Shown here piece by piece: positions 1 to 64,000 of a stretch of 64,000 bases of DNA. Source of the DNA: a virus (lineage: Duplodnaviria > Caudoviricetes). The notes below the pieces were generated by a model, which saw nothing but the letters and a program-made list of their open reading frames with translations, did no database searches and was not told the origin of the DNA. Location of the stretch: IMG/VR virus record IMGVR_UViG_3300031993_000008, positions 128,001 through 192,000 of that record; one strand, given 5' to 3'. Each line of letters begins with the position of its first letter. Position 1 is the first letter of the stretch. Position numbers and translations under genes: made by a program.

Positions 1-1859
1 ATAACTTCAATGAGATTGTTTCCTTCAAATTCTGAACCATCTATAACCAATTGTTCTGTATTGGATGTAGGATTAATAAGTATACCTGTGTTATAAGCAA
101 ATGTCAACATACCTAAATCACACACAAACATAATCTTCATTGACTGACCTATTTCCCACTCACAATTGTTTGTTTCTTCATCAATGTTAATAGTGAGGTT
201 ATCACTATCACCATTTACCTTAACATTTATTACAGCAAAGTTCTCTCCTGGTTTCAAGGGGATTCTACATATTTTGTTAGATGCTGATGAGGTAATTGGG
301 TTATCTTTAGTTATTTCATCATTTTCATCCAATCCATTATATATACTATTGATGGAATATTTCTGTTCTGAATTGATGACAACTTTATTCATACTCTTTT
401 CAAGACCAATACCTGAACCAGCCTGAAGGACATCTGTATCAAACTGAAGTTTTATATCCTTTCCTCCACTTATAATATTATCAAGTTTTTTAGAATTCTT
501 ATCTATTAAACCAAGTAATGTAGGAGTATCAACTTTGGAACTTTCATTACAAAGATTATTAAGTCTCTGAATCTCTTCCTTTATAAAAGAGATTGAATCA
601 ATTCCCATTATGAGATTTTCAAGTATTTCCACCCTTTCAGACAGTTTTACAATCTGCTGTTTCTGTGTATAGAATATGTCAATGCACTTCTGAAGTTGTT
701 CCAGAGATCTCATATACAAGGACATAGATACAATTTTTTCTACATCACTTTCATCATCAAATACATGAATATATTGAGTGGATGTATCTCCATATGTATT
801 TACTTTCAAGTCAATCTTAAGGGCATAACTGTTTCCATTTCCATAAACAGTTTCTTTCTTCTTTGGATATCTTTGTATATATCCTTCTTCATTTTCTATT
901 TCAACTTGGTCAAGGAACAGAATACCATAAAGGTTTGTTGCAACTCTCTTTACACCAGGTGTTTTTGTTTTCTCATATACATCATAATAAATAAGAACCG
1001 CATTGAACTCAAAGTCTTCAAGACTCTTGCTGTTCATATTGTTTATACCTTCACCGGCATCATAACTTGAATCCCTGAAATCAATTGTATGTCCAATATC
1101 ACCTATATAACAGTTTTCCCCTTCATCACTATCAACAAATGATTTTATACATAAACCTTCAGGATGTATACTTTCTGATGTACTTCCTATAATATATTCA
1201 CCATTTGTTATAGAGTATTTTTTATTGAGATAGTTCTTGTTGTCTGTCATATCACCAGTCCTGAAATAAACATTTGTGCTGGCACCTACAGTACTTGGGA
1301 TATGTATATATAGTTCTTCAAAAGCATCACCATTTATTTCAACAGTGTTCATTATATCAATATTACCAATATACTGAACAGTTCTTTCAGTAATAGATGA
1401 AACATCTTCTACTGTACCACTTTCTGTAAACTTGATTGCACCAACTTTCTGCATCCAGTTCCAGAACACCTTTTCAGAAACTGTTGTGAGAACATCAGGA
1501 TCATAATCATCATTGTCTCCTTCACCATTAAGGATTGCTGTCTCAAAGTTCATTACATAGTTCTGAAGGTTTTCAGTTATGGCATTACAGATGTCACCAG
1601 ATTCCCAATTTGATGGAACATTATCATCCATCAGAGTTTCAATATACAAACCTTTAGGTTTATCATCTGAATCTGAATCTGAATCATCATTTGAATATTT
1701 ACCCTTACATATATCAGGAATATTCAGACATGCAAAATGACTGAACTTAAATTCATAATCATTACCTACAAATGTTTTGGTGAGATCTCTACTTACAGAT
1801 GGAAATACATACAATGTTCCACCTTCTGTATTAAATTTCCTTAAATATGGTGTTATCAT
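1..1859 (-). CDS. Large hypothetical protein, probably virion structural (3' end runs off the window; absent from the ORF track)
   Basis: ATG at 1859 gives MITPYLRKFNTEGGTLYVFPSVSRDLTKTFVGNDYEFKFSHFACLNIPD..., and the frame appears to stay open to position 1. A late-promoter motif lies at 1884-1891. Confidence 0.7.
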   Translation of the reverse strand, partial: MITPYLRKFNTEGGTLYVFPSVSRDLTKTFVGNDYEFKFSHFACLNIPDICKGKYSNDDSDSDSDDKPKGLYIETLMDDNVPSNWESGDICNAITENLQNYVMNFETAILNGEGDNDDYDPDVLTTVSEKVFWNWMQKVGAIKFTESGTVEDVSSITERTVQYIGNIDIMNTVEINGDAFEELYIHIPSTVGASTNVYFRTGDMTDNKNYLNKKYSITNGEYIIGSTSESIHPEGLCIKSFVDSDEGENCYIGDIGHTIDFRDSSYDAGEGINNMNSKSLEDFEFNAVLIYYDVYEKTKTPGVKRVATNLYGILFLDQVEIENEEGYIQRYPKKKETVYGNGNSYALKIDLKVNTYGDTSTQYIHVFDDESDVEKIVSMSLYMRSLEQLQKCIDIFYTQKQQIVKLSERVEILENLIMGIDSISFIKEEIQRLNNLCNESSKVDTPTLLGLIDKNSKKLDNIISGGKDIKLQFDTDVLQAGSGIGLEKSMNKVVINSEQKYSINSIYNGLDENDEITKDNPITSSASNKICRIPLKPGENFAVINVKVNGDSDNLTINIDEETNNCEWEIGQSMKIMFVCDLGMLTFAYNTGILINPTSNTEQLVIDGSEFEGNNLIEV

Positions 1860-1883
1860 ATTTGCTTTTATCTATATATAAGG

Positions 1884-1891
1884 TATTTATG
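1884..1891 (-). promoter_or_regulatory. Putative late promoter CATAAATA
   Basis: T4-late-like octamer recurring upstream of structural/late genes. Confidence 0.6.
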
Positions 1892-1892
1892 G

Positions 1893-1929
1893 AAAAAAGA
1901 AAGGAGAGTGTCACTCACTCTCCTTTTTC
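1893..1929 (-). terminator. Rho-independent terminator after dnaK
   Basis: AAGGAGAGTG-tcact-CACTCTCCTT stem with flanking A/T tracts. Confidence 0.75.
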
Positions 1930-3795
1930 TTACTGGGGATTACCCATATTATTTATTATGTCATCCATTGGATTTCCATCTCCTCCCTGGGTTTCACCAC
2001 CGGAGTTTTTGTACACCTCATCTGAGATCTTATACCAGGACTGTGAAAGGATTTCCATACAAGACTTACATGCATCAACATCCTTCTGTTCAAATGCATC
2101 CTTCAATGCCTTCAGACCATTCTCAAGTTCAGATTTCTGTTCATCAGTAATCTTGTCACCAAATTCCTCAATCTGTTTCTCTGTCTTGAATATGGTTGCC
2201 TCTGCTGTGTTGAGAGTCTGAACCTTTTCAAATTCCTTCTTGTCTGCCTCTGCATTTTCCTCTGCCTCTCTCTTCATCCTCTCAATCTCCTCACTACTCA
2301 AACCAGAACTACCCTCAATCCTGATAGACTGTTTCTTGTCTGTACCCTTATCCTTTGCAGATACAGAAAGGATACCGTTTGCATCAATGTCAAATGTAAC
2401 CTCAATCTGAGGAACACCCTTCTTGGCAGGAAGAATACCGTCAAGGTGGAAGATACCAAGCTGCTTGTTATCCTTTGCCATTGGTCTCTCACCCTGGAGG
2501 ACTTTAATCTCAACAGTTGGTTGATTGTCTTCAGCAGTAGTGAACACCTGTGTCTTGGTGATAGGAATTGTTGTATTTGAATCAACAAGTTTTGTGAATA
2601 CACCACCAAGAGTCTCAATACCAAGAGAAAGAGGAGTTACATCCAACAAAAGGAGATCTGAATTCTCACCACCAAGGATAGAACCCTGAACCGCTGCACC
2701 AAGAGCAACAACCTCATCAGCATTTACATTCTTGATAAGAGGTCTGTCAAATGCCTTTGTCAATTCATCCTGGACCTTAGGAATACGGGTTGAACCACCA
2801 ACAAGGAGGATACCATCCAGGTCTGGTGCATTGATACCGGACTTCTTTATTGCTTCCTTACCAAGATTGATAATCTTCTTGACCTCACCATCTATGATCT
2901 GCTCAAACTTTGCCTTTGACAACTGGATGTTCAGGTGCTTAGGACCGGAACTATCAGCAGTAATATAAGGAAGATTGATGTCTGTTGATGAAACATTTGA
3001 GAGATCCTTCTTTGCCTTTTCAGCCTCTTCAAGGATTCTGCTCATTGCCATTGCATCCTTTGACAAATCAATACCATCTGTTTTCTTGAACTCATTTACA
3101 ATATAGTCTGCAACAAGTTTGTCAAGGTCACTACCACCGCAATAGACATCACCATTTGATGCAAGTATCTCAACAACATTGTCAGAGATGTCTGCAATTG
3201 AGAAATCAAGAGTAGAACCACCATAGTCAACAACCATATACTTACCACCCTTACTCATATCAATGTTGGATGCCAGGATTGCTGCTGTAGGTTCTGCAAC
3301 AATTCTCTTTACATTGAGACCTGCGATTTCACCCGCAGTCTTTGTTGCACTTCTCTGACTGTCATTGAACCAGGCAGGTACAGTGATGACTGCATCTGTT
3401 ACAGTCTCTCCAAGATAATCCTCTGCACATTTCTTCAGTTTTGAGAGAATCATTGCTGACAGTTCCTCAGGTTTGTACTCCTTTCCAAGAATAGAAACAA
3501 CAGGATAACCGTTCTTATTCTTGACGTCATACTGGATATGAGAGATGTTATCCTTCACCTCATCATATGTACCACCCATAAACCTCTTGATGAGTACAAC
3601 AGTGTCTTTCGGATTGGTTACCTGCTGACGCTTTGCTGCATCACCAACCTTTCTCTCACCTTCTTTTGTGAATGATATGACAGAAGGTGTTGTTCTCTTA
3701 CCTTCCTCATTGACAATAATGGTAGGTTTACCACCTTCCATTACAGCAACTTCACTTAAAGTTGATCCTAAATCAATACCAATAATTTTACTCAT
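1930..3795 (-). CDS. dnaK: Hsp70 chaperone DnaK (phage-encoded)
   Basis: IIGIDLG, TVPAWFND, EPTAA, LVGGSTRIP, DVTPLSLG, GERPMAKDN and PQIEVTFDIDANG motifs; 621 aa. Confidence 0.97.
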   Translation of the reverse strand: MSKIIGIDLGSTLSEVAVMEGGKPTIIVNEEGKRTTPSVISFTKEGERKVGDAAKRQQVTNPKDTVVLIKRFMGGTYDEVKDNISHIQYDVKNKNGYPVVSILGKEYKPEELSAMILSKLKKCAEDYLGETVTDAVITVPAWFNDSQRSATKTAGEIAGLNVKRIVAEPTAAILASNIDMSKGGKYMVVDYGGSTLDFSIADISDNVVEILASNGDVYCGGSDLDKLVADYIVNEFKKTDGIDLSKDAMAMSRILEEAEKAKKDLSNVSSTDINLPYITADSSGPKHLNIQLSKAKFEQIIDGEVKKIINLGKEAIKKSGINAPDLDGILLVGGSTRIPKVQDELTKAFDRPLIKNVNADEVVALGAAVQGSILGGENSDLLLLDVTPLSLGIETLGGVFTKLVDSNTTIPITKTQVFTTAEDNQPTVEIKVLQGERPMAKDNKQLGIFHLDGILPAKKGVPQIEVTFDIDANGILSVSAKDKGTDKKQSIRIEGSSGLSSEEIERMKREAEENAEADKKEFEKVQTLNTAEATIFKTEKQIEEFGDKITDEQKSELENGLKALKDAFEQKDVDACKSCMEILSQSWYKISDEVYKNSGGETQGGDGNPMDDIINNMGNPQ

Positions 3796-3840
3796 AATAT
3801 ATTTTATTGTTTAACTTTATGTTTCGATTTGTTCAACCTT

Positions 3841-3852
3841 AAATATAACAAA
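3841..3852 (-). promoter_or_regulatory. Putative middle promoter TTTGTTATATTT
   Basis: Recurrent 12-mer upstream of replication/metabolism genes. Confidence 0.55.
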
Positions 3853-3865
3853 AAAAGAGTGAAAA

Positions 3866-4525
3866 TTATTCATCTTCACTCTTTTCTTCTTTATCTTTCT
3901 TGTCTTCTTTTTCTATATCTTTCTCATCCTCATCCTCCGGTTCCTCTTTATCCTTGTGTTTTATTTTTTCTATTTTCTCATCATCCTCTTTCCTTTCCTT
4001 CTTCTCCTCTTCAGATTCATCATAGATAGGACTCTTGTATGCATGTTCCTCCTCTTCATCCTCATCTTTCTTTTTGGTAACTGGTTTCTTGACTTCCTTC
4101 TCAACCTTTTCCTCTTCCTTTTCAATTGGTTTGGTCTTCTTTACATCTTCTTCCTCCTCTTCCTTTTCAATTGGTTTGGTATGAGGTTTGACAGAAGATG
4201 AATCAACAGGTTCAAGGTTGACAATCTTTATGAAAGAGTATGACCTGAAACTTCTCCATCCTTCCTTATCCAAATCATAATAGACCATCTGTCTTTCCGG
4301 TCTGGGTGCTCCACCTTTCAACTTGGGAAGATAATCCGGATGTAATGTTCCATGTGCAGTCCTTATGTCTCCATTCCTTTTCTTGAACTTGAATGTAATG
4401 ATGTTGTTACGGAGTTCCTTTCTCATCCTTTTCCTGGCTGACATATTGAGAACACCATGTACATCCTTCTTGAGGTCTTTCAGACTACTCTCATTTATTA
4501 TGAAACTACCAAAGTCAAGTATCAT
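3866..4525 (-). CDS. SH3-fold/WYL-like (DUF2693-type) protein with charged low-complexity tail
   Basis: FKFKKRNGDIRTAHGTL...YYDLDKEGWRSFR pattern; K/E/D-rich C-terminus; N-terminal DFGSFIINES motif. Confidence 0.7.
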   Translation of the reverse strand: MILDFGSFIINESSLKDLKKDVHGVLNMSARKRMRKELRNNIITFKFKKRNGDIRTAHGTLHPDYLPKLKGGAPRPERQMVYYDLDKEGWRSFRSYSFIKIVNLEPVDSSSVKPHTKPIEKEEEEEDVKKTKPIEKEEEKVEKEVKKPVTKKKDEDEEEEHAYKSPIYDESEEEKKERKEDDEKIEKIKHKDKEEPEDEDEKDIEKEDKKDKEEKSEDE

Positions 4526-4529
4526 CTAA

Positions 4530-5831
4530 TTAATTCCTTCTGTATATATAATATGTTTCACCATCAACATCTTCTGTCCTTTCCTCACTATCATAACCTG
4601 AAAGTGATCTTCCTGGACCATCCAATTCAACAATCCTTTCTGCAAGTTTATGTGTATTGATATAACTCTCTATATTATCATATCCATAGGTGGTAAGATA
4701 ATCATCAATGACATCACCTATATCCTCAAGACGTTTTTTTGAATATTCATCAGTATAGTCGGTATAGTCAAACTTCGGTTGGGTATGGTCTGTTTCACCA
4801 TCCTCATCAAGTTCAAAATAATCCTCTGAATCTTCAATGACTTTCCAGTTCAGTAATTCTTCAATTGCTTCCTCTTCAGACATATCATCATAATAACTCT
4901 CCCAACTTTCCTTGAGGTCATCTTCCATACTGCTTTCATCTATGAAATCATCACCGATGTTATTTCTGAATCTGTCAAAAGTTTCTTTTGTCCATCTTGT
5001 TTCATCAAGAACTTCTTCTTCAAATTCAACAGCATCTTCTATTGCATAAGCCCTGTCAGTATAGATTGAAAAATCATAACTTGTTGAATAACTGAAATTG
5101 ATGTGGTGGTCATGTGTGGTTACATTAAGGTCTTCAAGATCAGTGTTGTCCCATTCACCCTGTCTCATCAGTGCTTTCAGAATAGCAAAATCATTATGTT
5201 CCCTTATTTCACTGGTTATTGTGATACACTTTATCATATTCACGGTATCTTCTGAATCCTCATCATATCTCCAATATGTATCTGTATCACCATCATTTAT
5301 AACAGCAACATAAAGATCTTCACCACTTTCATCAAATGTATAGAAATTGACATCATCAAAATCAACAATGTCACCGTCAGCAAATGCCTCATTGGGAAGT
5401 ATGAGCCTGGTACCATCTTCAAGTTTTCCTATAATCCTACCTTCCTCTTTTCTGATTTCACCTGTACCCTGGTCAAGCATCTTACCCCAGGTTGATTCTT
5501 CAATGAAATCAGTATAACTCTTGATGACACTTTCCTTCATCACATAACCTTTGAGGAAATAATGATAATCACAATACTTGTGTTTACTTCCAAATAACCT
5601 GGTAACCCTATCAGCAATCATTCTGGCATCCCTCATATCATAAAGGTTGAGTTTGTCCTTGTCAAAACTACCAAAGAGTTTGGTTATCCTTTCATCCCTT
5701 TCAATGATAAACTTGATATTGTGTTTCTTGTCATCAACAATCAGTCCACCACCCTGGGATTTTGCAAAGTAAATCTCCTCATCCTTTTTGGGTTGCATTG
5801 TACCTGTCTTATGATCAAATTCAAATTTCAT
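4530..5831 (-). CDS. Acidic hypothetical protein
   Basis: 433-aa ORF downstream of a late motif; internal KSYTDFIEES motif. Confidence 0.8.
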   Translation of the reverse strand: MKFEFDHKTGTMQPKKDEEIYFAKSQGGGLIVDDKKHNIKFIIERDERITKLFGSFDKDKLNLYDMRDARMIADRVTRLFGSKHKYCDYHYFLKGYVMKESVIKSYTDFIEESTWGKMLDQGTGEIRKEEGRIIGKLEDGTRLILPNEAFADGDIVDFDDVNFYTFDESGEDLYVAVINDGDTDTYWRYDEDSEDTVNMIKCITITSEIREHNDFAILKALMRQGEWDNTDLEDLNVTTHDHHINFSYSTSYDFSIYTDRAYAIEDAVEFEEEVLDETRWTKETFDRFRNNIGDDFIDESSMEDDLKESWESYYDDMSEEEAIEELLNWKVIEDSEDYFELDEDGETDHTQPKFDYTDYTDEYSKKRLEDIGDVIDDYLTTYGYDNIESYINTHKLAERIVELDGPGRSLSGYDSEERTEDVDGETYYIYRRN

Positions 5832-5853
5832 AATGAATACACATATTATAAAT

Positions 5854-5875
5854 TATTTATGAGTGTCCATAAATA
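5854..5875. promoter_or_regulatory. Divergent pair of late promoters (CATAAATA at 5854-5861 minus and 5868-5875 plus)
   Basis: Back-to-back octamers between divergent genes. Confidence 0.65.
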
Positions 5876-5880
5876 ATAGT

Positions 5881-7056
5881 ATGGAAAATATACTTAATTT
5901 TGACGATTATATTTCTGAATCCAACAGTGTATTTCTGATGGATCCAGAAACCAAATCCAAACTTCTTATATTGGATGAGAAGTATCATAAACTCATTGAG
6001 AAGTTCAGGACCAAATATGTGGCACAAACTGTCAGTAATATTAAGGAAGAGTTTGACAAGTTTATGAATGCCAGGAATCTTGGTCAGAAATACTATCCGC
6101 AACTTGAAATAAAGAATTCTGATGTGGATATGAAGATCTATGACGATATGGGTAAACTCATTAATGAGTTTGAAAAGATAAAGGACAAATGTTATGTTGC
6201 CAAGTTCTATCTTGAAAAACTCCATTCAATGAGACTGAGTCTTGAACAAAGAAAAAAACTTGAGGATGGTGAATATGAACCGGGTGAAAATCCTGTTGAT
6301 AAAGATCTCTACAAGGAAGCACTCCAGGTAATAAAGGATAATCCTTATAAGAAACCAGATTTTAAGGAAGACAGAACCAATGACAGTGATGATGTCCTTG
6401 AAGCAATTGAGGATGCACTTGATGAACTTGGATATGACTTTGATGTACAGATTGATACAGGTATGCTCCCAAGAATGAATGTCAAGATGGGAAGAGTCAA
6501 CATCAACAAGACTTCAAAGTTCTCTGATGAAGATATTGATGGACTGATTGCCCATGAAATAAAGGGTCACTGCTCTAGAAGACATTATGGTATGAAAACA
6601 GGTCTTTGGTTATTTGCTTATGGAACACAGTCTAGTTCAACTTTTGATGAGGGTTTGGCAGTTTGGAATAGTTTAAACTTGGTAAAACATAAGAAAGATA
6701 ATGTGATGTTTAATATTGCAATGAAGACCTGTGTTTCCTATCTTATGTTTGAAATGGACTTTTGTGATTTGTTTGATTGGATAAAAAAGAAGGCACCAGG
6801 AATGACAGATTATACTGCATTCAAGACTGTTATGAGACCAAGAAGAAGGAATAAAGATTGTTCAATCAAATCTGGTGAAATAATGATTAGCTACTTTAAG
6901 GGGTGGAAAATGGTTAATAATATGGATGAAAAAACAAGAGATGATATTATACACTATAATATTGGTCCGGACCAATTATTTGAATTGGAAAATATTAAAG
7001 AATTCTTAAAAGTAAATCATTTCAAACCTGTAAATATAAAAAGAGATGTCAACTAA
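5881..7056 (+). CDS. DUF1704 / QEGLA-motif (MATCAP-like) zinc metallopeptidase
   Basis: HEIKGH (HExxxH) plus downstream DEGLA, and C-terminal YFKG..IG pattern; ATG 5881 preferred over GTG 5863. Confidence 0.8.
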   Translation: MENILNFDDYISESNSVFLMDPETKSKLLILDEKYHKLIEKFRTKYVAQTVSNIKEEFDKFMNARNLGQKYYPQLEIKNSDVDMKIYDDMGKLINEFEKIKDKCYVAKFYLEKLHSMRLSLEQRKKLEDGEYEPGENPVDKDLYKEALQVIKDNPYKKPDFKEDRTNDSDDVLEAIEDALDELGYDFDVQIDTGMLPRMNVKMGRVNINKTSKFSDEDIDGLIAHEIKGHCSRRHYGMKTGLWLFAYGTQSSSTFDEGLAVWNSLNLVKHKKDNVMFNIAMKTCVSYLMFEMDFCDLFDWIKKKAPGMTDYTAFKTVMRPRRRNKDCSIKSGEIMISYFKGWKMVNNMDEKTRDDIIHYNIGPDQLFELENIKEFLKVNHFKPVNIKRDVN

Positions 7057-7069
7057 GACATCTCTTTTT
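7038..7069. terminator. Bidirectional terminator between convergent genes
   Basis: AAAAAGAGATGTC-aactaa-GACATCTCTTTTT. Confidence 0.75.
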
Positions 7070-7906
7070 TATATTTTTTATATCTTCTTCTTTTAATATT
7101 ATTACACCATTTTTCAACATACATTGATGTTTTGATTCTGCAATACCATCATTATAATCATTTCTATTATATGGACATATCATTTTATCTCCATCAAAGA
7201 ATTGACTACCTTTTACCTCATATAGTTTTCCATCTATTAAAAAATCTGGTTGATATATGTGTTTCTTTCCATCATATTCATATTCAAATTGTATATTTGG
7301 TTGATATTCACAAGGAATATTATTTTCTTTACAATATTGATAAATAACTACTTCCCAAGAAGAATCAAAAGTAAAGTTATCATATTTAATTCTTTTTCTT
7401 CTTTTACTTGACCATTCATATGTTTTAGAATAACACATTTCACCATATCTATCTAAACAAGTTCTTCTTGCCTTTTCTTTTGATTCTTCTGTTTTTGCAT
7501 AACATTCAACACCATATCTTTCAAGTGTTGTTTTCTTTATTCTTTCCTTTGATTCATCAGTTTGGGCATAAGAAACTTTTCCATATAATTTTAAACAAGT
7601 TTTCTTTGTTTTATTTTGAACATCTGGATTTATACTCTTACATTTCTGTGAACAGTGTTTTTTATATCCCTTTCCAAATCTATGAAATGCACATCTATTT
7701 CCACACATAGGACATTTACCCAAATTCAATTCTTTGTCATTGTGTAAATAGTGATAAAGTTTTTGTATCCATTTAAAATCATATGGAAATTCCCACTTTA
7801 TTATTTCAGAATAGTGTTCTGGAAACTTTTTCTTGAAATTGGATTCTTCAATATTTCCATTGGGGTGTGTCTTGAGAATAGACAACACTTCTTCTTTTGT
7901 TTTCAT
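7049..7906 (-). CDS. Free-standing homing-endonuclease-like protein (Zn ribbon, KTxLxRYG repeats, PD-(D/E)xK nuclease)
   Basis: CPMCG...HCSQKC; three (K/R)TxLxxYG repeats; FDSSWE...YQPDFLIDGKLYEVKG; locally very AT-rich. Confidence 0.7.
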   Translation of the reverse strand: MKTKEEVLSILKTHPNGNIEESNFKKKFPEHYSEIIKWEFPYDFKWIQKLYHYLHNDKELNLGKCPMCGNRCAFHRFGKGYKKHCSQKCKSINPDVQNKTKKTCLKLYGKVSYAQTDESKERIKKTTLERYGVECYAKTEESKEKARRTCLDRYGEMCYSKTYEWSSKRRKRIKYDNFTFDSSWEVVIYQYCKENNIPCEYQPNIQFEYEYDGKKHIYQPDFLIDGKLYEVKGSQFFDGDKMICPYNRNDYNDGIAESKHQCMLKNGVIILKEEDIKNIKKRCLS

Positions 7907-7976
7907 AAATATTATGTGATTTTATTATATTTGAGCAGGTGGAAAGATTTGGCGATTAATCCATCTGCTCTTACTA

Positions 7977-8021
7977 TATTTATGGAAATATTAAAATAAA
8001 AATCAATTAGTTACATAAATA
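7977..8021. promoter_or_regulatory. Divergent late promoters (7977-7984 minus, 8014-8021 plus)
   Basis: CATAAATA on each strand upstream of the genes starting at 7906 and 8048. Confidence 0.55.
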
Positions 8022-8047
8022 TTATAAATTTAAACCACTTAACTAAT

Positions 8048-8458
8048 ATGAATACATTATTGGAATTTAAGGATTATATAAACTTCAAAAGTTATATAAA
8101 GGAATCATTGGATGACCATATGTTTGATGATGACCCAGGTGTTGATTTTGATGAACATTGGGAAAAGGTCGGCAATGAAGATGAAGGATACATATATATC
8201 CAGGATAGGTTACCTGAATACAGAGGTGACAGGAAACCAGGTATTATGGATGTGTTCAAGGCAGAAGGAGGATATTATATCACATATATACATGGTGGTG
8301 ACAATGGTCCTGGTTCTTGGGTTGATTACACAGAATACCTGAATCAATTGATGTCAAGTGTTCCTGGATCCTGGATCATAGATTTGTTCAATGATTGTGC
8401 TGATGATGTATGGACATTGAGAATGGGATATGAAATAAAAGAAAAAGGAGACAATTAA
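8048..8458 (+). CDS. Hypothetical acidic protein with N-terminal FKSYIKES motif
   Basis: 136-aa ORF after a late motif. Confidence 0.75.
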   Translation: MNTLLEFKDYINFKSYIKESLDDHMFDDDPGVDFDEHWEKVGNEDEGYIYIQDRLPEYRGDRKPGIMDVFKAEGGYYITYIHGGDNGPGSWVDYTEYLNQLMSSVPGSWIIDLFNDCADDVWTLRMGYEIKEKGDN

Positions 8459-8841
8459 ATGCCTCCTTTTTTCTTTTGTGGTTTACACAGATATATATCC
8501 AAACTATAAACAGTAGCGTCAAATTCCGGTTTATATTCCATCTTTATCTGGTCACCATACTTTTTCATTATCTCTTCTGTAATACCCTGGGAAATTCTAT
8601 AATGAATTTCCTTTTCAAAATCAAGATTCACAATTCTCTTCAGTGCCTCTATCTCCATACTGGATAGACTATATACACCTCTTATCTTATCAACATTGTT
8701 CTTATCATAACTTGTCATATTGATTCCCGTATCAACTGAGGGAATATGAACAAAGGTCATCTCATCTGAAAATGTCTTCTCATCAATTTTCTTTGCGGTT
8801 TTCAGAAACCACCTTGAAACTCTTTCTCTTAACTTACTCAT
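8455..8841 (-). CDS. Hypothetical protein
   Basis: 128-aa ORF with 4-nt overlap to the upstream gene. Confidence 0.75.
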   Translation of the reverse strand: MSKLRERVSRWFLKTAKKIDEKTFSDEMTFVHIPSVDTGINMTSYDKNNVDKIRGVYSLSSMEIEALKRIVNLDFEKEIHYRISQGITEEIMKKYGDQIKMEYKPEFDATVYSLDIYLCKPQKKKGGI

Positions 8842-9590
8842 ATCTCAAATTCAAAAGGATAATATGCTTCTTGATATTGTTCATTCTTGAAAGACACATT
8901 GACCAGTTTCTTGTCACCAATCTCAACAGGATTGTGCTGACCTGAATGGACATGCCCGCAGAGTGCATACTTAAAGTTCCTGTATTTCAATACTTCAGCC
9001 AATTCAGGAGAACCATAATCTGCACCTGTATTGTAACACCCACCCTGGAGTACACCACCAAGACCTTCAATCTTTGGAGGCATATGTGTAATGATCACAT
9101 CACACTTTTCAGGAATCTTATTGAACTTCTCCTTGAGTGAATCATCATCAAGATAAAATGCCCATCTTCTTAAATCCCTTATCCAAGGTGTACCATAGAA
9201 TGTATGACCTTTATATTCATAAGATGAATCACAGAGATAAACAAGTTTATCATATGTCTTCATTAAATCTCCAGGAAGGAGTTTCTCCATTACATTATTT
9301 GCACTTATCCAAGTATATCTTGTGTATTCCTTTGACCTGTCAATCAAAACCCTGTGAATATTCTGTAAAAAGAAGTCATGATTGCCTGCCACAAGGATGA
9401 ACTTCTTACAGGGAAGACTTTCAACCCAGGGAAGGAACACAAGACAGAACCAGGATACCATAGATGTCTGGTCACTCTGGTATTCCAATGGACTGATGTC
9501 ACCGGCACAGCAGACAACATCACATTCCGGAATCTCAGGAAGAGTTCCATGTATATCAGATATACCTACAACTTTTATTTTCTTTTCCAT
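8838..9590 (-). CDS. Calcineurin-like metallophosphoesterase
   Basis: SDIHG, AGD, AGNHD, THMPP, CGHVH motifs. Confidence 0.92.
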   Translation of the reverse strand: MEKKIKVVGISDIHGTLPEIPECDVVCCAGDISPLEYQSDQTSMVSWFCLVFLPWVESLPCKKFILVAGNHDFFLQNIHRVLIDRSKEYTRYTWISANNVMEKLLPGDLMKTYDKLVYLCDSSYEYKGHTFYGTPWIRDLRRWAFYLDDDSLKEKFNKIPEKCDVIITHMPPKIEGLGGVLQGGCYNTGADYGSPELAEVLKYRNFKYALCGHVHSGQHNPVEIGDKKLVNVSFKNEQYQEAYYPFEFEI

Positions 9591-9591
9591 A

Positions 9592-9861
9592 TTATAATGT
9601 CCAAATATTTAAAAACCAATCTCCATATGAACCTATCAGGTCTCTCCTGTCATTTAACAGTTTGTGGACTTCCTCCATCTGTTCTTTTGAAACAATCACA
9701 TTTGTTTCAACCGGGATTTCCATATTCAGAAGTTCACCAATCTCTTTACATAATTCAGGTGTTCTGAACCAGATTTCACTTCTCACATAATCATAATGTG
9801 CTCTACCATTATCATCTTCATAATTGTTAATGATATGGTGGAGTATATAATCCAATTTCAT
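9592..9861 (-). CDS. Hypothetical protein
   Basis: ATG at 9861; in operon; middle motif at 9883-9894. Confidence 0.65.
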   Translation of the reverse strand: MKLDYILHHIINNYEDDNGRAHYDYVRSEIWFRTPELCKEIGELLNMEIPVETNVIVSKEQMEEVHKLLNDRRDLIGSYGDWFLNIWTL

Positions 9862-9882
9862 AATTAACAATATTTACTATAT

Positions 9883-9894
9883 AAAAATAACAAA
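9883..9894 (-). promoter_or_regulatory. Putative middle promoter TTTGTTATTTTT
   Basis: Recurrent 12-mer. Confidence 0.5.
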
Positions 9895-9904
9895 AGAGGA
9901 AGAC

Positions 9905-10660
9905 TTATTTGGTTTCCTCTTCATTTTTTATTCTTTCCTGTATTATTTTGTAATAATCCTCATTGAGTTCAAACCCTATAAAGTTTCTCTTTGTCCTGAT
10001 GGCCGCCACCGCAGTCGTACCTGAACCCATACAATTATCCAATATTGTATCACCTTCATTGGAGTATGTCCTTATCAACCATTCAATGAGTTCAACCGGT
10101 TTCTGTGTAGGATGGACCTGGTCCTGTCTTCTCCACTTCTGTTGGAACTCCAATACACTGTCAGGGTATCTGAAACCTTCATTGACACTGACAACCTCCC
10201 TTCTGTTGAAACCTATATTATGATTGTTGATGTCAACCTCTGATATTTTGTGTGTCCTCTTGTATGGTTCACCCTTTATCATCTGTGGATTATAGACAGT
10301 CTTCTTACCATTCTTAGAAAAGATACTGATGTTCTCATGCTTTGATATTGGTCTGTACTTGGCGCAGAAAGCAGAACCACTCTTTGATTTCTTCCATATC
10401 AGATCATACTTATACCATTTCAGATTACTCATCCTCAACATACTGCTGAATGGTTCTGTGCCGAACAGGACTATTGCACCACCATCCTTGATGATCCTCT
10501 CATATTGTTCCCACAGTTTGTCAAAAGGTATGAGTATATCCCAGGAACAGGTGGATGTACCATAAGGAAGGTCACAGATGATACAGTCAATGGACTTGTC
10601 AGGAATATCTTTCATTCCCAACAGACAATCCTCATTATATACTTTGTTCAATTCTTTCAT
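9905..10660 (-). CDS. Beta-class N6-adenine/N4-cytosine DNA methyltransferase
   Basis: DLPY motif IV, HPTQKP, DNCMGSGTT motif I; start MKELNKVYN at 10660. Confidence 0.93.
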   Translation of the reverse strand: MKELNKVYNEDCLLGMKDIPDKSIDCIICDLPYGTSTCSWDILIPFDKLWEQYERIIKDGGAIVLFGTEPFSSMLRMSNLKWYKYDLIWKKSKSGSAFCAKYRPISKHENISIFSKNGKKTVYNPQMIKGEPYKRTHKISEVDINNHNIGFNRREVVSVNEGFRYPDSVLEFQQKWRRQDQVHPTQKPVELIEWLIRTYSNEGDTILDNCMGSGTTAVAAIRTKRNFIGFELNEDYYKIIQERIKNEEETK

Positions 10661-11369
10661 TGATAATCTTATAGTATTCCTCATCAGTCTCAAAACCGAT
10701 GAACTTCCTTCCTGTGTTCAGACAGGCAACAGCAGTTGTACCTGAACCCATACAATTATCAAGTACCACATCACCTTCATTGGTGAATGTCTTGACCAAC
10801 TCTTCCAACAGTTTCAATGGTTTCTGTGTAGGATGAAGGTTTGATGTGAGTATATCCCTTTGGAACTTCCACACCTGGGTTGGGTATCTCTTACCTGTAT
10901 CAACATACTCTATAGGTTTCTTCATATTGTTGTCAGTCAGTTTCCCAAGTTTCCCATCCTTGACCTTGTTTGTTCTCGGAGGACCGTCATAAGTCAGCAT
11001 CTGGGGATTATATGTACACTGTTTCTTATAGAACACAGAGATGGTCTCCACATCCTTACCAACCCTTCTCTTCACCTGTTGTATGTTGGTGAGTCTTTCC
11101 TTCTGCCAGTATATGTCATACTTGTAGTCCTTCAGGTTACTCAATCTCACAAGCGAACTGAATGGTTCCTGACCAAACAACAGGATGGCACCATTATCCT
11201 TGATTATCCTGTCATACTGTTCCCATAACTTATCAAATGGGATTATAACATCCCAGAAACAGGAAGTTGAACCATAAGGAAGGTCACAGATGATACAGTC
11301 AATGGATTTGTCAGGGATTTCCTTCATTCCTTCAAGACAGTCCATATTATATACCTTATTGAGTTCCAT
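10635..11369 (-). CDS. Beta-class N6-adenine/N4-cytosine DNA methyltransferase (paralog of the neighbouring gene)
   Basis: DLPY, HPTQKP, DNCMGSGTT. Confidence 0.93.
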   Translation of the reverse strand: MELNKVYNMDCLEGMKEIPDKSIDCIICDLPYGSTSCFWDVIIPFDKLWEQYDRIIKDNGAILLFGQEPFSSLVRLSNLKDYKYDIYWQKERLTNIQQVKRRVGKDVETISVFYKKQCTYNPQMLTYDGPPRTNKVKDGKLGKLTDNNMKKPIEYVDTGKRYPTQVWKFQRDILTSNLHPTQKPLKLLEELVKTFTNEGDVVLDNCMGSGTTAVACLNTGRKFIGFETDEEYYKIINERIEQSI

Positions 11370-12130
11370 CAAAACAATTTGGAATTATATTCTGTTTTCT
11401 CTATCTCCAGTCTCTCTGTTGCCAGCTTGTAGTATTCTTCACTGAGTTCAAACCCTATATACTTCCTGTTTTCCCACAGTGCAGCAACAGCGGTGGTACC
11501 ACTTCCCATAAATGGGTCAAGTACAACATCTCCCTCATAGGTAAACAACCTTATACATCTTTTGGGAAGTTCAATAGGAAATGCCGCCGGGTGACCAACC
11601 TTACTCAATCTCTCACCATTGAACTCCCAGAGTCCATTACTCCAATCTATGAACTCCTTCCTTTCTATTGTGGCAACACCTGTATGTGTCAGTTTCATTG
11701 TTTTCCTGAACACAAGTATATACTCAAAACATCTTGGGAATGATGGAGATGACGGATTCATAAAACTTCCCCAGGCAGTCCTGTTACTTGAATTGTTCTT
11801 ATTCCATACAATGATGGTGAGGACATGGAAACCAATCTCCCTGGCAATCTGTATGAAATCTGAATGTGTGGGTATGGATCCATTCTTACCATCACCTATG
11901 TTTATACACATCCTTCCATCTTCTGCCAGGACTCTGTATGATTCCTGGAATATTTCCCTTATCCATTTCAGGTAATCATCATAAGGTTTGTTGTCATCAT
12001 ACTCATCATATTCAAGTCCTACATTATAAGGAGGAGATGTGATGATACAATTGACAACACCATCCGGAAGATTCTTCATACCTTCCAGACAATCCATATT
12101 ATAAATCTTATTAAAGTCCATAATACTCAT
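11369..12130 (-). CDS. Beta-class DNA methyltransferase, probably N4-cytosine
   Basis: TSPPY, HPAAFP, DPFMGSGTT. Confidence 0.92.
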   Translation of the reverse strand: MSIMDFNKIYNMDCLEGMKNLPDGVVNCIITSPPYNVGLEYDEYDDNKPYDDYLKWIREIFQESYRVLAEDGRMCINIGDGKNGSIPTHSDFIQIAREIGFHVLTIIVWNKNNSSNRTAWGSFMNPSSPSFPRCFEYILVFRKTMKLTHTGVATIERKEFIDWSNGLWEFNGERLSKVGHPAAFPIELPKRCIRLFTYEGDVVLDPFMGSGTTAVAALWENRKYIGFELSEEYYKLATERLEIEKTEYNSKLF

Positions 12131-12371
12131 CCTTACTCATCCAACCTTCCGGTTTAACAGTACTGATATGTACATAGTTTCCACATTCATGTGCATAGAG
12201 GTTTACACAGTTAAACAATTCATCTTTGTCAACTTCCTGTTCCACATAGTACAATGGGTTATGTTCATCACAAAGGTCACAGGCCTTTGCCCTACAAGTA
12301 AATTTTACATCTCCATCACCAAGACCACACTGATAATGGAGAATATAAATCTTAATCTTCTTATTGCTCAT
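12111..12371 (-). CDS. Small Cys/His-rich hypothetical protein
   Basis: 86 aa; middle motif 5 nt upstream of the ATG. Confidence 0.65.
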   Translation of the reverse strand: MSNKKIKIYILHYQCGLGDGDVKFTCRAKACDLCDEHNPLYYVEQEVDKDELFNCVNLYAHECGNYVHISTVKPEGWMSKDEYYGL

Positions 12372-12376
12372 ACAAT

Positions 12377-12388
12377 AAAAATAACAAA
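12377..12388 (-). promoter_or_regulatory. Putative middle promoter TTTGTTATTTTT, overlapping the U-tract of the nrdG terminator
   Basis: Recurrent 12-mer 5 nt before the ATG. Confidence 0.55.
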
Positions 12389-12415
12389 AGGTGAGTCATT
12401 CAACTCACCTTTCTT

Positions 12416-12898
12416 TTATAGTTTTTCACTTATGTCCTCACCAGTCTTCAAGTCAATTATCCTCTGATTGGTTGAACCTCTGAATGCCAGGGAAGTGTCC
12501 CTGTTGGAATGTTCATACAGACCGTCAACAAGAATGTCAGAGAGTTTCAGGATTTCTGGGAAGTGTTTCAGGCAATAGTCATAAGTATAACCTGTGTAGA
12601 TCCATACATCCTTTGTGTCACCAAACCTCTCCCTGAAATTCTGAAGGAGTTCCAACACACCATCAGGACTGTCAAGGGGATCACCACCACTCAATGTCAA
12701 TCCCTTGATGTAAGGTTTATCCATTTCATTGAACAACACTTCCTCAACCTTCTTGTCATATTCCTTACCTGAATTGAAACTCCAGGTCTTCCTGTTATGA
12801 CAGTTTCTGCAATGGTGGGTACACCCTCCAACCCAGAGGGTGGTTCTGCAACCCAATCCATTATTTACATCTGATGTCGTAATACTTATGTACTTCAT
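12416..12898 (-). CDS. nrdG: Anaerobic ribonucleotide reductase activating protein
   Basis: Radical SAM CxxxCxxC (CTHHCRNC), SGGDP, FRGSTNQR. Confidence 0.96.
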   Translation of the reverse strand: MKYISITTSDVNNGLGCRTTLWVGGCTHHCRNCHNRKTWSFNSGKEYDKKVEEVLFNEMDKPYIKGLTLSGGDPLDSPDGVLELLQNFRERFGDTKDVWIYTGYTYDYCLKHFPEILKLSDILVDGLYEHSNRDTSLAFRGSTNQRIIDLKTGEDISEKL

Positions 12899-12900
12899 AA

Positions 12901-15102
12901 TTAAATCTTCACTTCCTTGTTGTGTTTAACTCTGTCTTCTGTCTCTTTCTGCTTACCAAAATTGAAAGCAGTCTTATAATCGCCTGTAAGGTAGCCTGTC
13001 ACGCGGCGGAGTCTCTGAATCTTTGTACTTCCACACTGTGGGCAGGTATCACCAAGTTCACCCTGGTAACCACACTCTGTGCAGAGGTCATTAGGTGTAT
13101 TGACTGCAAAGTAAGGAATATCTTTGTCCATTGCATAGTTGACAATGGTTTCAAGGGCTTCTGTATTGTGAAGTACTGTTGAAGGAAGTTCAACATAAGT
13201 AATACAACCGGCAGAACTGTAACAAGTGAGTTGTGATTCAATATCAATCTTCTCAAATGGAGTAACCTTCTCCCAAACAGGAACATGCATTGAGTTGGTG
13301 AAGTATTCTCTGTCAGATACATTCTCAATCACACCATACTTGTCACGGAATTTCTTGAGTGCTGTGTAGCAAAGGTTCTCTGCTGGTGTGTAGTAAACAC
13401 CAAAGTTCAGACTGTACTCCTTTTTATATTCAGCACATCTGTCCTTGAAGAGTTGTTCAATTCTCTTTGCAAGTGCCATTCCCTCATCTGTGAGATGGTT
13501 CTTACCGATAAGGAGTTGAAGTGTCTCCGCAAGACCAAGCTGACCGATAACTATCGTACCATGCTTTAATGCTGACCTGATACCTTCCTCAGGAACATAT
13601 CCTGCCATTGTGCCATTGGTGTACATAAAGTCTGCTGACTTTGGTGACTGTGAGCAGATCCACTCGAATCTCTCGATAAGCATATCCTTTGCCTCACCTA
13701 TCTTCTTGTCAAGGAGTTTCATAAACTTCTCAACATCCCTGTCTGCTTCCATTGCAAGTGTAGGCATAATGATTGTAACAGGACATATGTTACCTCTACC
13801 ATCCTTCAACTGACCAAGACCATTCACATCCCAACCATTTGCTGTTCTACAACCCATTGTACTGAAATAAGTCCTGGGGTCATTGATGTCATAACCGGCA
13901 TTACCTGACCAGTCAACATTTGCATAATTAGGATAAAGTCTCTTTGCTGTTGACTTGAGGGCCAACTGATAAAGGTCATAGTTTGGTGTACCTGGTTTGT
14001 CATTCACACCTTTCATATACTGGAATATACCACAAGGGAAGATAGGTGTCTTATGGAACTTACCGAGACCGGCAATTGAAACCTCAAGGATTTTCTGTGT
14101 AACCATCCTTCCTTCTGGTGATGTACAGGTACCGTAGTTGATTGATGTGAAAGGCAACTGGTTACCTGACCTTGACTGAAGTGTATTCAGGTTATGATAC
14201 ATTCCTTCAACTGCCTGATAGGTTTCAGCCTCTGTCTGACCATAAGCATAATTGTAAATCTTTTGTAACTTATTTTTGAATTCCTCATTACCAAAACAGA
14301 GTTCACCAAACTCCTTTTCAAGTTCCTGGGTTTTGATTTCAGCATCATCCTTTGACATACCCTCAACAAACCTGTACCAACCTTTGACATGTTTCCTGAA
14401 TGATTTCTTCACATAAGGAACCATTGTCCAGTCAAGGTGTGTTGCTGATACACCACCAAACTGCTGAAGTGACTGCAACTGGAATATCACTGCAACCAGC
14501 TGCATCGCTGTATTGATTGAGTTGGCGGGACGGACATCAGTCTGCCTTGTATTGAATCCCTTTGCAAGAAGGTCATCAAAAGGTATTGAGAGACAGTTGT
14601 GCATACCTGCTGCATATGAATCTAAATCATGTATATATATTTCATTATTAAGATGATTGCTCTTTGACTTCTTTGACATACAGTATTTCAATGCATAGTC
14701 CTTTGTAACAACTCTGGTAACCTCACCCATTCTTCCGCCGAATGAATACTCATCTACATTGGCATTCTGGTTTTCTACATTCTTTGCGAGGAGTTTCTTT
14801 TCCACATCCTTTGTGAGCTGATTCTTTTCCTCTCTCATTGCTTTGTGTTCTGCCCTGTAAATGATGAAGTTCTTAGCAACACATGGGTAATACTTCATAA
14901 GGTACTTCTCAATCTTGTCCTGAATGTCTTCAACATTGATTGATTCTTCCCCATACTTGTCTACCCATTCCTTGATGAAGTCATATACCTCAACAGGAGT
15001 CTCCATCTCCTTTGAGGCAAATGCCTTGTCAAGTACATTGTAGATCTTCTCAATACGGAAGTGGGCACTGGTGCCATCTCTTTTTATTACCGTTTTGATC
15101 AT
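12901..15102 (-). CDS. nrdD: Class III anaerobic ribonucleoside-triphosphate reductase with ATP cone
   Basis: VIKRDG ATP cone, IHDLD, MGCR, TPAENL, YFTNS, CTECG/CPQCG, RRVTGYL glycyl-radical loop. Confidence 0.97.
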   Translation of the reverse strand: MIKTVIKRDGTSAHFRIEKIYNVLDKAFASKEMETPVEVYDFIKEWVDKYGEESINVEDIQDKIEKYLMKYYPCVAKNFIIYRAEHKAMREEKNQLTKDVEKKLLAKNVENQNANVDEYSFGGRMGEVTRVVTKDYALKYCMSKKSKSNHLNNEIYIHDLDSYAAGMHNCLSIPFDDLLAKGFNTRQTDVRPANSINTAMQLVAVIFQLQSLQQFGGVSATHLDWTMVPYVKKSFRKHVKGWYRFVEGMSKDDAEIKTQELEKEFGELCFGNEEFKNKLQKIYNYAYGQTEAETYQAVEGMYHNLNTLQSRSGNQLPFTSINYGTCTSPEGRMVTQKILEVSIAGLGKFHKTPIFPCGIFQYMKGVNDKPGTPNYDLYQLALKSTAKRLYPNYANVDWSGNAGYDINDPRTYFSTMGCRTANGWDVNGLGQLKDGRGNICPVTIIMPTLAMEADRDVEKFMKLLDKKIGEAKDMLIERFEWICSQSPKSADFMYTNGTMAGYVPEEGIRSALKHGTIVIGQLGLAETLQLLIGKNHLTDEGMALAKRIEQLFKDRCAEYKKEYSLNFGVYYTPAENLCYTALKKFRDKYGVIENVSDREYFTNSMHVPVWEKVTPFEKIDIESQLTCYSSAGCITYVELPSTVLHNTEALETIVNYAMDKDIPYFAVNTPNDLCTECGYQGELGDTCPQCGSTKIQRLRRVTGYLTGDYKTAFNFGKQKETEDRVKHNKEVKI

Positions 15103-15123
15103 ACAAAAATTGTTTATTATATA

Positions 15124-15795
15124 TTATATTGTTTCACCACAGTTAAGTTGGTTAACTATGGTGTTTGTGTTCTCATCAATAGTGAAGTAGTTGTGATAAA
15201 CAGCAACTGTACCATTATATACATTCTCTCTTTCTTCCAGGAATCTCACACTCTCGACAGTCTTGTATTCATAATTGTCTGATGATGTACATACCTTGGT
15301 CAGTTTAATATTATAGAGATCTGCCTCATATCCTTCCCTGGTGCAGACCTCTCTCATATCCCAGATACACTCAAACTCCTCTCCTGATACCTCACATCTC
15401 TTTATGACAGTACCTTTCTTTGTTCCTGTGTATTCTGTAAACTTCCTGTCCTTCTCGTCAATATCAAGTGGAAGAACAGAATTATTCTTAATTGTCACAA
15501 TTTTATATCCCTCATATAAATCACCGGCATACACATAACCTTCATCTGTAAGGAACATATGGTTCAGTGTCGATTTCAATACTGTCCCGTCAGTCAATGT
15601 AATTTCAATGATTCCTATATTGTATCCCGACAACCTGGGATGGAACATTTTTGATACCTTTATATTACCATCGTCGTCAAGGCAATATACATTCACATCA
15701 TCACCGGAATCCGCCAGGTCCTTGAAGGATTTGGGTCCTTCTACTGTCCACACTTTGGTATCTCCTGTTACACAAGGATTTAGATTTTTCATCAT
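15124..15795 (-). CDS. Stand-alone mini-intein (Hint domain, 15142-15774) with 7-aa and 5-aa RNR-derived exteins
   Basis: NP|CVTGDTKV block A; TLNH block B; VYNGTVAVYHNYF block F; terminal N|CGE. Confidence 0.88.
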   Translation of the reverse strand: MMKNLNPCVTGDTKVWTVEGPKSFKDLADSGDDVNVYCLDDDGNIKVSKMFHPRLSGYNIGIIEITLTDGTVLKSTLNHMFLTDEGYVYAGDLYEGYKIVTIKNNSVLPLDIDEKDRKFTEYTGTKKGTVIKRCEVSGEEFECIWDMREVCTREGYEADLYNIKLTKVCTSSDNYEYKTVESVRFLEERENVYNGTVAVYHNYFTIDENTNTIVNQLNCGETI

Positions 15796-15817
15796 AAAAA
15801 ATTGATTAAAATTAAAC

Positions 15818-16348
15818 TTAAATTTCTGATTTCGGCGATAAATTATTTATGTATTCATCGACCGATTTTTCACTCTCCAACCTTAAGTTCCAGATACTGA
15901 AATCCTTAAAGTCTTTTGCATCATTTTTGAGGCGGACTTCATTGTCATCGCCCACCTTGTTTGTGTATCTATTGTTCAGTCTCTGTCTCCTTACTTCCTC
16001 TGGAATGTCAAGATAAATGATTGTAAATCTGTCTCTTAACTCTGGGAACTGTTCAAACACATCCCTCACATTAGCTGGTGAGAGGATTGCCACATCGGAG
16101 TTGATGAGTTCATCATAAGAGACTCCATACCAACCGATCCTATAGAAGTTTACTGATATGAAACTGCCTTTATTTTCCATATCCTTAAATACAGGTTCAG
16201 AGACAAAATGATACTCATCTCCAGTCTCATTTTCTCTCCTCTCCCTGGTGGTATATTGCTTCATTGGATGATAGCCTTTTTCCTCCATTTTCTTGATGAG
16301 CCAGTCTTTTCCGGAAGCACCTGGACCCACAATGATATATTTACTCAT
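15818..16348 (-). CDS. gmk: Guanylate kinase-like protein
   Basis: GPGASGKD P-loop, YTTRERRENE..GDEYHFVS, WYGV. Confidence 0.88.
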   Translation of the reverse strand: MSKYIIVGPGASGKDWLIKKMEEKGYHPMKQYTTRERRENETGDEYHFVSEPVFKDMENKGSFISVNFYRIGWYGVSYDELINSDVAILSPANVRDVFEQFPELRDRFTIIYLDIPEEVRRQRLNNRYTNKVGDDNEVRLKNDAKDFKDFSIWNLRLESEKSVDEYINNLSPKSEI

Positions 16349-16505
16349 TCAAATACTTTTTAAAGTTCTCAATGAGGTCACCTTTGAGGTTGTTGTTCCA
16401 TTCATCCTGTGACATTGGTATCTGTTTGACACTGTCACCAGCAAGATGGATCTCAGCAACCTCCTTACCTACATTATATGTTACTCTGTAAATCTCTCCT
16501 TTCAT
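16341..16505 (-). CDS. Small hypothetical protein
   Basis: ATG 16505 lies 5 nt after the middle motif at 16511-16522. Confidence 0.6.
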   Translation of the reverse strand: MKGEIYRVTYNVGKEVAEIHLAGDSVKQIPMSQDEWNNNLKGDLIENFKKYLNE

Positions 16506-16510
16506 ATAAG

Positions 16511-16522
16511 AAAGATAACAAA
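16511..16522 (-). promoter_or_regulatory. Putative middle promoter TTTGTTATCTTT, directly after terminator hairpin 16526-16546
   Basis: Recurrent 12-mer. Confidence 0.55.
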
Positions 16523-16644
16523 AAAGGAGATGATTTCTCATCTCCATTGTAAATAAAATATAATGTATTATATCTTAAAGATTTATCTCATAAAATCAAT
16601 TGTTATCAAATGGCCCGTTTGTAATATTATAAGAATATAAAGAT

Positions 16645-16824
16645 TTAAAATCCGAGATAGACAAACAGAAAATAACAGATGAAATAAAAGACAAAGAATA
16701 TAAGAAGAAACCTAATACCTGTATACAACAGACTGATTATGAAAGATATAAGTTTCCATATGACAGGTACAAGAATGATTATACCTACTATGATAAATGC
16801 TGTTATAATGATTGTTGATAACAT
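16645..16824 (-). CDS. 59-aa membrane protein with two predicted TM segments (missing from the ORF track)
   Basis: MLSTIIITAFIIVGIIILVPVIWKLISFIISLLYTGIRFLLIFFVFYFICYFLFVYLGF*; has its own host-type promoter. Confidence 0.7.
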   Translation of the reverse strand: MLSTIIITAFIIVGIIILVPVIWKLISFIISLLYTGIRFLLIFFVFYFICYFLFVYLGF

Positions 16825-16846
16825 ATGTTTTGTTTTATTTCCAATA

Positions 16847-16878
16847 CAAATATAATGGATTTATTTGATATTTCCAAA
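16847..16878 (-). promoter_or_regulatory. Bacteroidota primary-sigma (early) promoter
   Basis: TTTG-N20-TATATTTG matches the -33/-7 consensus. Confidence 0.75.
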
Positions 16879-16890
16879 TTTATTTTACTT

Positions 16891-16898
16891 CATAAATA
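16891..16898 (+). promoter_or_regulatory. Putative late promoter CATAAATA
   Basis: Upstream of 16924. Confidence 0.6.
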
Positions 16899-16923
16899 AC
16901 TTATAGTATTTTTTAATCATTTT

Positions 16924-19239
16924 ATGGGAGAACTTATAAACATCAAACATTATGATGAATATGTTAATATTCTGAATGAGGACCTGATTCATGGTGAACA
17001 GTCTGCACTGAACAGGGCATTTATGAATGGTGGTCCTATTACATTTGCAGATGGTTCAAGCGTCACTCCTAAAGAGATTGTCAATGCTGTGAACAATGCA
17101 TTGATGTGGCTCAATTCGGAATTTTCAAGAACATTCACCTTTGCAAAGAATACATTGAATATCATATATCTTCCTCACAGTAATAAAATCAAGACAATGG
17201 CTGTTGATGAACATATGAACCTTTATATGAATGTGGGTTACATATATCATAAACTGAAGATGGATAAGGAACTTATCGCAGCCGTAATTATGCATGAGGT
17301 ATTCCATGCCCTGTTTGATCATATCAACAGAGGCAAGAACTGGTTGATGGCAAAAGGAAAGTCAACTACACCCAGTACCTGGCATGATACCAACCTTGCT
17401 GCTGATGTGGAGGTTAACAGGACATTGGTAAGGATAGGTCTTATTGAAGAGGAAAGACTTGTTAAAGAAATAAAAGGTATGTACCTCAAGAAGAGTGACG
17501 GCAGTAGGGATATTGTTCCTATGGAGGTTATTCTTGATGATGAGGAATATATGAAGAAATTGAGGTCAATGTGTCCTCCTGACAGTGAAATGGATATGCC
17601 TGGTAGTAACAAAACAATTGAAACTACAGAAGAATGGGATAATGGATATAAGGATGCATGGAATAAGGTTGCAGGACTTATCAAGAAATATGGACATAAG
17701 GGTGCCTGGCAGAAACTTATGGATGCAGGAATTGTCAATGCTGTAGGTGAAATATACACAAAGAATAACATAGAGGACATTATGGCAATTGAATTCCTCA
17801 CTGTAAAATCATATGAGGATTATATCAATGAAGACTTGAATGTTCCAAATTCAGATGCAGGAAAGACTTATGACAGTGGATTCATGACTGCTTTCAAAGA
17901 CCTTATGAAGAAACTTTATGATAGTGTCAATCCTTCAGAAGGAGGAAGTATGGATGTTCCTGATAATGGTGGTTCTGGTCCTAAATATAAATCAGGTCTC
18001 AAGAATGAGGATCTTGATGAGATTGAATTTCCTAAACAGAAAAGTAAAGACAAGAAGAAAGAGGATGATGATTCCCTCCCTTCAAACATAAAACAGGGAA
18101 GTGATGATGAAGGTGACGGTAATGATTCCGGAGATGAAATGAGAGGAGGAAAATCTGCCGGTGCCGGAAATGATGGAAAGGATGATGATGAACTGACAGA
18201 TGATGACATCAATAAACTTGCAGATGACATCAACAAGAGAACCAATGGTGGAAAGGATAAAATTTCAACACAGCAGGATATTGAATACAGAGGTGTTGGA
18301 GGTACAGGTTCATTCCAGGAAAAGGGTTTGTCTGATGATGATCTGAAAGAAGCAGGATACAGTGATGAAGACCTTGCTGAAATCAATAAGGTGAGAAAGT
18401 CAAACGAGACCAACAATTCAAAGGCCAATATCCAGAAACAGATGGAAAGGATGAAGAGAGATCTCCCAAAGGGTGATATAATAAGGAGAACTCTTGATGC
18501 AATAGAAATAGAGTCCAACAAGTATAAGAATTTGTGGAAAGACATGCTTGAGGACTTTATGTCAAAGAAGACCAGAAGGGCGGGTAGGGATTTGCCTAAT
18601 GGAAAGAATGACTGGATCAACAAAAAGAACATAGCAAGAGGTGAATATGGAATCCACCGTAAGAATACATCCCAGGATCCCCAGGATGTGAATGTCTATG
18701 TGGATGTATCTGGTTCTATGGATTTGGAACTTCTTGAAATAATAAGCAAGTCTCTTGTGGTGTTCACACAGCAATGGGAGTATTCAGGTCTGAATATCTG
18801 TCCTTGGGCATCAAGGAGTAACGGTGTTCATAAGGTTGATGACTTCTATAGTAAGAGTGAAGGAGAGATAACAAAACAGATTCTTGAGATAATATCAAAA
18901 GGTGAGAGTCAGTGTGGCGGAGGAACTGATGCATCAGCAGTCATAGCTGCAATGCTTGATGCAATAGAAGAGTCATTGGGTGATGAAAACAAGGATGAAA
19001 AGGATGATGTCCATGTTGTCATTACTGACGGTTATTTTGACTATCAGGGTGTTGAGGACAGGATTTCCAGGTCTATTATGAGTTCAATCAAGAGAAATGA
19101 TGTTGCTGCCAAAGCACCGGAGAATACATTCTGGATGATATATGATGCACCGGAATCCCTTAAGGATAGTTGGAAGAAGGAAATCAAGAAGGGAAGACTT
19201 ATTTTCATCAACTCTGAGGTTGTAAAGAATAATGGATAA
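16924..19239 (+). CDS. DUF2201-type metallopeptidase plus VWA domain protein
   Basis: TMAVD, HEVFH (HExxH), NLAADVEVN; acidic linker; DVSGS MIDAS, GGGTD, ITDG. Confidence 0.88.
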   Translation: MGELINIKHYDEYVNILNEDLIHGEQSALNRAFMNGGPITFADGSSVTPKEIVNAVNNALMWLNSEFSRTFTFAKNTLNIIYLPHSNKIKTMAVDEHMNLYMNVGYIYHKLKMDKELIAAVIMHEVFHALFDHINRGKNWLMAKGKSTTPSTWHDTNLAADVEVNRTLVRIGLIEEERLVKEIKGMYLKKSDGSRDIVPMEVILDDEEYMKKLRSMCPPDSEMDMPGSNKTIETTEEWDNGYKDAWNKVAGLIKKYGHKGAWQKLMDAGIVNAVGEIYTKNNIEDIMAIEFLTVKSYEDYINEDLNVPNSDAGKTYDSGFMTAFKDLMKKLYDSVNPSEGGSMDVPDNGGSGPKYKSGLKNEDLDEIEFPKQKSKDKKKEDDDSLPSNIKQGSDDEGDGNDSGDEMRGGKSAGAGNDGKDDDELTDDDINKLADDINKRTNGGKDKISTQQDIEYRGVGGTGSFQEKGLSDDDLKEAGYSDEDLAEINKVRKSNETNNSKANIQKQMERMKRDLPKGDIIRRTLDAIEIESNKYKNLWKDMLEDFMSKKTRRAGRDLPNGKNDWINKKNIARGEYGIHRKNTSQDPQDVNVYVDVSGSMDLELLEIISKSLVVFTQQWEYSGLNICPWASRSNGVHKVDDFYSKSEGEITKQILEIISKGESQCGGGTDASAVIAAMLDAIEESLGDENKDEKDDVHVVITDGYFDYQGVEDRISRSIMSSIKRNDVAAKAPENTFWMIYDAPESLKDSWKKEIKKGRLIFINSEVVKNNG

Positions 19240-19243
19240 ACAA

Positions 19244-19251
19244 CATAAATA
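19244..19251 (+). promoter_or_regulatory. Putative late promoter CATAAATA
   Basis: Upstream of 19274. Confidence 0.6.
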
Positions 19252-19273
19252 ATTATATATTAAAGTTTTGAGT

Positions 19274-21400
19274 ATGAAAAATTTAATGAGTAGAAATGAA
19301 TATCTTCAGAACACTGTTGAAGAGGGTTTCATTAAGGATACTTTTAAGAAGGGATGGGAAAAAATCAAGTCTCTTTTCAAGATTGGTATGATGAAGGTAA
19401 AGAACTTCATAGCGATCTTTGACAATGAGGGCAATGTTTTTCCTGTTGTTTCCCCACAGGCCACAATTGATCTTATCTCACATATGGATTTTGTGGATGC
19501 TTTTTCACCTGCCGCACTCAACAACACTATCATTTCAGCAGGAGGTATAGGTTGTGAAATGAGGGCACCTCTCATCAAGGATGATGAAACTTATGATGAT
19601 GAGAGTTGGAATGGGGATGATGAATACAAGAACAGTAATGAGTACAAGAACTTCCTTTCAATTCCTTCAATCATAAAGGAACATTATGACTGTACAGATG
19701 AGGAAGCACATGAAATCTTTGAGTATATGATGATTGGTGAGAGTTGGGATGGTATCACCAAGAACAGGGTTAAATATGTTGACAGGAATGAACTGTCAGG
19801 TCTTGCTGAAATCAATTATGATCAGTTTGAGGAAATACTTAATGAGATGGTTGAGGAGAGATCAAAGGAAGGAGGTAAGACAAGAATCACATCAACAGGC
19901 AGGTCAATTGAACCATCAAGAAACCTTCTGATATTCGGTGCCCCTGGTATAGGTAAGTCAACAATTCCTAACACTGTAATAAAGAAGTATAATGAGAATG
20001 TTGGTGATGACCCATCAAAACAGATTACACTCATATCAATTAACTGTGCCCTTCTTGAGGAGGGAGGATTTATGATGCCTACAATGCCTAAAGAGACAGA
20101 CATTATGAAATCAATCGAAAGATTCTCAAAGACCTTCCCACAGGCAAATGAATTCCTTTCAGGACTTGATGATGAAGAGAATGAAAAGATTGCACAGACC
20201 ATTTCTGCAAGTGCACAGTTCAAGTCAACAGATGCACCAAAGTCTTGGCTTCCTTCATACAAACCTACCGGTGACAGAAACATTGATGTACTTCTTGATG
20301 CATATGCCAATGGTGGTGTATATGAGGATGAAGACGGATTCACCTGTAAGACAGGTAGTGGTGGTATCATCCTCTTTGATGAGTTCCTGAGGGCAGACCC
20401 AGGTGTGTTCAGTCAGCTTATGAACTTCTTCCTTGAGAGAAAACTCTATGACTGGAAACTCGGTTCAAAATGGACAGTGATTGCATGTTCAAACAGACCT
20501 TGTGATGATGGTCAGGTAGAAAGGGTATGGAAGGATTGGAATGACTCTCCTGCATCAAAAGACCGTATGGAAAGGATGTTCCAGTTGGTTCCAGATCCAG
20601 ACCAGTGGAAAGCATGGATTAGGACAAAGCATGTTGATGAACTTCTCCTTGATTTCATATTTGAGAAGGACTCAATGGTGGGAGATGAATATCCAAGATG
20701 GCACAGTATGGTCAGAAAGGGTGCCGGTGATTCAAAACAGGTAGAACCTATCAACCCACGTAGATGGGAGTCAGCATTCAAGAGACTCATAAAGTTTGAA
20801 GAGAAACATGATTATGAAGATATTTCACAGATGACTGATGAGGAAATAGCAAATTGTCTTAAAGGTTTGTTTGACACTGACTTTGTTGCTGAAATAACAA
20901 GCTGGTTGAGAGATCATATGGATAAGATTGACCTTGATGGAATAATGGAGAATCCTGAATCAGTATATCTTCCAAAGAAGTTTGTGAATGACCCTGCAAA
21001 GGCACTCATACTTATCCAAAACCTTCTCAAGGACTTTGAAGGAAGATATAAGGACAATCCTGGTGACTGTTCAGATGATCAGCTTGCAAACATCATCACC
21101 TGGTTGGGAATCAATTATAAGGAGGATATGGTTGCTGTCCAGAACTTTATGGAGGAAATCATCAAGAATATTTTCAAGAATAATTCAGAGTACAAGATTA
21201 ACAACTACATAAAGACAATGCAGACACTCTTCGCCGCATATCCTGAAAGGGATATTGAAGAGGTTGTCAATAAGGAAATTGAAAGAGATGGTTGGGAAGA
21301 GAACAGTATGGAAATCATCAAGGACCTGATGAACAAATACTTCCCCTGGAGAATTGATGGAGACAAAATCAAGTTCTTTGATGACCTTTCAGTTGAATAA
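19274..21400 (+). CDS. MoxR-like AAA+ ATPase (partner of the DUF2201-VWA protein)
   Basis: GAPGIGKS Walker A, ILFDEF Walker B, IACSN sensor 1, DR arginine finger, NPRRWE. Confidence 0.88.
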   Translation: MKNLMSRNEYLQNTVEEGFIKDTFKKGWEKIKSLFKIGMMKVKNFIAIFDNEGNVFPVVSPQATIDLISHMDFVDAFSPAALNNTIISAGGIGCEMRAPLIKDDETYDDESWNGDDEYKNSNEYKNFLSIPSIIKEHYDCTDEEAHEIFEYMMIGESWDGITKNRVKYVDRNELSGLAEINYDQFEEILNEMVEERSKEGGKTRITSTGRSIEPSRNLLIFGAPGIGKSTIPNTVIKKYNENVGDDPSKQITLISINCALLEEGGFMMPTMPKETDIMKSIERFSKTFPQANEFLSGLDDEENEKIAQTISASAQFKSTDAPKSWLPSYKPTGDRNIDVLLDAYANGGVYEDEDGFTCKTGSGGIILFDEFLRADPGVFSQLMNFFLERKLYDWKLGSKWTVIACSNRPCDDGQVERVWKDWNDSPASKDRMERMFQLVPDPDQWKAWIRTKHVDELLLDFIFEKDSMVGDEYPRWHSMVRKGAGDSKQVEPINPRRWESAFKRLIKFEEKHDYEDISQMTDEEIANCLKGLFDTDFVAEITSWLRDHMDKIDLDGIMENPESVYLPKKFVNDPAKALILIQNLLKDFEGRYKDNPGDCSDDQLANIITWLGINYKEDMVAVQNFMEEIIKNIFKNNSEYKINNYIKTMQTLFAAYPERDIEEVVNKEIERDGWEENSMEIIKDLMNKYFPWRIDGDKIKFFDDLSVE

Positions 21401-21437
21401 AAAAGAAGAGAGAACTTTTGGTTCTCTCTTTTCTTTT
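21401..21437. terminator. Bidirectional terminator
   Basis: AAGAGAGAAC...GTTCTCTCTT with A/T tracts between convergent genes. Confidence 0.75.
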
Positions 21438-21438
21438 G

Positions 21439-21858
21439 TCATTCTCCGAAATAAATCTTATAGACTTTATCCTCCTTTCCTATCTCCCAGAACTTCAGGG
21501 TTCCATATTTCGGATAATGATATTCCCTTGAACTTATACCATCACCAGTTTTCTTAGGAAGATAAATGACAGGAAAAACTATACCTATATGTGAATAGTC
21601 AGGGTCTGTTATATAAGTTATATTATTTGGATTGAATGTCTTGAAACCTGTAATATATCCGTTTCCCTCTCTGGTCTGCATTTCAGGTTTAATATATCCG
21701 GGTATGGTGTGAACATAATGGATCTTAACAGGAAGTTCATCTTTAATCTGCTTTTTCTCATCCACATATGTCCTTTCTATTTCCTTGAGTTCTTTTTTAA
21801 GAAGTTCAATCTGTTCTAATCTCTTTATGTACTGATTTAAATATTCTCTCTTTTCCAT
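21439..21858 (-). CDS. Hypothetical protein (early operon)
   Basis: 139-aa ORF. Confidence 0.7.
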   Translation of the reverse strand: MEKREYLNQYIKRLEQIELLKKELKEIERTYVDEKKQIKDELPVKIHYVHTIPGYIKPEMQTREGNGYITGFKTFNPNNITYITDPDYSHIGIVFPVIYLPKKTGDGISSREYHYPKYGTLKFWEIGKEDKVYKIYFGE

Positions 21859-21862
21859 ACCT

Positions 21863-22198
21863 TTATAATTTAACTATATCTCTTCCGTCATCATACATAC
21901 TAAAATTCAGATTACCGTTTTTCCGGATTGTGAGTTTCTTGGTGAGTGTTGGGCCATAGTATGTTACATATGGTTTGTCACCATAAGTCACACCATAACC
22001 AATCCTTTCAATCCTTATGATTGCATCTGAATGGGGATATGCAATCACATCACCAATCTTGAACCTTGCATTTTCATTGGCCCAGGTAATATACAGTTCA
22101 TCCTTTGCTTTCTGCATTTCTTTTTGTAGTCTGCTCATTTCAGAATTATAATGATCCTGGATCTTCTTTACTTCCTTGTTTATTTCTTCAAGTGTCAT
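21863..22198 (-). CDS. Hypothetical protein (early operon)
   Basis: 111 aa; coiled-coil-like N-terminus; host-type promoter upstream. Confidence 0.75.
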   Translation of the reverse strand: MTLEEINKEVKKIQDHYNSEMSRLQKEMQKAKDELYITWANENARFKIGDVIAYPHSDAIIRIERIGYGVTYGDKPYVTYYGPTLTKKLTIRKNGNLNFSMYDDGRDIVKL

Positions 22199-22218
22199 AT
22201 TACATTTCTTTTACAATA

Positions 22219-22250
22219 CAAATATAATGAAAATTATCTGGTTATCCAAA
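22219..22250 (-). promoter_or_regulatory. Bacteroidota primary-sigma (early) promoter
   Basis: TTTG-N20-TATATTTG; shares the downstream TATTG with the 16847 copy. Confidence 0.75.
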
Positions 22251-22254
22251 TATT

Positions 22255-23388
22255 TCAGATGAGCATCACATCAAACTCATCATTGGAGAAACATTTCTCA
22301 ATCTCGTCAATGTTGAACAGATTCTTCTTCTGGAGGTCATTCAGGTCTTTCACGGTCTCCTTTGTCTTTATTTTGGAAAGATATTGACTCCAAAGGAATA
22401 TGGTCTTTCCTACCTTCAGTTTCTTCAGTGACATCTCCCTTCCTGTCTTGTCATTGTCGAACAGGTATCTGACATTCTCCACATCATCAAAGAATCCGTC
22501 AAGATGTTTGGCTGCACTCTGAAGTGCTATGGAGTTGGGAATGGCAAGTGAATCAATGGGACCTTCCATAATAGTGAGGGGTTGACCCATATTGACATTC
22601 ATAATGTTGAAAATACCTGACAATCTGTCAAGGTGAGCCACAATGTTCTCAATACCATCTTCCTCCTCAATATACTTCTGTCCAAGTTCTTCTTTCAGGA
22701 GAAGTCTTTCCACAATACCTCCTATATCTTTATTGAACACATCAGAGTATATCTTGGTCATTCTGCTTGACAGATATCTCTGTTTATTTGACTTCGGGTC
22801 AAGCTGCCTTATCTGATAACCTATAACCCTGTCAGATGGTGATATATTGAGAATATAAAGTTCCAAAGTAAGGGGATTGTAGGCAAAATACTTCCAGTCT
22901 TTTATGTCTATCATCCTTGATTTCAGATACTTGGATGCTGTCTCATTCTTATAAGGAGATATGATTCCGAGTTGTTTGAAGAGAATGTCCTTTGGAATTG
23001 CCAGTTTCTCCAGGAGAGTCATTGACATTGATGCCTGTGACCCGGATATTTTCCTTTCAAATTTCTTCGCATTCTGTTGAATTTCGTGGACCGTAATCTT
23101 GTCTTCAAGTGAGAGATCCTCCCCGAAATGATGAAGGAAAGAGTTGATACCCATATGCTCCCCACAATTAAAACAGTGATACTTGAGGGAGTCAAGATAA
23201 AGGTTTCCTCTCTTTTTTCTGTTGTCAGTCCTGGAGTCACTACATAGAGGACATGCAAAATTAAGTCTGTCATGGTAGATATCAATCTTTCTCTTGATAT
23301 AACTGTCCTTGGCAAACTTGTTGTTGAGTATTTCCTGGATCTTGTTCTTTATATTGTCCAGGGTGTTATTTTCAGAGTCCCCTATCAT
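22255..23388 (-). CDS. T4 gp61-like DNA primase
   Basis: CPLCSDS...KKRG...YHCFNCG zinc finger; TOPRIM EGPID, FDND, KDLND. Confidence 0.9.
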   Translation of the reverse strand: MIGDSENNTLDNIKNKIQEILNNKFAKDSYIKRKIDIYHDRLNFACPLCSDSRTDNRKKRGNLYLDSLKYHCFNCGEHMGINSFLHHFGEDLSLEDKITVHEIQQNAKKFERKISGSQASMSMTLLEKLAIPKDILFKQLGIISPYKNETASKYLKSRMIDIKDWKYFAYNPLTLELYILNISPSDRVIGYQIRQLDPKSNKQRYLSSRMTKIYSDVFNKDIGGIVERLLLKEELGQKYIEEEDGIENIVAHLDRLSGIFNIMNVNMGQPLTIMEGPIDSLAIPNSIALQSAAKHLDGFFDDVENVRYLFDNDKTGREMSLKKLKVGKTIFLWSQYLSKIKTKETVKDLNDLQKKNLFNIDEIEKCFSNDEFDVMLI

Positions 23389-23623
23389 ATATTGAATCAT
23401 AAACGTCCTGAATACTGAACTCCCCATACTTGGAATGGAGTTCTGACATCATACTGTCCTCCTTCTCCTTGATTGATTTCAGAATACCTTCGAGTTCAGT
23501 TACTTTTTCCTGAATCTCCTTTGCCTTATCCTGATTGGTATAAAGTTCCTTTGAGACATCCCTGTATTTCTCAATGATGTCAATGATGTCCTTTATTTCC
23601 TGGTCTGTAAACTTAATCCTCAT
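23372..23623 (-). CDS. Small coiled-coil hypothetical protein
   Basis: 83 aa, overlapping both neighbours. Confidence 0.75.
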   Translation of the reverse strand: MRIKFTDQEIKDIIDIIEKYRDVSKELYTNQDKAKEIQEKVTELEGILKSIKEKEDSMMSELHSKYGEFSIQDVYDSIYDRGL

Positions 23624-23885
23624 CCTTCACTACCTTTGCAAAAACAAATGATTCCTTGATGCAGTCATACTTGACTCCATCAATGGTCAGAGGGGTGGAG
23701 CGCCCTATCGGTTTGACAACTATGTCACCCTCCTTGAGTATTGAACCATCATATGTCTTCAACACCCTGGCAAACCTGTTGTAATTCTCATCAGGAACAT
23801 AAAGTCCTGACTTTGTTATGGTTTCATTCTTTATATCCTGTATAAGAATGTAACCGTTTTTCATCTCAATTGGAATATTATTCAT
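23613..23885 (-). CDS. groES: GroES/Cpn10-like co-chaperonin
   Basis: ETITKSGLYVP mobile loop, LKEGDIV, IDGVKY..IKES..FAKV. Confidence 0.75.
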   Translation of the reverse strand: MNNIPIEMKNGYILIQDIKNETITKSGLYVPDENYNRFARVLKTYDGSILKEGDIVVKPIGRSTPLTIDGVKYDCIKESFVFAKVVKDED

Positions 23886-23890
23886 GCCTT

Positions 23891-23902
23891 AAAAATAACA
23901 AA
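23891..23902 (-). promoter_or_regulatory. Putative middle promoter TTTGTTATTTTT
   Basis: Recurrent 12-mer 5 nt before the ATG. Confidence 0.55.
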
Positions 23903-23952
23903 AAGAGATGTATTTTTGAGAAATACTATAAAATAAAATAAGTTATAAACTC

Positions 23953-23960
23953 CATAAATA
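23953..23960 (+). promoter_or_regulatory. Putative late promoter CATAAATA heading the fibre operon
   Basis: Recurrent octamer. Confidence 0.6.
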
Positions 23961-23985
23961 TCTATATAGTCAAAAAAATAACACT

Positions 23986-24204
23986 ATGGCAAAAGACGTT
24001 GAAACTATTTCTTATATTGATTTGGGTGATGGTGACCAGCATCCTATTGATGCTGTTACTGTCGGAGGTAAGGCAGCAAGTGCTTTCCAGGAAAGTAAGA
24101 TTGTGACAACAATCAGTTCAAGTTCAGATGATGAACATTATCCTTCAGCAAAATGTATGTGGGATATTATTGGTAATATAGAAACAAGATTAAGTAACAT
24201 TTAA
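23986..24204 (+). CDS. Small fibre-associated structural protein
   Basis: KIVTTISSSSDDEHYPSAK resembles a motif seen in phage fibre proteins; first gene of the late operon. Confidence 0.55.
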   Translation: MAKDVETISYIDLGDGDQHPIDAVTVGGKAASAFQESKIVTTISSSSDDEHYPSAKCMWDIIGNIETRLSNI

Positions 24205-24217
24205 AAATATATAGATT

Positions 24218-26389
24218 ATGGCAGATTATCCTTGGACTTCATTATCTGGATCAGATGCACCCGATACATCACATACATGGAGAGGAATATCTATAACTTC
24301 ATGTAATACTTCATCTGCAGCCGAATTGAGGTCAATAGATGAAAATGTACCTATAACTGTTGCAAAAAATAGTACAACACTTGTGTTTATACAATACACA
24401 AAAAATGGTGAAGAATATGATAAAAATGTATCAGTGGGAATATATCCTTCTAGTACAGGTATTTCTAGTGATTGTAGTGGATTTGTGGGTATTGGTTCTG
24501 ATAATAGTAATAAGTATGTAATATCTGGTGGAGACACAACTGTTGCGGCAATTGATCCATACACTAAATATGGAGGTATAGAAGTGTATGCAATACACAA
24601 CTTTGATACTTCACAGGATATTACTTTTTGGATGGCTGGTTCTGGATATTTTAGAAATGTGTATTATGATGTAAATAAATTCTTCAAGGCATCATATTTT
24701 CTTGAAGAAAATGATGGTGCTTCAAGTTGGAAAGATATTGAAAAGTATGGTTGTAGATTTGCTTTTATAGCAAGGAAATATACAACATCTACAGAACAAA
24801 TTCAAGGAGAGAATGTAACAGTTACAGTAAATGAATGGATAAAATACAATTATACATTTTATACAGGTTATACTTATACTATTATACTTGATGTTAATTG
24901 TTCTGATACAAATCATGCAGGATATTATGAAGGTATTGCTTTTTTTAGTTATGACAAAGAAGAACCAAATGTAGGTACAAAAACTTCAGAAATATCAGGT
25001 TTGGAACATGATGCAGATGATAATCCTATATTTGTAGATGGTGATAATAGACATAAAGAATTTGTATATAATCCCACTTCTGATACAACAGGTTATTTCT
25101 ATTTTAGAAAAAATAAATTTGGAGTTGGAGGTATACATTTTGGTCATATAAAGATTATCAGACATATAAATGTAAATATAGGTTCAAATGGTGGAAGTAC
25201 ACAAACACTTAAGTTGAAACCTTATACAGCAGAATATTCTAATATAATACCAGGTATATCTGCACCAACAAGAATGGGTTCAAATAGTATACCATACACA
25301 TTCATTAGTGATGGTTTTTTCACCTCAACACTTGGAAGTGATATGATTTTGAAGTTAAGTGTAAATACTCATACTTCAACTTCTGGATATTATATAAACA
25401 ACTTTGATAAAACAATTGTAACATCTTCTGCTGATTTGTATTGGTATGCTCATTGGGGAAACACAATCTCATATAATCTTACAAGTTCAAGTCCAATATA
25501 TATGTGGGCGACATTGGGAGCAACAGAAGCATCAGAAACAAAGGAAAGTACATATGTTATCATAGCTTCTGAAGGTGTAAAATGTGCATCTAGTGGAACT
25601 GTATCAACATCATTCAGCAGTAGTTCTGGTTTTACAATTGACAGTACTGCACAATACTTATATGCACCAGATGGAAAAGCCACAGGGGTTTCATATAGTC
25701 ATAATGATAGAATACATTTTACATCTCCAAGTAAAACAACATATCCAACTTGTGAAGGTATGACAATGAATACAAATATTGTTCCACCTGTTTATGTTTC
25801 TGCTGTTATGGTCAGTGAATATGGTACACCAAATCCTCCAAGTATTAGTCAGACAAATATAATTCCTGCATATGGGGTTACATTGAACAGTACAAATTTG
25901 AGTAATTATTTTTCTTGGGGTGGTTCAGTACAATATATCAATTATAACAATGGAAGGACAAGAAGTGGAGATATTACATATACCAAGGGTGGAACTGGAA
26001 AAATCCCTTCATTGGGTATCAGTTATAAAAGTACAAATACATCAGCCGATATCAATGGCAGTGTGAAACCATATGTTCAGGCAAATGGTGAGGGAGGAAT
26101 GAGTAATACTTCTCAAATAACAAAGGCAAACCAGGAACCAAATGTGGTTACAAATGTATATACATATTTGGTTAATAACCCTTCTTCATCCACTTCCACT
26201 TCAGGAAGTTTTCATGTGAGTTATGGTTCTATGTTTGGTTTGTGTATGGTTGCAAGATATACATCAGGTGAGGAAAGGGATATATTTGGTGATGGAGTTG
26301 AGGATAGTGTTTCTTTTAGTCTGTCATTACCTTCACACTTGGAATATGTAAAGGTATCTGATCAATTTGTAGATGTATCAGGACAATAA
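24218..26389 (+). CDS. Putative fibre tip/adhesin A, ending in the N-half of an Ig-like domain
   Basis: S/T/Y/G-rich beta protein; paralog of the next gene; C-terminal VARYTSGEER. Confidence 0.6.
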   Translation: MADYPWTSLSGSDAPDTSHTWRGISITSCNTSSAAELRSIDENVPITVAKNSTTLVFIQYTKNGEEYDKNVSVGIYPSSTGISSDCSGFVGIGSDNSNKYVISGGDTTVAAIDPYTKYGGIEVYAIHNFDTSQDITFWMAGSGYFRNVYYDVNKFFKASYFLEENDGASSWKDIEKYGCRFAFIARKYTTSTEQIQGENVTVTVNEWIKYNYTFYTGYTYTIILDVNCSDTNHAGYYEGIAFFSYDKEEPNVGTKTSEISGLEHDADDNPIFVDGDNRHKEFVYNPTSDTTGYFYFRKNKFGVGGIHFGHIKIIRHINVNIGSNGGSTQTLKLKPYTAEYSNIIPGISAPTRMGSNSIPYTFISDGFFTSTLGSDMILKLSVNTHTSTSGYYINNFDKTIVTSSADLYWYAHWGNTISYNLTSSSPIYMWATLGATEASETKESTYVIIASEGVKCASSGTVSTSFSSSSGFTIDSTAQYLYAPDGKATGVSYSHNDRIHFTSPSKTTYPTCEGMTMNTNIVPPVYVSAVMVSEYGTPNPPSISQTNIIPAYGVTLNSTNLSNYFSWGGSVQYINYNNGRTRSGDITYTKGGTGKIPSLGISYKSTNTSADINGSVKPYVQANGEGGMSNTSQITKANQEPNVVTNVYTYLVNNPSSSTSTSGSFHVSYGSMFGLCMVARYTSGEERDIFGDGVEDSVSFSLSLPSHLEYVKVSDQFVDVSGQ

Positions 26390-26429
26390 ATATAATAAGA
26401 ATTAATAATATTTTAAAAAATATAATATT

Positions 26430-28418
26430 ATGGGATATAAAACATGGTCAAATGAATCTGTTGGTAGTTATGCAGGAAGAGGTTTATATAAAAATGGTAC
26501 ATCCGGAGGTGCAGACCTTTTTGCTCCTGATGCAAGTATAATAACTGTTGCTAGGGGAACAACTCTTGTGTATATGGAAACATTGACAGCAGGTATGTCT
26601 GGAGATTATTTGGGATTGCGTAATAGTCCAAGTGGTAGTAGAAACACTTGGATATCAACTGGTTTATATTCATATCAAAGTTATTATGTAGCAGACCTTG
26701 GTGGTGGACCTGGAGGAACTTTTAATGGAACATATGGAGGTAATACCTGTACTGCAATATTTACAATGGAGTCTTATCCTAACCAATCACAGATTTATGG
26801 TCATGCCGAGGGCTCTTGTCAAAGGAATGGAGATGGAAGTCAAGATTTTGAGGCAAGATATGTTAAAACCAGTAGTGGGTTGGAAACATGGGCATCCATA
26901 ACAGATGTACATGGTTATACATATGCTGCCATAACTTTGAATACTGATAGTTACAATGGTTGGTATCATTACTCATATTTATTTTATGGTGGTTTTACTT
27001 ATAATATTACACTTCAGGTATATTGTCCAACTAATGCATATGAAGGTATTGCTGTATTTAATACTACAAAATCAAATAATCAAACAAGTACACAAATAAA
27101 AAACTTAAGTGGTGTACTGTATTATTGTCAGGCAAATGAAAATGGTGGATATAAAAATTTTGATTATACTCCATCTTCAAATACAACTCTTCATTTTTAT
27201 TTTAGGAGGAATGGTGATGTTATAACAAGTAATTATTGGCGCCGTGCATATATAAAAATTGTTATGAAAAACAATGTGGTTGTGTATGGTAATGGTAATG
27301 GTGATTCTACTACTACATATAAAATAGCACCATATGTTGCCAATAGTGGTGTAATCATAACTCCAAAAACCAGAACTGGTTCAAATGGTATAGCATATAC
27401 ATTTAAAGGTTTCTTTACTTCTTCTGCTGGTGGTGATAGTCGTTTTGATTCTACCGGAAAAATAGTGGATAAAGATAAGATATTATATTCCAATGGTTCA
27501 TATTATTATAATGTGTATGCTGGTTGGGGAAACACAATTTCCTACAGTCCTTATACCACAACAGTCGGTACATATTGTACAACAGCAGCATCTGTTGCTA
27601 ATAGTGCTACAGGAAATGTATCAGTAAAGGTGGCTGCTGAACCTGCAAAGTGTGCATCTGGTGAAACATTGTCTGTATCAGTCAGCCCTAATTACAGGTG
27701 GCCTACTATAAACAGTGATGCACAATATCTGACTGTATCAAATGGATTGGCTGGAGGTCAGACATATGGTGGTCCTAATGTGTATATTTCATCCAAGAGT
27801 GGAAGTAATTATCAGTCTATGGAACTGTCAAAATCTCTTCCATCCATTAGACTTTCCAAAGTTGCTGTAACTACATATGGTACACCCACCACTCCTACAA
27901 TTACACAAACCAGAAATATTTATCCTTCAGTATATTCTATAAATAGTAATAATGTGACAACCTTTTTCAGCGGAAAAAATTCAACACAGACCATTACTTA
28001 TACCAATGGTGCCACAAGAAATGGAAGTATAACATATGAATGGGGCGGAAGTAAAACATTGGATTTGGGTATGACATATATGCCTAGTAGTTCAACAGTC
28101 AATTTCAATAACAGTGTATATGTTTGTGCAAAGGGTGAAAACAGTATATATTCTTCAAAAGCATATATATCAACTGCTACAGTTGCATCAAATGTAATTA
28201 CAAATCTGTATCTGCTTGAACCTTATAATCAGGAATCATCACAACCTGATGATCTTTATTGGGCTGACCCGAATAGTAGTCAAAGACTTTTTTTAATAGT
28301 TGCAAGGTATACATCTGGTGAAGAAAGGGAAATCTTAAATAATAACGGTAATCTCCATTATAGTTATTATGCATCTCCTTCTGATATGTTGTCTATGGTT
28401 ATGATATCTTGGTATTAA
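26430..28418 (+). CDS. Putative fibre tip/adhesin B, ending in the N-half of an Ig-like domain
   Basis: Colinear motifs shared with 24218 (YEGIA, FYFRxN, TRxGSN, WGNTISY, YGTP, VARYTSGEER). Confidence 0.6.
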   Translation: MGYKTWSNESVGSYAGRGLYKNGTSGGADLFAPDASIITVARGTTLVYMETLTAGMSGDYLGLRNSPSGSRNTWISTGLYSYQSYYVADLGGGPGGTFNGTYGGNTCTAIFTMESYPNQSQIYGHAEGSCQRNGDGSQDFEARYVKTSSGLETWASITDVHGYTYAAITLNTDSYNGWYHYSYLFYGGFTYNITLQVYCPTNAYEGIAVFNTTKSNNQTSTQIKNLSGVLYYCQANENGGYKNFDYTPSSNTTLHFYFRRNGDVITSNYWRRAYIKIVMKNNVVVYGNGNGDSTTTYKIAPYVANSGVIITPKTRTGSNGIAYTFKGFFTSSAGGDSRFDSTGKIVDKDKILYSNGSYYYNVYAGWGNTISYSPYTTTVGTYCTTAASVANSATGNVSVKVAAEPAKCASGETLSVSVSPNYRWPTINSDAQYLTVSNGLAGGQTYGGPNVYISSKSGSNYQSMELSKSLPSIRLSKVAVTTYGTPTTPTITQTRNIYPSVYSINSNNVTTFFSGKNSTQTITYTNGATRNGSITYEWGGSKTLDLGMTYMPSSSTVNFNNSVYVCAKGENSIYSSKAYISTATVASNVITNLYLLEPYNQESSQPDDLYWADPNSSQRLFLIVARYTSGEEREILNNNGNLHYSYYASPSDMLSMVMISWY

Positions 28419-28445
28419 ATAAAATAAAATAATTAACAATTAAAT

Positions 28446-31400
28446 ATGGCCAATGCTTTACTAATATCACCATTACATCACGGAACAGGTTCTTTTACTA
28501 TAACCTGTGAAAACTATACCAGGAACTTTAATGCTGAAGTGGGATGTTATGGTAATGCATCTTTTAGTACTACCATTAACACCGGGACCTTGAAATATGA
28601 CGGTTCCGCAAAAAATCTCACATCATCAACAAGTACATCTGGTATATCATCATATTCATTGGGTTATAAGAAGGGGTCTCAAGCAACAAGTGATAGTCAG
28701 ATAACATGGCAGACAAACCCTTCAGGTGGTAAACTCACTGCAACTGATGCTGGTACATATTATATTTACAAAAAGTATACTGTCAATAGGGATTATTGTG
28801 GAAGTGATCTCGCATATACCTATGTGGGTTCAAAGGTCATAGGATGTGGTGATGCTTATGTAGCAACAAATGGATGGACACATAATGGAAGTCAGTATAT
28901 GGAGTATAATCCTATGGACTCCCAGAAGGTCTATCTTAAAACAAAGAATAATACTGGTAGTCTAACCCAACCAGGAAGTGTTACATATGCCGATGGTTAT
29001 TCTACTTCCGGAACATGGACTCTTTATTCTGATAGTGGTGGATATTATATTATGATTCCTGCTGGTATTCATGGAGGAACCTGGTCAGTTACAGCAAGTT
29101 TTTCAATTGCTGCTTCATCTGATGGAAACTATTGTTCCGGTACAAAATCTATAACATGGAGTATATATATTGCCTGCAGACTACCTGACCTTGAGATTTC
29201 CGGATATGATGCTGATTATATTGTAGATCATTCAGGTACTCTTAATATTACATCCACATATCCAGATTCTGCTGATTTTACTATTTCAACCGGATATGCA
29301 CCTGTTGATTTTTATGCTGGAGGTTATCCTGCATCATCTGATTATATTTTGTATTATGAGGGAAGAATAGGGGCACATGAAAGCACAACTTTTTATCAGT
29401 TGGAAGAAGTAGGTTATGAAGAATTTTATGTATGCTTTGTTTCACCTAATTATGAAAATTGGTGTCATTTCCCAGGTTATCCTGACCAGGATTCCATACA
29501 GGTAACTGTTACTGTTCAGAAATACACACCTACTATCACATTTACCAATTTAACCAAAAAATATAATGGAACAGTCCTTACACCAAACGCAATTGTATCA
29601 TTACCTTCTGGAGGTAAGAGACTGAAAGGTACAATACATTATGGTTACACCGGTTCATCAGGTGACCACTATGTATCTTATGATAGTAATACTGGTTATA
29701 TATGGTTGGAAGATGCTGAAATAAGAGATGTTGGAAGTAGAAATGTTTGGGCGTGGTTTGAACCTGATAGTACATGCAATGATGTATATAATAACAGTCC
29801 AAGTGATAGTGGTAGTATAGCCAGTACAACAATATCTGTAACCAAGGGTGACAATCCGATGACATTGTCAAAATCATCAGTAACACTTTATAGTGATGCT
29901 TATTGTTCTACATACAAGACTGCATCCATTACTGTAAATAACAATGCAGGTACACCAACTGCATCTTCAAGCAATACAAGTGTTGCAACTGTATCTGCAT
30001 TTAATTCATCCAACAATACATTTACTGTAACTTATGTTGGTGCGGGTTCAGCTACAATAACAGTGACAGACCCTGGTAACTCAAATTACAATTCAGGTAC
30101 AAAGACCTGTTCTGTTACATGTTATGTTGATGAAGAATATTCAACACAATATAAAGACCAGGCATGTACAACACAGGGTGTAAACATAACTTATGGTACA
30201 CCAACTGTAACTATTGGTAATTCTCCCGGACTTACCTGTGCCGGTGGTAGTGCAACAGTTTCTTGTTCTGTGACTAACAGTAGTAGTTGGTATCAGAAAT
30301 GGAAATCAGGATGTGTAAAACCACACAGTGGTTCTCCAACCGGAACAGCAACATGGTCTATCACAACCCAGACATTCACTCCTTCTGGTGGAAGTGCATC
30401 AACTATAACCAGATTCAGTAGTTCAGGTAATACATTGTCACATGCAACAATGGGAACAAATGTGGGTACTGACTATGTAAAGATTACAGCAGTTAATTCT
30501 GGTGATTCATCAAAGACTGCAATAGCAGAGAAGAGTATAACCAATAGTGTCACTAATTCTGATTATAATGCAACTAACAGTAATTATACTGCTAGTGTAT
30601 CAATAGGTAATGGACTTACTTGTGCCGGTGGTAGTGCAACTGTAACAGCAAGTGCATCACACACCCACACATATTATTACCTGTATTGTTCAGGTTCAAC
30701 AAGTGGACCTTACACTTCAACCCCAAGTGATACTGTAACATGGTCTATTACATCACAGACATTCACTCCTTCTGGTGGAAGTGCATCAACTATAACCAGA
30801 TTCAGTAGTTCAGGTAATACATTGTCACACTCATCAATGGGAACAAATGTTGGTGTTGATTATGTAAAGATTACAGCAACTAATGCAGGAAATAGTAATG
30901 CTACTGCAACAGCAGAAAAGAGTATAACCAATAGTGTCACTAATTCTGATTATAATGCAAGTAACAGTAATTATACTGTCAGTGTAACTATTAGTGGTGG
31001 TCCTGTGGCTGGTACAAGTAGTGCCACTGTAACAACAAATGCATCACACACCCACACATATTATTACTTGTATTGTTCAGGTTCAACAAGTGGACCTTAC
31101 ACCTCAACTGTATCTGATGGCGCATCTTGGTCTATTACATCACAGACATTCACTCCTTCTGGTGGTAGTGCATCAACTATAACCAGATTCAGTAAGAATG
31201 CATCAACCGGTAAGTTGGATCACTCATCAATGGGAACAAATGTAGGTACTGACTTTGTAGAGATTACAGCAATCAATACTGGTGATAATACTGCAACTGC
31301 AAGCACAAGTAGGAGTATAACCAATGCTATAACTGATTATGATTATAATGCATCCAATAGTAATTATAATGTTAGTGTATCAATAGGTGATGGTTTGACT

Positions 31401-34202
31401 GCTGGTGGTGGTAGTGCAACTGTGACTGCATCAGGAAGTCACACTCGTACTTATTATTATTATTATAATTCTGGTTCAACAAGTGGACCTTACACTTCAA
31501 CCCCAAGTGATACTGTAACATGGTCTATTACAACCCAGACATTCACTCCTTCTGGTGGAAGTGCATCAACCATAACCAGGTTTAGTAAGAATACATCAAC
31601 TGGTAAGTTAGATCACTCAACAATGGGAACAAATGTAGGTACAGATTATATAAAGATTACAGCTACTGGAGGAAATAATACCACTGCAACAGCAGAAAAG
31701 AGTATAACCAATGCTTTAACCAATAGTAATTTTAATCCATCAGGATATACAGTAGATGTATCAATAGGTAATGGTCTTGGTCCTGGTGCAAGTAGTGCAA
31801 CTGTAACTGCAAGTGCATCACATGTTGCTTATAATTATTATACATCTGGATCTGCTGATCCATCAACACATACAGTAAATGATAGTGTTTCTTGGTCTAT
31901 TACATCACAGACATTTAACACATCAACTGTAATTACCAGGTTTAGTAAATCAGGTAATACTTTGTCACATAGTAGTATGAATGATACTGTAGGTACAGAT
32001 AAGGTTACAATTACTGCAACCAATGGTAGTAACTCATCAACCACAAAAGCAGTATCTAAGGAGGTAACCAACTCAAAGGATAGTACAAACTATTCACCTT
32101 CTAATTATACAGCAAGTGTATCAATTGGTAATGGTCTTGGTCCTGGTGTAAGTAGTGCAACTGTAACAGTAAGTGGTAGTCATACAGCATATGATTACTA
32201 TACTTCTGGTTATTACAATAATTCACATACTGTTACTGGTGATGGTGCAACATGGTCTATTACATCACAGACATTTAACACATCAACTACAATTACCAGG
32301 TTCAGTAAATCAGGTAATACTTTGTCACATAGTAGTATGAATAATAATGTTGGTACAGATAAGGTTACAATTACTGCAACTAACTCTGTAAATAGTAGTG
32401 GTACAGCAACAGCATCTAAAGAAGTAACCAACTCAAAGGATAGTACAAACTATTCACCTTCTAATTATACAGCAAGTGTATCAATTGGTAATGGATTGAC
32501 TGCTGCCGGTGGTAGTGCAACTGTAACCGTAAGTGGTAGTCATACAGCATATGATTACTATACTTCTGGCTATTATGATAACTCACATACTGTTAATGAT
32601 GGTGCAACATGGTCTATTACATCACAGACATTTGCTCCTGCAACTGGTGGAAGTTCATCAACCATAACCAGGTTCAGTAAATCAAGTAATACATTGTCAC
32701 ATTCATCAATGGGAACAAATGCCGGTACCGACTATGTAAAGATTACAGCATCCAACTCTACAGATAGTAATGCTACTGCAATAGCAGAGAAGAGTATAAC
32801 CAATGCAATTATCACAACTCAGAAATATAAGAATACAAGTGGTACAACTGGTTATAATATAACTTATGTTACACCAACTGTATCTATTGGTAATGGTTTT
32901 ACTGCTGCTGGTGGTAGTGCAACAGTTACCTGTTCTGTAACTAACAACACAGATTGGTATTATAAATATGACTCTGGTAATTACACTTCACAATATACAA
33001 GTACAGAAGCAGGTACTGCAAAGTGGAGGATAACATCAAATGGTAACAGTAGGTTCTCTGAACCATCATCTGGTGGAAGTACTATAACTGTAGGTGGTTC
33101 TAATGTGACAGTTTATTCAACTGGTAGTGCTGTATCACATAGTTCTATGGGTACTTCTGCCACAACAGACAGTGTTACAGTTACAGCATATAATGTGGGT
33201 GATACAACAAAATCTGCAACAGCAAGTAAGAGTGTAACAAATTCACTTGGTTCTACCAAATATAAGAATACTTCTGGTACAGAGGGTTACAATATAACTT
33301 ATGTTGCACCAACCTGCACATTGACAAATAACCTTACTGCTGCTGGTGGTAGTGTAACTGTTACCTGTTCTGTAACCAATAACACAGACTGGTATCAAAG
33401 ATATACCTCTGGTTCATATACAGCAAAACAGACAGGTACAGAAGCAGGTACTGCAAAGTGGAGGATAACATCAAATGGTAACAGTAGGTTCTCTGAACCA
33501 TCATCTGGTGGAAGTACTATAACTGTAGGTGGTTCTAATGTGACAGTTTATTCAACTGGTACTGATGCATCACATAGTAATATGACAACCAATGCTACAA
33601 CAGACACTGTTGGTATCACAGCATATAATGTTGGTGATCCAACAAAGACAAGTGGTGAGAAGACAGTAAGTATAGGTAATGCTATTACAAATAGTAACTA
33701 TTCACCTTCTAATTATACAGCAAGTATTTCAATTGGTAATGGTTTGATTGCTGCCGGTGGTAGTGCAACTGTATCAGCAAGTGCATCACACAAGGCATAT
33801 GATCTTTATACATCAGGATCATATAACAATCAACACAATGTTAGTGATAGTGTTACTTGGGAAATAACCTCTAATGGAAATAGTAGATTCACCAAGACAA
33901 ACAATACCACCTTATCACATAGTAATATGACTACTAATGCTGTAACTGATAGTGTCACAGTAAAGGCTACAAACTCAACAGATACAACTGCAACTGCAAC
34001 TGCAAGTAAGAGTATAACCAATGCTGTGGAAAGTATTTCATTGGCAGTTAATGGAAAGACTGATGCAACTTCTGTTCCATTTGGTTCAAGTATTGCTTCT
34101 TCAAACATAGTCTTGACAGGAACATATACATCCGGTTCAACTGGAACACTTACACCAAAGGCAGTTTCATCAAGTGATACAACAGTTGCAACAGTATCAT
34201 AA
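28446..34202 (+). CDS. 1918-aa Ser/Thr-rich repetitive Ig-like fibre protein
   Basis: Intact Big_2-like domain at about 29850-30125; about ten 120-145-aa repeats; ends in SSSDTTVATVS. Confidence 0.75.
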   Translation: MANALLISPLHHGTGSFTITCENYTRNFNAEVGCYGNASFSTTINTGTLKYDGSAKNLTSSTSTSGISSYSLGYKKGSQATSDSQITWQTNPSGGKLTATDAGTYYIYKKYTVNRDYCGSDLAYTYVGSKVIGCGDAYVATNGWTHNGSQYMEYNPMDSQKVYLKTKNNTGSLTQPGSVTYADGYSTSGTWTLYSDSGGYYIMIPAGIHGGTWSVTASFSIAASSDGNYCSGTKSITWSIYIACRLPDLEISGYDADYIVDHSGTLNITSTYPDSADFTISTGYAPVDFYAGGYPASSDYILYYEGRIGAHESTTFYQLEEVGYEEFYVCFVSPNYENWCHFPGYPDQDSIQVTVTVQKYTPTITFTNLTKKYNGTVLTPNAIVSLPSGGKRLKGTIHYGYTGSSGDHYVSYDSNTGYIWLEDAEIRDVGSRNVWAWFEPDSTCNDVYNNSPSDSGSIASTTISVTKGDNPMTLSKSSVTLYSDAYCSTYKTASITVNNNAGTPTASSSNTSVATVSAFNSSNNTFTVTYVGAGSATITVTDPGNSNYNSGTKTCSVTCYVDEEYSTQYKDQACTTQGVNITYGTPTVTIGNSPGLTCAGGSATVSCSVTNSSSWYQKWKSGCVKPHSGSPTGTATWSITTQTFTPSGGSASTITRFSSSGNTLSHATMGTNVGTDYVKITAVNSGDSSKTAIAEKSITNSVTNSDYNATNSNYTASVSIGNGLTCAGGSATVTASASHTHTYYYLYCSGSTSGPYTSTPSDTVTWSITSQTFTPSGGSASTITRFSSSGNTLSHSSMGTNVGVDYVKITATNAGNSNATATAEKSITNSVTNSDYNASNSNYTVSVTISGGPVAGTSSATVTTNASHTHTYYYLYCSGSTSGPYTSTVSDGASWSITSQTFTPSGGSASTITRFSKNASTGKLDHSSMGTNVGTDFVEITAINTGDNTATASTSRSITNAITDYDYNASNSNYNVSVSIGDGLTAGGGSATVTASGSHTRTYYYYYNSGSTSGPYTSTPSDTVTWSITTQTFTPSGGSASTITRFSKNTSTGKLDHSTMGTNVGTDYIKITATGGNNTTATAEKSITNALTNSNFNPSGYTVDVSIGNGLGPGASSATVTASASHVAYNYYTSGSADPSTHTVNDSVSWSITSQTFNTSTVITRFSKSGNTLSHSSMNDTVGTDKVTITATNGSNSSTTKAVSKEVTNSKDSTNYSPSNYTASVSIGNGLGPGVSSATVTVSGSHTAYDYYTSGYYNNSHTVTGDGATWSITSQTFNTSTTITRFSKSGNTLSHSSMNNNVGTDKVTITATNSVNSSGTATASKEVTNSKDSTNYSPSNYTASVSIGNGLTAAGGSATVTVSGSHTAYDYYTSGYYDNSHTVNDGATWSITSQTFAPATGGSSSTITRFSKSSNTLSHSSMGTNAGTDYVKITASNSTDSNATAIAEKSITNAIITTQKYKNTSGTTGYNITYVTPTVSIGNGFTAAGGSATVTCSVTNNTDWYYKYDSGNYTSQYTSTEAGTAKWRITSNGNSRFSEPSSGGSTITVGGSNVTVYSTGSAVSHSSMGTSATTDSVTVTAYNVGDTTKSATASKSVTNSLGSTKYKNTSGTEGYNITYVAPTCTLTNNLTAAGGSVTVTCSVTNNTDWYQRYTSGSYTAKQTGTEAGTAKWRITSNGNSRFSEPSSGGSTITVGGSNVTVYSTGTDASHSNMTTNATTDTVGITAYNVGDPTKTSGEKTVSIGNAITNSNYSPSNYTASISIGNGLIAAGGSATVSASASHKAYDLYTSGSYNNQHNVSDSVTWEITSNGNSRFTKTNNTTLSHSNMTTNAVTDSVTVKATNSTDTTATATASKSITNAVESISLAVNGKTDATSVPFGSSIASSNIVLTGTYTSGSTGTLTPKAVSSSDTTVATVS
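30170..34020 (+). repeat. Tandem intragenic repeats of about 360-435 nt
   Basis: TGGTCTATxACAxCxCAGACATT recurs near 30354, 30741, 31128, 31521, 31893, 32253 and 32610; 33001-33126 is identical to 33436-33561. Confidence 0.9.
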
Positions 34203-34214
34203 TGGTCAATATAT

Positions 34215-34222
34215 CATAAATA
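34215..34222 (+). promoter_or_regulatory. Putative internal late promoter CATAAATA
   Basis: In the 43-nt gap between fibre genes. Confidence 0.55.
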
Positions 34223-34245
34223 ATATAAGAAAAAATATATACAAT

Positions 34246-37200
34246 ATGGCAACAATAACAGGTATAAAAGTTGGTTCAACAAACATTACTGCCACTTATG
34301 GATCTTTAACCAGTAATACAGTTGTTTTGAGTGTTACCGCTTTGAATTTGGGAACAGTTGGTACCATTTCTGGATTGTCAAATCAGACATATACAGGTAG
34401 TGCTATTAAACTTAATCCTACAGTTACGGTAACCGCAACAGGTGTTGGTACAGATGTTCCCCTTGCAAAGGATACTGACTATACTGTATCTTGGAGTAGT
34501 AGTGTAGATTCCACATCTTGTATTGCTGTTGGTACTGTTACAGTTACTGTTACAGGTAAGGGTAATTATACAGGTTCAAAAACAGCAACATACAATATTA
34601 CTGGTGCTACAATTACAGTTAAGACATCTGGTCAGTCATCTCTTATTAACCAGACTTATACATACAATGGTTCTGCCCAGGGTGTTGGTATTGTGGCAAC
34701 AACAACAAATAGTCAGACAGCAACAATCAGGTATAGAACTGCATCAAGTGGTGAATATAACTTGACATCTGCACCACAGATAACAAATGTTTCACAGTCA
34801 CCATTAACGGTTTATTATCAGGTTACAGCACCTAACCATGCTGATAAGACCGGTTCATATACAATTACTATCAATCCCGCTGGAATAACCATACCTACTC
34901 CTACTGGTATCACCAAGACATATGATGGTAGTGCTTATTCAGCATCATTTGGTTCAGTAACAGGTGCATCTATTACCAAATATCGTTATAATACTTCTGG
35001 TGCTACATCATCTTGGACTGAAACTACAACTCTTCCTTCAAGGACATCTGTTGGTACAACAACAGTTCAGGCATACTATACAGCAGATGGTAACCACAAT
35101 GGAAGTGGTTGGTCTTCAACAGCATCAATTGTTATTAATGCTGCTGACTTTACAGTAACTGCCAATAACCAATCATTTACTTGGACAGGTAATGCTCAGG
35201 GTAATGCTATTTCAGTAACTAACTTGAAGGGTAGTCAGACTGCAACAATTAAATATGGTACAACATCAGGTACATATGACTTGACATCTGCTCCAAAGAT
35301 AACCAATGTTTCACAGTCACCATTAACAGTTTATTGGCAGGTAACTGCTTCAAACCATAATACACAGACAGGTTCATATACAATCACTATCAATCCTGCT
35401 GGAATAACCATACCTACTCCTACAAGTAATGAACATATATATACAGGTACAACATATTATGCAACATTCCCTGCTGCTTCATATGCAACTATAACCAACT
35501 ATAGATATTCAACAACAGATGGTTCCGGTTGGTCTACATCAAATACAAACCCGGGTAATTCAACTGTTAGGACATTATATGTTCAGGCATACTATACAGC
35601 AGATGGTAACCACAGTGGAAGTGGTTGGTCTTCAAGTGCAACAATCACAGTAACCAATGCTACAATAACAGTAACAGCCAATAATCAGAGTTACACATAT
35701 AATGGTTCTGCCCAGGGTGCTGCTATTTCTGCATCAACAGTCAATAGTCAGACTGCAACAATTAAATATGGTACAACATCAGGTACATATGACTTGACAT
35801 CTGCTCCAAAGATAACCAATGTTGCAGATTCAAAGACTATATACTACCAGGTTACAGCACCTAACCATGCTGATAAGACCGGTTCATATACCTTGACTAT
35901 AACACCGGCAACACCTACATTCTCATTGACAGGTAGTACCAAGACATATCATGAGGGTAGTGCAGACATCAAGGCAACTGCATCTGTTGCAGGTACAGTT
36001 CATTGGGGAACAACATCCAGTGCTATGACAAGCACAAAGTCTATATCTGCTAATACTGCAACAACTGTGACAAGCAGAACTGAATCTAATGGTGTAGGTA
36101 CAACTACAATTTATGCATACTTTATACCTACAGATAATTCAAATTATAATTCAGTTGGTAGTTCATCACAATATGCACAGTCTGCTGCTGCAAAGATTAA
36201 TGCATCTGGTGATAATGATATTACTGTAAGTGTAGAAGGTACTCTTTATTATACTGGTTCTGCTCAGGTTATTGCAACCATGACTGATCGTGAAGGTGTT
36301 GCTCACTTCACATTGGGTTACAGTACAACATCAAATGGTACAGTAACTTGGGGTACTCAGGATGCAACAACAATTTCAGCTACTAATCCTGGAACATATT
36401 ATATACATTATAAGTTGACCCCAGATAGTAACCACAGTACAACAATTGAAAATAAACAAATTGATGCTACTTCAACTATCAACAATGGTACATTGACAAT
36501 CACAGTAACAGGATATAGTGCTACATATGATGGTTCTGCTCATAATATTGTTGCATCTGGACCTTCTGCAAAGAACCAGGCCAACCAGACCGTTACAGGT
36601 GTTACATATACTTATTCAACTTCTGAAAATGGAACTTATGGATCAATGCCAACACGTACTGCTGCCACTGGAACATCAGCAAATGAAAGTGCAACAGTAA
36701 CATATTGGGTAAAGGCAGATATGGATGGTTATACAACAGCCAAGAAATCATTCACAGTTTATATTGCCAGGGCTGCTAATCCTCTTACAATTTCACCTAC
36801 CACAGCAACTATTTACAATACAACAGGATATAACACAGTTCAGATTACTCCTTCAGGAGCACAGGGCAGTGTAAGTTATTCTTCAAGTGCTACTGGTAAG
36901 GCAACTGTAAATAGTTCTGGTTTGGTTACATATGTTGCTGCCGGTACAGCAACTATAACTGTAACTGCTGCTGGTAATGACAACTATAAGTCTGGTTCAA
37001 AGACCTGTGCAGTTACAACAGTTGTTGATACTGTTACCTCTTATGGTGATATTACAGGTACAATAACCATTACACAGAAGGCAAACTTCCCAGCAGGAGG
37101 TGTAACATTGACAACAAGTAATATTTCCACATATTTCAATTATACAAGTACAGCAGCACAAACAAAAACTTGGGCATCTGGAAATACAACAAGTGGAACA

Positions 37201-37548
37201 ATCACACATACATGGAGTGGTACAAATGTAAGTATTCCATCATTGGGAACATCAGAGACATCAACAGTTACTTCAAGAAACATCAGTTTCACTGTAACTG
37301 CATCTGGTGAGGGAAGCAAGACAAAGAGTGCATCAGTTTCAACAGGTAACCAGGAGGCCAACCCTGTAACTGGAATTACTTTGTCATTGGTAACTGCCGG
37401 AGATTCAACAAATACTCCTAAGACCAGTGTTGCATTTGGTTCATCCTTGAACACAAGGTTGGTGGCAACATATAAGTCTGGTTCAACAGGTGTAGTTTCA
37501 CCAAAGACTGTTACATCAAGCGATACAACTGTTGCAACAGTATCATAA
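34246..37548 (+). CDS. Ig-like (MBG/Big_2-type) repeat fibre protein, about 1100 aa
   Basis: Starts MATITGIKVG; YTGSA...KDTDYTVS...TGKGNYTG modules; internal repeats; intact Big_2 at about 36775-37025; ends in SSDTTVATVS. Confidence 0.75.
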   Translation: MATITGIKVGSTNITATYGSLTSNTVVLSVTALNLGTVGTISGLSNQTYTGSAIKLNPTVTVTATGVGTDVPLAKDTDYTVSWSSSVDSTSCIAVGTVTVTVTGKGNYTGSKTATYNITGATITVKTSGQSSLINQTYTYNGSAQGVGIVATTTNSQTATIRYRTASSGEYNLTSAPQITNVSQSPLTVYYQVTAPNHADKTGSYTITINPAGITIPTPTGITKTYDGSAYSASFGSVTGASITKYRYNTSGATSSWTETTTLPSRTSVGTTTVQAYYTADGNHNGSGWSSTASIVINAADFTVTANNQSFTWTGNAQGNAISVTNLKGSQTATIKYGTTSGTYDLTSAPKITNVSQSPLTVYWQVTASNHNTQTGSYTITINPAGITIPTPTSNEHIYTGTTYYATFPAASYATITNYRYSTTDGSGWSTSNTNPGNSTVRTLYVQAYYTADGNHSGSGWSSSATITVTNATITVTANNQSYTYNGSAQGAAISASTVNSQTATIKYGTTSGTYDLTSAPKITNVADSKTIYYQVTAPNHADKTGSYTLTITPATPTFSLTGSTKTYHEGSADIKATASVAGTVHWGTTSSAMTSTKSISANTATTVTSRTESNGVGTTTIYAYFIPTDNSNYNSVGSSSQYAQSAAAKINASGDNDITVSVEGTLYYTGSAQVIATMTDREGVAHFTLGYSTTSNGTVTWGTQDATTISATNPGTYYIHYKLTPDSNHSTTIENKQIDATSTINNGTLTITVTGYSATYDGSAHNIVASGPSAKNQANQTVTGVTYTYSTSENGTYGSMPTRTAATGTSANESATVTYWVKADMDGYTTAKKSFTVYIARAANPLTISPTTATIYNTTGYNTVQITPSGAQGSVSYSSSATGKATVNSSGLVTYVAAGTATITVTAAGNDNYKSGSKTCAVTTVVDTVTSYGDITGTITITQKANFPAGGVTLTTSNISTYFNYTSTAAQTKTWASGNTTSGTITHTWSGTNVSIPSLGTSETSTVTSRNISFTVTASGEGSKTKSASVSTGNQEANPVTGITLSLVTAGDSTNTPKTSVAFGSSLNTRLVATYKSGSTGVVSPKTVTSSDTTVATVS

Positions 37549-37560
37549 TCATATAAATTT

Positions 37561-37597
37561 TGTTTTCACATTCTCCATTAAGGAGGATGTGAAAACA
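37561..37597 (+). other. 16-bp intergenic stem-loop without U-tract
   Basis: TGTTTTCACATTCTCC-attaa-GGAGGATGTGAAAACA. Confidence 0.7.
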
Positions 37598-37624
37598 TTA
37601 TAAAAACAAAGAGTTAATAGAAGT

Positions 37625-38590
37625 ATGAGTATAGTAAAGGGTATTAAGGTAGGTTATGCGGATATTACCGCAACATACGATAGTACTACTGCATTATCTG
37701 ATACTGAAGGTCTGACAGTTGTTGCTGTACCACTTGGAGGAATTGCATCTCCAAACAATACAACATATGATGGCAACCCACAGTATCCAACACCCACAGT
37801 AACTGCTACTGTGGGTGGTGAGGTTATTGTTCTTGTCAAAGACACTGATTATACATTATCATATTCAAACAATACCAATACCGGTACTGCAACAGTGACC
37901 GCAACAGGTAAGGGAAATTATAGTGGAGAAGTATCATCAACCTGGACAATCAACAGTGCTGAAATTATTGTTGATGTTTCTGATCAGGAATATACATATA
38001 ATGGTTTATCACAAGGTATTGGAGTTTCAGTATCACTTGTTTCAGGAGAACCAACAATTAAATATGGATTATCATCAGGAACATACAACCTTACAACAGC
38101 ACCACAGTTCAGGGATGTCAAGACATCAGGTACATCATATTACACAGTATATTACCAAGTCATAGCAGAGAACCATACAACCAATGAGGGTTCATATAAG
38201 GTTACAATTATACCTTTGACTGCAATACTTGAGTGGGGAGATACATCTTGGGTATATGATGGGGAACAACATTATACAACATGTGTTGTTAGTAATAAGG
38301 TATATGGTGATGATTGTGTTGTTACATTGTCTGGAAACAGTATTACCAATATTGGTTCAACAACAGTAACAGCAGTGGGATTTTCAGGAACAGATGGAAG
38401 CAATTATAAATTGCCGGTAGAACAGGTTCTTTTGGAGAGAACTCTTACTGTAAGGGCAGGTTTGTTTGTCAAGTTGTCAGGTGTCTGGACACCGGTTAAA
38501 AGAGTATATAAAAAGGTGTCTGGAAACTGGGTTGAACAGGAGATGGATTCTGCATTTAGTACTTCAAAGATGTACAAGAAAATGAATTAA
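37625..38590 (+). CDS. Ig-like fibre protein, putative proximal/anchor subunit
   Basis: Starts MSIVKGIKVG; MBG-like modules; C-terminal FVKLSGVW..VKRVYKKVSGNW. Confidence 0.7.
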   Translation: MSIVKGIKVGYADITATYDSTTALSDTEGLTVVAVPLGGIASPNNTTYDGNPQYPTPTVTATVGGEVIVLVKDTDYTLSYSNNTNTGTATVTATGKGNYSGEVSSTWTINSAEIIVDVSDQEYTYNGLSQGIGVSVSLVSGEPTIKYGLSSGTYNLTTAPQFRDVKTSGTSYYTVYYQVIAENHTTNEGSYKVTIIPLTAILEWGDTSWVYDGEQHYTTCVVSNKVYGDDCVVTLSGNSITNIGSTTVTAVGFSGTDGSNYKLPVEQVLLERTLTVRAGLFVKLSGVWTPVKRVYKKVSGNWVEQEMDSAFSTSKMYKKMN

Positions 38591-38595
38591 TGATT

Positions 38596-38603
38596 CATAA
38601 ATA
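38596..38603 (+). promoter_or_regulatory. Putative late promoter CATAAATA
   Basis: Upstream of 38639. Confidence 0.6.
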
Positions 38604-38638
38604 CATAAAGAATATACAATATAAAAACAAATAAAATT

Positions 38639-40696
38639 ATGGCAAAACGTTTAAATGATAATGATGTTTTTGGTCTTGTAGATACTGCTGCATCCAATTA
38701 TATTCAGGAAATTTATGATGGTACAAACACTCATGCTGTTGCTGTTAAAAAAGGTATAACCTTCTTTAATGGTAGTGCTGATACCACTGGTGTTGTATGG
38801 AATGGTGTTCAGGAACTTGAGGTTGTTATCCCTACACTTGCTGATATCGTTTCAAACCCTGTAGTTCTTAAGGGTGTAATTAATAACGATTCTCAGATTC
38901 CTTCAACTGCATCAAATGGTGACTTGTATTACATTGGTGCAGATGGTGTTACAATTGATGGTCAGCTCTGTGAGGCTGGAGATATGGCAGTTTATTATAA
39001 TAGTGCTTGGCATGTAATTTCTGGTGAGAATCAGGTTACTATCAACACCTCTGCCGGTACAGTTACAGGTAATGACACAGTATTCTCAATTTCAGGTACA
39101 GCAAAGACTATCCTTACAGTTGAAGGTAAGACTTTGAGTGTTGAACTTGACTATGATGATATAGCAAGTAAGGTTAATGTTTCAAAGGGTGGTTCTGCTG
39201 CTATTTCAGTTGTAAATGGTACAGTTTCTGTTGATTCTATGAATATTGCTCTCGCAAAGACAGCCGGTGTATCACAGGATATTGCAACAGAAAAGACTAT
39301 TGCTCTTCCAACAGCCCTTGCATCTGGTGCAGTTACAATCAGTGAGAGTGTTCTTATATCATCTGACTTCTCATTTACCCAGGGTTCATTCCCAACAGCA
39401 AGTGTAAATACTACTGCTATTTCTATCAATGCTTCAACAGATATTTCAGTTACAGGTACATTTGTAACATCAGTTTCAGCTGTTGGTGGTGTATCTTTTG
39501 AAGAGGGTTCAAATGTAAGTAATGACCTTGCTTTTGTAACTGGTCTTACTTCTGCTTCAGGTACAAATTTTGTAACCGGAATCCGCACATTTGTATCAGA
39601 TGGAGAAACCCCAGATGCTTCAACAGATGTTATATTTGAAATCCCAGGTGCTGTTACTGTAACAGGTACAAGTACATTTGCAACAGGTTTTGGTGCAGCT
39701 GCAGCTTCTGGTGATGTTATTTCATCAGTTTCAGTTGGTGCAGTTACTATTGGTACTGGTACAGACATTGTAACTGGTCTTACTGGTGCAGGTAATTCAG
39801 TTATTACAGGTGTTACATTTGGTGATGCTTCAACAGACAGCACAAGAGAGTGGTTCTATAGTGGTCTCACAGAGGGTAGTGATGTTGTTACTGATGTTAC
39901 TGTTGGCACAGTTTCATTTGTTAGTGGTAATGATACAGCAGGTATGACAGATTCTGCTCTTGTAACCGCTTCTGTAAGTAACCATGTTCTTTCATTCACA
40001 ACTGGTACATTTATGAAACCTGTAAGTATTTCACAGGCTTCTTCTTCAGTTAGTAAGAAGGGATTCACAAAGACAGGTATTTCACTTACTGGATTTAGTT
40101 CAACATCAGATACCTTTACAAAGGGTGGTATCAGTCAGGCTGAAACAACTGTTTCTTATAAGAGTCTTACAACTGATAGTATTAACATTGCTCTTGGTTC
40201 AGCAACCAAGTATGTAGCTGATAAGGCAGAAGATCATGCATATACAGCAACAATGGGTTATAAGAAACTTTCATTGACTGATGCAACAACCTCAACAGGT
40301 TCACCTACACTTACAGGTACAAACATTACAGCTACTATCCCAGCTGAAACAGTTGTTGTTGGACTTAATGCAGGTACACTTCCTTCATTAGAAATTGGTG
40401 CACCATCAGGTACACTCACAGGTTCTGTTGGTACTACATTGGATACATCATCTGTTTCTTGGCTTGCTGTCGCATCTGATAAGAGAAATATTGCTGGTGG
40501 TGATACATATACATTGACATCTAACAGTTCAGCAGAAGGTGTTATCTCTGGTAGTGTAATTTCTGTTGCTGCTGCTGATAACTATGATGTTACAGGTGCA
40601 ACTGTTACAATTGCTTCTGGTGTCTTTGTAACTGATGTTGAAGTAAATGGTTCTACTGCTCTGCCGGTTCCAGTTCTTCAACCAGTGCTCAACTGA
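38639..40696 (+). CDS. Thr/Ser/Gly/Val-rich beta-strand structural (fibre-like) protein
   Basis: LKG...GDLYYI...EAGDM....W motif at the N-terminus; composition; late motif upstream. Confidence 0.6.
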   Translation: MAKRLNDNDVFGLVDTAASNYIQEIYDGTNTHAVAVKKGITFFNGSADTTGVVWNGVQELEVVIPTLADIVSNPVVLKGVINNDSQIPSTASNGDLYYIGADGVTIDGQLCEAGDMAVYYNSAWHVISGENQVTINTSAGTVTGNDTVFSISGTAKTILTVEGKTLSVELDYDDIASKVNVSKGGSAAISVVNGTVSVDSMNIALAKTAGVSQDIATEKTIALPTALASGAVTISESVLISSDFSFTQGSFPTASVNTTAISINASTDISVTGTFVTSVSAVGGVSFEEGSNVSNDLAFVTGLTSASGTNFVTGIRTFVSDGETPDASTDVIFEIPGAVTVTGTSTFATGFGAAAASGDVISSVSVGAVTIGTGTDIVTGLTGAGNSVITGVTFGDASTDSTREWFYSGLTEGSDVVTDVTVGTVSFVSGNDTAGMTDSALVTASVSNHVLSFTTGTFMKPVSISQASSSVSKKGFTKTGISLTGFSSTSDTFTKGGISQAETTVSYKSLTTDSINIALGSATKYVADKAEDHAYTATMGYKKLSLTDATTSTGSPTLTGTNITATIPAETVVVGLNAGTLPSLEIGAPSGTLTGSVGTTLDTSSVSWLAVASDKRNIAGGDTYTLTSNSSAEGVISGSVISVAAADNYDVTGATVTIASGVFVTDVEVNGSTALPVPVLQPVLN

Positions 40697-40753
40697 TTCC
40701 AGTTCTTCAACCAGAACCAAATAATGCATAATCAAAACACTTAATATATGATT

Positions 40754-40798
40754 GAAAAGGACTTGGATTTCAAGTCCTTTTCTTTTTTTGTTATATTT
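40754..40798 (+). terminator. Terminator hairpin running into a middle promoter (TTTGTTATATTT, 40787-40798)
   Basis: GAAAAGGACTTG-gattt-CAAGTCCTTTTC followed by a T-tract. Confidence 0.7.
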
Positions 40799-40822
40799 AA
40801 TGTATATAAAATATCTTTTAAT

Positions 40823-41866
40823 ATGGAACATAAAAGACTTCAGTTTTTGGTTCCCCAATATAAGGAGACAGAGGATGTTATCAAGTTTCTTCTTGATTCA
40901 ATAGAATGTCAGGTTCTTATTGATAAGAAAGATATAGGTGTAATTATCTGTTCTGATGGTGGGGAATATATACTTGACAGAAATTTTCTTGACAGTTATT
41001 CTTATGATATTGACTATATCATATGTCCTCACAGGAATGTATCTTCAACCAGGAATTCTGCACTTTTATTGTCAGATGCTGATTATATTATGTTTTGTGA
41101 TGCTGATGATGGTTTCTGTAACTTATTTGGAATTAAAATCATATTTGAAAATATTGATATCAGTGACAAGACCAACACCCCATTTGATTTATTGACATCA
41201 AAGTTTTATTGTGAAAGGTCAAGTGATGAAGGACATACAGGAAGTAAAAACACTTGTTCAAAAGATATATCTTGGGGACTTACTATGGGTGATCATAACA
41301 ATATATTCATTCATGGTAGAGTTTATAAAAGAGAGTTTCTTATAAAAAATTTCCTTTATTGGAATGAAAAGATTTGGGCAAATGAAGATAGTTTCTTCAA
41401 TATATCAACAAATCTTTATGCAAAGGATAAAATAAAGGCATTGGATGTTCCTATTTATTGTTGGAGAAGTAATCCACAGTCTGTTACAAATGACCCAAAA
41501 TTTATAGTGAAGACACTTCATCAGTTGATTTATTCTAATGATAGTGTACTTGAAACAATGCTTTTATTAAAAATAAATGAAAAGGAAATTGGAAAGTGTG
41601 CTTTCGATATAATCTGTAAGGTATATCTTGATATGAACAGACCTTGTTGGTATGAGGAAGGAAATAGTGAATATAGAGATATTACACTTAAGACATTACA
41701 ATGGTTCATAAACAAAAGGGGATTATTGTGTGAATGTCTTACTGATGATGAAAAAAAGGATACTCTTCAGAATGCAAGAGGTTCACAACATTATAAAAAT
41801 ATTGAAAGTATTGCATTTAATGATTTTATAAACTTTGTAATGAATTATGGAAAAGAACAGAAATGA
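40823..41866 (+). CDS. GT2-family glycosyltransferase
   Basis: FLVPQYKE, ICSDG, NVSSTRN, YIMFCDADD, NEDSFF; ATG at 40823. Confidence 0.85.
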   Translation: MEHKRLQFLVPQYKETEDVIKFLLDSIECQVLIDKKDIGVIICSDGGEYILDRNFLDSYSYDIDYIICPHRNVSSTRNSALLLSDADYIMFCDADDGFCNLFGIKIIFENIDISDKTNTPFDLLTSKFYCERSSDEGHTGSKNTCSKDISWGLTMGDHNNIFIHGRVYKREFLIKNFLYWNEKIWANEDSFFNISTNLYAKDKIKALDVPIYCWRSNPQSVTNDPKFIVKTLHQLIYSNDSVLETMLLLKINEKEIGKCAFDIICKVYLDMNRPCWYEEGNSEYRDITLKTLQWFINKRGLLCECLTDDEKKDTLQNARGSQHYKNIESIAFNDFINFVMNYGKEQK

Positions 41867-42779
41867 ATGGGTAATACATATCTGGGGTAAGAAAAGAGAA
41901 AATATGGAATTGAATGATATTGAGAAATTCCATATTCATATGTTAAGTATGTTCCAGGAACAATATAAGAAGTTTGATAAAATCCTTGTAAATATAGCAA
42001 TGGATGATATCTATGATACAAATCTTTTTGATTTCTTGAAAGAAAAGGTTGGTGAGGCTTTGAATAATGATAATGTTGAATTCAAGATGTGTCAAAACAA
42101 CCCGGAATTTGGTGAATATGTTACATTCAGGCCATATGTGTTTGACAGGATTGGTGAAGATGTCAATATATTCTATAGTCATTTCAAGGGATATGCAACA
42201 TTTGTAAAGGTACTTAAGGAATCATTTCCAACAAGAGTCATTAGTCTCTGTGAATTATTTTGGGCATATCTTATGTATCAGTATTCTTTGAATGTTGATG
42301 ATGTAAATGATAAACTCAAAGACAAATGTACATATAGTTGGTTTGTTATAAAAGACCCAGAAAGTAATTATTTTACTAATTATTTTACTGAATACCATAA
42401 TAAACTTAAAGGTGAAGATAAGAGGTTTGAGGATAGTGCAAAAGATAATTTCCATAAGTATTCTCCCGGAAGTTTTTGTTGGTATAATCTTAAGAGAATT
42501 GGTGAAAAACTGAAGGATGAACCTTGGATTACATCTGTTACAACTGATTATCTTTCAAAGGATATAAAGGAAAATGATATTAATTTATGTACACATTTTT
42601 GTGAAGCATATCTGATGCAGTTCTTGGATGTTGATGAGTGTTATTCTGTTAATAATTTTAATGAAGAAATAAAGAAAATAGAAATTCCATTCTACATAAC
42701 AATTTATCCATCAAAACTTATTGGTAGGGAATATCTGAAAGACTTTGAGAAATATTTAATTGAAAACAAGTTGATATAA
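41847..42779 (+). CDS. Hypothetical protein, possibly glycosyltransferase-like
   Basis: Overlaps the GT2 gene; GE..T, FYSHFKG, GSFCW and HFCE pattern reminiscent of viral YxHxKG proteins. Confidence 0.5.
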   Translation: MEKNRNEWVIHIWGKKRENMELNDIEKFHIHMLSMFQEQYKKFDKILVNIAMDDIYDTNLFDFLKEKVGEALNNDNVEFKMCQNNPEFGEYVTFRPYVFDRIGEDVNIFYSHFKGYATFVKVLKESFPTRVISLCELFWAYLMYQYSLNVDDVNDKLKDKCTYSWFVIKDPESNYFTNYFTEYHNKLKGEDKRFEDSAKDNFHKYSPGSFCWYNLKRIGEKLKDEPWITSVTTDYLSKDIKENDINLCTHFCEAYLMQFLDVDECYSVNNFNEEIKKIEIPFYITIYPSKLIGREYLKDFEKYLIENKLI

Positions 42780-42798
42780 ACAAATAGAACCAATAAAT

Positions 42799-42841
42799 GA
42801 AAGGGGAATGACCTTGGGGTCGTTCCCCTTTCTCATAAATA
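42799..42841 (+). terminator. Terminator hairpin followed by late promoter CATAAATA (42834-42841)
   Basis: GAAAGGGGAATGACC-ttgg-GGTCGTTCCCCTTTC. Confidence 0.7.
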
Positions 42842-42845
42842 TAAT

Positions 42846-43793
42846 ATGGCTAATGAGATTATAGAATTTGTAAAAACAACATCAGAAAAACTTGATTATG
42901 TGTTGGAAAAGGATGGTGGAAAATATACAAAATCATTCATCCACACTCATGATGTCAATGAGAATGAAACAGCAGATGATCAGTTGTATATTGGTCCTGA
43001 CAGACTTACAGACAAGTTCAATGTAGGTAATTCAAATCTTTCAGATCCTACCAGGAAGGTTGGGGGACTTGATGCATCTACCATAGGACAACTGAAGGAC
43101 AGGAAGATAAGTGAGATACTTATGGACATCCTCAGACCTGATGTCATTGAACCGAGTGTGAGTACTCCTGCAAGTGTGAGTATTTCATATAATAATCCTA
43201 CACTTATTGAGGTGGGTTCAACACTTCCTTCCAAATCAGATATATCATCAGTTATTGATAATGGTGTTTGGTCTGATGAAACACCATATTCTGGAGGATC
43301 CGGTTCTGTTACATTGAATATGACTCCAAACAAATGGGGTACATCTTCAATTGAGGGAAAGTATATTATATCAGGAAGTGTGACATTTGAGGAAGGAGGA
43401 ATTCCAAAGGATAACTTTGGAGATGAGTATCCTGAAAAACAATACCTTGGAGGTACTGAAACATCAAATGAAATCACAATAACATCTATATATCCTATAT
43501 ATATCAATGATGGAGATGACATCACAGTTATGGTGAAACACATTGTTGATTATATTGATGGTGCTGAATTTGAGGTAACCATTCCAGCAGAGATTGAAAC
43601 ACCTGAACCTACAAAGTTTATGATCCAGGTGCCATATGAATTTACAACATTTGAGGTGAAGAAGTACAACCAATTGACAGATAAGTATGACATTGATGTC
43701 CCTATGGTATTTGATAGCAATATGTATATCAGAGAGGATAATACATATACCAATACAACAAGTACCCAATATAAAATTAAGCTGAAGAAGTAA
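42846..43793 (+). CDS. Hypothetical structural protein
   Basis: 315 aa, first gene of a late operon. Confidence 0.65.
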   Translation: MANEIIEFVKTTSEKLDYVLEKDGGKYTKSFIHTHDVNENETADDQLYIGPDRLTDKFNVGNSNLSDPTRKVGGLDASTIGQLKDRKISEILMDILRPDVIEPSVSTPASVSISYNNPTLIEVGSTLPSKSDISSVIDNGVWSDETPYSGGSGSVTLNMTPNKWGTSSIEGKYIISGSVTFEEGGIPKDNFGDEYPEKQYLGGTETSNEITITSIYPIYINDGDDITVMVKHIVDYIDGAEFEVTIPAEIETPEPTKFMIQVPYEFTTFEVKKYNQLTDKYDIDVPMVFDSNMYIREDNTYTNTTSTQYKIKLKK

Positions 43794-43799
43794 TAATAT

Positions 43800-46700
43800 A
43801 TGTCAGGAAAAACATTTACCGGTGATATAAAATTCCCAAGTAACTTTGATGTCCAGACCACCAGGCCTTTGGATGTTAGGTTGGTTGTGGATTCAAAAGA
43901 AGACTTGACAAATGGTTCAATAGAAGCACCATACCAGGGTATGGTTGTAAATATCAAGGGCACTTCAGAACTCTGGATTCTTTTAACTGATGGTATTGAG
44001 AACTCAAAGAATGAAGAGAACTGGAAACTTGTGACAGGTTCAGGTGGTGGATTGTCAAAGTATTCTATCCCAGTTATGACTCCTGAAATGATGGATGAGG
44101 CAATTGCAGATCCAGATATTGAGTTTGGTGATTCAGATGAGTGTATTATTATAGATGAAAATCATAATCTGGATGATGACAATCCAGATATATTCTATAA
44201 GGGTATCATCCAGGATATGTACAGATCAATCATAGCACTTCAGGCAGAAGTGACAAGATTGAAGAATACATTTGAGTCTGGTATTGTATCATATAAGAAT
44301 AGAGATACAAGATTTGGTGATGTTGCTGGAGATACATCTGTTGATGAGGAAGAACCACTGTGGGCTGTGGAACCTGGCTATCTTTCATTGGTGAGTGACA
44401 ATCCTAACTTCATCACAACTTTGGATGTGAGAGGTAGTGCATCTTTCATACAGAGAGGTATTGAAGAAGCATCAATTGATGTGAGTGTTGATGACCAGTT
44501 GACATTTGTTGGTGGTGAATATATGTTTTATGATGGTCTGACACCGGATGCAGAACAGGCAAATCTCACACTTTATAACATCAAAGATTCAAAACTCATC
44601 ACATATCTTGTTACAGATAAACCAGATATTAAAATAGAACTTATACCTGTTGCTAATGAGTACAGTATATCTGATGTAAGAGAAGTGAATTTTGCATCAT
44701 TGTTAGGAGGTATCAGTACTACAAATAAATATGGAATCTGTATGATTCTCAGCAGAAAACAGAAGACAGATGATGAGACATACAAAGGTTTCAATTATGT
44801 ATATTTCTCAATAATAGATTACAACACAAATAAGAAGTTACGTGAGGGATATTTAAATAAGAATAGTGATACATTGTCATCTGACAGAGTTTTGTTGGAT
44901 GACAGATATGCAATACGTTCACTTGCATTTAATGGAAGACATAGTGCTGAAAGCAGTAATATGACCCTTTACAGAATGAAGTTCTATACAAAGTATGAGG
45001 ATTTCAGTTCTGGTTGGGAAGAGAGGGAAGATGAAATTATATCCAACCCACCAAGTGAATATGATACAACATATGAAGTTGCACACATTGCCATTAGGTC
45101 AGTCAAGAATTTGGAAATGCTTGATGAGATTACTGATAAACTTCTTGACAATGAGTTGATATGGAATAAGGATAACAATGCCCTTTATATCAAATCTGAT
45201 GGTAAGATTTGTAGAATTGGATCTAAGTCCAGTGATGATGATGAACATAAAAAAGATAATAATATGACAGACAAAGAAATTATAGAAGCCCTTGAGAAGA
45301 TGGGTATCATTGTGAACAATCCTGTTTACAGTGAGGATGAATATGGTGAAGATACTGTACTTGAGTCATTTGGTAACATTTCATTGAAACCAATTGCTGA
45401 TGTTACATTTGTCAACCAGGATACCAATAAGAGGTTTACATTTACTGTGGACCCGGAAGGTAATCTTGTGGGTAAGGACAAATCTGCACAGACTATTGAA
45501 GAGTATTTGAGAGAAACAGAACAATCATCCAAATATGATAATACTACTGACTATAAAGCAGTAAGAGGTTTCTCTTCTGACTATCTCTTTATGAAGACCA
45601 ATTCAAAGAATAATATATTCATGACAGATGATGCCGGCAAATTGTCAGACAGGTTGAGAATCTCATCATTCTATGCACCAATCATTACAGATGATGTACA
45701 TGGATGTACACATTCATTTGTTGAATTGGAAAATACATCTGAAGTTGATATACCATTGACAGGTGTATATCTCCATTTCTATGATGCATTTACTGATACT
45801 GCTCATCATCTTGAACTTGATGGTGTTTGTAAGGCAGGTGGAACATATCTCATCAGAGGTGCAAAACATGCTGAACTTGATGATGCTTCTGCATTTATCA
45901 AGGTGAAGACATATGATAAGGAGTGGTATGAGAATGGTGAACTTCTTTCATTTGAACAGGTTGCAGTCAAGACAGTTACTGTTGATGATGTGGAAGAAGC
46001 TGCTCCTGATAGTCCTGTAAAATTTGCATATAGATTTTGCTTGACATATGGTCTTCCCAACTTGGCACCAACTGATAGATTGGTTATGGAAAATTCAGGT
46101 TCTGAAATTGGAGGAGTCACATATGATGCTTCAACATATCCAAATCTCATTATTAATCCAAGATTTATAGATGGTTGTTCATTCTCAACAGCATCAAGTA
46201 TTGCTGGATATACAAATCCTTGGTATGCAAATGGTAAGGGTGGTGTTGGTATTCAGATCAAAAAGAATACAATGTTCAGACTTATGTTTGCATTGGATCC
46301 TGCAAAGCAGGCATTTAATGGTTTCAACGGAAAGGACAGTTCAAGAATAAGATACAATAAGGCAACAGATATCCAGGTCCTTGATTTAAATAAGGAGTTC
46401 ATAGGATATCCTCACAGTAATGAAACTATTAAGATAGATAGATATACACCAAAGGCATCCTTTGAGAATAGGAATGTAATGACAGACAAGTCACAACTCA
46501 ATAAGGAGAAACCAAATATGGTTACCTGTTCATTTGGTCTTGATGTGTATAACACAAGATGTTTCAACTGGATTTCTTGTGGTACATTTGATGAGTATGT
46601 ATGGGTAAGACCACAGGGTTCAACAGCATGGACTGGATTTCAGTCATATACAAAGGTTTCAAAAAACAATGTTGAAGATACTTCAAAATCAATACGTAGG

Positions 46701-48860
46701 AAAGAATATCTGATGGATGTGAATAATGCAGGATATGCAAGGATGATTAACAGATTCCCTGGAAACAATGTTCTTTTCACATCACATAAATGTGTCCTTG
46801 TGTTCCCGGATGCATTAGAACCAACAGTATATGAATATGTTGTTGGTAGACCTGATAAGGATGGTAAACCTGATTTTGAACATACAAACAGTATATATAC
46901 ATTTACATTGTACCCAAGGTCATATGAAGGTAGGGTATATCAGGTTACTGACCAACAGGGATTCCACTGGATTGAATACCAGGTATGGGCTGCAGCTGCA
47001 GAGTTCCTCAATACAAAGATTGCTCAGGAAATTGCTGAAATAAATTCAACAGCAACTACAAAGGTATTCCCTATCCTCATCAATACTGGTGATATGACTC
47101 AATCTGGTGCCCGTGTTAATGAGTGGTTGGATTATTACAATGGTGGTGTAAGTTTGTTTAATCATCTTGAACAAATGAACTGTGTGGGTAACAATGACCT
47201 TTGTCCTATCAACCCAAGAGATCTTGGTACTGGTAATGATAATGACAAGTCAAGTTCACACTTCTTCCATTATTTCTACTGCTTTGATGTAAGGGATACT
47301 GAAAAGTGTAATGAAGAAATTCCAGATCCAGAAAAACCAAATGAGAAGATTTATACAGGCAGTAAGTTCTTTACTGGTGAGAGTCTTGTTGTAAAAGCAC
47401 ATACTGGACAGTTTGGTAGTGGTGATGAACTTGTTGAGATAAATGTTACAGAAGATAGATTTATCCCATCATTCTATTATTTCAAGACAGGTAAGGTTCT
47501 GTATTTGATAGTTAATTCTGAAATACCTAAATCTAACTGTATGTATTGGTTTGGTCTTTGCTCAAATAATGCATATGTCAATATTTATACAGGTATTGAG
47601 ATTTCAGCAAATGGTGCATATGCTGCTACTGATAATTGTTTTACACCTCTTTATGAAACAATGTATGCATGGTTATCAGGTAATCAGACCAGTGGTGTGA
47701 ATGACAGAAAGGTTGTTGTTGCAATGCATGAGATGCCTTTCACTGTTATAACCAATGAATCTCTGTTTAAGGGAACAACAAAGAATATACCTTGTACAAG
47801 AAATTTCCCAACAAAGAAGGGAAGACTTGGTTCAAATACCAATCAGTTGGACATCAATGAGGATAGGGGTATTTTCTGGTGTTCAAGACTTCTTGAATAT
47901 TTTGGATGTAAACTTGTAATTGGTGGACATAAGCACACATATGCTCTTTCATATCCTATTAAGGAGAAATATACTTGGAAACTTGGTGATGCTGCTGCTG
48001 TAGATAGTAAGACACAAATTAAGACTATGCTTCCAACTCTTGAAGATGAGGCAGGTGTAAATCCACAGTGCTTGATTTCATGGAATATTGAAGCAACAGA
48101 TAGCAATAAGGAAGAGTATAACTTTACTGGTGATACTGCATTGAACAGTACAAAGACACCATATATTCCTAACAATCTTTACAGTGAGTATGGTAAGGAT
48201 ATAACTGATGGTTCAACAGATTTTATCCGTTGTTGTACACCTATTGATGATTATAATGAAAAATATGATGGATTTGTATCTTATTCAATGTGCCAGGCAA
48301 CTGGATATAAATTGAAGTCAAACAAGGAACTTCCTGCACCAACACAGGTATTCTCAAAGATTATACCTATGACTACATATAAAAAGAGTGATAGTAATGC
48401 ATTTACAGATTCACCAAGTGGTGACCAGTTATATCCTATGTATAGTGTCCTTGAGTTTGAATATGATAGCAATGGCAAGGTGAATGGAATCAGTGTTACT
48501 ATGAACCGTATCACAAGTATCTTCAAGGCAGATAATAAGGATAAGTTTGACCAGTTGAGTTATGGAACAAAGGCAATGAAGAGACAGTGCCTCTGTACAT
48601 TTGAAAAGGAAGATTGTAATGGATATGGAACTACCAGTCAAAGACCGGCAAATCCAGCCAATGGATATCTTTATTTTGACATCACACTTAATAAAGTAGT
48701 ACAATATCAGGTCACAACTGCTGAAAGTAAGTGGATAGAGGCCAGAATAAGAATGTATGGTAAGTGGTTGTCAGAGGCCGATGCAAAAAGTAGATTAGAT
48801 AATTACCTGGCAAATCCTACCACTGTTGCAGACAACAGATATTTACATATTAAATATTAA
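43800..48860 (+). CDS. 1686-aa protein with lamin-tail-like domain, FN3-like domain and purple-acid-phosphatase-type metallophosphoesterase
   Basis: HSFVELENTSEVDIPLTGVYL (LTD); VTDQQG, NTGDMTQ, VGNND, MHEMP, GGHKHTY. Confidence 0.75.
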   Translation: MSGKTFTGDIKFPSNFDVQTTRPLDVRLVVDSKEDLTNGSIEAPYQGMVVNIKGTSELWILLTDGIENSKNEENWKLVTGSGGGLSKYSIPVMTPEMMDEAIADPDIEFGDSDECIIIDENHNLDDDNPDIFYKGIIQDMYRSIIALQAEVTRLKNTFESGIVSYKNRDTRFGDVAGDTSVDEEEPLWAVEPGYLSLVSDNPNFITTLDVRGSASFIQRGIEEASIDVSVDDQLTFVGGEYMFYDGLTPDAEQANLTLYNIKDSKLITYLVTDKPDIKIELIPVANEYSISDVREVNFASLLGGISTTNKYGICMILSRKQKTDDETYKGFNYVYFSIIDYNTNKKLREGYLNKNSDTLSSDRVLLDDRYAIRSLAFNGRHSAESSNMTLYRMKFYTKYEDFSSGWEEREDEIISNPPSEYDTTYEVAHIAIRSVKNLEMLDEITDKLLDNELIWNKDNNALYIKSDGKICRIGSKSSDDDEHKKDNNMTDKEIIEALEKMGIIVNNPVYSEDEYGEDTVLESFGNISLKPIADVTFVNQDTNKRFTFTVDPEGNLVGKDKSAQTIEEYLRETEQSSKYDNTTDYKAVRGFSSDYLFMKTNSKNNIFMTDDAGKLSDRLRISSFYAPIITDDVHGCTHSFVELENTSEVDIPLTGVYLHFYDAFTDTAHHLELDGVCKAGGTYLIRGAKHAELDDASAFIKVKTYDKEWYENGELLSFEQVAVKTVTVDDVEEAAPDSPVKFAYRFCLTYGLPNLAPTDRLVMENSGSEIGGVTYDASTYPNLIINPRFIDGCSFSTASSIAGYTNPWYANGKGGVGIQIKKNTMFRLMFALDPAKQAFNGFNGKDSSRIRYNKATDIQVLDLNKEFIGYPHSNETIKIDRYTPKASFENRNVMTDKSQLNKEKPNMVTCSFGLDVYNTRCFNWISCGTFDEYVWVRPQGSTAWTGFQSYTKVSKNNVEDTSKSIRRKEYLMDVNNAGYARMINRFPGNNVLFTSHKCVLVFPDALEPTVYEYVVGRPDKDGKPDFEHTNSIYTFTLYPRSYEGRVYQVTDQQGFHWIEYQVWAAAAEFLNTKIAQEIAEINSTATTKVFPILINTGDMTQSGARVNEWLDYYNGGVSLFNHLEQMNCVGNNDLCPINPRDLGTGNDNDKSSSHFFHYFYCFDVRDTEKCNEEIPDPEKPNEKIYTGSKFFTGESLVVKAHTGQFGSGDELVEINVTEDRFIPSFYYFKTGKVLYLIVNSEIPKSNCMYWFGLCSNNAYVNIYTGIEISANGAYAATDNCFTPLYETMYAWLSGNQTSGVNDRKVVVAMHEMPFTVITNESLFKGTTKNIPCTRNFPTKKGRLGSNTNQLDINEDRGIFWCSRLLEYFGCKLVIGGHKHTYALSYPIKEKYTWKLGDAAAVDSKTQIKTMLPTLEDEAGVNPQCLISWNIEATDSNKEEYNFTGDTALNSTKTPYIPNNLYSEYGKDITDGSTDFIRCCTPIDDYNEKYDGFVSYSMCQATGYKLKSNKELPAPTQVFSKIIPMTTYKKSDSNAFTDSPSGDQLYPMYSVLEFEYDSNGKVNGISVTMNRITSIFKADNKDKFDQLSYGTKAMKRQCLCTFEKEDCNGYGTTSQRPANPANGYLYFDITLNKVVQYQVTTAESKWIEARIRMYGKWLSEADAKSRLDNYLANPTTVADNRYLHIKY

Positions 48861-48868
48861 TTGAGATT

Positions 48869-51800
48869 ATGAGAATCAAAAAGAAAGATGGAACAATACA
48901 ACCATTCATAACTGGAAAGGATGTTGTTATAACCAAAGAATCATTAAATGAGAATAAAGAAGTTACAGTTGATGATGTTTTGGATGAACATAAAAAGGAA
49001 ATAGATAAACTTAAAAGTAATGTAAAGTATATCTATGCCTATGGAGGTGTTGGAGGTAATGGTCATGGAGGTTCTGGTGGTGGATCCACTGGAAACCCCA
49101 CACTTTTTGTTTCTCTTGGAGGTCATCAGATACAGAGTGGTAGTGATAATATTATTATATTTGGTAAACCTGGTGAATATGTTTTTGAGGGTAGTTTGAG
49201 TAATGCCGGCGGTGAAATCTTTTATGTTTATGTCGGATATGGAAAGAACATCAAAAACCCAAAACAGATTACATTAGATAAGGAAAATAGGTGGATAATC
49301 AAATCAGAAACCTATAACCTGAAGGAAAATGGACAGATTACTGTAACACTCAAAGATGTGGAGGGTAGAACTCTTTCCACAGTTACACAGACATATGTTG
49401 TGAATGCACACAGTTTTGATGCAAAGTTCAAGTATGTGTTTGAGGATAGGGAGATTGAATTTTCTCCTTATGAGTATTTTATGGGTAATTATAACCAGAG
49501 AAATCCATTTATAGACATAACATTCAGTATCAACATACCTAATGTTCAGAATGTTATAGTGTCTTATAATATCAAGGGTGTTGATGGAGAGAGTGATATA
49601 CAGTATTCCGATTCAATGGGAGACATAACAACCGGTAAGGGTACTGTATCATATGGTCAGATAACCAACAGTAACTTGAGGATTTATCTTGATAATCTTA
49701 AAAGGAATGATATTCCATTCATTCATGAAAACAATACAGGTTCATATGATGTTACAATAACTCTGAATTACAGCGTTAGTGGTAGCCCTGCTGACCCAAC
49801 ACAGGTAACATTTAAGATAACATTGATTCCTAATCTTCTGTATATAAATGTAAGGAACAGTCATAATATCCTTTATGATAGTCTTGAAGAACTGAAAGAT
49901 GATTTGAGTCAGCTTGTTGAGGACCAGGATTTTGCCAAGGGTATTCCTGTTGGTTCAAACACTTCATTTTATTGTAAGGTATATGAACAGGCAATATCAT
50001 CAAATAAAAAGATATATAATATCACATTCAATGCATATGATGAAAATAAATCATCAGAAGAGACAGAGGATGATTTTGAGGATGATCCACATTATACCAT
50101 ATATAAAACAGCAGAGGAACAGGTTGAAACACCACAACCAATAAACATTTCTTTTGATAGTACTGGTATTAAGAAGTTACAGTTCATAACAACTGGTAAA
50201 AAAGATACTTCTGCTGTTTGTACAATTACAAAATACATATATGTTAAACCTAATAAAAACAAGATAGATTGGTATCCTTCTTGTTTGGTAGGTATAAATC
50301 AAGACTCATATTTTAGGGCAAATCAGGGTGAAGATACATATAAGGATTTTCCGGAGTTACCTGTTTCTAACAACCTTCCACTTGTGATGAGTGAAACAAG
50401 TACACCATTGTCTCTCACACATACAACATGGTCACATCCAACCCAGGGTTTTGATACAACCATATTGTCATTTGGTATACAGTATGGTGCTGTAAATAAT
50501 GAACATGCAGAGGTAATCAAGTTGTATAATAATAATGATCTTATTATCAATTTGCGTTCAGATACATTATTTTCAGAAGACAGTAAGAAAATTCTCCTTC
50601 CTCTTGAGAGGGATTTGAATTCATCAGACAGTTCAAAATATCATCTGGTTCAGATTGTAAGATACAGGATAGGTACAGATACAGGTGAGACAGGTACTGG
50701 TGGTTATTTGTATGGAACATATTTGTATATAGATGGAAGACTTGAATCTGATGATCCTTCAGGTACTCTTACTAACTCATTGTATATAGACAAAATTGTA
50801 CTTAATAATGTAAATGCCATTTATAACCTTATAAGTGTTCAGTATTTGAAACTGGATGAACCATTAAATGTTAAAAATATTTCACATACAGGTGAAAATA
50901 ACACAATTGATGGTATTATTTATCAGTATTATTTGGCATATAAGAGTATAATGAATGTTGGAGAAGTAACAGATTCAGAACTGAAACTGTTGGACAACAT
51001 ATCAGAAATAAAGTTTGATGGTACAAATGTTGTTGTAGATTATAACTATCTTACAAATGTTTCACAGTTTATGCCTATTCCAACTATGATGATGTCATAT
51101 GGTAATAAAGATGATACTGGTGGAAATACAATTAGTGAACAGGAAGTAAGAGATTTTTGCAATAAACTGTTTAGAGGTTATCAGAGTGGAAATACTAATA
51201 TATTTGGTGACCAAGAAATATCCCTTTATTGGTGTGAAGGAATAAAGAATGGTACATCATCAAGTACTATTTCTAAAATCAATATTCCAACATTTAATGA
51301 TGATGGATATGTATATGATGGTACCTGGCATGTTAAACTGCAGGGTACATCAACAATGAAGAACAGAATCAAGAACTTCTCTCTTTATATAAAGAAGAGA
51401 AACAGTGATTTGCAAAAATCAATATTGGTATCTCCTAATTATAATTCAGAAGATGAACATTCATTCTTACCTGAAAATGAATGGACATTGAAGGCAGATA
51501 TCGCTGACTCTGCACATGCCAACAATACAGCTGTAGGTAAGTTTGTGAATTATACATCTACACCTTTTTCTAATAATTTACCATTACCTACCAATGTTAG
51601 GAGATTTGTTAAGAATACTCTTGAAGGTTTTCCTGTATTGATGTATTTCCGTGTTGGAGATGAAATATATTACTTGGGTGTATATAACTTCAATATGGGT
51701 CGTCAGTCATATTATAATCTTGGTTATCATTCTGCTGATGATATGTTGGATATGATAAACCATATTCCTGAACACTCAAGTTCATCATTTACATTCTCTC

Positions 51801-54800
51801 TTGGTAATGGTACACCTGTGGATAATTTGATGATTGCTGAAATTCAGGAAAACTGGCCTGACTTTGATTTCCATCAGTATGATGATTCTGTATTGTTCCA
51901 GGATAGTGGTACACCAAGGACAATGTTTGGTAACCCAGAGGAAAAAATGACATATACAAATATTGACAATGCCAAAAGAACATTGAGGGAGTTTGTCAAA
52001 TCTGTTGCAAAGGCAGGAGCATATTGCTTTGCTAATATAGGAAAAATACCTGTATCTAGTTATGGAGAAGGTGGATACTGTTTAAATAAATATAATGCTA
52101 CTGACAATCCAGATGGAACTATTACAGAAACAGTTCCTGATTTGAGTTATCAGTTCTATTATGATCAGAATAATAAGAGGGTATATAGAGAACAGGATCC
52201 GCAGACCACATTTGATGTCATTAAAAGGGATCGTAATAATTTGTTGAAGTGTATTTATACCCTTGAGGATGATGATGTAACTGAAAATCATCCATATCTT
52301 AATTTCACATCCGTATCAGAATATTATACCATTTGTATGGCATGTGGTCTTATTGACTCAATCTTGAAGAATATGAACATCAAGTCCTGGGATGGTACAA
52401 CCTGTTTTACAGCATTCTATGATATGGACTGTGCATTTGGTGAAGATAATATTGGTCGTGAAAATGTATCATACCTGGCAGCAACTGACTATTGGTATTC
52501 TCCAGTGAGTGATGCTGGATATGTAGAACCTATTAAAAAGAAGTTTGACTATTGGGATCAGAATGTTGGAAAGGGATATGACTTTACATCAAGTTATCTC
52601 TTTGCAATTGCCAAATATGCCCAGGTAATCCTTAATGTTGAAAAACCTGATTTGGTATTGTTCAATTACCCACAACAGTTTTGGGCCAAATTGAGGAATG
52701 GTGAGACTGGTGAGTTGAGAAATGCTGATTATTTTATGAAGAATTATTTTTCTTCAGGAGTTACAGTTATCCCATCATATCTTGCATCATTGAACTATCA
52801 GGTCAAATATCTGTATTATGGAAGTGTAATTGATGAGACAGGTAGGGAAACAGAAAGTAGATACCTTGCGAATGAAAGTGCATTTAATGGTACCCGTTAT
52901 GAAAAGGTTAGGGAGTGGTTGAATAGAAGACTTCACTTCCTGGACTTTATGTTTAATGTACAGGGTATTGAAATTCCTATAGGTACAACATCATATAAGA
53001 TACCTACTGCAACCATAGATGTGATAGGTGATTTGAACCAAAACAATGATATTGTCATACTTAAAGATGCATTTTCAACAGATATGTATAATGGTGCCAT
53101 CATAGGTAGTGATGGTGATTTTATTGGTATTGAGGCACCTCTCAATACCCCAATTGTTGTACTTAGAGGTAAGTCTAAAGATATGTATCTTTTCACTGCC
53201 GGTATTAATAGACAGAACAATTTCAGAGTCATAGCAACACCTTCAGAAACATATAGAATCCTTGGATCTACTGAATTTGTAAATATGACTTATGTTGAAC
53301 CGGTATTGACAGAAGCATATAAGATTGAATCTGACAATTTGAGAGAAATTATATATGGTGGTAGAACAATTCAGGTAGAACATAAACTTGATATAATATC
53401 ATCTTCTGTTAAGAACATAAAGTTGAACATACCAACATGGAGTGGTCAGTTGGTAATTTCCACTGGTACCAGGTATGGTCAGGCATTACAGAGATTGGAT
53501 ATCAGTGATTCTGGTTTCTTTGGCATATGGACTGATTTAAAGAACTTGAAGTATCTTAATATATCTTCAGTTACCAACAGTACCGGTACAATAAGAATAT
53601 CAGGATGTCCTCTTTCAGGTGAGAATTGTTCTATTTCCGGAACATCAGACAAGCCAACCAAATTACTTGAATTGATAATGAATGATGTTAATGGTAGATT
53701 CACACTCAACAATACCAACATAAAGACTATTGATATATCAGCCACCCAGAATGAGGATGCTGAATTTGAAATCAATGGTGATACTGAATTGAGGAGTTTG
53801 TCACTTACTGGATTCAAGAGTATTGTAATCAAAGGTTGTCCAAGATTGGAAAAACTTATAATTTCTGAACATCCAGGTACAGATGTTTGTGAAAAGATTA
53901 TCATAGAGATACCCGAATACAATCCTATTGATGGTTCAACAATTACTGGTCTGACAAATTTCAATGATGATATAAGTGGTAGGTTTGATTTTACAAAGTA
54001 TTCTAAACTTAAAACACTTGGTCTATCTGGTTGTAAGACTGTTGAGGTAATTAAAATACCTAACCATACAGTAGAAATAGAGACATTTAAGGAAAATAGT
54101 AATCTTGAATTTATTGATACTATTGGATTTTATTCTTGTATTATGCTTACAAAGGATTCAACATTCTATAAATGTCCTCGATATAATATGAAACAAAGTT
54201 GGGCTGTAAATCCTGATGGTTCATCTAATGGTAAAAATATCAAACCCAATGAGAGTAATAGTATTCCTAGGTCTCTTGATGGTAAGGGTTATTCTTGTAC
54301 TATAAGAACCAAGATGTGTATAAAACCATTGGAAGAAAATGGTATAGGATGTGTATCATTAGCCAACACATTCTACAAACAGAATAAAGATGAGGGATCA
54401 AAATATCCAAATAAGAATACTTCATATACCAATGAATGGGGACAGTTGGTATATAATCCTGGTATGACTATGGATGATGCTGCATGGTTTATAAATAAGG
54501 TTGTTGAAGGCCAAAAGCTTGATGATGCATACATAAAAGATGATGGTACCATTGTAGATACTCAAAGAGCAGAAGATGAAAGAATATATGGTGAGGATTG
54601 TAGTAAAAATATAATATCATTACAGGGTTGTTTTGCTCAAAGAGGTTCAATAACATATAGGGGTACTCCAGGATTCACTGTTCCAAATTTGTCAAAATAT
54701 GAAAATTTGAACAACATTGCTTCAATGTATCTCAACACTGGAGTTGATTTCATATCATCAGAACTTCTCAGTTTGTATGATGGTAATAATGACAATACAG

Positions 54801-57508
54801 AAGGACATAAATTGACTTGGAATGATTTTACAAGAACTGATAAAATATATTCAGATGCACTTAAACACATTTCATATAGAATATCTGAATTGACTTCAAA
54901 TTATACAGTTTATAATCCAAGTGATAATAGTACTCCTATTTATAGTGGTGATGGAGAATTGGATGGACATGGGGGAATACTCAGATTCAATGTTGTTGAT
55001 TTGTTATGTCCAAGAGAGGGTGAATTGTTTACAAGAATCGCCTCAATCAATTATTTCTCAATTAATTCTGAACAATGGGTTGATTATAGTCATTTGTTTG
55101 AGTACTGTCCAAATGTTCAAAACATAAATGGATTCTTGAATGGTATTGATCTTTCAAGAGCAAAGATTGATGGAATATTGAAAACATGTAAAAACTTAAG
55201 GAGTGTTTCAGATTCATTTAATCATTCCGGAAATATTGATGAGTTGGATTCAGTTGATTTGTATGATTTCTTTAATTGGGCTGATATTAACAGTGAAGAA
55301 AATCTGTTTGGCATTACAAAGTTGTTCTCAACAGAAAATTCCATATCCAAAGATATGCCTGGTTTTGCAATCAAAAAACACATAACCCAGGAAAACTTTG
55401 CCAAGATTATAGGAACACTCCATAAGTATACAAATATTGAGAAACTTTCAAACATATTCAGTTATTGTACAATTAAGAATTATTCAAATTATGAGATTAA
55501 ATTAAGTGGAGATTTGGATAATGTTAAAAATCTAAACTTTTTATTCTATAATTGTAAGAGTGAAAATGGAAATCCATTGAAGATAAGGAGGTCATTCTTT
55601 GAACATCTTAAAAATGTGACAACACTTGTAAACACATTTAATGGTGTTGTGTTTGACCATATGCCTTCATATGATTTCTTCTGTAAGAGAAAACCAAAAA
55701 CAGAAAATGTATATGTCAAGGTTGAAGGAGTTATTCCGCAAAATCCTAATGCAGTTCTACACACATATGAATATACAACAGATCAGACTGATTTGTATGG
55801 ATGTTTTATGAATGCAAAGTTTTATAACTGCAAAACATGGTTTGACCTTTATGATAATTTTGGAGATATAAATAATCCTGATTATAAAAATGTATCTTTG
55901 AAACAACCAAAGGATCACATTAAAGATATCAATAATACTGATGTTTTTGATAATGTGGATACATATTACAAATATTCAGGAGGTAACTATATTGAGTATA
56001 AGATTAAAGAACCTTATGCATATACAGATATACTTAACAATATTACCAATTATGTTGATTCTATAACCATTTCTGGTGAAACAATCAACAACCATAACAT
56101 ATTTGGTGCACAAGATAGTGACTTTTCAAATTATGCCACATCTGGTTTTGGTTTACCATATTATGATGCAACAGGATATAATCATTTAAACATATATCCT
56201 ACATATTGTTGTTTGCCTCCTGACATTTTATATGGTTGTTATTATACTTGTAATTTGCAGAATGTTTTTGCAGATACAAATATTGTTGGTGTATTACCTC
56301 AACATTTGTTGGGAGATAATCGTTATGGTAGCATACTCAATAATATATTCAGGAATGTTAACATACTTCCTAATTTGGTTTATCATTGTGATAACAGAAC
56401 TTCTGAATATTCTCAGGAATATATCAATATTCTCAATGGTAATTTGGGAGATAAGAGTTATCTGATTAGTGAGGGTGGTATTCCTGTTGACAATGATACT
56501 ATCAATCCACAAGGAGAAACAAATGTTTATACTCTTCTTGGTAGTAGTAATGCTGATGCAATAGTATTATTCAGAGATAGTAATGGTGAATTGAAACGTA
56601 GGTATCATATAGATAATGAACACACTGCAACTGCTAATGGAGATTATAGTAAGAGTCAGTTTGCTTATGTCCCTCAAGGATTTACCAAAAATAAAATTCT
56701 GGATAATGCATTTACATTCAGATATAATCTTCCAAGACAAACTGATTTGTCAAGTCAGCAAATAATGTATGAAACCGGAATACAGTGGACTGCAGGAAAT
56801 TATAGTAATGAGCATAATCCCGAAAGTCATCCAGAAAAATGGCCATATTACATACAATATTTCTTCACTATGGATGAGAGTGTGTCTTGGAGTGATGTAA
56901 CTTCAATGACATCACCATTCATACTTGATGAAATGGATGTTGATTATAAAACTGGTGAAGTGAGGATTTTCTCAACAGTTGATGGTAATTATAAGAACAA
57001 ATGGTGGTGGAGACCTGAAAATGTAGGTATTGGAAGGTGGCAGGATGTAACCGGAGGAAAATTCAATGTATTCTTGGATATTTGTGGTACAAGAGATAAA
57101 AGAACAGGTTTACTTAAAGATTGTGGAGCTATGATAAGTAAATCAATTGATGCAAATAACACCTCAATAGGTTTGGATATGTTTGTTTCAGGTCCATTGG
57201 TTGTATTCTTGAATGGAAGGGTATTTGATACCGCTCTTGATGCTATTAGATTAACAAGATTGAATGGTTCAAGTATTATAAATTACAGTATGGGATTTGG
57301 TAGAAACATCATATTTCCAAGACTTGGAACAATTCCATATAGTGATATAAGTATGATTCCAAAAGTTTTGTTGTCTTTCCCAACAACATCAGATATGGTG
57401 AGATTTTATAGTTATATGTTCCCAACAGATTCACTTTCAAGGTATGATTTGATATATAATATTTCAAATAGTATTGATAGTTCAACACCTAAGTTTATAG
57501 TTATTTAA
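48869..57508 (+). CDS. 2879-aa protein with LamG-like domain, CotH-like kinase domain and leucine-rich repeats
   Basis: YHLVQIVR...YIDG; KLQGTST..KNF, WTLKAD, GFP, YLGVYNFN, DSILKN, FYDMD; LxxLxLxG and LxxxFxxC repeats. Confidence 0.7.
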   Translation: MRIKKKDGTIQPFITGKDVVITKESLNENKEVTVDDVLDEHKKEIDKLKSNVKYIYAYGGVGGNGHGGSGGGSTGNPTLFVSLGGHQIQSGSDNIIIFGKPGEYVFEGSLSNAGGEIFYVYVGYGKNIKNPKQITLDKENRWIIKSETYNLKENGQITVTLKDVEGRTLSTVTQTYVVNAHSFDAKFKYVFEDREIEFSPYEYFMGNYNQRNPFIDITFSINIPNVQNVIVSYNIKGVDGESDIQYSDSMGDITTGKGTVSYGQITNSNLRIYLDNLKRNDIPFIHENNTGSYDVTITLNYSVSGSPADPTQVTFKITLIPNLLYINVRNSHNILYDSLEELKDDLSQLVEDQDFAKGIPVGSNTSFYCKVYEQAISSNKKIYNITFNAYDENKSSEETEDDFEDDPHYTIYKTAEEQVETPQPINISFDSTGIKKLQFITTGKKDTSAVCTITKYIYVKPNKNKIDWYPSCLVGINQDSYFRANQGEDTYKDFPELPVSNNLPLVMSETSTPLSLTHTTWSHPTQGFDTTILSFGIQYGAVNNEHAEVIKLYNNNDLIINLRSDTLFSEDSKKILLPLERDLNSSDSSKYHLVQIVRYRIGTDTGETGTGGYLYGTYLYIDGRLESDDPSGTLTNSLYIDKIVLNNVNAIYNLISVQYLKLDEPLNVKNISHTGENNTIDGIIYQYYLAYKSIMNVGEVTDSELKLLDNISEIKFDGTNVVVDYNYLTNVSQFMPIPTMMMSYGNKDDTGGNTISEQEVRDFCNKLFRGYQSGNTNIFGDQEISLYWCEGIKNGTSSSTISKINIPTFNDDGYVYDGTWHVKLQGTSTMKNRIKNFSLYIKKRNSDLQKSILVSPNYNSEDEHSFLPENEWTLKADIADSAHANNTAVGKFVNYTSTPFSNNLPLPTNVRRFVKNTLEGFPVLMYFRVGDEIYYLGVYNFNMGRQSYYNLGYHSADDMLDMINHIPEHSSSSFTFSLGNGTPVDNLMIAEIQENWPDFDFHQYDDSVLFQDSGTPRTMFGNPEEKMTYTNIDNAKRTLREFVKSVAKAGAYCFANIGKIPVSSYGEGGYCLNKYNATDNPDGTITETVPDLSYQFYYDQNNKRVYREQDPQTTFDVIKRDRNNLLKCIYTLEDDDVTENHPYLNFTSVSEYYTICMACGLIDSILKNMNIKSWDGTTCFTAFYDMDCAFGEDNIGRENVSYLAATDYWYSPVSDAGYVEPIKKKFDYWDQNVGKGYDFTSSYLFAIAKYAQVILNVEKPDLVLFNYPQQFWAKLRNGETGELRNADYFMKNYFSSGVTVIPSYLASLNYQVKYLYYGSVIDETGRETESRYLANESAFNGTRYEKVREWLNRRLHFLDFMFNVQGIEIPIGTTSYKIPTATIDVIGDLNQNNDIVILKDAFSTDMYNGAIIGSDGDFIGIEAPLNTPIVVLRGKSKDMYLFTAGINRQNNFRVIATPSETYRILGSTEFVNMTYVEPVLTEAYKIESDNLREIIYGGRTIQVEHKLDIISSSVKNIKLNIPTWSGQLVISTGTRYGQALQRLDISDSGFFGIWTDLKNLKYLNISSVTNSTGTIRISGCPLSGENCSISGTSDKPTKLLELIMNDVNGRFTLNNTNIKTIDISATQNEDAEFEINGDTELRSLSLTGFKSIVIKGCPRLEKLIISEHPGTDVCEKIIIEIPEYNPIDGSTITGLTNFNDDISGRFDFTKYSKLKTLGLSGCKTVEVIKIPNHTVEIETFKENSNLEFIDTIGFYSCIMLTKDSTFYKCPRYNMKQSWAVNPDGSSNGKNIKPNESNSIPRSLDGKGYSCTIRTKMCIKPLEENGIGCVSLANTFYKQNKDEGSKYPNKNTSYTNEWGQLVYNPGMTMDDAAWFINKVVEGQKLDDAYIKDDGTIVDTQRAEDERIYGEDCSKNIISLQGCFAQRGSITYRGTPGFTVPNLSKYENLNNIASMYLNTGVDFISSELLSLYDGNNDNTEGHKLTWNDFTRTDKIYSDALKHISYRISELTSNYTVYNPSDNSTPIYSGDGELDGHGGILRFNVVDLLCPREGELFTRIASINYFSINSEQWVDYSHLFEYCPNVQNINGFLNGIDLSRAKIDGILKTCKNLRSVSDSFNHSGNIDELDSVDLYDFFNWADINSEENLFGITKLFSTENSISKDMPGFAIKKHITQENFAKIIGTLHKYTNIEKLSNIFSYCTIKNYSNYEIKLSGDLDNVKNLNFLFYNCKSENGNPLKIRRSFFEHLKNVTTLVNTFNGVVFDHMPSYDFFCKRKPKTENVYVKVEGVIPQNPNAVLHTYEYTTDQTDLYGCFMNAKFYNCKTWFDLYDNFGDINNPDYKNVSLKQPKDHIKDINNTDVFDNVDTYYKYSGGNYIEYKIKEPYAYTDILNNITNYVDSITISGETINNHNIFGAQDSDFSNYATSGFGLPYYDATGYNHLNIYPTYCCLPPDILYGCYYTCNLQNVFADTNIVGVLPQHLLGDNRYGSILNNIFRNVNILPNLVYHCDNRTSEYSQEYINILNGNLGDKSYLISEGGIPVDNDTINPQGETNVYTLLGSSNADAIVLFRDSNGELKRRYHIDNEHTATANGDYSKSQFAYVPQGFTKNKILDNAFTFRYNLPRQTDLSSQQIMYETGIQWTAGNYSNEHNPESHPEKWPYYIQYFFTMDESVSWSDVTSMTSPFILDEMDVDYKTGEVRIFSTVDGNYKNKWWWRPENVGIGRWQDVTGGKFNVFLDICGTRDKRTGLLKDCGAMISKSIDANNTSIGLDMFVSGPLVVFLNGRVFDTALDAIRLTRLNGSSIINYSMGFGRNIIFPRLGTIPYSDISMIPKVLLSFPTTSDMVRFYSYMFPTDSLSRYDLIYNISNSIDSSTPKFIVI

Positions 57509-57511
57509 CAG

Positions 57512-57542
57512 AAAACCCAGGAGCCAATCTCCTGGGTTTTTT
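57512..57542. terminator. Bidirectional terminator
   Basis: AAAACCCAGGAG-ccaat-CTCCTGGGTTTT between convergent genes. Confidence 0.85.
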
Positions 57543-59034
57543 ACATCTTCAGTTTCTTCACTTCATAAGGGAATCCCTGACTTTCATATATCTTTATTCT
57601 TTCCCTGGCATGTGCCATCTCATAACATCCGGAATAAATGTCATCAGAGATGTCATATATGTTGACGAAATCCTTGTTTATGTTCTCATTCTTTCTCAAT
57701 CCTCTACCTATACTCTGGAGGACCGTTGAGATTGACTTGTAACTGCTGACAAAGAATATGTTGAATATCTTGTCAATACTGATACCCATTGATGATGTAC
57801 CGAAACTGGCAATAAGTATGACATCATCCTTTATCTCCATTCTCTTTCTTATCTCCTCACGGACTTTCTTGTCAATGTCACCATCAATATAGTATATCAT
57901 CTTGGTGGTGTTTTCCTTCATCCACTTGAAGAGTTTCTTACCATAGTCCTTATCCTTGAAGAGAACCATTGTGTTCTGCTTGGTGTTTGCGATGAGTTTC
58001 GTAATTATATAGAACCTCTTTTCACTTTCATTGACAAACTTGTTTTCAAGCTGAAACATATCCTTACCCTTACCTGCTTTCACAAGATTCTTCTTTGCAC
58101 CCTTGAATGCCTCTTTCTGTTTATCTGATGTGTAATCAAGTCTTACCTGGTGAATCTTACAGTTGGAAATATAACCTTCTTCCTGGAGTTGTTTTGCAGT
58201 GATGTTGACCATAATGGGTCCGAAGTTGGAGATGAGTGTAAGACCATCAGCATACTTTGTTGCCGGGATGGTACCTGACAGACCAATCCTGTATGGAAAC
58301 TTACACATATCCATAATCTTGATCTGTGATGCACAGCAGGCCTTGTGTACCTCATCTGTGAGAACTACATCAAACTGGTTGAAGAATGAAGCACATTCTT
58401 CACGGAGAGACTGATATGTTCCTATATAGATGTTGGCATTTGGTGTTGCCTTGCATCCGGAGAATATCTGCTGAATCTTGATGTCCAGTTTTCCATTGTT
58501 GTATTCTGTGAAGTCTGCTGTTGGTTGGAGTACAAGATCCACACTCGGTACAACCATCATTATCTTCTTTATATTCCTGTGTGTGAGAAGCCAGGCAAAT
58601 ATCATAAAGGCTATAAATGTCTTACCGGCAGATGTGGCAAGTTGAAGCATACATCTCCTGTACTTCAGTCCCTTATATGCAGAATCAATCTGGTAATATC
58701 TGGGTTTCTTCTTTGCATCCTTGAAGAAATCATCACACCATTCCTTGAACTCATCATAATCAATGTCATTGTCAAAGAGGGTGTCAAGACCTTCAATCTC
58801 ACAAGAGAACCCAAACTGTTCACATATACTGAAAAGGTAATTGTATGAAGTGGCAGGAAGATACTTACCCCTCATAAAATTAATCTTACCATCCCAGCTT
58901 CCAGCCTTGAACTGCGGAGACCATCTGGCATTCTTGACATCTTTGTTAAAGGAGATGCACAACTGGTCATATTCCAGCTGTGTACACTCATCAATTACAA
59001 GATATTCTTTTGTGTCATCTATGTGTAACTTCAT
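57541..59034 (-). CDS. uvsW: T4 UvsW-like SF2 DNA helicase
   Basis: WDGKINF, PRYYQ, LATSAGKT, TDEVH, GLSGT, QSIGRGLR, YDISDD. Confidence 0.9.
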   Translation of the reverse strand: MKLHIDDTKEYLVIDECTQLEYDQLCISFNKDVKNARWSPQFKAGSWDGKINFMRGKYLPATSYNYLFSICEQFGFSCEIEGLDTLFDNDIDYDEFKEWCDDFFKDAKKKPRYYQIDSAYKGLKYRRCMLQLATSAGKTFIAFMIFAWLLTHRNIKKIMMVVPSVDLVLQPTADFTEYNNGKLDIKIQQIFSGCKATPNANIYIGTYQSLREECASFFNQFDVVLTDEVHKACCASQIKIMDMCKFPYRIGLSGTIPATKYADGLTLISNFGPIMVNITAKQLQEEGYISNCKIHQVRLDYTSDKQKEAFKGAKKNLVKAGKGKDMFQLENKFVNESEKRFYIITKLIANTKQNTMVLFKDKDYGKKLFKWMKENTTKMIYYIDGDIDKKVREEIRKRMEIKDDVILIASFGTSSMGISIDKIFNIFFVSSYKSISTVLQSIGRGLRKNENINKDFVNIYDISDDIYSGCYEMAHARERIKIYESQGFPYEVKKLKM

Positions 59035-59051
59035 AGGCAAATTCTTAATCT

Positions 59052-59063
59052 AAATATAACAAA
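59052..59063 (-). promoter_or_regulatory. Putative middle promoter TTTGTTATATTT
   Basis: Recurrent 12-mer. Confidence 0.55.
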
Positions 59064-59110
59064 AAAGGTAAAATGTACTTGTTCAGAAGACATTCTACCC
59101 ATCATTGTAT

Positions 59111-60823
59111 TTATGATTTTTTTGAATTGAAATACTGTTTTCTTTCATCCAGAATCTCATTCATCCTTTGTCTTTCCTCATCTGTCAGTTCATTGGATTC
59201 AGCAATGAATCTTTTCAGACTTCCCATTGATATTGCCCTTATCCTGAGTTCTTTGAGACATCTGTTCACTTCATTCAGGAGTTCCTTCCTGGTTATCTTT
59301 GTACTGGTGTTCTTTATCTTATCCACCATAAACAGTTTTATCTCCTTCTTTTTCCATCTTGACCTCTGTGATTTTTCTCTGTCCTCATTGGTGTAGGAAA
59401 CGTTATTGATGTTCTGCATTGAATAATCCCAGGCAGAATTGAATGTCTTCTTGAACTCACCGGTTGTAAATGATGATATGTTGGTGGTTTCGGGCCAAAC
59501 TCCATCATAAAACTCATCAGTCTTCTTGAACTCCTGATAGACAATATCATAAACCTCTCTTCTGAATTTGTCAAACTGCTCATGTGAGAGTTTGTGTATA
59601 TCCTCTTTGTTCCGGTATCCATATTTCTTTGACACATCCAGAACAGCATATCTTGTAAATGAAAGTACAAATGCATTTCTGGATTTACCGAACTTCCTTA
59701 TCTTCTTGGGTTTATTTTCTATTTTATTATCCTGGCTGATTTCAGATACATCATTTGCATCCTCAATCTTCATAACTTTCTTCTCTGTGACTTTCTTCAC
59801 CAGGGGATCCATCAGTCCAGACAACTTTCCACACCATTCCTGGAAATCAGGTGCATTTTCAAAATAAAGTTTCCTTTTCTCCTTTGATGAGAATATCTCC
59901 AACATATCATTCCTTGAGAGATATTTGATTTCTCCATCAGAGTAATATGGCATTTTCAGTTCCAGGTCATATATACCCATCAATGCAGACATAGGATTCT
60001 TTGCCTTCCAGAATGTGTAGTTGGTATCACCGAACTTTTTCTTCTTGCTTATGTTACATAATGCCAAGGTGATACGTCTGTACTGTACTCCCAGTTTGGA
60101 TATTTCAGTGAAATCAACTTTCCTGTAATCAAGTTCCTTATTCTTTTCAGAGTCATTCTTCAGTTCATTGATGATACTGTTGACAACCTCCATATTGATG
60201 TTTTTGTACTGGAGGTTCTGTATCAACCATTGGAGTTGAACATGGTTTGACTGGTGGTTGAATATAAAGAAATCAGGGAGTGCATCATACTTTGCAAACA
60301 GGAGAAGGATGTTGTTGAGTTCCTCTTCATTGTCAGGTCTGGTGCAATCCACATCAATATCCATCACCATAAGGTTTCTGGTGATTCTGTTGTATCCTGT
60401 ACCTATTGCAGTGTAGTTCCTGTATTCATAGCAGAGATCCAGGAAGTTGTTTATCTTCTTGTTTTTCATCTCTCCGGCAGTGATTCTCTTTGACGGTTCA
60501 TTTTTGGTTTTGGAGATATCATTGCTCTTCACTGAATACTCCACAAGTACATTGACATATGTACTTATACTGTTCCTGTACATTGCCCTCTTTGGGTCTA
60601 CAAAATATGCATTGGTCTCATCTGCCTTGTATGCCAAAAAGAAACTGTTGTCCCTTCTGAGATATACCGGTCTGAATGTATAATCCTTGAATGACTCATC
60701 TGTCCATCTTGAATCCTCCATCTTGAATGTCCAGGTGGAAGGATCTATCTTGGATGGTTTGTCCACATGAATCTTGAAGAGATCATTACTTGTTCTTAAT
60801 ATTTCCTTTAGGGTTTTTGGCAT
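59111..60823 (-). CDS. Putative ColE2-type Rep/replicase (AEP primase, PriCT-1-like, HTH)
   Basis: VMDIDVD; LPDFFIFNHQSNHVQLQW; GDTNYTFWKAKNP; SRNAFVLSFTRY; C-terminal HTH-like TRKELL...ISMGSLKRF. Confidence 0.55.
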   Translation of the reverse strand: MPKTLKEILRTSNDLFKIHVDKPSKIDPSTWTFKMEDSRWTDESFKDYTFRPVYLRRDNSFFLAYKADETNAYFVDPKRAMYRNSISTYVNVLVEYSVKSNDISKTKNEPSKRITAGEMKNKKINNFLDLCYEYRNYTAIGTGYNRITRNLMVMDIDVDCTRPDNEEELNNILLLFAKYDALPDFFIFNHQSNHVQLQWLIQNLQYKNINMEVVNSIINELKNDSEKNKELDYRKVDFTEISKLGVQYRRITLALCNISKKKKFGDTNYTFWKAKNPMSALMGIYDLELKMPYYSDGEIKYLSRNDMLEIFSSKEKRKLYFENAPDFQEWCGKLSGLMDPLVKKVTEKKVMKIEDANDVSEISQDNKIENKPKKIRKFGKSRNAFVLSFTRYAVLDVSKKYGYRNKEDIHKLSHEQFDKFRREVYDIVYQEFKKTDEFYDGVWPETTNISSFTTGEFKKTFNSAWDYSMQNINNVSYTNEDREKSQRSRWKKKEIKLFMVDKIKNTSTKITRKELLNEVNRCLKELRIRAISMGSLKRFIAESNELTDEERQRMNEILDERKQYFNSKKS

Positions 60824-60862
60824 AAATATTTTATATTGTAGTGTATTAAAAATAACAATAAT

Positions 60863-61615
60863 ATGAAAAAATTTGGAGAAATTTTAAATGAAGGTGCATG
60901 GGGTTATGAACCTGATGAAAATGATGGTACTCTTGACTTGAGAGGTGATATATTGTTTTCAATATGTGAACTGGTTTATGACAAGTGTTCCAATCCTACA
61001 GATACACAAGTTGCCTGGGAAAATCTCGGTGCAATTGAATCTTTCTTTGAAGAATTTACAAAAATAGAGGATTTCAGTCTTGGTGACAAGGAGTTTAACA
61101 AATACTATTACTGGTGGAGACTTATTGACAAGAAGAAGACCAAGAACATTGTCTTACTTTATGAAAAACTTCTTAATATGTGCAAGAAGGATGATAAGTG
61201 GATTGATGACTGGTCAGAACCGGATAAAATGAAGGAATCATTGAATAAGAGAGAGGAAGTCCTTGAAAGATGGAAGAAACTCCTTTCAGACAGGACAGAA
61301 TATGAGAAAGAACTGAAGAATAAAAGAAACACAACAAAACAGGCGGAAGCAACAACTGAAGTTGTTGAGGGTATCCAGGAGAGTAAAAGCAACCCCAATG
61401 ATTGGCCTGATGTAAAAACTCTTGGTAGTGGTTCATTTGAAGGTATCCTCTGGGGTCACTGTTTCCTTTACAATGAGCAGAAATATTATTCTGAAATGGG
61501 ATGGAGGAACTGTTATCCATCATACTGCAAGATGATAATTGAAAATGACAGTGTATTTCCGGAACAGGTTGATATATATCAGAGACCTAATTTAAGAAAG
61601 TTGTTTGATGAATAA
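60863..61615 (+). CDS. Hypothetical protein with N-terminal MKKFGEILNE motif
   Basis: 250 aa; CATAAATA at 60821-60828. Confidence 0.75.
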   Translation: MKKFGEILNEGAWGYEPDENDGTLDLRGDILFSICELVYDKCSNPTDTQVAWENLGAIESFFEEFTKIEDFSLGDKEFNKYYYWWRLIDKKKTKNIVLLYEKLLNMCKKDDKWIDDWSEPDKMKESLNKREEVLERWKKLLSDRTEYEKELKNKRNTTKQAEATTEVVEGIQESKSNPNDWPDVKTLGSGSFEGILWGHCFLYNEQKYYSEMGWRNCYPSYCKMIIENDSVFPEQVDIYQRPNLRKLFDE

Positions 61616-62177
61616 GTATGATATTCTTGAATGGTCAGACTATTTTGAGAAGGCCGGTGGAGTGGTAAATCCCAAGACAGACTTCCTGGAGAGTAACAGT
61701 ATTGTTCTCTATCCGGGAAGATTCTATGTACTTGAGTATATGGCAAAGACAAAGGAGAGGTTCAATTCCAGACCGGTCATTATCAGTATGGGTGTCAGTA
61801 AGAAAGAACCGGATTCATTCCTTTGTGTTGACCTCTGTGTGATGCCGGTCCAGGTCCGCAGAAGATTCCTTGAGATGTATTTCAACATTTACAAGAGGGA
61901 GATAATGGACAACATTGACAAATACTACCTGGTGGAAGATGCAGACAAACAGTCCTGGATGAAGAGTTTCAATTATGAGAATTTATGTAAGTCAATGCCA
62001 ATGCTTCCCATCAAGAATGCCATCAAGAGATACAAGATAGAGAACACATATAGGATTTATTCACTTCCTTTCAGTGGTGTCTATAAGGTTATTGGCAAGT
62101 TCTGTGATGAAAATTATTATGTAAATGGACACATAAAAGAAGTTCAGAAGGAATTTATTGACAAAATGAGGAAGTAA
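61608..62177 (+). CDS. T4 gp2-like DNA end protector protein
   Basis: PGRFYVLEY..K...RPVI...F..VDL..MP...R...L...AIKRY pattern. Confidence 0.55.
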   Translation: MNKYDILEWSDYFEKAGGVVNPKTDFLESNSIVLYPGRFYVLEYMAKTKERFNSRPVIISMGVSKKEPDSFLCVDLCVMPVQVRRRFLEMYFNIYKREIMDNIDKYYLVEDADKQSWMKSFNYENLCKSMPMLPIKNAIKRYKIENTYRIYSLPFSGVYKVIGKFCDENYYVNGHIKEVQKEFIDKMRK

Positions 62178-62189
62178 TTTGTTATATTT
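62178..62189 (+). promoter_or_regulatory. Putative middle promoter TTTGTTATATTT
   Basis: Recurrent 12-mer 5 nt before ATG 62195. Confidence 0.55.
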
Positions 62190-62194
62190 ACAAT

Positions 62195-62488
62195 ATGACA
62201 TTCGAAGAATTAAAACAAGAGTTTATTGACAAGGGTTTCCAGGTTGATGGAGACTCTTTTGTTCATGAGTTTGAGGATCCCAACACAACCATCAATGGTG
62301 TCCATCCCAAACAGAGATTTGAGATGACCTATATCTATGAGGGTTGGATGAAAGATTCCGGTGATTCTGATTCAGATTCTGATGATGGTGAACCATTGTA
62401 TGAGTTTGCTGTATTGGGTCAGAACAAAGAACCTGCATTTATGATATGTATAGGTAGTTTTGAAGACTTCACAGAACTTGTAAGATGA
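62195..62488 (+). CDS. Small acidic hypothetical protein
   Basis: 97 aa. Confidence 0.75.
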   Translation: MTFEELKQEFIDKGFQVDGDSFVHEFEDPNTTINGVHPKQRFEMTYIYEGWMKDSGDSDSDSDDGEPLYEFAVLGQNKEPAFMICIGSFEDFTELVR

Positions 62489-62706
62489 AAAGGATATTCA
62501 GGTTCATAAAAGCATTGTGGAGATACATATTGTATGGTAACAGGGTTTCCTTTATGTTGTATGTATCAAGACTGGATGAATGTTGCAAGTGTAAGGACTT
62601 TGGAACAGATGACAACCCTGACAAATGGGTTTGTGGAAAGTGTGGTTGTTATGTGACAAAGAAAGCAAAGATGTCAACAGAGAGATGTCCAAAAGGCAGA
62701 TGGTGA
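62485..62706 (+). CDS. Small Cys-rich zinc-binding protein (DUF6171-like)
   Basis: R..C.KC...CGKCGCYV..K......CP.G.W. Confidence 0.65.
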   Translation: MKRIFRFIKALWRYILYGNRVSFMLYVSRLDECCKCKDFGTDDNPDKWVCGKCGCYVTKKAKMSTERCPKGRW

Positions 62707-62735
62707 TGAGCATTCATCACCATTTTTCATAAATA
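62700..62735 (+). terminator. Terminator hairpin followed by late promoter CATAAATA (62728-62735)
   Basis: ATGGTGATGA-gcat-TCATCACCAT-TTTT. Confidence 0.7.
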
Positions 62736-62755
62736 CCTTATAATAGTATGTACTT

Positions 62756-64000
62756 ATGAATAATATAAAGAGTTTTGATGAGTTTACAGGTCATGAACTT
62801 GAACAAATGGTTTATGAGCAGGAACTTAATGAAGGAAGTATAATGGGTAAAGGCATCAGGGGTTTCTTCAATAAGAGAGCTGCCGGTAAGGTAAGGGCAG
62901 AACTTGCTGAAGAGATTGATATGAGTAAGTCCATTATGGATGGTATCAAGCAGGGTCTTGAGGAACTGAACAAAAACTTTGATGTAATAAGAGACAAGAT
63001 TGATAAATCTGATGATAAAGTTAAGGGTGAAAAACAGAAGACTCTTGATGCCATTATGAAGATTCTTGAGGATTCTAGAAAGAACACCTGGGACTTGAAT
63101 GAACTTATTGATGAGGGTGAGATTGATTATACAGGTTTCACTGCCAATGTTGGTATTGCAACAGTAGCATATTTTGGTATTCTTCTCACTCCATTCAGGG
63201 CTGCTGTTATGGTTCATAAGGGATATAACTATTTCTTCAACATTGTTAAGAACACAATCAGAAAATCTCTTGTAATGTTACAGTTGAACTTTGACCAGTT
63301 TGAAAACCTTATTATTACACAGGGATTCAAGAGTGCCGGATATATCCAGGCTGATGATTCTGCCCAGAAGATTTCAGAATTTTATGGAAGTATCAATGCA
63401 CAACTTTTTGGTGAGAAAGGTTCATTGAAAGGTAAGAGAGGAAGTAGAGAACTGGAGATGAAACTTAAGTCTGCAAAACAGCAGTTTGATCAGCAGATGA
63501 AAGCAGATAAACAGTTCCAGCAGGCTGATAATGCATATAATTGTCTTGATATGTACAATAATACTTACACAAAGTCATTGGAGGCATTGAGACAGTATTC
63601 TGGTGATGATGTTCAGAAACATCTTGATGCAATCAAGACATCAATGACCAAACTTGCTGGTCAAGAGGTTGATTTACAAACATATGCGGAATTACTTATC
63701 GCAACCGCAGAGGAACATGCATATAAGGTATCTTCTTCAATTTATAATAAATTTGCAAAGATGACTGAAGTATTCAGTCTTCCTAATCAACAGAAACTTC
63801 TTGACTTGATTCTTGAAGCAAACAAGGAGAATGAAAGTGCAGCAAAGAAACTGAAGAAAGAAAAGAGGGAAGAAAAGAAACTCAAGGAAGCAATTGAAGA
63901 AAACAATAAGAAAGAATCAGAAGGTCTTGATGTATTCAAATCAATTGATGGGGTTGAGATTGGTGAGATAGATGATGAGACAAAGAAATATGACAAGTCA
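62756..64000 (+). CDS. Helical hypothetical protein, probably an internal head protein (runs off the window; absent from the ORF track)
   Basis: MNNIKSFDEFTGHELEQMVYEQELNEG...; frame appears open for 415 codons to the window end. Confidence 0.75.
   Translation, partial: MNNIKSFDEFTGHELEQMVYEQELNEGSIMGKGIRGFFNKRAAGKVRAELAEEIDMSKSIMDGIKQGLEELNKNFDVIRDKIDKSDDKVKGEKQKTLDAIMKILEDSRKNTWDLNELIDEGEIDYTGFTANVGIATVAYFGILLTPFRAAVMVHKGYNYFFNIVKNTIRKSLVMLQLNFDQFENLIITQGFKSAGYIQADDSAQKISEFYGSINAQLFGEKGSLKGKRGSRELEMKLKSAKQQFDQQMKADKQFQQADNAYNCLDMYNNTYTKSLEALRQYSGDDVQKHLDAIKTSMTKLAGQEVDLQTYAELLIATAEEHAYKVSSSIYNKFAKMTEVFSLPNQQKLLDLILEANKENESAAKKLKKEKREEKKLKEAIEENNKKESEGLDVFKSIDGVEIGEIDDETKKYDKS

What the first reader, a model, noticed from the sequence alone, without database searches (positions are those of the whole stretch)
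15124..15795. Orphan intein that outlived its host ribonucleotide reductase
Seen in sequence: the 223-aa ORF consists of MMKNLNP, a 211-aa intein (C1, TxxH, block F YNxTV..HNY, terminal Asn) and CGETI*. Only about 22 nt separate it from gmk and from nrdD, leaving no room for a host gene. Established knowledge: NPCGE is the active-site finger loop of class II (and related class I) RNRs and a known intein insertion site. Splicing would release only the 12-mer MMKNLNPCGETI. There is no intact homing endonuclease, only a short Cys-containing linker. Inference: the nrdJ/nrdA host gene was deleted or replaced by nrdD, yet the intein was kept with a clean start, a clean stop and its catalytic residues. 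That suggests domestication (for example as a redox/metal sensor, a peptide release device or a trans-acting ligase) or a very recent relic.
Basis: partly seen in the sequence, partly recalled or inferred. Interest (0 to 1): 0.8.

Follow-up and report, generated by a model that had tools for sequence, protein, structure and literature searches.

The report
Host-less intein kept as phage gene
A giant gut/rumen phage carries a complete self-splicing protein element (an intein) as a gene of its own, although the ribonucleotide reductase gene it once interrupted is gone; selection has kept it, its catalytic residues and its few leftover host residues across a whole phage clade, so this former parasite probably now works for the phage.

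Summary
Window 15124-15795(-) encodes MMKNLNP, a 211-aa class-1 intein and CGETI. It lies 22 nt after a gmk-like kinase gene and 21 nt before an intact nrdD-nrdG.

- **Origin:** its nearest embedded relatives are inteins at the NP|CGE thiyl-cysteine site of class I/II-type ribonucleotide reductases. No such reductase was found in this 248-kb phage record or in a 94%-complete relative.
- **Not a recent relic:** more than 220 free-standing homologues (down to 43% identity) form one clade. All 20 readable loci show gmk, then intein, then nrdD.
- **Selection:** dN/dS is 0.12, the same as gmk. All residues conserved across the embedded family are kept, and so are the stub residues LNP and CGE.
- **Expression signal:** a gene-start motif (CATAAATA) lies upstream and is conserved in 18 of 19 relatives with enough upstream sequence.
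- **Exceptions:** one subclade lost the +1 Cys through a 1-nt insertion yet stays under constraint, and one relative lacks the gene.

I read it as a domesticated, probably still self-processing Hint plus Cys-cluster protein. Its cellular job is unknown.

The scan has met this family before on other DNA, with the same verdict. One paper on gut jumbo phages lists stand-alone "Intein_splicing" genes but does not analyse them.

The parts
15124..15795 (-). Free-standing intein gene (223 codons + TAA)
   Evidence: ORF list and sequence; Pfam PF14890; AF2 pLDDT 90; intein fold Z 18
15775..15795 (-). N-extein stub MMKNLNP (relatives: MKKLNP or MNKLNP)
   Evidence: In 121 cluster representatives L-3 is kept in 118, N-2 in 120 and P-1 in 121. 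It matches the (T)NP that precedes Cys1 in embedded RNR inteins
15142..15774 (-). Intein body Cys8..Asn218 (211 aa): Hint N lobe, Cys-motif insert, Hint C lobe
   Evidence: Alignments; every residue conserved across the embedded family is kept in 13 diverse orphans
15268..15480 (-). ~70-aa insert at the usual endonuclease position, with TKKGT, C134, C143, W145, ERE and C151
   Evidence: No Pfam match. Embedded relatives have CxxC...CxxxC at the same place. The Cys pattern differs between orphan clades. pLDDT is 82-95 inside the whole protein but 55 when folded alone
15127..15141 (-). C-extein stub CGETI (relatives: CGE then stop)
   Evidence: C+1, G+2 and E+3 are each kept in 120 of 121 representatives. 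It matches the CGE after the terminal Asn/Gln of embedded RNR inteins
15844..15851 (-). CATAAATA gene-start/promoter-like motif, 48 nt upstream of the intein ATG, inside the last codons of gmk
   Evidence: 16 copies in the window against 6.8 expected, and 13 of them lie 5-73 nt before a long ORF on the same strand. It is present 54-72 nt upstream of the intein ATG in 18 of 19 relatives with enough upstream sequence; in the L019 clade it overlaps the gmk stop codon
15818..16348 (-). gmk-like nucleotide kinase, the constant upstream neighbour
   Evidence: Pfam Guanylate_kin, E 1.1e-7; synteny
12901..15102 (-). nrdD, complete class III (anaerobic) ribonucleotide reductase with ATP-cone, the constant downstream neighbour
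   Evidence: Pfam NRDD, E 4.5e-154, plus ATP-cone and Gly_radical; synteny
12416..12898 (-). nrdG activase
   Evidence: Pfam Fer4_12 and Radical_SAM
12386..12413 (-). Terminator-like hairpin that closes the intein-nrdD-nrdG unit
   Evidence: 12-bp stem followed by a T run
15103..15124 (-). Conserved AT-rich element (ATATATAATA) between the intein stop and the nrdD start
   Evidence: Seen in the relatives, and in the intein-less locus L034

Best explanation
This is a domesticated, host-less intein.

**Origin (shown by phylogeny).** An intein sitting at the thiyl-radical cysteine site (NP|CGE) of a class I/II-type ribonucleotide reductase lost its host gene once, in an ancestor of a clade of 230-410-kb gut/rumen phages. 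Only 6-7 N-terminal and 3-5 C-terminal host residues were left.

**History since (shown).** The 220-aa gene has been inherited together with its neighbours, a gmk-like kinase upstream and nrdD-nrdG downstream. It evolves under the same purifying selection as the kinase.

**Transcription (inferred).** It has its own conserved gene-start motif and probably heads the intein-nrdD-nrdG transcription unit.

**Chemistry (inferred).** The catalytic residues and the junction-flanking stub residues are kept although no reductase function needs them. The protein therefore most likely still self-processes. The steps would be an N-S acyl shift at Cys1, transfer to Cys+1, then Asn218 cyclisation. This would release a 9-12-residue peptide and a 211-aa acidic Hint plus Cys-cluster protein.

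**Where the function lies (inferred).** The selected function probably lies in the intein body and its N-terminal thioester chemistry, not in the ligated peptide. A subclade that lost Cys+1 is still under strong constraint.

**Cellular role.** Not known. My best guess, with low confidence, is a protein-binding or sensing accessory of anaerobic dNTP synthesis.
For: **Anatomy and fold:**

**Origin**
- All 82 embedded relatives kept carry the intein at (T)NP|C...[N/Q]|CGE.
- All nine that were scanned are RNR large subunits; seven carry the RNR barrel domain PF02867, and some have class-II hallmarks (TSCPD, RNR_Alpha).
- The 22 orphans form one clade (SH-aLRT 94), sister to the intein of a 1333-aa RNR.

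**No host gene**
- No PF02867 match in the 248-kb record or in two related records, one of them 94% complete.
- This is the only Hint domain in the record.

**Persistence**
- 226 homologues of 212-243 aa.
- More distant free-standing members at 51% and 46% identity.
- gmk, then intein, then nrdD in all 20 readable loci, including three (L012, L018, L034) whose nrdD is only 25-28% identical.

**Selection**
- Median dN/dS is 0.125 over the whole gene, and 0.13-0.18 in the N lobe, the insert and the C lobe taken separately.
- On the same pairs the intein gives 0.124 and gmk 0.122.
- Pairwise distances track those of gmk (r 0.94, slope 1.03).

**Chemistry kept**
- Of 121 representatives, C1 is kept in 120, H79 in 121, N194 in 121, H201 in 121, N218 in 119 and C+1, G+2 and E+3 in 120 each.
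- Every residue conserved across the embedded family is kept in 13 diverse orphans.
- All six junction-flanking stub residues are at least 97.5% conserved, against 51% of body sites, with synonymous variation in their codons.

**Function in the body:** the subclade L015-L017 ends at the terminal Asn because of a 1-nt insertion (AAC TGA TGG TGA A), yet L016 against L017 gives dN/dS 0.06.

**Own expression signal:**
Against: - Nothing has been tested at the bench. Splicing or cleavage is inferred from conserved residues only.
- One relative (L034) has gmk followed directly by nrdD with no intein, so the gene is dispensable in at least one lineage.
- The subclade without Cys+1 shows that full splicing is not always needed.
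- Two of 121 representatives carry C1R or N218T.
- No RNA data set holding this DNA was listed.
- No interaction partner or biochemical activity can be named. The link to nrdD rests on position alone, and it persists even when nrdD is swapped for a distant type.
Confidence: 0.6

Rival explanations
1. Single-turnover peptide device. The useful product is what the Hint chemistry releases or transfers: the ligated 9-12-mer (MKKLNP-CGE), or the N-stub as a thioester passed to an outside nucleophile. This would work like the Hedgehog or BUBL Hint domains.
For: The stub residues are as conserved as the catalytic ones. The residues for the N-S acyl shift (C1, T76, H79) are kept even in the subclade without Cys+1, which carries a longer 13-aa N-stub ending in Cys. 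Hedgehog and BIL/BUBL Hint domains are close structural matches (Z 14.8-15.9).
Against: Stub length and sequence vary between clades (MKKLNP+CGE; MMKNLNP+CGETI; MKKNVNA+CGESYIRK; 13 aa with no C-stub). The whole 211-aa body, including the insert, is under equally strong constraint. That is more than a one-shot release device should need.
Confidence: 0.12
2. Still a selfish element. It would persist like a free-standing homing gene at a recombination hot spot next to nrdD, perhaps helped by endonucleases encoded nearby, and give the phage nothing.
For: The nrd locus of the relatives is full of homing-endonuclease insertions: GIY-YIG in L002, NUMOD3 proteins in L008 and L019. The nrdD-nrdG cassette has been swapped right after the intein (L012). 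The intein tree only partly follows the flanks within the main clade (r 0.64). One relative lacks the gene. The yeast WHO/HO elements show that intein-derived genes can home next to a conserved gene (PMC7282813).
Against: No nuclease domain was found. The protein is strongly acidic, with pI 4.5-5.1 and net charge -12 to -20, which makes DNA binding unlikely. The gene is present in all 20 readable loci that carry an intein match and absent from one further relative (L034), and it has co-diverged with gmk down to 43% identity. That pattern fits vertical descent rather than invasion. A selfish element without a host gene has no reason to keep its splicing residues.
Confidence: 0.1
3. Leader cistron. 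The ORF is kept only because translating it, or its spacing, is needed to express nrdD-nrdG from the upstream CATAAATA signal.
For: It is the first ORF after the conserved gene-start motif, and only 21-36 nt separate it from nrdD. In the intein-less L034 the same motif precedes nrdD directly.
Against: dN/dS is 0.12 and specific catalytic residues are invariant, so selection acts on the protein sequence and not just on an open frame.
Confidence: 0.04
4. Decaying relic of a recent gene loss, or an assembly artefact.
For: The junction decay in L015-L017, the loss in L034, and rare C1R and N218T variants.
Against: Hundreds of intact copies from independent assemblies. Synonymous sites are saturated between clades while the frame and the catalytic residues are kept.
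Confidence: 0.02

Closest known systems
Embedded mini-inteins and HNH inteins at the NP|CGE thiyl-cysteine site of class I/II-type ribonucleotide reductase large subunits (for example P0128, P0130, P0141, P0166; solved relative: NrdJ-1 intein, PDB 8ubs)
   Same: Homologous sequence (30-52% identity) and the same flanking residues NP and CGE. The same conserved blocks (C1, TxxH, MxxPR, VYNGTV..HN, terminal Asn). A Cys-motif insert of about the same size in the mini forms. Same fold (Z 17.8 to 8ubs).
   Different: There is no host protein: the exteins are 7 and 5 residues, and no RNR of that class is in the genome record. Some residues are invariant only in the orphans (TKKGT, H52, Y200, Q216) and the Cys pattern of the insert has changed.
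HO endonuclease and WHO elements of budding yeasts (PMC7282813)
   Same: Intein-derived, extein-less, stand-alone genes kept by selection. WHO genes sit beside a conserved metabolic gene.
   Different: HO and WHO keep a LAGLIDADG nuclease, carry a C-terminal zinc finger, lack motif G and do not splice. The phage protein has no nuclease, is acidic, and keeps motif G, the terminal Asn, Cys+1 and short exteins.
Non-splicing Hint autoprocessing domains: Hedgehog C-terminal domain (1at0), bacterial intein-like domain (2lwy), Tetrahymena BUBL BIL2 (6tmm)
   Same: Same fold (Z 14.8-15.9). They show that Hint thioester chemistry can serve cleavage or transfer rather than splicing. The L015-L017 subclade, which lacks Cys+1, can only work this way.
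   Different: No specific sequence kinship: PT-HINT scores 24 bits, below its cut-off of 27.7. Those domains process large functional N-terminal proteins, whereas here the N-stub is 6-13 residues.
Stand-alone 'Intein_splicing' genes listed for Jug (jumbo gut) phages (PMC12880540)
   Same: Gut jumbo phages of 360-402 kb with nrdD loci full of introns and endonucleases. The paper counts 26 Intein_splicing proteins and describes nearly all of the listed endonuclease and intein genes as stand-alone. L008 of the present family comes from a human gut assembly.
   Different: The paper treats them as insertion elements that fragment genes. It gives no analysis of origin, exteins or selection. I could not check whether they are the same family, because the supplement is not held.

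Membership tests
Class 1 intein (Hint splicing domain) | Hint/intein fold | tested here: met
   PF14890 above its cut-off; AF2 pLDDT 90; Z 18.0 and rmsd 1.5 A to the NpuDnaB intein
Class 1 intein (Hint splicing domain) | Block A Cys1, block B TxxH, block F, terminal Asn, +1 Cys/Ser/Thr | tested here: met
   C8, T76..H79, VYNGTV..YHNYF, N218 and C219 are present and kept in 119-121 of 121 representatives. The penultimate His is absent (Leu), as in the embedded relatives
Class 1 intein (Hint splicing domain) | Inserted in frame in a host protein whose halves are ligated into a functional product | tested here: not met
   The exteins are 7 and 5 residues. The neighbouring genes are complete and in other frames. 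No RNR of class I/II in the record
Class 1 intein (Hint splicing domain) | Protein splicing activity | not testable with these tools
   Needs expression of a tagged precursor
RNR NP|CGE-site intein family | Sequence kinship with inteins at that site, and the same flanking residues | tested here: met
   phmmer hits E 1e-14 to 1e-25 to RNR-embedded inteins; flanks; the orphan clade nests among them
RNR NP|CGE-site intein family | Host is a ribonucleotide reductase large subunit | tested here: not met
   No PF02867 match in G000, G001 or G002
Homing-endonuclease intein or free-standing homing gene (HO/WHO-like) | LAGLIDADG, HNH, GIY-YIG or other nuclease domain | tested here: inconclusive
   No Pfam nuclease family at E up to 10 on the insert or on the whole protein. 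The insert is only ~70 aa, has no conserved His/Asn catalytic pattern and is acidic. The insert folded alone gave too poor a model to search by fold
Bacterial intein-like / Hedgehog-type autoprocessing Hint | Family-specific sequence profile | tested here: not met
   PT-HINT scores 24 bits, below its cut-off of 27.7; no other Hint family was reported
Bacterial intein-like / Hedgehog-type autoprocessing Hint | Cleavage or transfer without ligation (no +1 nucleophile) | tested here: inconclusive
   The window copy has Cys+1. The subclade L015-L017 has none. The chemistry was not assayed

The most novel reading that the evidence does not exclude
The orphan intein is a working enzyme-like device rather than a passive scaffold. 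It would be a single-turnover thioester generator, gated by its Cys cluster (zinc or redox state), that makes or transfers a short active-site-loop peptide, or that switches its own state to tune the oxygen-sensitive NrdD/NrdG system encoded just downstream. That would make it the first viral case of protein-splicing chemistry recruited for a function other than repairing a host protein.
Probability: 0.12. Interest if true: 0.85.

Novelty: new variant of a known kind. Interest (0 to 1): 0.62.

Why it matters
Inteins are textbook molecular parasites. Their splicing residues are thought to be kept only because failure to splice would destroy an essential host protein. Here the host protein is gone, yet the splicing residues, and even the six flanking host residues, are conserved as strongly as a neighbouring enzyme. 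This holds across a phage clade that has diverged to about 45% identity.

This is a natural experiment on a long-standing question: can inteins have functions of their own? It is easy to test, because the gene is small and soluble-looking, and there are natural variants without Cys+1 and natural deletions.

The only well-studied domesticated intein, yeast HO, kept the nuclease and lost the splicing chemistry. This case looks like the opposite.

Tried and rejected
- **The look-up of encoding contigs:** The genomic context of the distant or odd members P0121, P0122, P0123, P0126, P0129 and of the sister RNR P0128 could not be read. P0122, P0123, P0126 and P0129 are singletons on contigs of 0.8-3 kb, so I did not use them as evidence.
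- **Search for a 'missing link':** looking for a phage with gmk followed by an intein-bearing RNR, using P0128 as query, gave only distant intein-less RNRs. Two of those loci do have a gmk-like kinase directly before a class II-type RNR, which is weak support at best.
- **Insert domain:** no Pfam family, no useful protein-atlas neighbour, and a poor model when folded alone (pLDDT 55), so it was not searched by fold.
- **Intein-less locus L034:** no deletion scar. Only the AT-rich element upstream of nrdD matches.
- **RNA families:** no Rfam family in window 11000-18000 or in five relatives with an interrupted nrdD.
- **Expression:** no RNA holder listed among the sequencing runs.
- **Other collections:** no copy in GenBank phage records. 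No free-standing copy in the bacterial and archaeal species genomes, only RNR-embedded relatives.
- **ATATATAATA as a general promoter:** rejected, because the other copies lie inside genes.
- **Read-through or frameshift fusion with gmk or nrdD:** rejected. The frames and spacer lengths differ between loci, and both neighbours are complete.
- **Supplement of the Jug phage paper:** not held.

Full report
**1. What is there**

Window 15124-15795 (minus strand) is an ORF of 223 codons. It reads MMKNLNP, then Cys8...Asn218, then CGETI and a stop. It lies 22 nt after a gmk-like kinase gene (15818-16348). It lies 21 nt before a complete class III ribonucleotide reductase gene, nrdD (12901-15102), which has an ATP-cone, an NRDD domain and a glycyl-radical domain. 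nrdG (12416-12898) and a terminator-like hairpin follow.

The ORF is a bona fide intein:
- It matches Pfam Intein_splicing above the curated cut-off.
- It folds with mean pLDDT 90.
- It superposes on solved mini-inteins: NpuDnaB at Z 18.0 and rmsd 1.5 A over 139 residues, and NrdJ-1 at Z 17.8.
- Cys1, block B T76..H79, block F VYNGTV..YHNYF, the terminal Asn218 and Cys+1 are all present.

About 70 residues (106-176) sit where inteins usually carry an endonuclease. They match no Pfam family.

The window is part of a 248-kb IMG/VR virus record. The best DNA holders are bovine gut metagenomes.

**2. Where it came from**

A full-library search found about 1070 relatives. Beyond the free-standing family, these are long proteins. 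In the 82 embedded relatives kept for analysis, the intein sits between (T)NP and CGE. All nine that I scanned are ribonucleotide reductase large subunits. Seven carry the RNR barrel domain (PF02867), and some have class II hallmarks (TSCPD, RNR_Alpha).

The stubs LNP and CGE of the phage ORF are therefore the remains of the reductase loop that carries the thiyl-radical cysteine.

In a tree of the Hint lobes, the 22 free-standing sequences form a single clade (SH-aLRT 94). Their sister is the HNH-bearing intein of a 1333-aa reductase. This fits one loss of the host gene.

No reductase of that class was found by six-frame search of this record, or of two related records, one of which is 94% complete. 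This ORF is the only Hint domain in the record.

Bacterial species genomes hold only embedded relatives, some of them in Bacteroidota. GenBank phage records hold none.

**3. It is not a recent relic**

- A search restricted to similar lengths found 226 homologues; 116 of the 120 best listed are 219-221 aa.
- Of those 120, 115 start with M[KN]KLNP-type stubs and end in NCGE.
- More distant free-standing members have 51% and 46% identity.
- In all 20 loci that could be read, the order is gmk, intein, nrdD. This holds from 83% down to 43% intein identity.
- In L012 and L018, nrdD-nrdG has been replaced by a type only 25-28% identical, while gmk and the intein stay.
- Median pairwise dN/dS is 0.125. 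It is similar in the N lobe, the insert and the C lobe.
- On the same pairs the intein gives 0.124 and gmk 0.122.
- Intein distances follow gmk distances (r 0.94, slope 1.03), so the gene is inherited with its neighbours.

**4. What selection keeps**

Among 121 cluster representatives, the following are kept:

| Residue | Kept in |
|---|---|
| C1 | 120 |
| H79 | 121 |
| N194 | 121 |
| H201 | 121 |
| N218 | 119 |
| C+1 | 120 |
| G+2 | 120 |
| E+3 | 120 |
| L-3 | 118 |
| N-2 | 120 |
| P-1 | 121 |

All six junction-flanking stub residues are at least 97.5% conserved, against 51% of positions in the intein body. Their codons show synonymous variation.

Every residue that is conserved across the embedded family is also kept in 13 diverse orphans. 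In addition, some residues are invariant only in the orphans: T17, K22, S48, H52, L82, T83, Y200, T205, D207 and Q216, and the TKKGT loop of the insert.

The insert is ancestral. Embedded mini-inteins of the family carry CxxC...CxxxC at the same place. The distant orphan clade and P0121 have CxxC...C..H. The main clade has lost the second Cys (now Ser/Thr) and gained C143. This looks like migration of a metal ligand, but metal binding is untested.

The protein is strongly acidic (pI 4.5-5.1, net charge -12 to -20). This argues against DNA binding.

**5. Exceptions that inform the mechanism**

In L015-L017, a 1-nt insertion turned AAC TGT GGT GAA into AAC TGA TGG TGA A. The protein therefore ends at the terminal Asn, or at Asp in L017. 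In the same subclade the N-stub has grown to 13 residues ending in Cys. Splicing is impossible there, yet L016 against L017 gives dN/dS 0.06.

One relative, L034, has gmk followed after 63 nt by nrdD, with no intein and no scar. On the gmk tree it groups with the intein-bearing L018 (support 84/81), and the most distant clade carries the intein. Secondary loss is therefore the likelier reading.

**6. Expression signals**

CATAAATA occurs 16 times in the window, against 6.8 expected. Thirteen of the copies lie 5-73 nt before a long ORF on the same strand. This lead came from earlier notes of the scan.

One copy lies 48 nt before the intein ATG, inside the last codons of gmk. It is present 54-72 nt upstream of the intein in 18 of 19 relatives with enough upstream sequence. 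In the L019 clade it overlaps the gmk stop codon, which is a different coding context.

The intein therefore probably heads an intein-nrdD-nrdG unit that ends at the hairpin at 12386-12413. No RNA data were available to check this.

**7. Reading**

Shown:
- the anatomy of the ORF;
- its origin at the reductase NP|CGE site;
- the absence of such a reductase from the genome records searched;
- a single origin of the free-standing form;
- the constant position between gmk and nrdD;
- purifying selection as strong as on gmk;
- retention of the catalytic residues and the stub residues.

Inferred:
- The protein still performs Hint chemistry. Full splicing would give a 9-12-mer and a 211-aa body. In the subclade without Cys+1, only the N-terminal thioester and cleavage steps are possible.
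- The selected function lies in the body.

Unknown: the cellular role. The position suggests a link to anaerobic dNTP synthesis, but the link survives a swap of nrdD type, so a specific NrdD contact is doubtful.

Rivals are listed in their own section. They are a peptide or thioester-transfer device, a still-selfish element in a locus rich in homing endonucleases, a leader cistron, and a relic.

**8. Comparison and novelty**

The closest relatives by descent are the embedded reductase inteins. The closest analogue is yeast HO/WHO, which is extein-less and domesticated (PMC7282813). HO kept a nuclease and lost motif G, whereas this protein has no nuclease and keeps the whole splicing apparatus.

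A paper on Jug gut jumbo phages counts 26 Intein_splicing proteins, describes nearly all of its listed endonuclease and intein genes as stand-alone, and describes fragmented nrdD genes. It does not analyse the intein genes (PMC12880540). Full-text searches for free-standing, orphan or extein-less inteins found nothing closer.

The scan itself has met this family before on other genomes, with the same verdict, and has met analogous orphan inteins elsewhere. I re-derived the claims independently here.

I class it as a new variant of a known kind.

Noticed in passing
L002:3574-4636, L008:1960-3093, L019:2635-3820 (also L020, L028): In several relatives nrdD is interrupted by ~1.1-kb insertions that carry homing-endonuclease-type ORFs: GIY-YIG in L002, NUMOD3 proteins in L008 and L019. 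No Rfam group I intron reached the gathering score. The window's own nrdD is uninterrupted.
   Followed up: partly
L012:1118-4932, L018:5705-6259, L034:6589-10274: The nrdD-nrdG cassette has been exchanged for a type only 25-28% (NrdD) and ~35% (NrdG) identical, while gmk, the intein and the downstream methyltransferase stay 70-80% identical. The exchange boundary falls right after the intein stop and the AT-rich element.
   Followed up: partly
window 15103-15124 (-) and the same place in all relatives, including intein-less L034:6565-6585: A conserved AT-rich element (ATATATAATA-like) lies directly upstream of the nrdD start. It is not a general promoter motif of the phage, because the other copies lie inside genes.
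   Followed up: partly
window, 16 sites (for example 5868, 8014, 16891, 19244, 34215, 38596, 42834, 60821): CATAAATA is over-represented (16 against 6.8 expected) and lies 5-73 nt before the start of a long ORF on the same strand in 13 cases. It behaves as a gene-start or promoter motif.
   Followed up: partly
window 16341-16547 (-): A 68-aa ORF with no Pfam match overlaps the gmk start. It is conserved upstream of gmk in nearly all relatives (44-65% identity).
   Followed up: no
L041:7433-11224 and L039: In unrelated phage contigs a gmk-like kinase (28-29% identical) directly precedes a class II-type ribonucleotide reductase. That reductase is split by an insertion encoding a 264-aa ORF, and its active-site loop reads NPCAE.
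   Followed up: no
window 11369-12130 (-) and relatives (L001:9521-10994): One or two DNA methyltransferase-like genes follow nrdG. Their number varies between relatives.
   Followed up: no

Follow-up and report, generated by a model that had tools for sequence, protein, structure and literature searches.

Consecutive fibre-like genes of a Lak-related jumbo phage divided within a Big_2 domain: a proposed chain of subunits joined by fold complementation in trans

In chaperone-usher pili (Fim, Pap), one N-terminal donor strand completes the Ig fold of the neighbouring subunit, in an assembly that needs both a chaperone and an usher and uses single-domain, secreted pilins. Type V pili of Bacteroidia are made from lipoprotein precursors of a different fold, their assembly is triggered by a protease, and their donor strand is C-terminal. 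T4 Hoc and other Ig-chain decorations of phages are single polypeptides, some of them extended by frameshifting. In the baseplate of the Lactococcus phage Tuc2009, a beta-hairpin of BppU completes the C-terminal beta-sandwich of BppA, and the resulting composite domain, which resembles a titin Ig domain, is the joint that attaches an accessory module (PMC4742702).

Here we describe a gene cluster in a 64,000-nucleotide stretch of virus DNA (the window), in which genes end with the first strands of a Lig-type Big_2 domain (the acceptor) and the genes that follow begin with the remaining strands (the donor). Chaperone-usher pili are matched in the N-terminal position of the donor and in the presumed division into tip, shaft and anchor roles. 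The single donor strand of those pili, to which a preliminary description of this locus had likened the arrangement, has no counterpart here: the donor comprises three strands and spans positions 67-95 of the domain HMM introduced below, about a third of the domain. Moreover, the subunits contain 3-20 domains each and have no signal peptides, whereas the pilins are secreted. Type V pili share with this locus the complementation of strands between subunits and probably the host phylum, but their lipoprotein leader is absent and the donor lies at the other terminus. Judged from its sequence, the system would work like donor-strand assembly, yet be neither a chaperone-usher nor a type V pilus. 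The 321-aa anchor resembles T4 Hoc in being an Ig string with a small terminal docking domain, but Hoc-type decorations consist of one chain, whereas complementation here is between chains. The Big domains of Leptospira LigA/LigB (PDB 8GYR, 2MOG, 2MQG) and a teneurin-like Ig domain (9IFO) belong to the same subtype by profile and fold; those domains are always intact in one chain, and here they are split. The nearest phage precedent is the BppU/BppA joint, in which strands of one virion protein complete the C-terminal beta-sandwich of another, a principle that is also modelled here. However, Tuc2009 has only one such joint, whose donor is C-terminal and 25 residues long, whereas the present donor is N-terminal, three-stranded and part of a Lig-type Big_2 domain, and the joint would be used serially three times, with alternative tips. 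The preliminary description knew of no account of such coupling for phage fibres. For the serial fibre this stands, as we found no description of a serial split-Ig fibre or of strand complementation in phage fibres in a literature search that covered subscription journals thinly; for the principle it does not wholly, since a single joint is known in Tuc2009 (PMC4742702).

The window is part of a 248,382-base virus contig (genetic code 11) from a Lak-related jumbo phage, whose major capsid protein is nearest to that of an uncultured 462-kb phage (44%) and then to those of Lak megaphages of Prevotella (33%). A Shine-Dalgarno motif is present at 4 of 241 start sites in the genome, and the start sites are A/T-rich, which would fit a Bacteroidota host. 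The relatives used for comparison are metagenome assemblies made independently (ENA, JGI, NCBI, Logan). Several are labelled as gut samples, and we take them to be mostly from rumen, judging from the accompanying bacterial records, sample metadata covering a minority of them.

All genes and elements of the cluster lie on the + strand. At its head, a motif search located CATAAATA, which resembles a late promoter (23953-23960), followed by a small gene encoding 72 aa (23986-24204) that is kept beside the tip genes in genomes L008, L081, L093, L094, L096 and L098. Two putative tip genes come next, tip A (24218-26389, 723 aa) and tip B (26430-28418, 662 aa), both with a divergent C-terminal acceptor half (about 26132-26386 and 28182-28415, respectively) and an N-terminus without a donor; the homologues of tip B in P0278 and L098 have the same ending. 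The distal shaft gene (28446-34202) encodes a Ser/Thr-rich Ig chain of 1918 aa, which opens with a divergent donor (28446-28544), carries an intact Big_2 domain at about residues 470-540 and eight repeats of about 125 aa in its interior, and closes with a canonical acceptor (34014-34199). The motif CATAAATA recurs in the gap (34215-34222) upstream of the proximal shaft gene (34246-37548), which encodes 1100 aa from the ATG at 34246 and contains a donor (34246-34341), an intact Big_2 domain at residues 846-909 and an acceptor (37351-37545). A 16-bp hairpin without a U tract (37561-37597, z -6.6) separates it from the anchor gene (37625-38590, 321 aa, 227 homologues), whose product has a donor (37625-37726) followed by three Ig domains and, at 38459-38587, by a small beta domain that contains Trp; it has no acceptor. 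The conserved neighbouring gene (38639-40696), with its own CATAAATA at 38596 and a U-tract terminator after it (40754-40782), encodes a 685-aa protein that is a candidate docking partner of the anchor. All coordinates and termini given in the preliminary description were confirmed, and the 1918-aa and 1100-aa genes share the ending SSDTTVATVS followed by TAA. None of the chain proteins has a hydrophobic segment or signal peptide (maximum 19-residue hydropathy 1.0-1.6), and the donor begins at residue 2. Among the neighbouring genes, none is evidently a chaperone or usher gene.

The division of the domain was analysed with an HMM of 97 positions built from 400 bacterial sequences out of 1327 intact Lig-type domains. 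These domains were located with a profile of the acceptor (alignment of 27 sequences), and the completing part of the HMM comes purely from intact bacterial sequences. The acceptors in the window correspond to HMM positions 10-62 and 18-62. As had been proposed, the missing strands open the next genes, the donor motifs starting at 34246 and 37625 and covering HMM positions 67-95 and 67-93. The joined halves scored 34.2 and 30.6 bits, compared with 12-19 bits for either half alone. Across the canonical joints, acceptors span HMM positions of about 3-62 and donors 67-95, the halves are collinear with additive scores, and the missing positions 63-66 form a beta-turn. When all ORF ends in the genome were scanned with this HMM, the only clear matches were these two C-termini (17-19 bits) and these two N-termini (11.6 bits), every other terminus scoring at most 3.6 bits, and the two lower junctions of the window ranked first and second among 182 adjacent gene pairs. 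Pfam searches with each half separately returned no match, and the match of the acceptor profile to the solved LigA/LigB and teneurin-like Big domains covers their first ~60 residues and ends at the cut. The join had also been read from intact copies inside the same proteins. Such copies do exist, but they are of a different Big_2 subtype and are missed by the joined-halves HMM; in the chain proteins, the Lig-type domain was found only in split form, none of them showing an intact internal copy. A first HMM, built from the internal copies, gave weak joined scores because of this difference in subtype, and was replaced by the Lig-type HMM.

A third, more divergent junction (26430/28446) had been suggested to follow the same pattern. 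Alone it reaches 0.6-2 bits on the HMM, but homology speaks for it, as does a biased model. Residues 542-685 of tip A align with residues 941-1080 of the 1100-aa protein (37.5%, E 1e-14), a match that extends into the acceptor of the latter, and hhalign of tip A to the acceptor alignment gave E 0.001; tips A and B are 35% identical and aligned through to their ends. In L098, a homologous tip is followed, after a gap of 27 nt, by an orthologue of the 1918-aa gene with a recognisable donor start, and this pair scores 8.3 bits over HMM positions 32-94. Reading through the in-frame 26430/28446 junction gave one modelled domain (pLDDT 69, from an alignment that included intact Lig domains), whose best match, biased by that alignment, is LigB 2MOG (Z 8.3, rmsd 2.9, 95 aligned). 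The 26430/28446 junction is thus probably a split-domain joint, and the tip joint may have diverged enough to be orthogonal to the two lower joints. The gene at 24218 is newly recognised as a putative second, paralogous tip ending in an acceptor. Since the protein encoded at 26430 starts without a donor, the two are best read as alternative tips for one donor, and the chain would therefore branch at its tip.

The break point is conserved in relatives, being located at the same turn (HMM 62/67) in 25 canonical junctions from about 18 phages. Two of these are in the window and 23 in relatives, with joined scores of 18-56 bits in the latter, and the halves are only about 30-55% identical among relatives although the position of the cut is constant. 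The donor motif starts 119 of the 120 anchor homologues listed (of 227; 110 by HMM), the single exception being a truncated start call. The make-up of the cluster varies, with two to five chain genes encoding 229 to 3375 aa, and its ends are constant, acceptor-only genes opening and a donor-only gene closing every chain seen whole. L093 has two acceptor-only genes and one donor only to receive them, and in the tips of L094 and L096 the acceptor lies internally, about 125 residues from the C-terminus, with a further domain behind it but none of the strands that would complete it. L081 encodes shaft and anchor as one protein of 3375 aa without an acceptor end, and the lower joint is absent. No fused intact joint was seen among homologues of 176-562 aa, the size range covered by the search. 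The anchor had no match among 50,697 phage records and is absent from cultured relatives, and single-protein scans of viral_contigs gave no match. Bacterial genomes contained internal Ig domains and neither the anchor nor split ends, with no genuine terminal half in 150 representative proteins or at 3059 ORF ends of bacterial loci.

The AF2 model of the anchor (pLDDT 90.5 overall) begins with a hairpin of low confidence (53-69 in the first 30 residues), continues with three Ig domains and closes with a small beta domain. The structural look-alikes of the whole protein are Hoc, fibre and tail Ig proteins, and those of the C-terminal domain in the Atlas are mostly viral and lie at the termini of viral proteins; this domain is also weakly like a gp38 adhesin cluster (TM 0.50 over 33 residues). 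In complex modelling, the 1100/321 pair scored 0.85 against 0.02 for the best control, a pass that could be due to the resemblance of the halves to Big domains of solved structure. Among solved pairs 58 of 80 reached the mark applied, among mismatched pairs 2 of 110; with the alignments used, these counts are only rough. The runs share at least 97% of contacts, with a partner pLDDT of 89-92, and the acceptor of the 1100-aa protein drops to 39-40 beside unrelated partners. The donor makes its contacts through residues 1-21 and 24-36, which implies three strands. Because the halves of a split domain may pass such modelling by resembling domains of solved structure, the model indicates compatibility rather than binding.

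We consider it most likely that the four kinds of protein are made late in infection as separate cytoplasmic subunits and are linked, by completion of Big_2 domains in trans, in the order tip - 1918 aa - 1100 aa - 321 aa, docked by the C-terminal domain of the anchor. Each subunit would be translated separately in the cytoplasm; the acceptor, about 60 residues that make up the N-terminal strands of the Lig-type Big_2 domain, would be poorly folded alone, and the three-stranded N-terminus of the next subunit, about 30 residues, would complete it in trans. The non-covalent joint would in itself be one more Ig bead of the ordinary kind. Having an acceptor only, tip A or tip B would be followed by the 1918-aa and 1100-aa subunits and then by the 321-aa protein, which has a donor only and whose conserved C-terminal beta domain would dock the chain on the particle. 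The whole fibre would have about 4000 residues and about 40 domains, and measure an estimated 150 nm or so if extended. The central proposal of the preliminary description, that split Ig domains couple separately translated subunits, gains from the conservation of the cut, from the exclusion of recoding and artefact discussed below and from the complex model, the binding itself being a prediction. Its linear chain fits the split ends but has to be amended to two tips, with a presumed polarity and a fixed order not established. Binding in vivo, order, polarity, location on the virion and a role in adhesion are what we infer from these data. As no cultured relative has the anchor, the location on the virion rests on the promoter motif and the gene neighbourhood.

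If this reading is true, jumbo phages assemble adhesin fibres of great length from modules encoded by separate genes, with split Ig domains as plug and socket, so that fibre length and receptor tips could be changed by gene swap and two tips displayed at once. This would bear on host recognition by abundant uncultured gut phages, and annotating such genes as truncated or fragmented would be wrong. Among the relatives are dozens of naturally split domains, each a pair of about 60 + 30 residues, whose graded similarity makes pairing specificity directly testable; these pairs are also candidate non-covalent protein couplers.

One alternative is a variant of the chain rather than its negation: the 1100-aa subunit, having both donor and acceptor, might be made in excess and polymerise with itself between anchor and cap into a variable-length, chaperone-free, pilus-like fibre. 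We regard this as possible but on balance doubtful. The two lower joints of the window are alike, with acceptors 57% and donors 53% identical, so a strict 1:1:1:1 order is not established. Self-pairing scores 37.5 bits on the HMM, equal to or better than the cognate pairs (34.2 and 30.6 bits), and sequence does not tell cognate from non-cognate pairing at these joints. Acceptors are also more alike within a genome (identity 0.49) than between genomes (0.33-0.37). Donors, however, sort by position, the nearest neighbour being of the same position class in 27 of 29, which fits position-specific joints or mere shared descent; some genomes (L003, L008, L094) have divergent joints, with acceptors 31-34% identical; and L081, where the fusion of shaft and anchor leaves no acceptor end, cannot polymerise. 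Expression signals bear on the same question. Of the 62 copies of CATAAATA in the genome, 49 precede an ORF by no more than 80 nt, among them copies at the genes for sheath, portal, protease and tail tube-like proteins; we infer that the motif acts as a late promoter, which would provide the 1100-aa gene with one of its own. The motif is present in 8 of 13 shaft-gene gaps versus 1 of 17 anchor-gene gaps, each gap being the one that precedes the gene, and a hairpin of -21 to -32 kcal/mol without a U tract is present in 17 of 17 anchor gaps versus 1 of 13 shaft gaps. The anchor-gap hairpins were each folded singly; RNAalifold gave no consensus for them, their sequences being unalignable, and an Rfam search of the hairpin returned no match. 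In the pap operon, a stem-loop likewise lies between the shaft and anchor genes papA and papH, where it is a partial terminator that lowers downstream transcripts (PMC6524683). The distribution of motif and hairpin suggests that shaft may be made in excess of anchor, in parallel to papA/papH, but the hairpin lacks a U tract, and any effect of it on transcripts is a prediction. A shaft polymer held between a virion anchor and alternative caps, with promoter and hairpin setting its length and mixed tips on one particle, accordingly stays a tentative picture.

The chain of separate subunits could also be real without being a virion appendage, for instance as a scaffold inside the cell or as a structure set free at lysis. 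The chain proteins have no structural annotation, which would suit this, but Ig domains on phages are typically exposed on the virion, the late-promoter motif is common to the sheath, portal and protease genes, and the look-alikes of the anchor are virion-type Ig proteins (Hoc, fibre and tail), making this reading improbable. Slightly less probable still is intramolecular closure, in which the N-terminus of each middle protein completes its own acceptor, as in a circular permutation, and gives rings rather than a chain. Such self-pairing is compatible with the sequences, but under this reading the donor-only anchor and the acceptor-only tips, which are conserved in every complete cluster, would have no partners, and the 1918-aa protein has unlike ends.

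Joining of the halves at expression into one polypeptide, by frameshift, read-through, ribosomal bypass or a small intron, is very improbable. The downstream frame is indeed open over the 34202/34246 gap in this genome, but across 28 junctions it is closed in 27, the gaps measure 27-505 nt (27-103 nt in most), all stops are TAA, and the frame relation is not conserved (frames 0/1/2 in 10/9/9 cases). The initiator Met is invariant, the promoter motif lies inside gaps, and whole unrelated genes are inserted between the halves in L081 and L096. An intron is further disfavoured by the size of most gaps and by the lack of any Rfam match in them. Together, the random gap frames and the unrelated genes between halves make a strong case against recoding, introns and assembly error. 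Matching take-off and landing codons, as in bypassing, occur at 12 of 28 gaps, mostly as A/T-rich codons in A/T-rich spacers, and at none of the three gaps of the window; bypassing was rejected. That the cut is an assembly error, or the result of recent nonsense mutations in a gene undergoing decay, is hardly credible and effectively refuted by conservation, as the identical cut is found in about 18 divergent phages from independent assemblies and the gaps hold intergenic spacers, promoters and hairpins. In bacteria, a seeming split (P0214, L177) proved to be a plain frameshift, cut in the middle of a strand and continued in another frame; this accidental break is unlike the phage junctions, which counts against reading them as accidents or recoding.

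The two shaft genes agree at 40 of their final 45 nt (window 34158-34202 vs 37504-37548), and judged from this nucleotide match the shared ends may act as a recombination site at which the 1100-aa shaft module is deleted or duplicated. As a contrast to the split domains of the phage, we used the broken Big_2 gene of the bacterial locus L177, in which a one-base frameshift (L177:3950-4010) interrupts a surface protein.

Acceptor halves, the first portions of the split Big_2 domains, were also encountered in other settings. The locus L002 carries, outside the chain cluster, a free-standing 72-aa ORF (12017-12235) in which an acceptor half runs into a Trp-rich tail of 17 residues; this product could be a minimal cap. 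The acceptor is internal in two tip proteins (L094:6835-9966 and L096:3382-9495), being followed in both by a common C-terminal domain of ~125 aa, and a second L094 protein (3098-6028) contains repeats of this domain without an acceptor.

Beside the tip genes lies a 72-aa gene (window 23986-24204), which keeps this place in at least six relatives and whose product resembles, at its N-terminus, those of a 1361-aa ORF at genome position 219083 and of a 976-aa L094 protein. At the other end of the cluster, a gene of 80-160 aa separates the anchor gene from the conserved 685-aa gene in most relatives; this small gene is absent from the interval in the window (38590-38639) and in L001, L007, L008 and L096. 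The conserved gene at window 40748-41866, whose homologues give weak matches to GT2 glycosyltransferases, holds a constant position after the cluster. The shafts are 34-35% Ser plus Thr; a tie between them and the GT2-like gene is speculative, because the gene lies beyond a terminator.

A 223-aa ORF on the minus strand (window 15124-15795), located directly upstream of the gene for anaerobic ribonucleotide reductase, looks like a near stand-alone intein, and the L098 gene in the matching position has an Intein_splicing match. Beyond the window, at genome 71338-81552, at least eight ORFs with variable bodies share a common N-terminal leader bearing a WG..LDRG motif.
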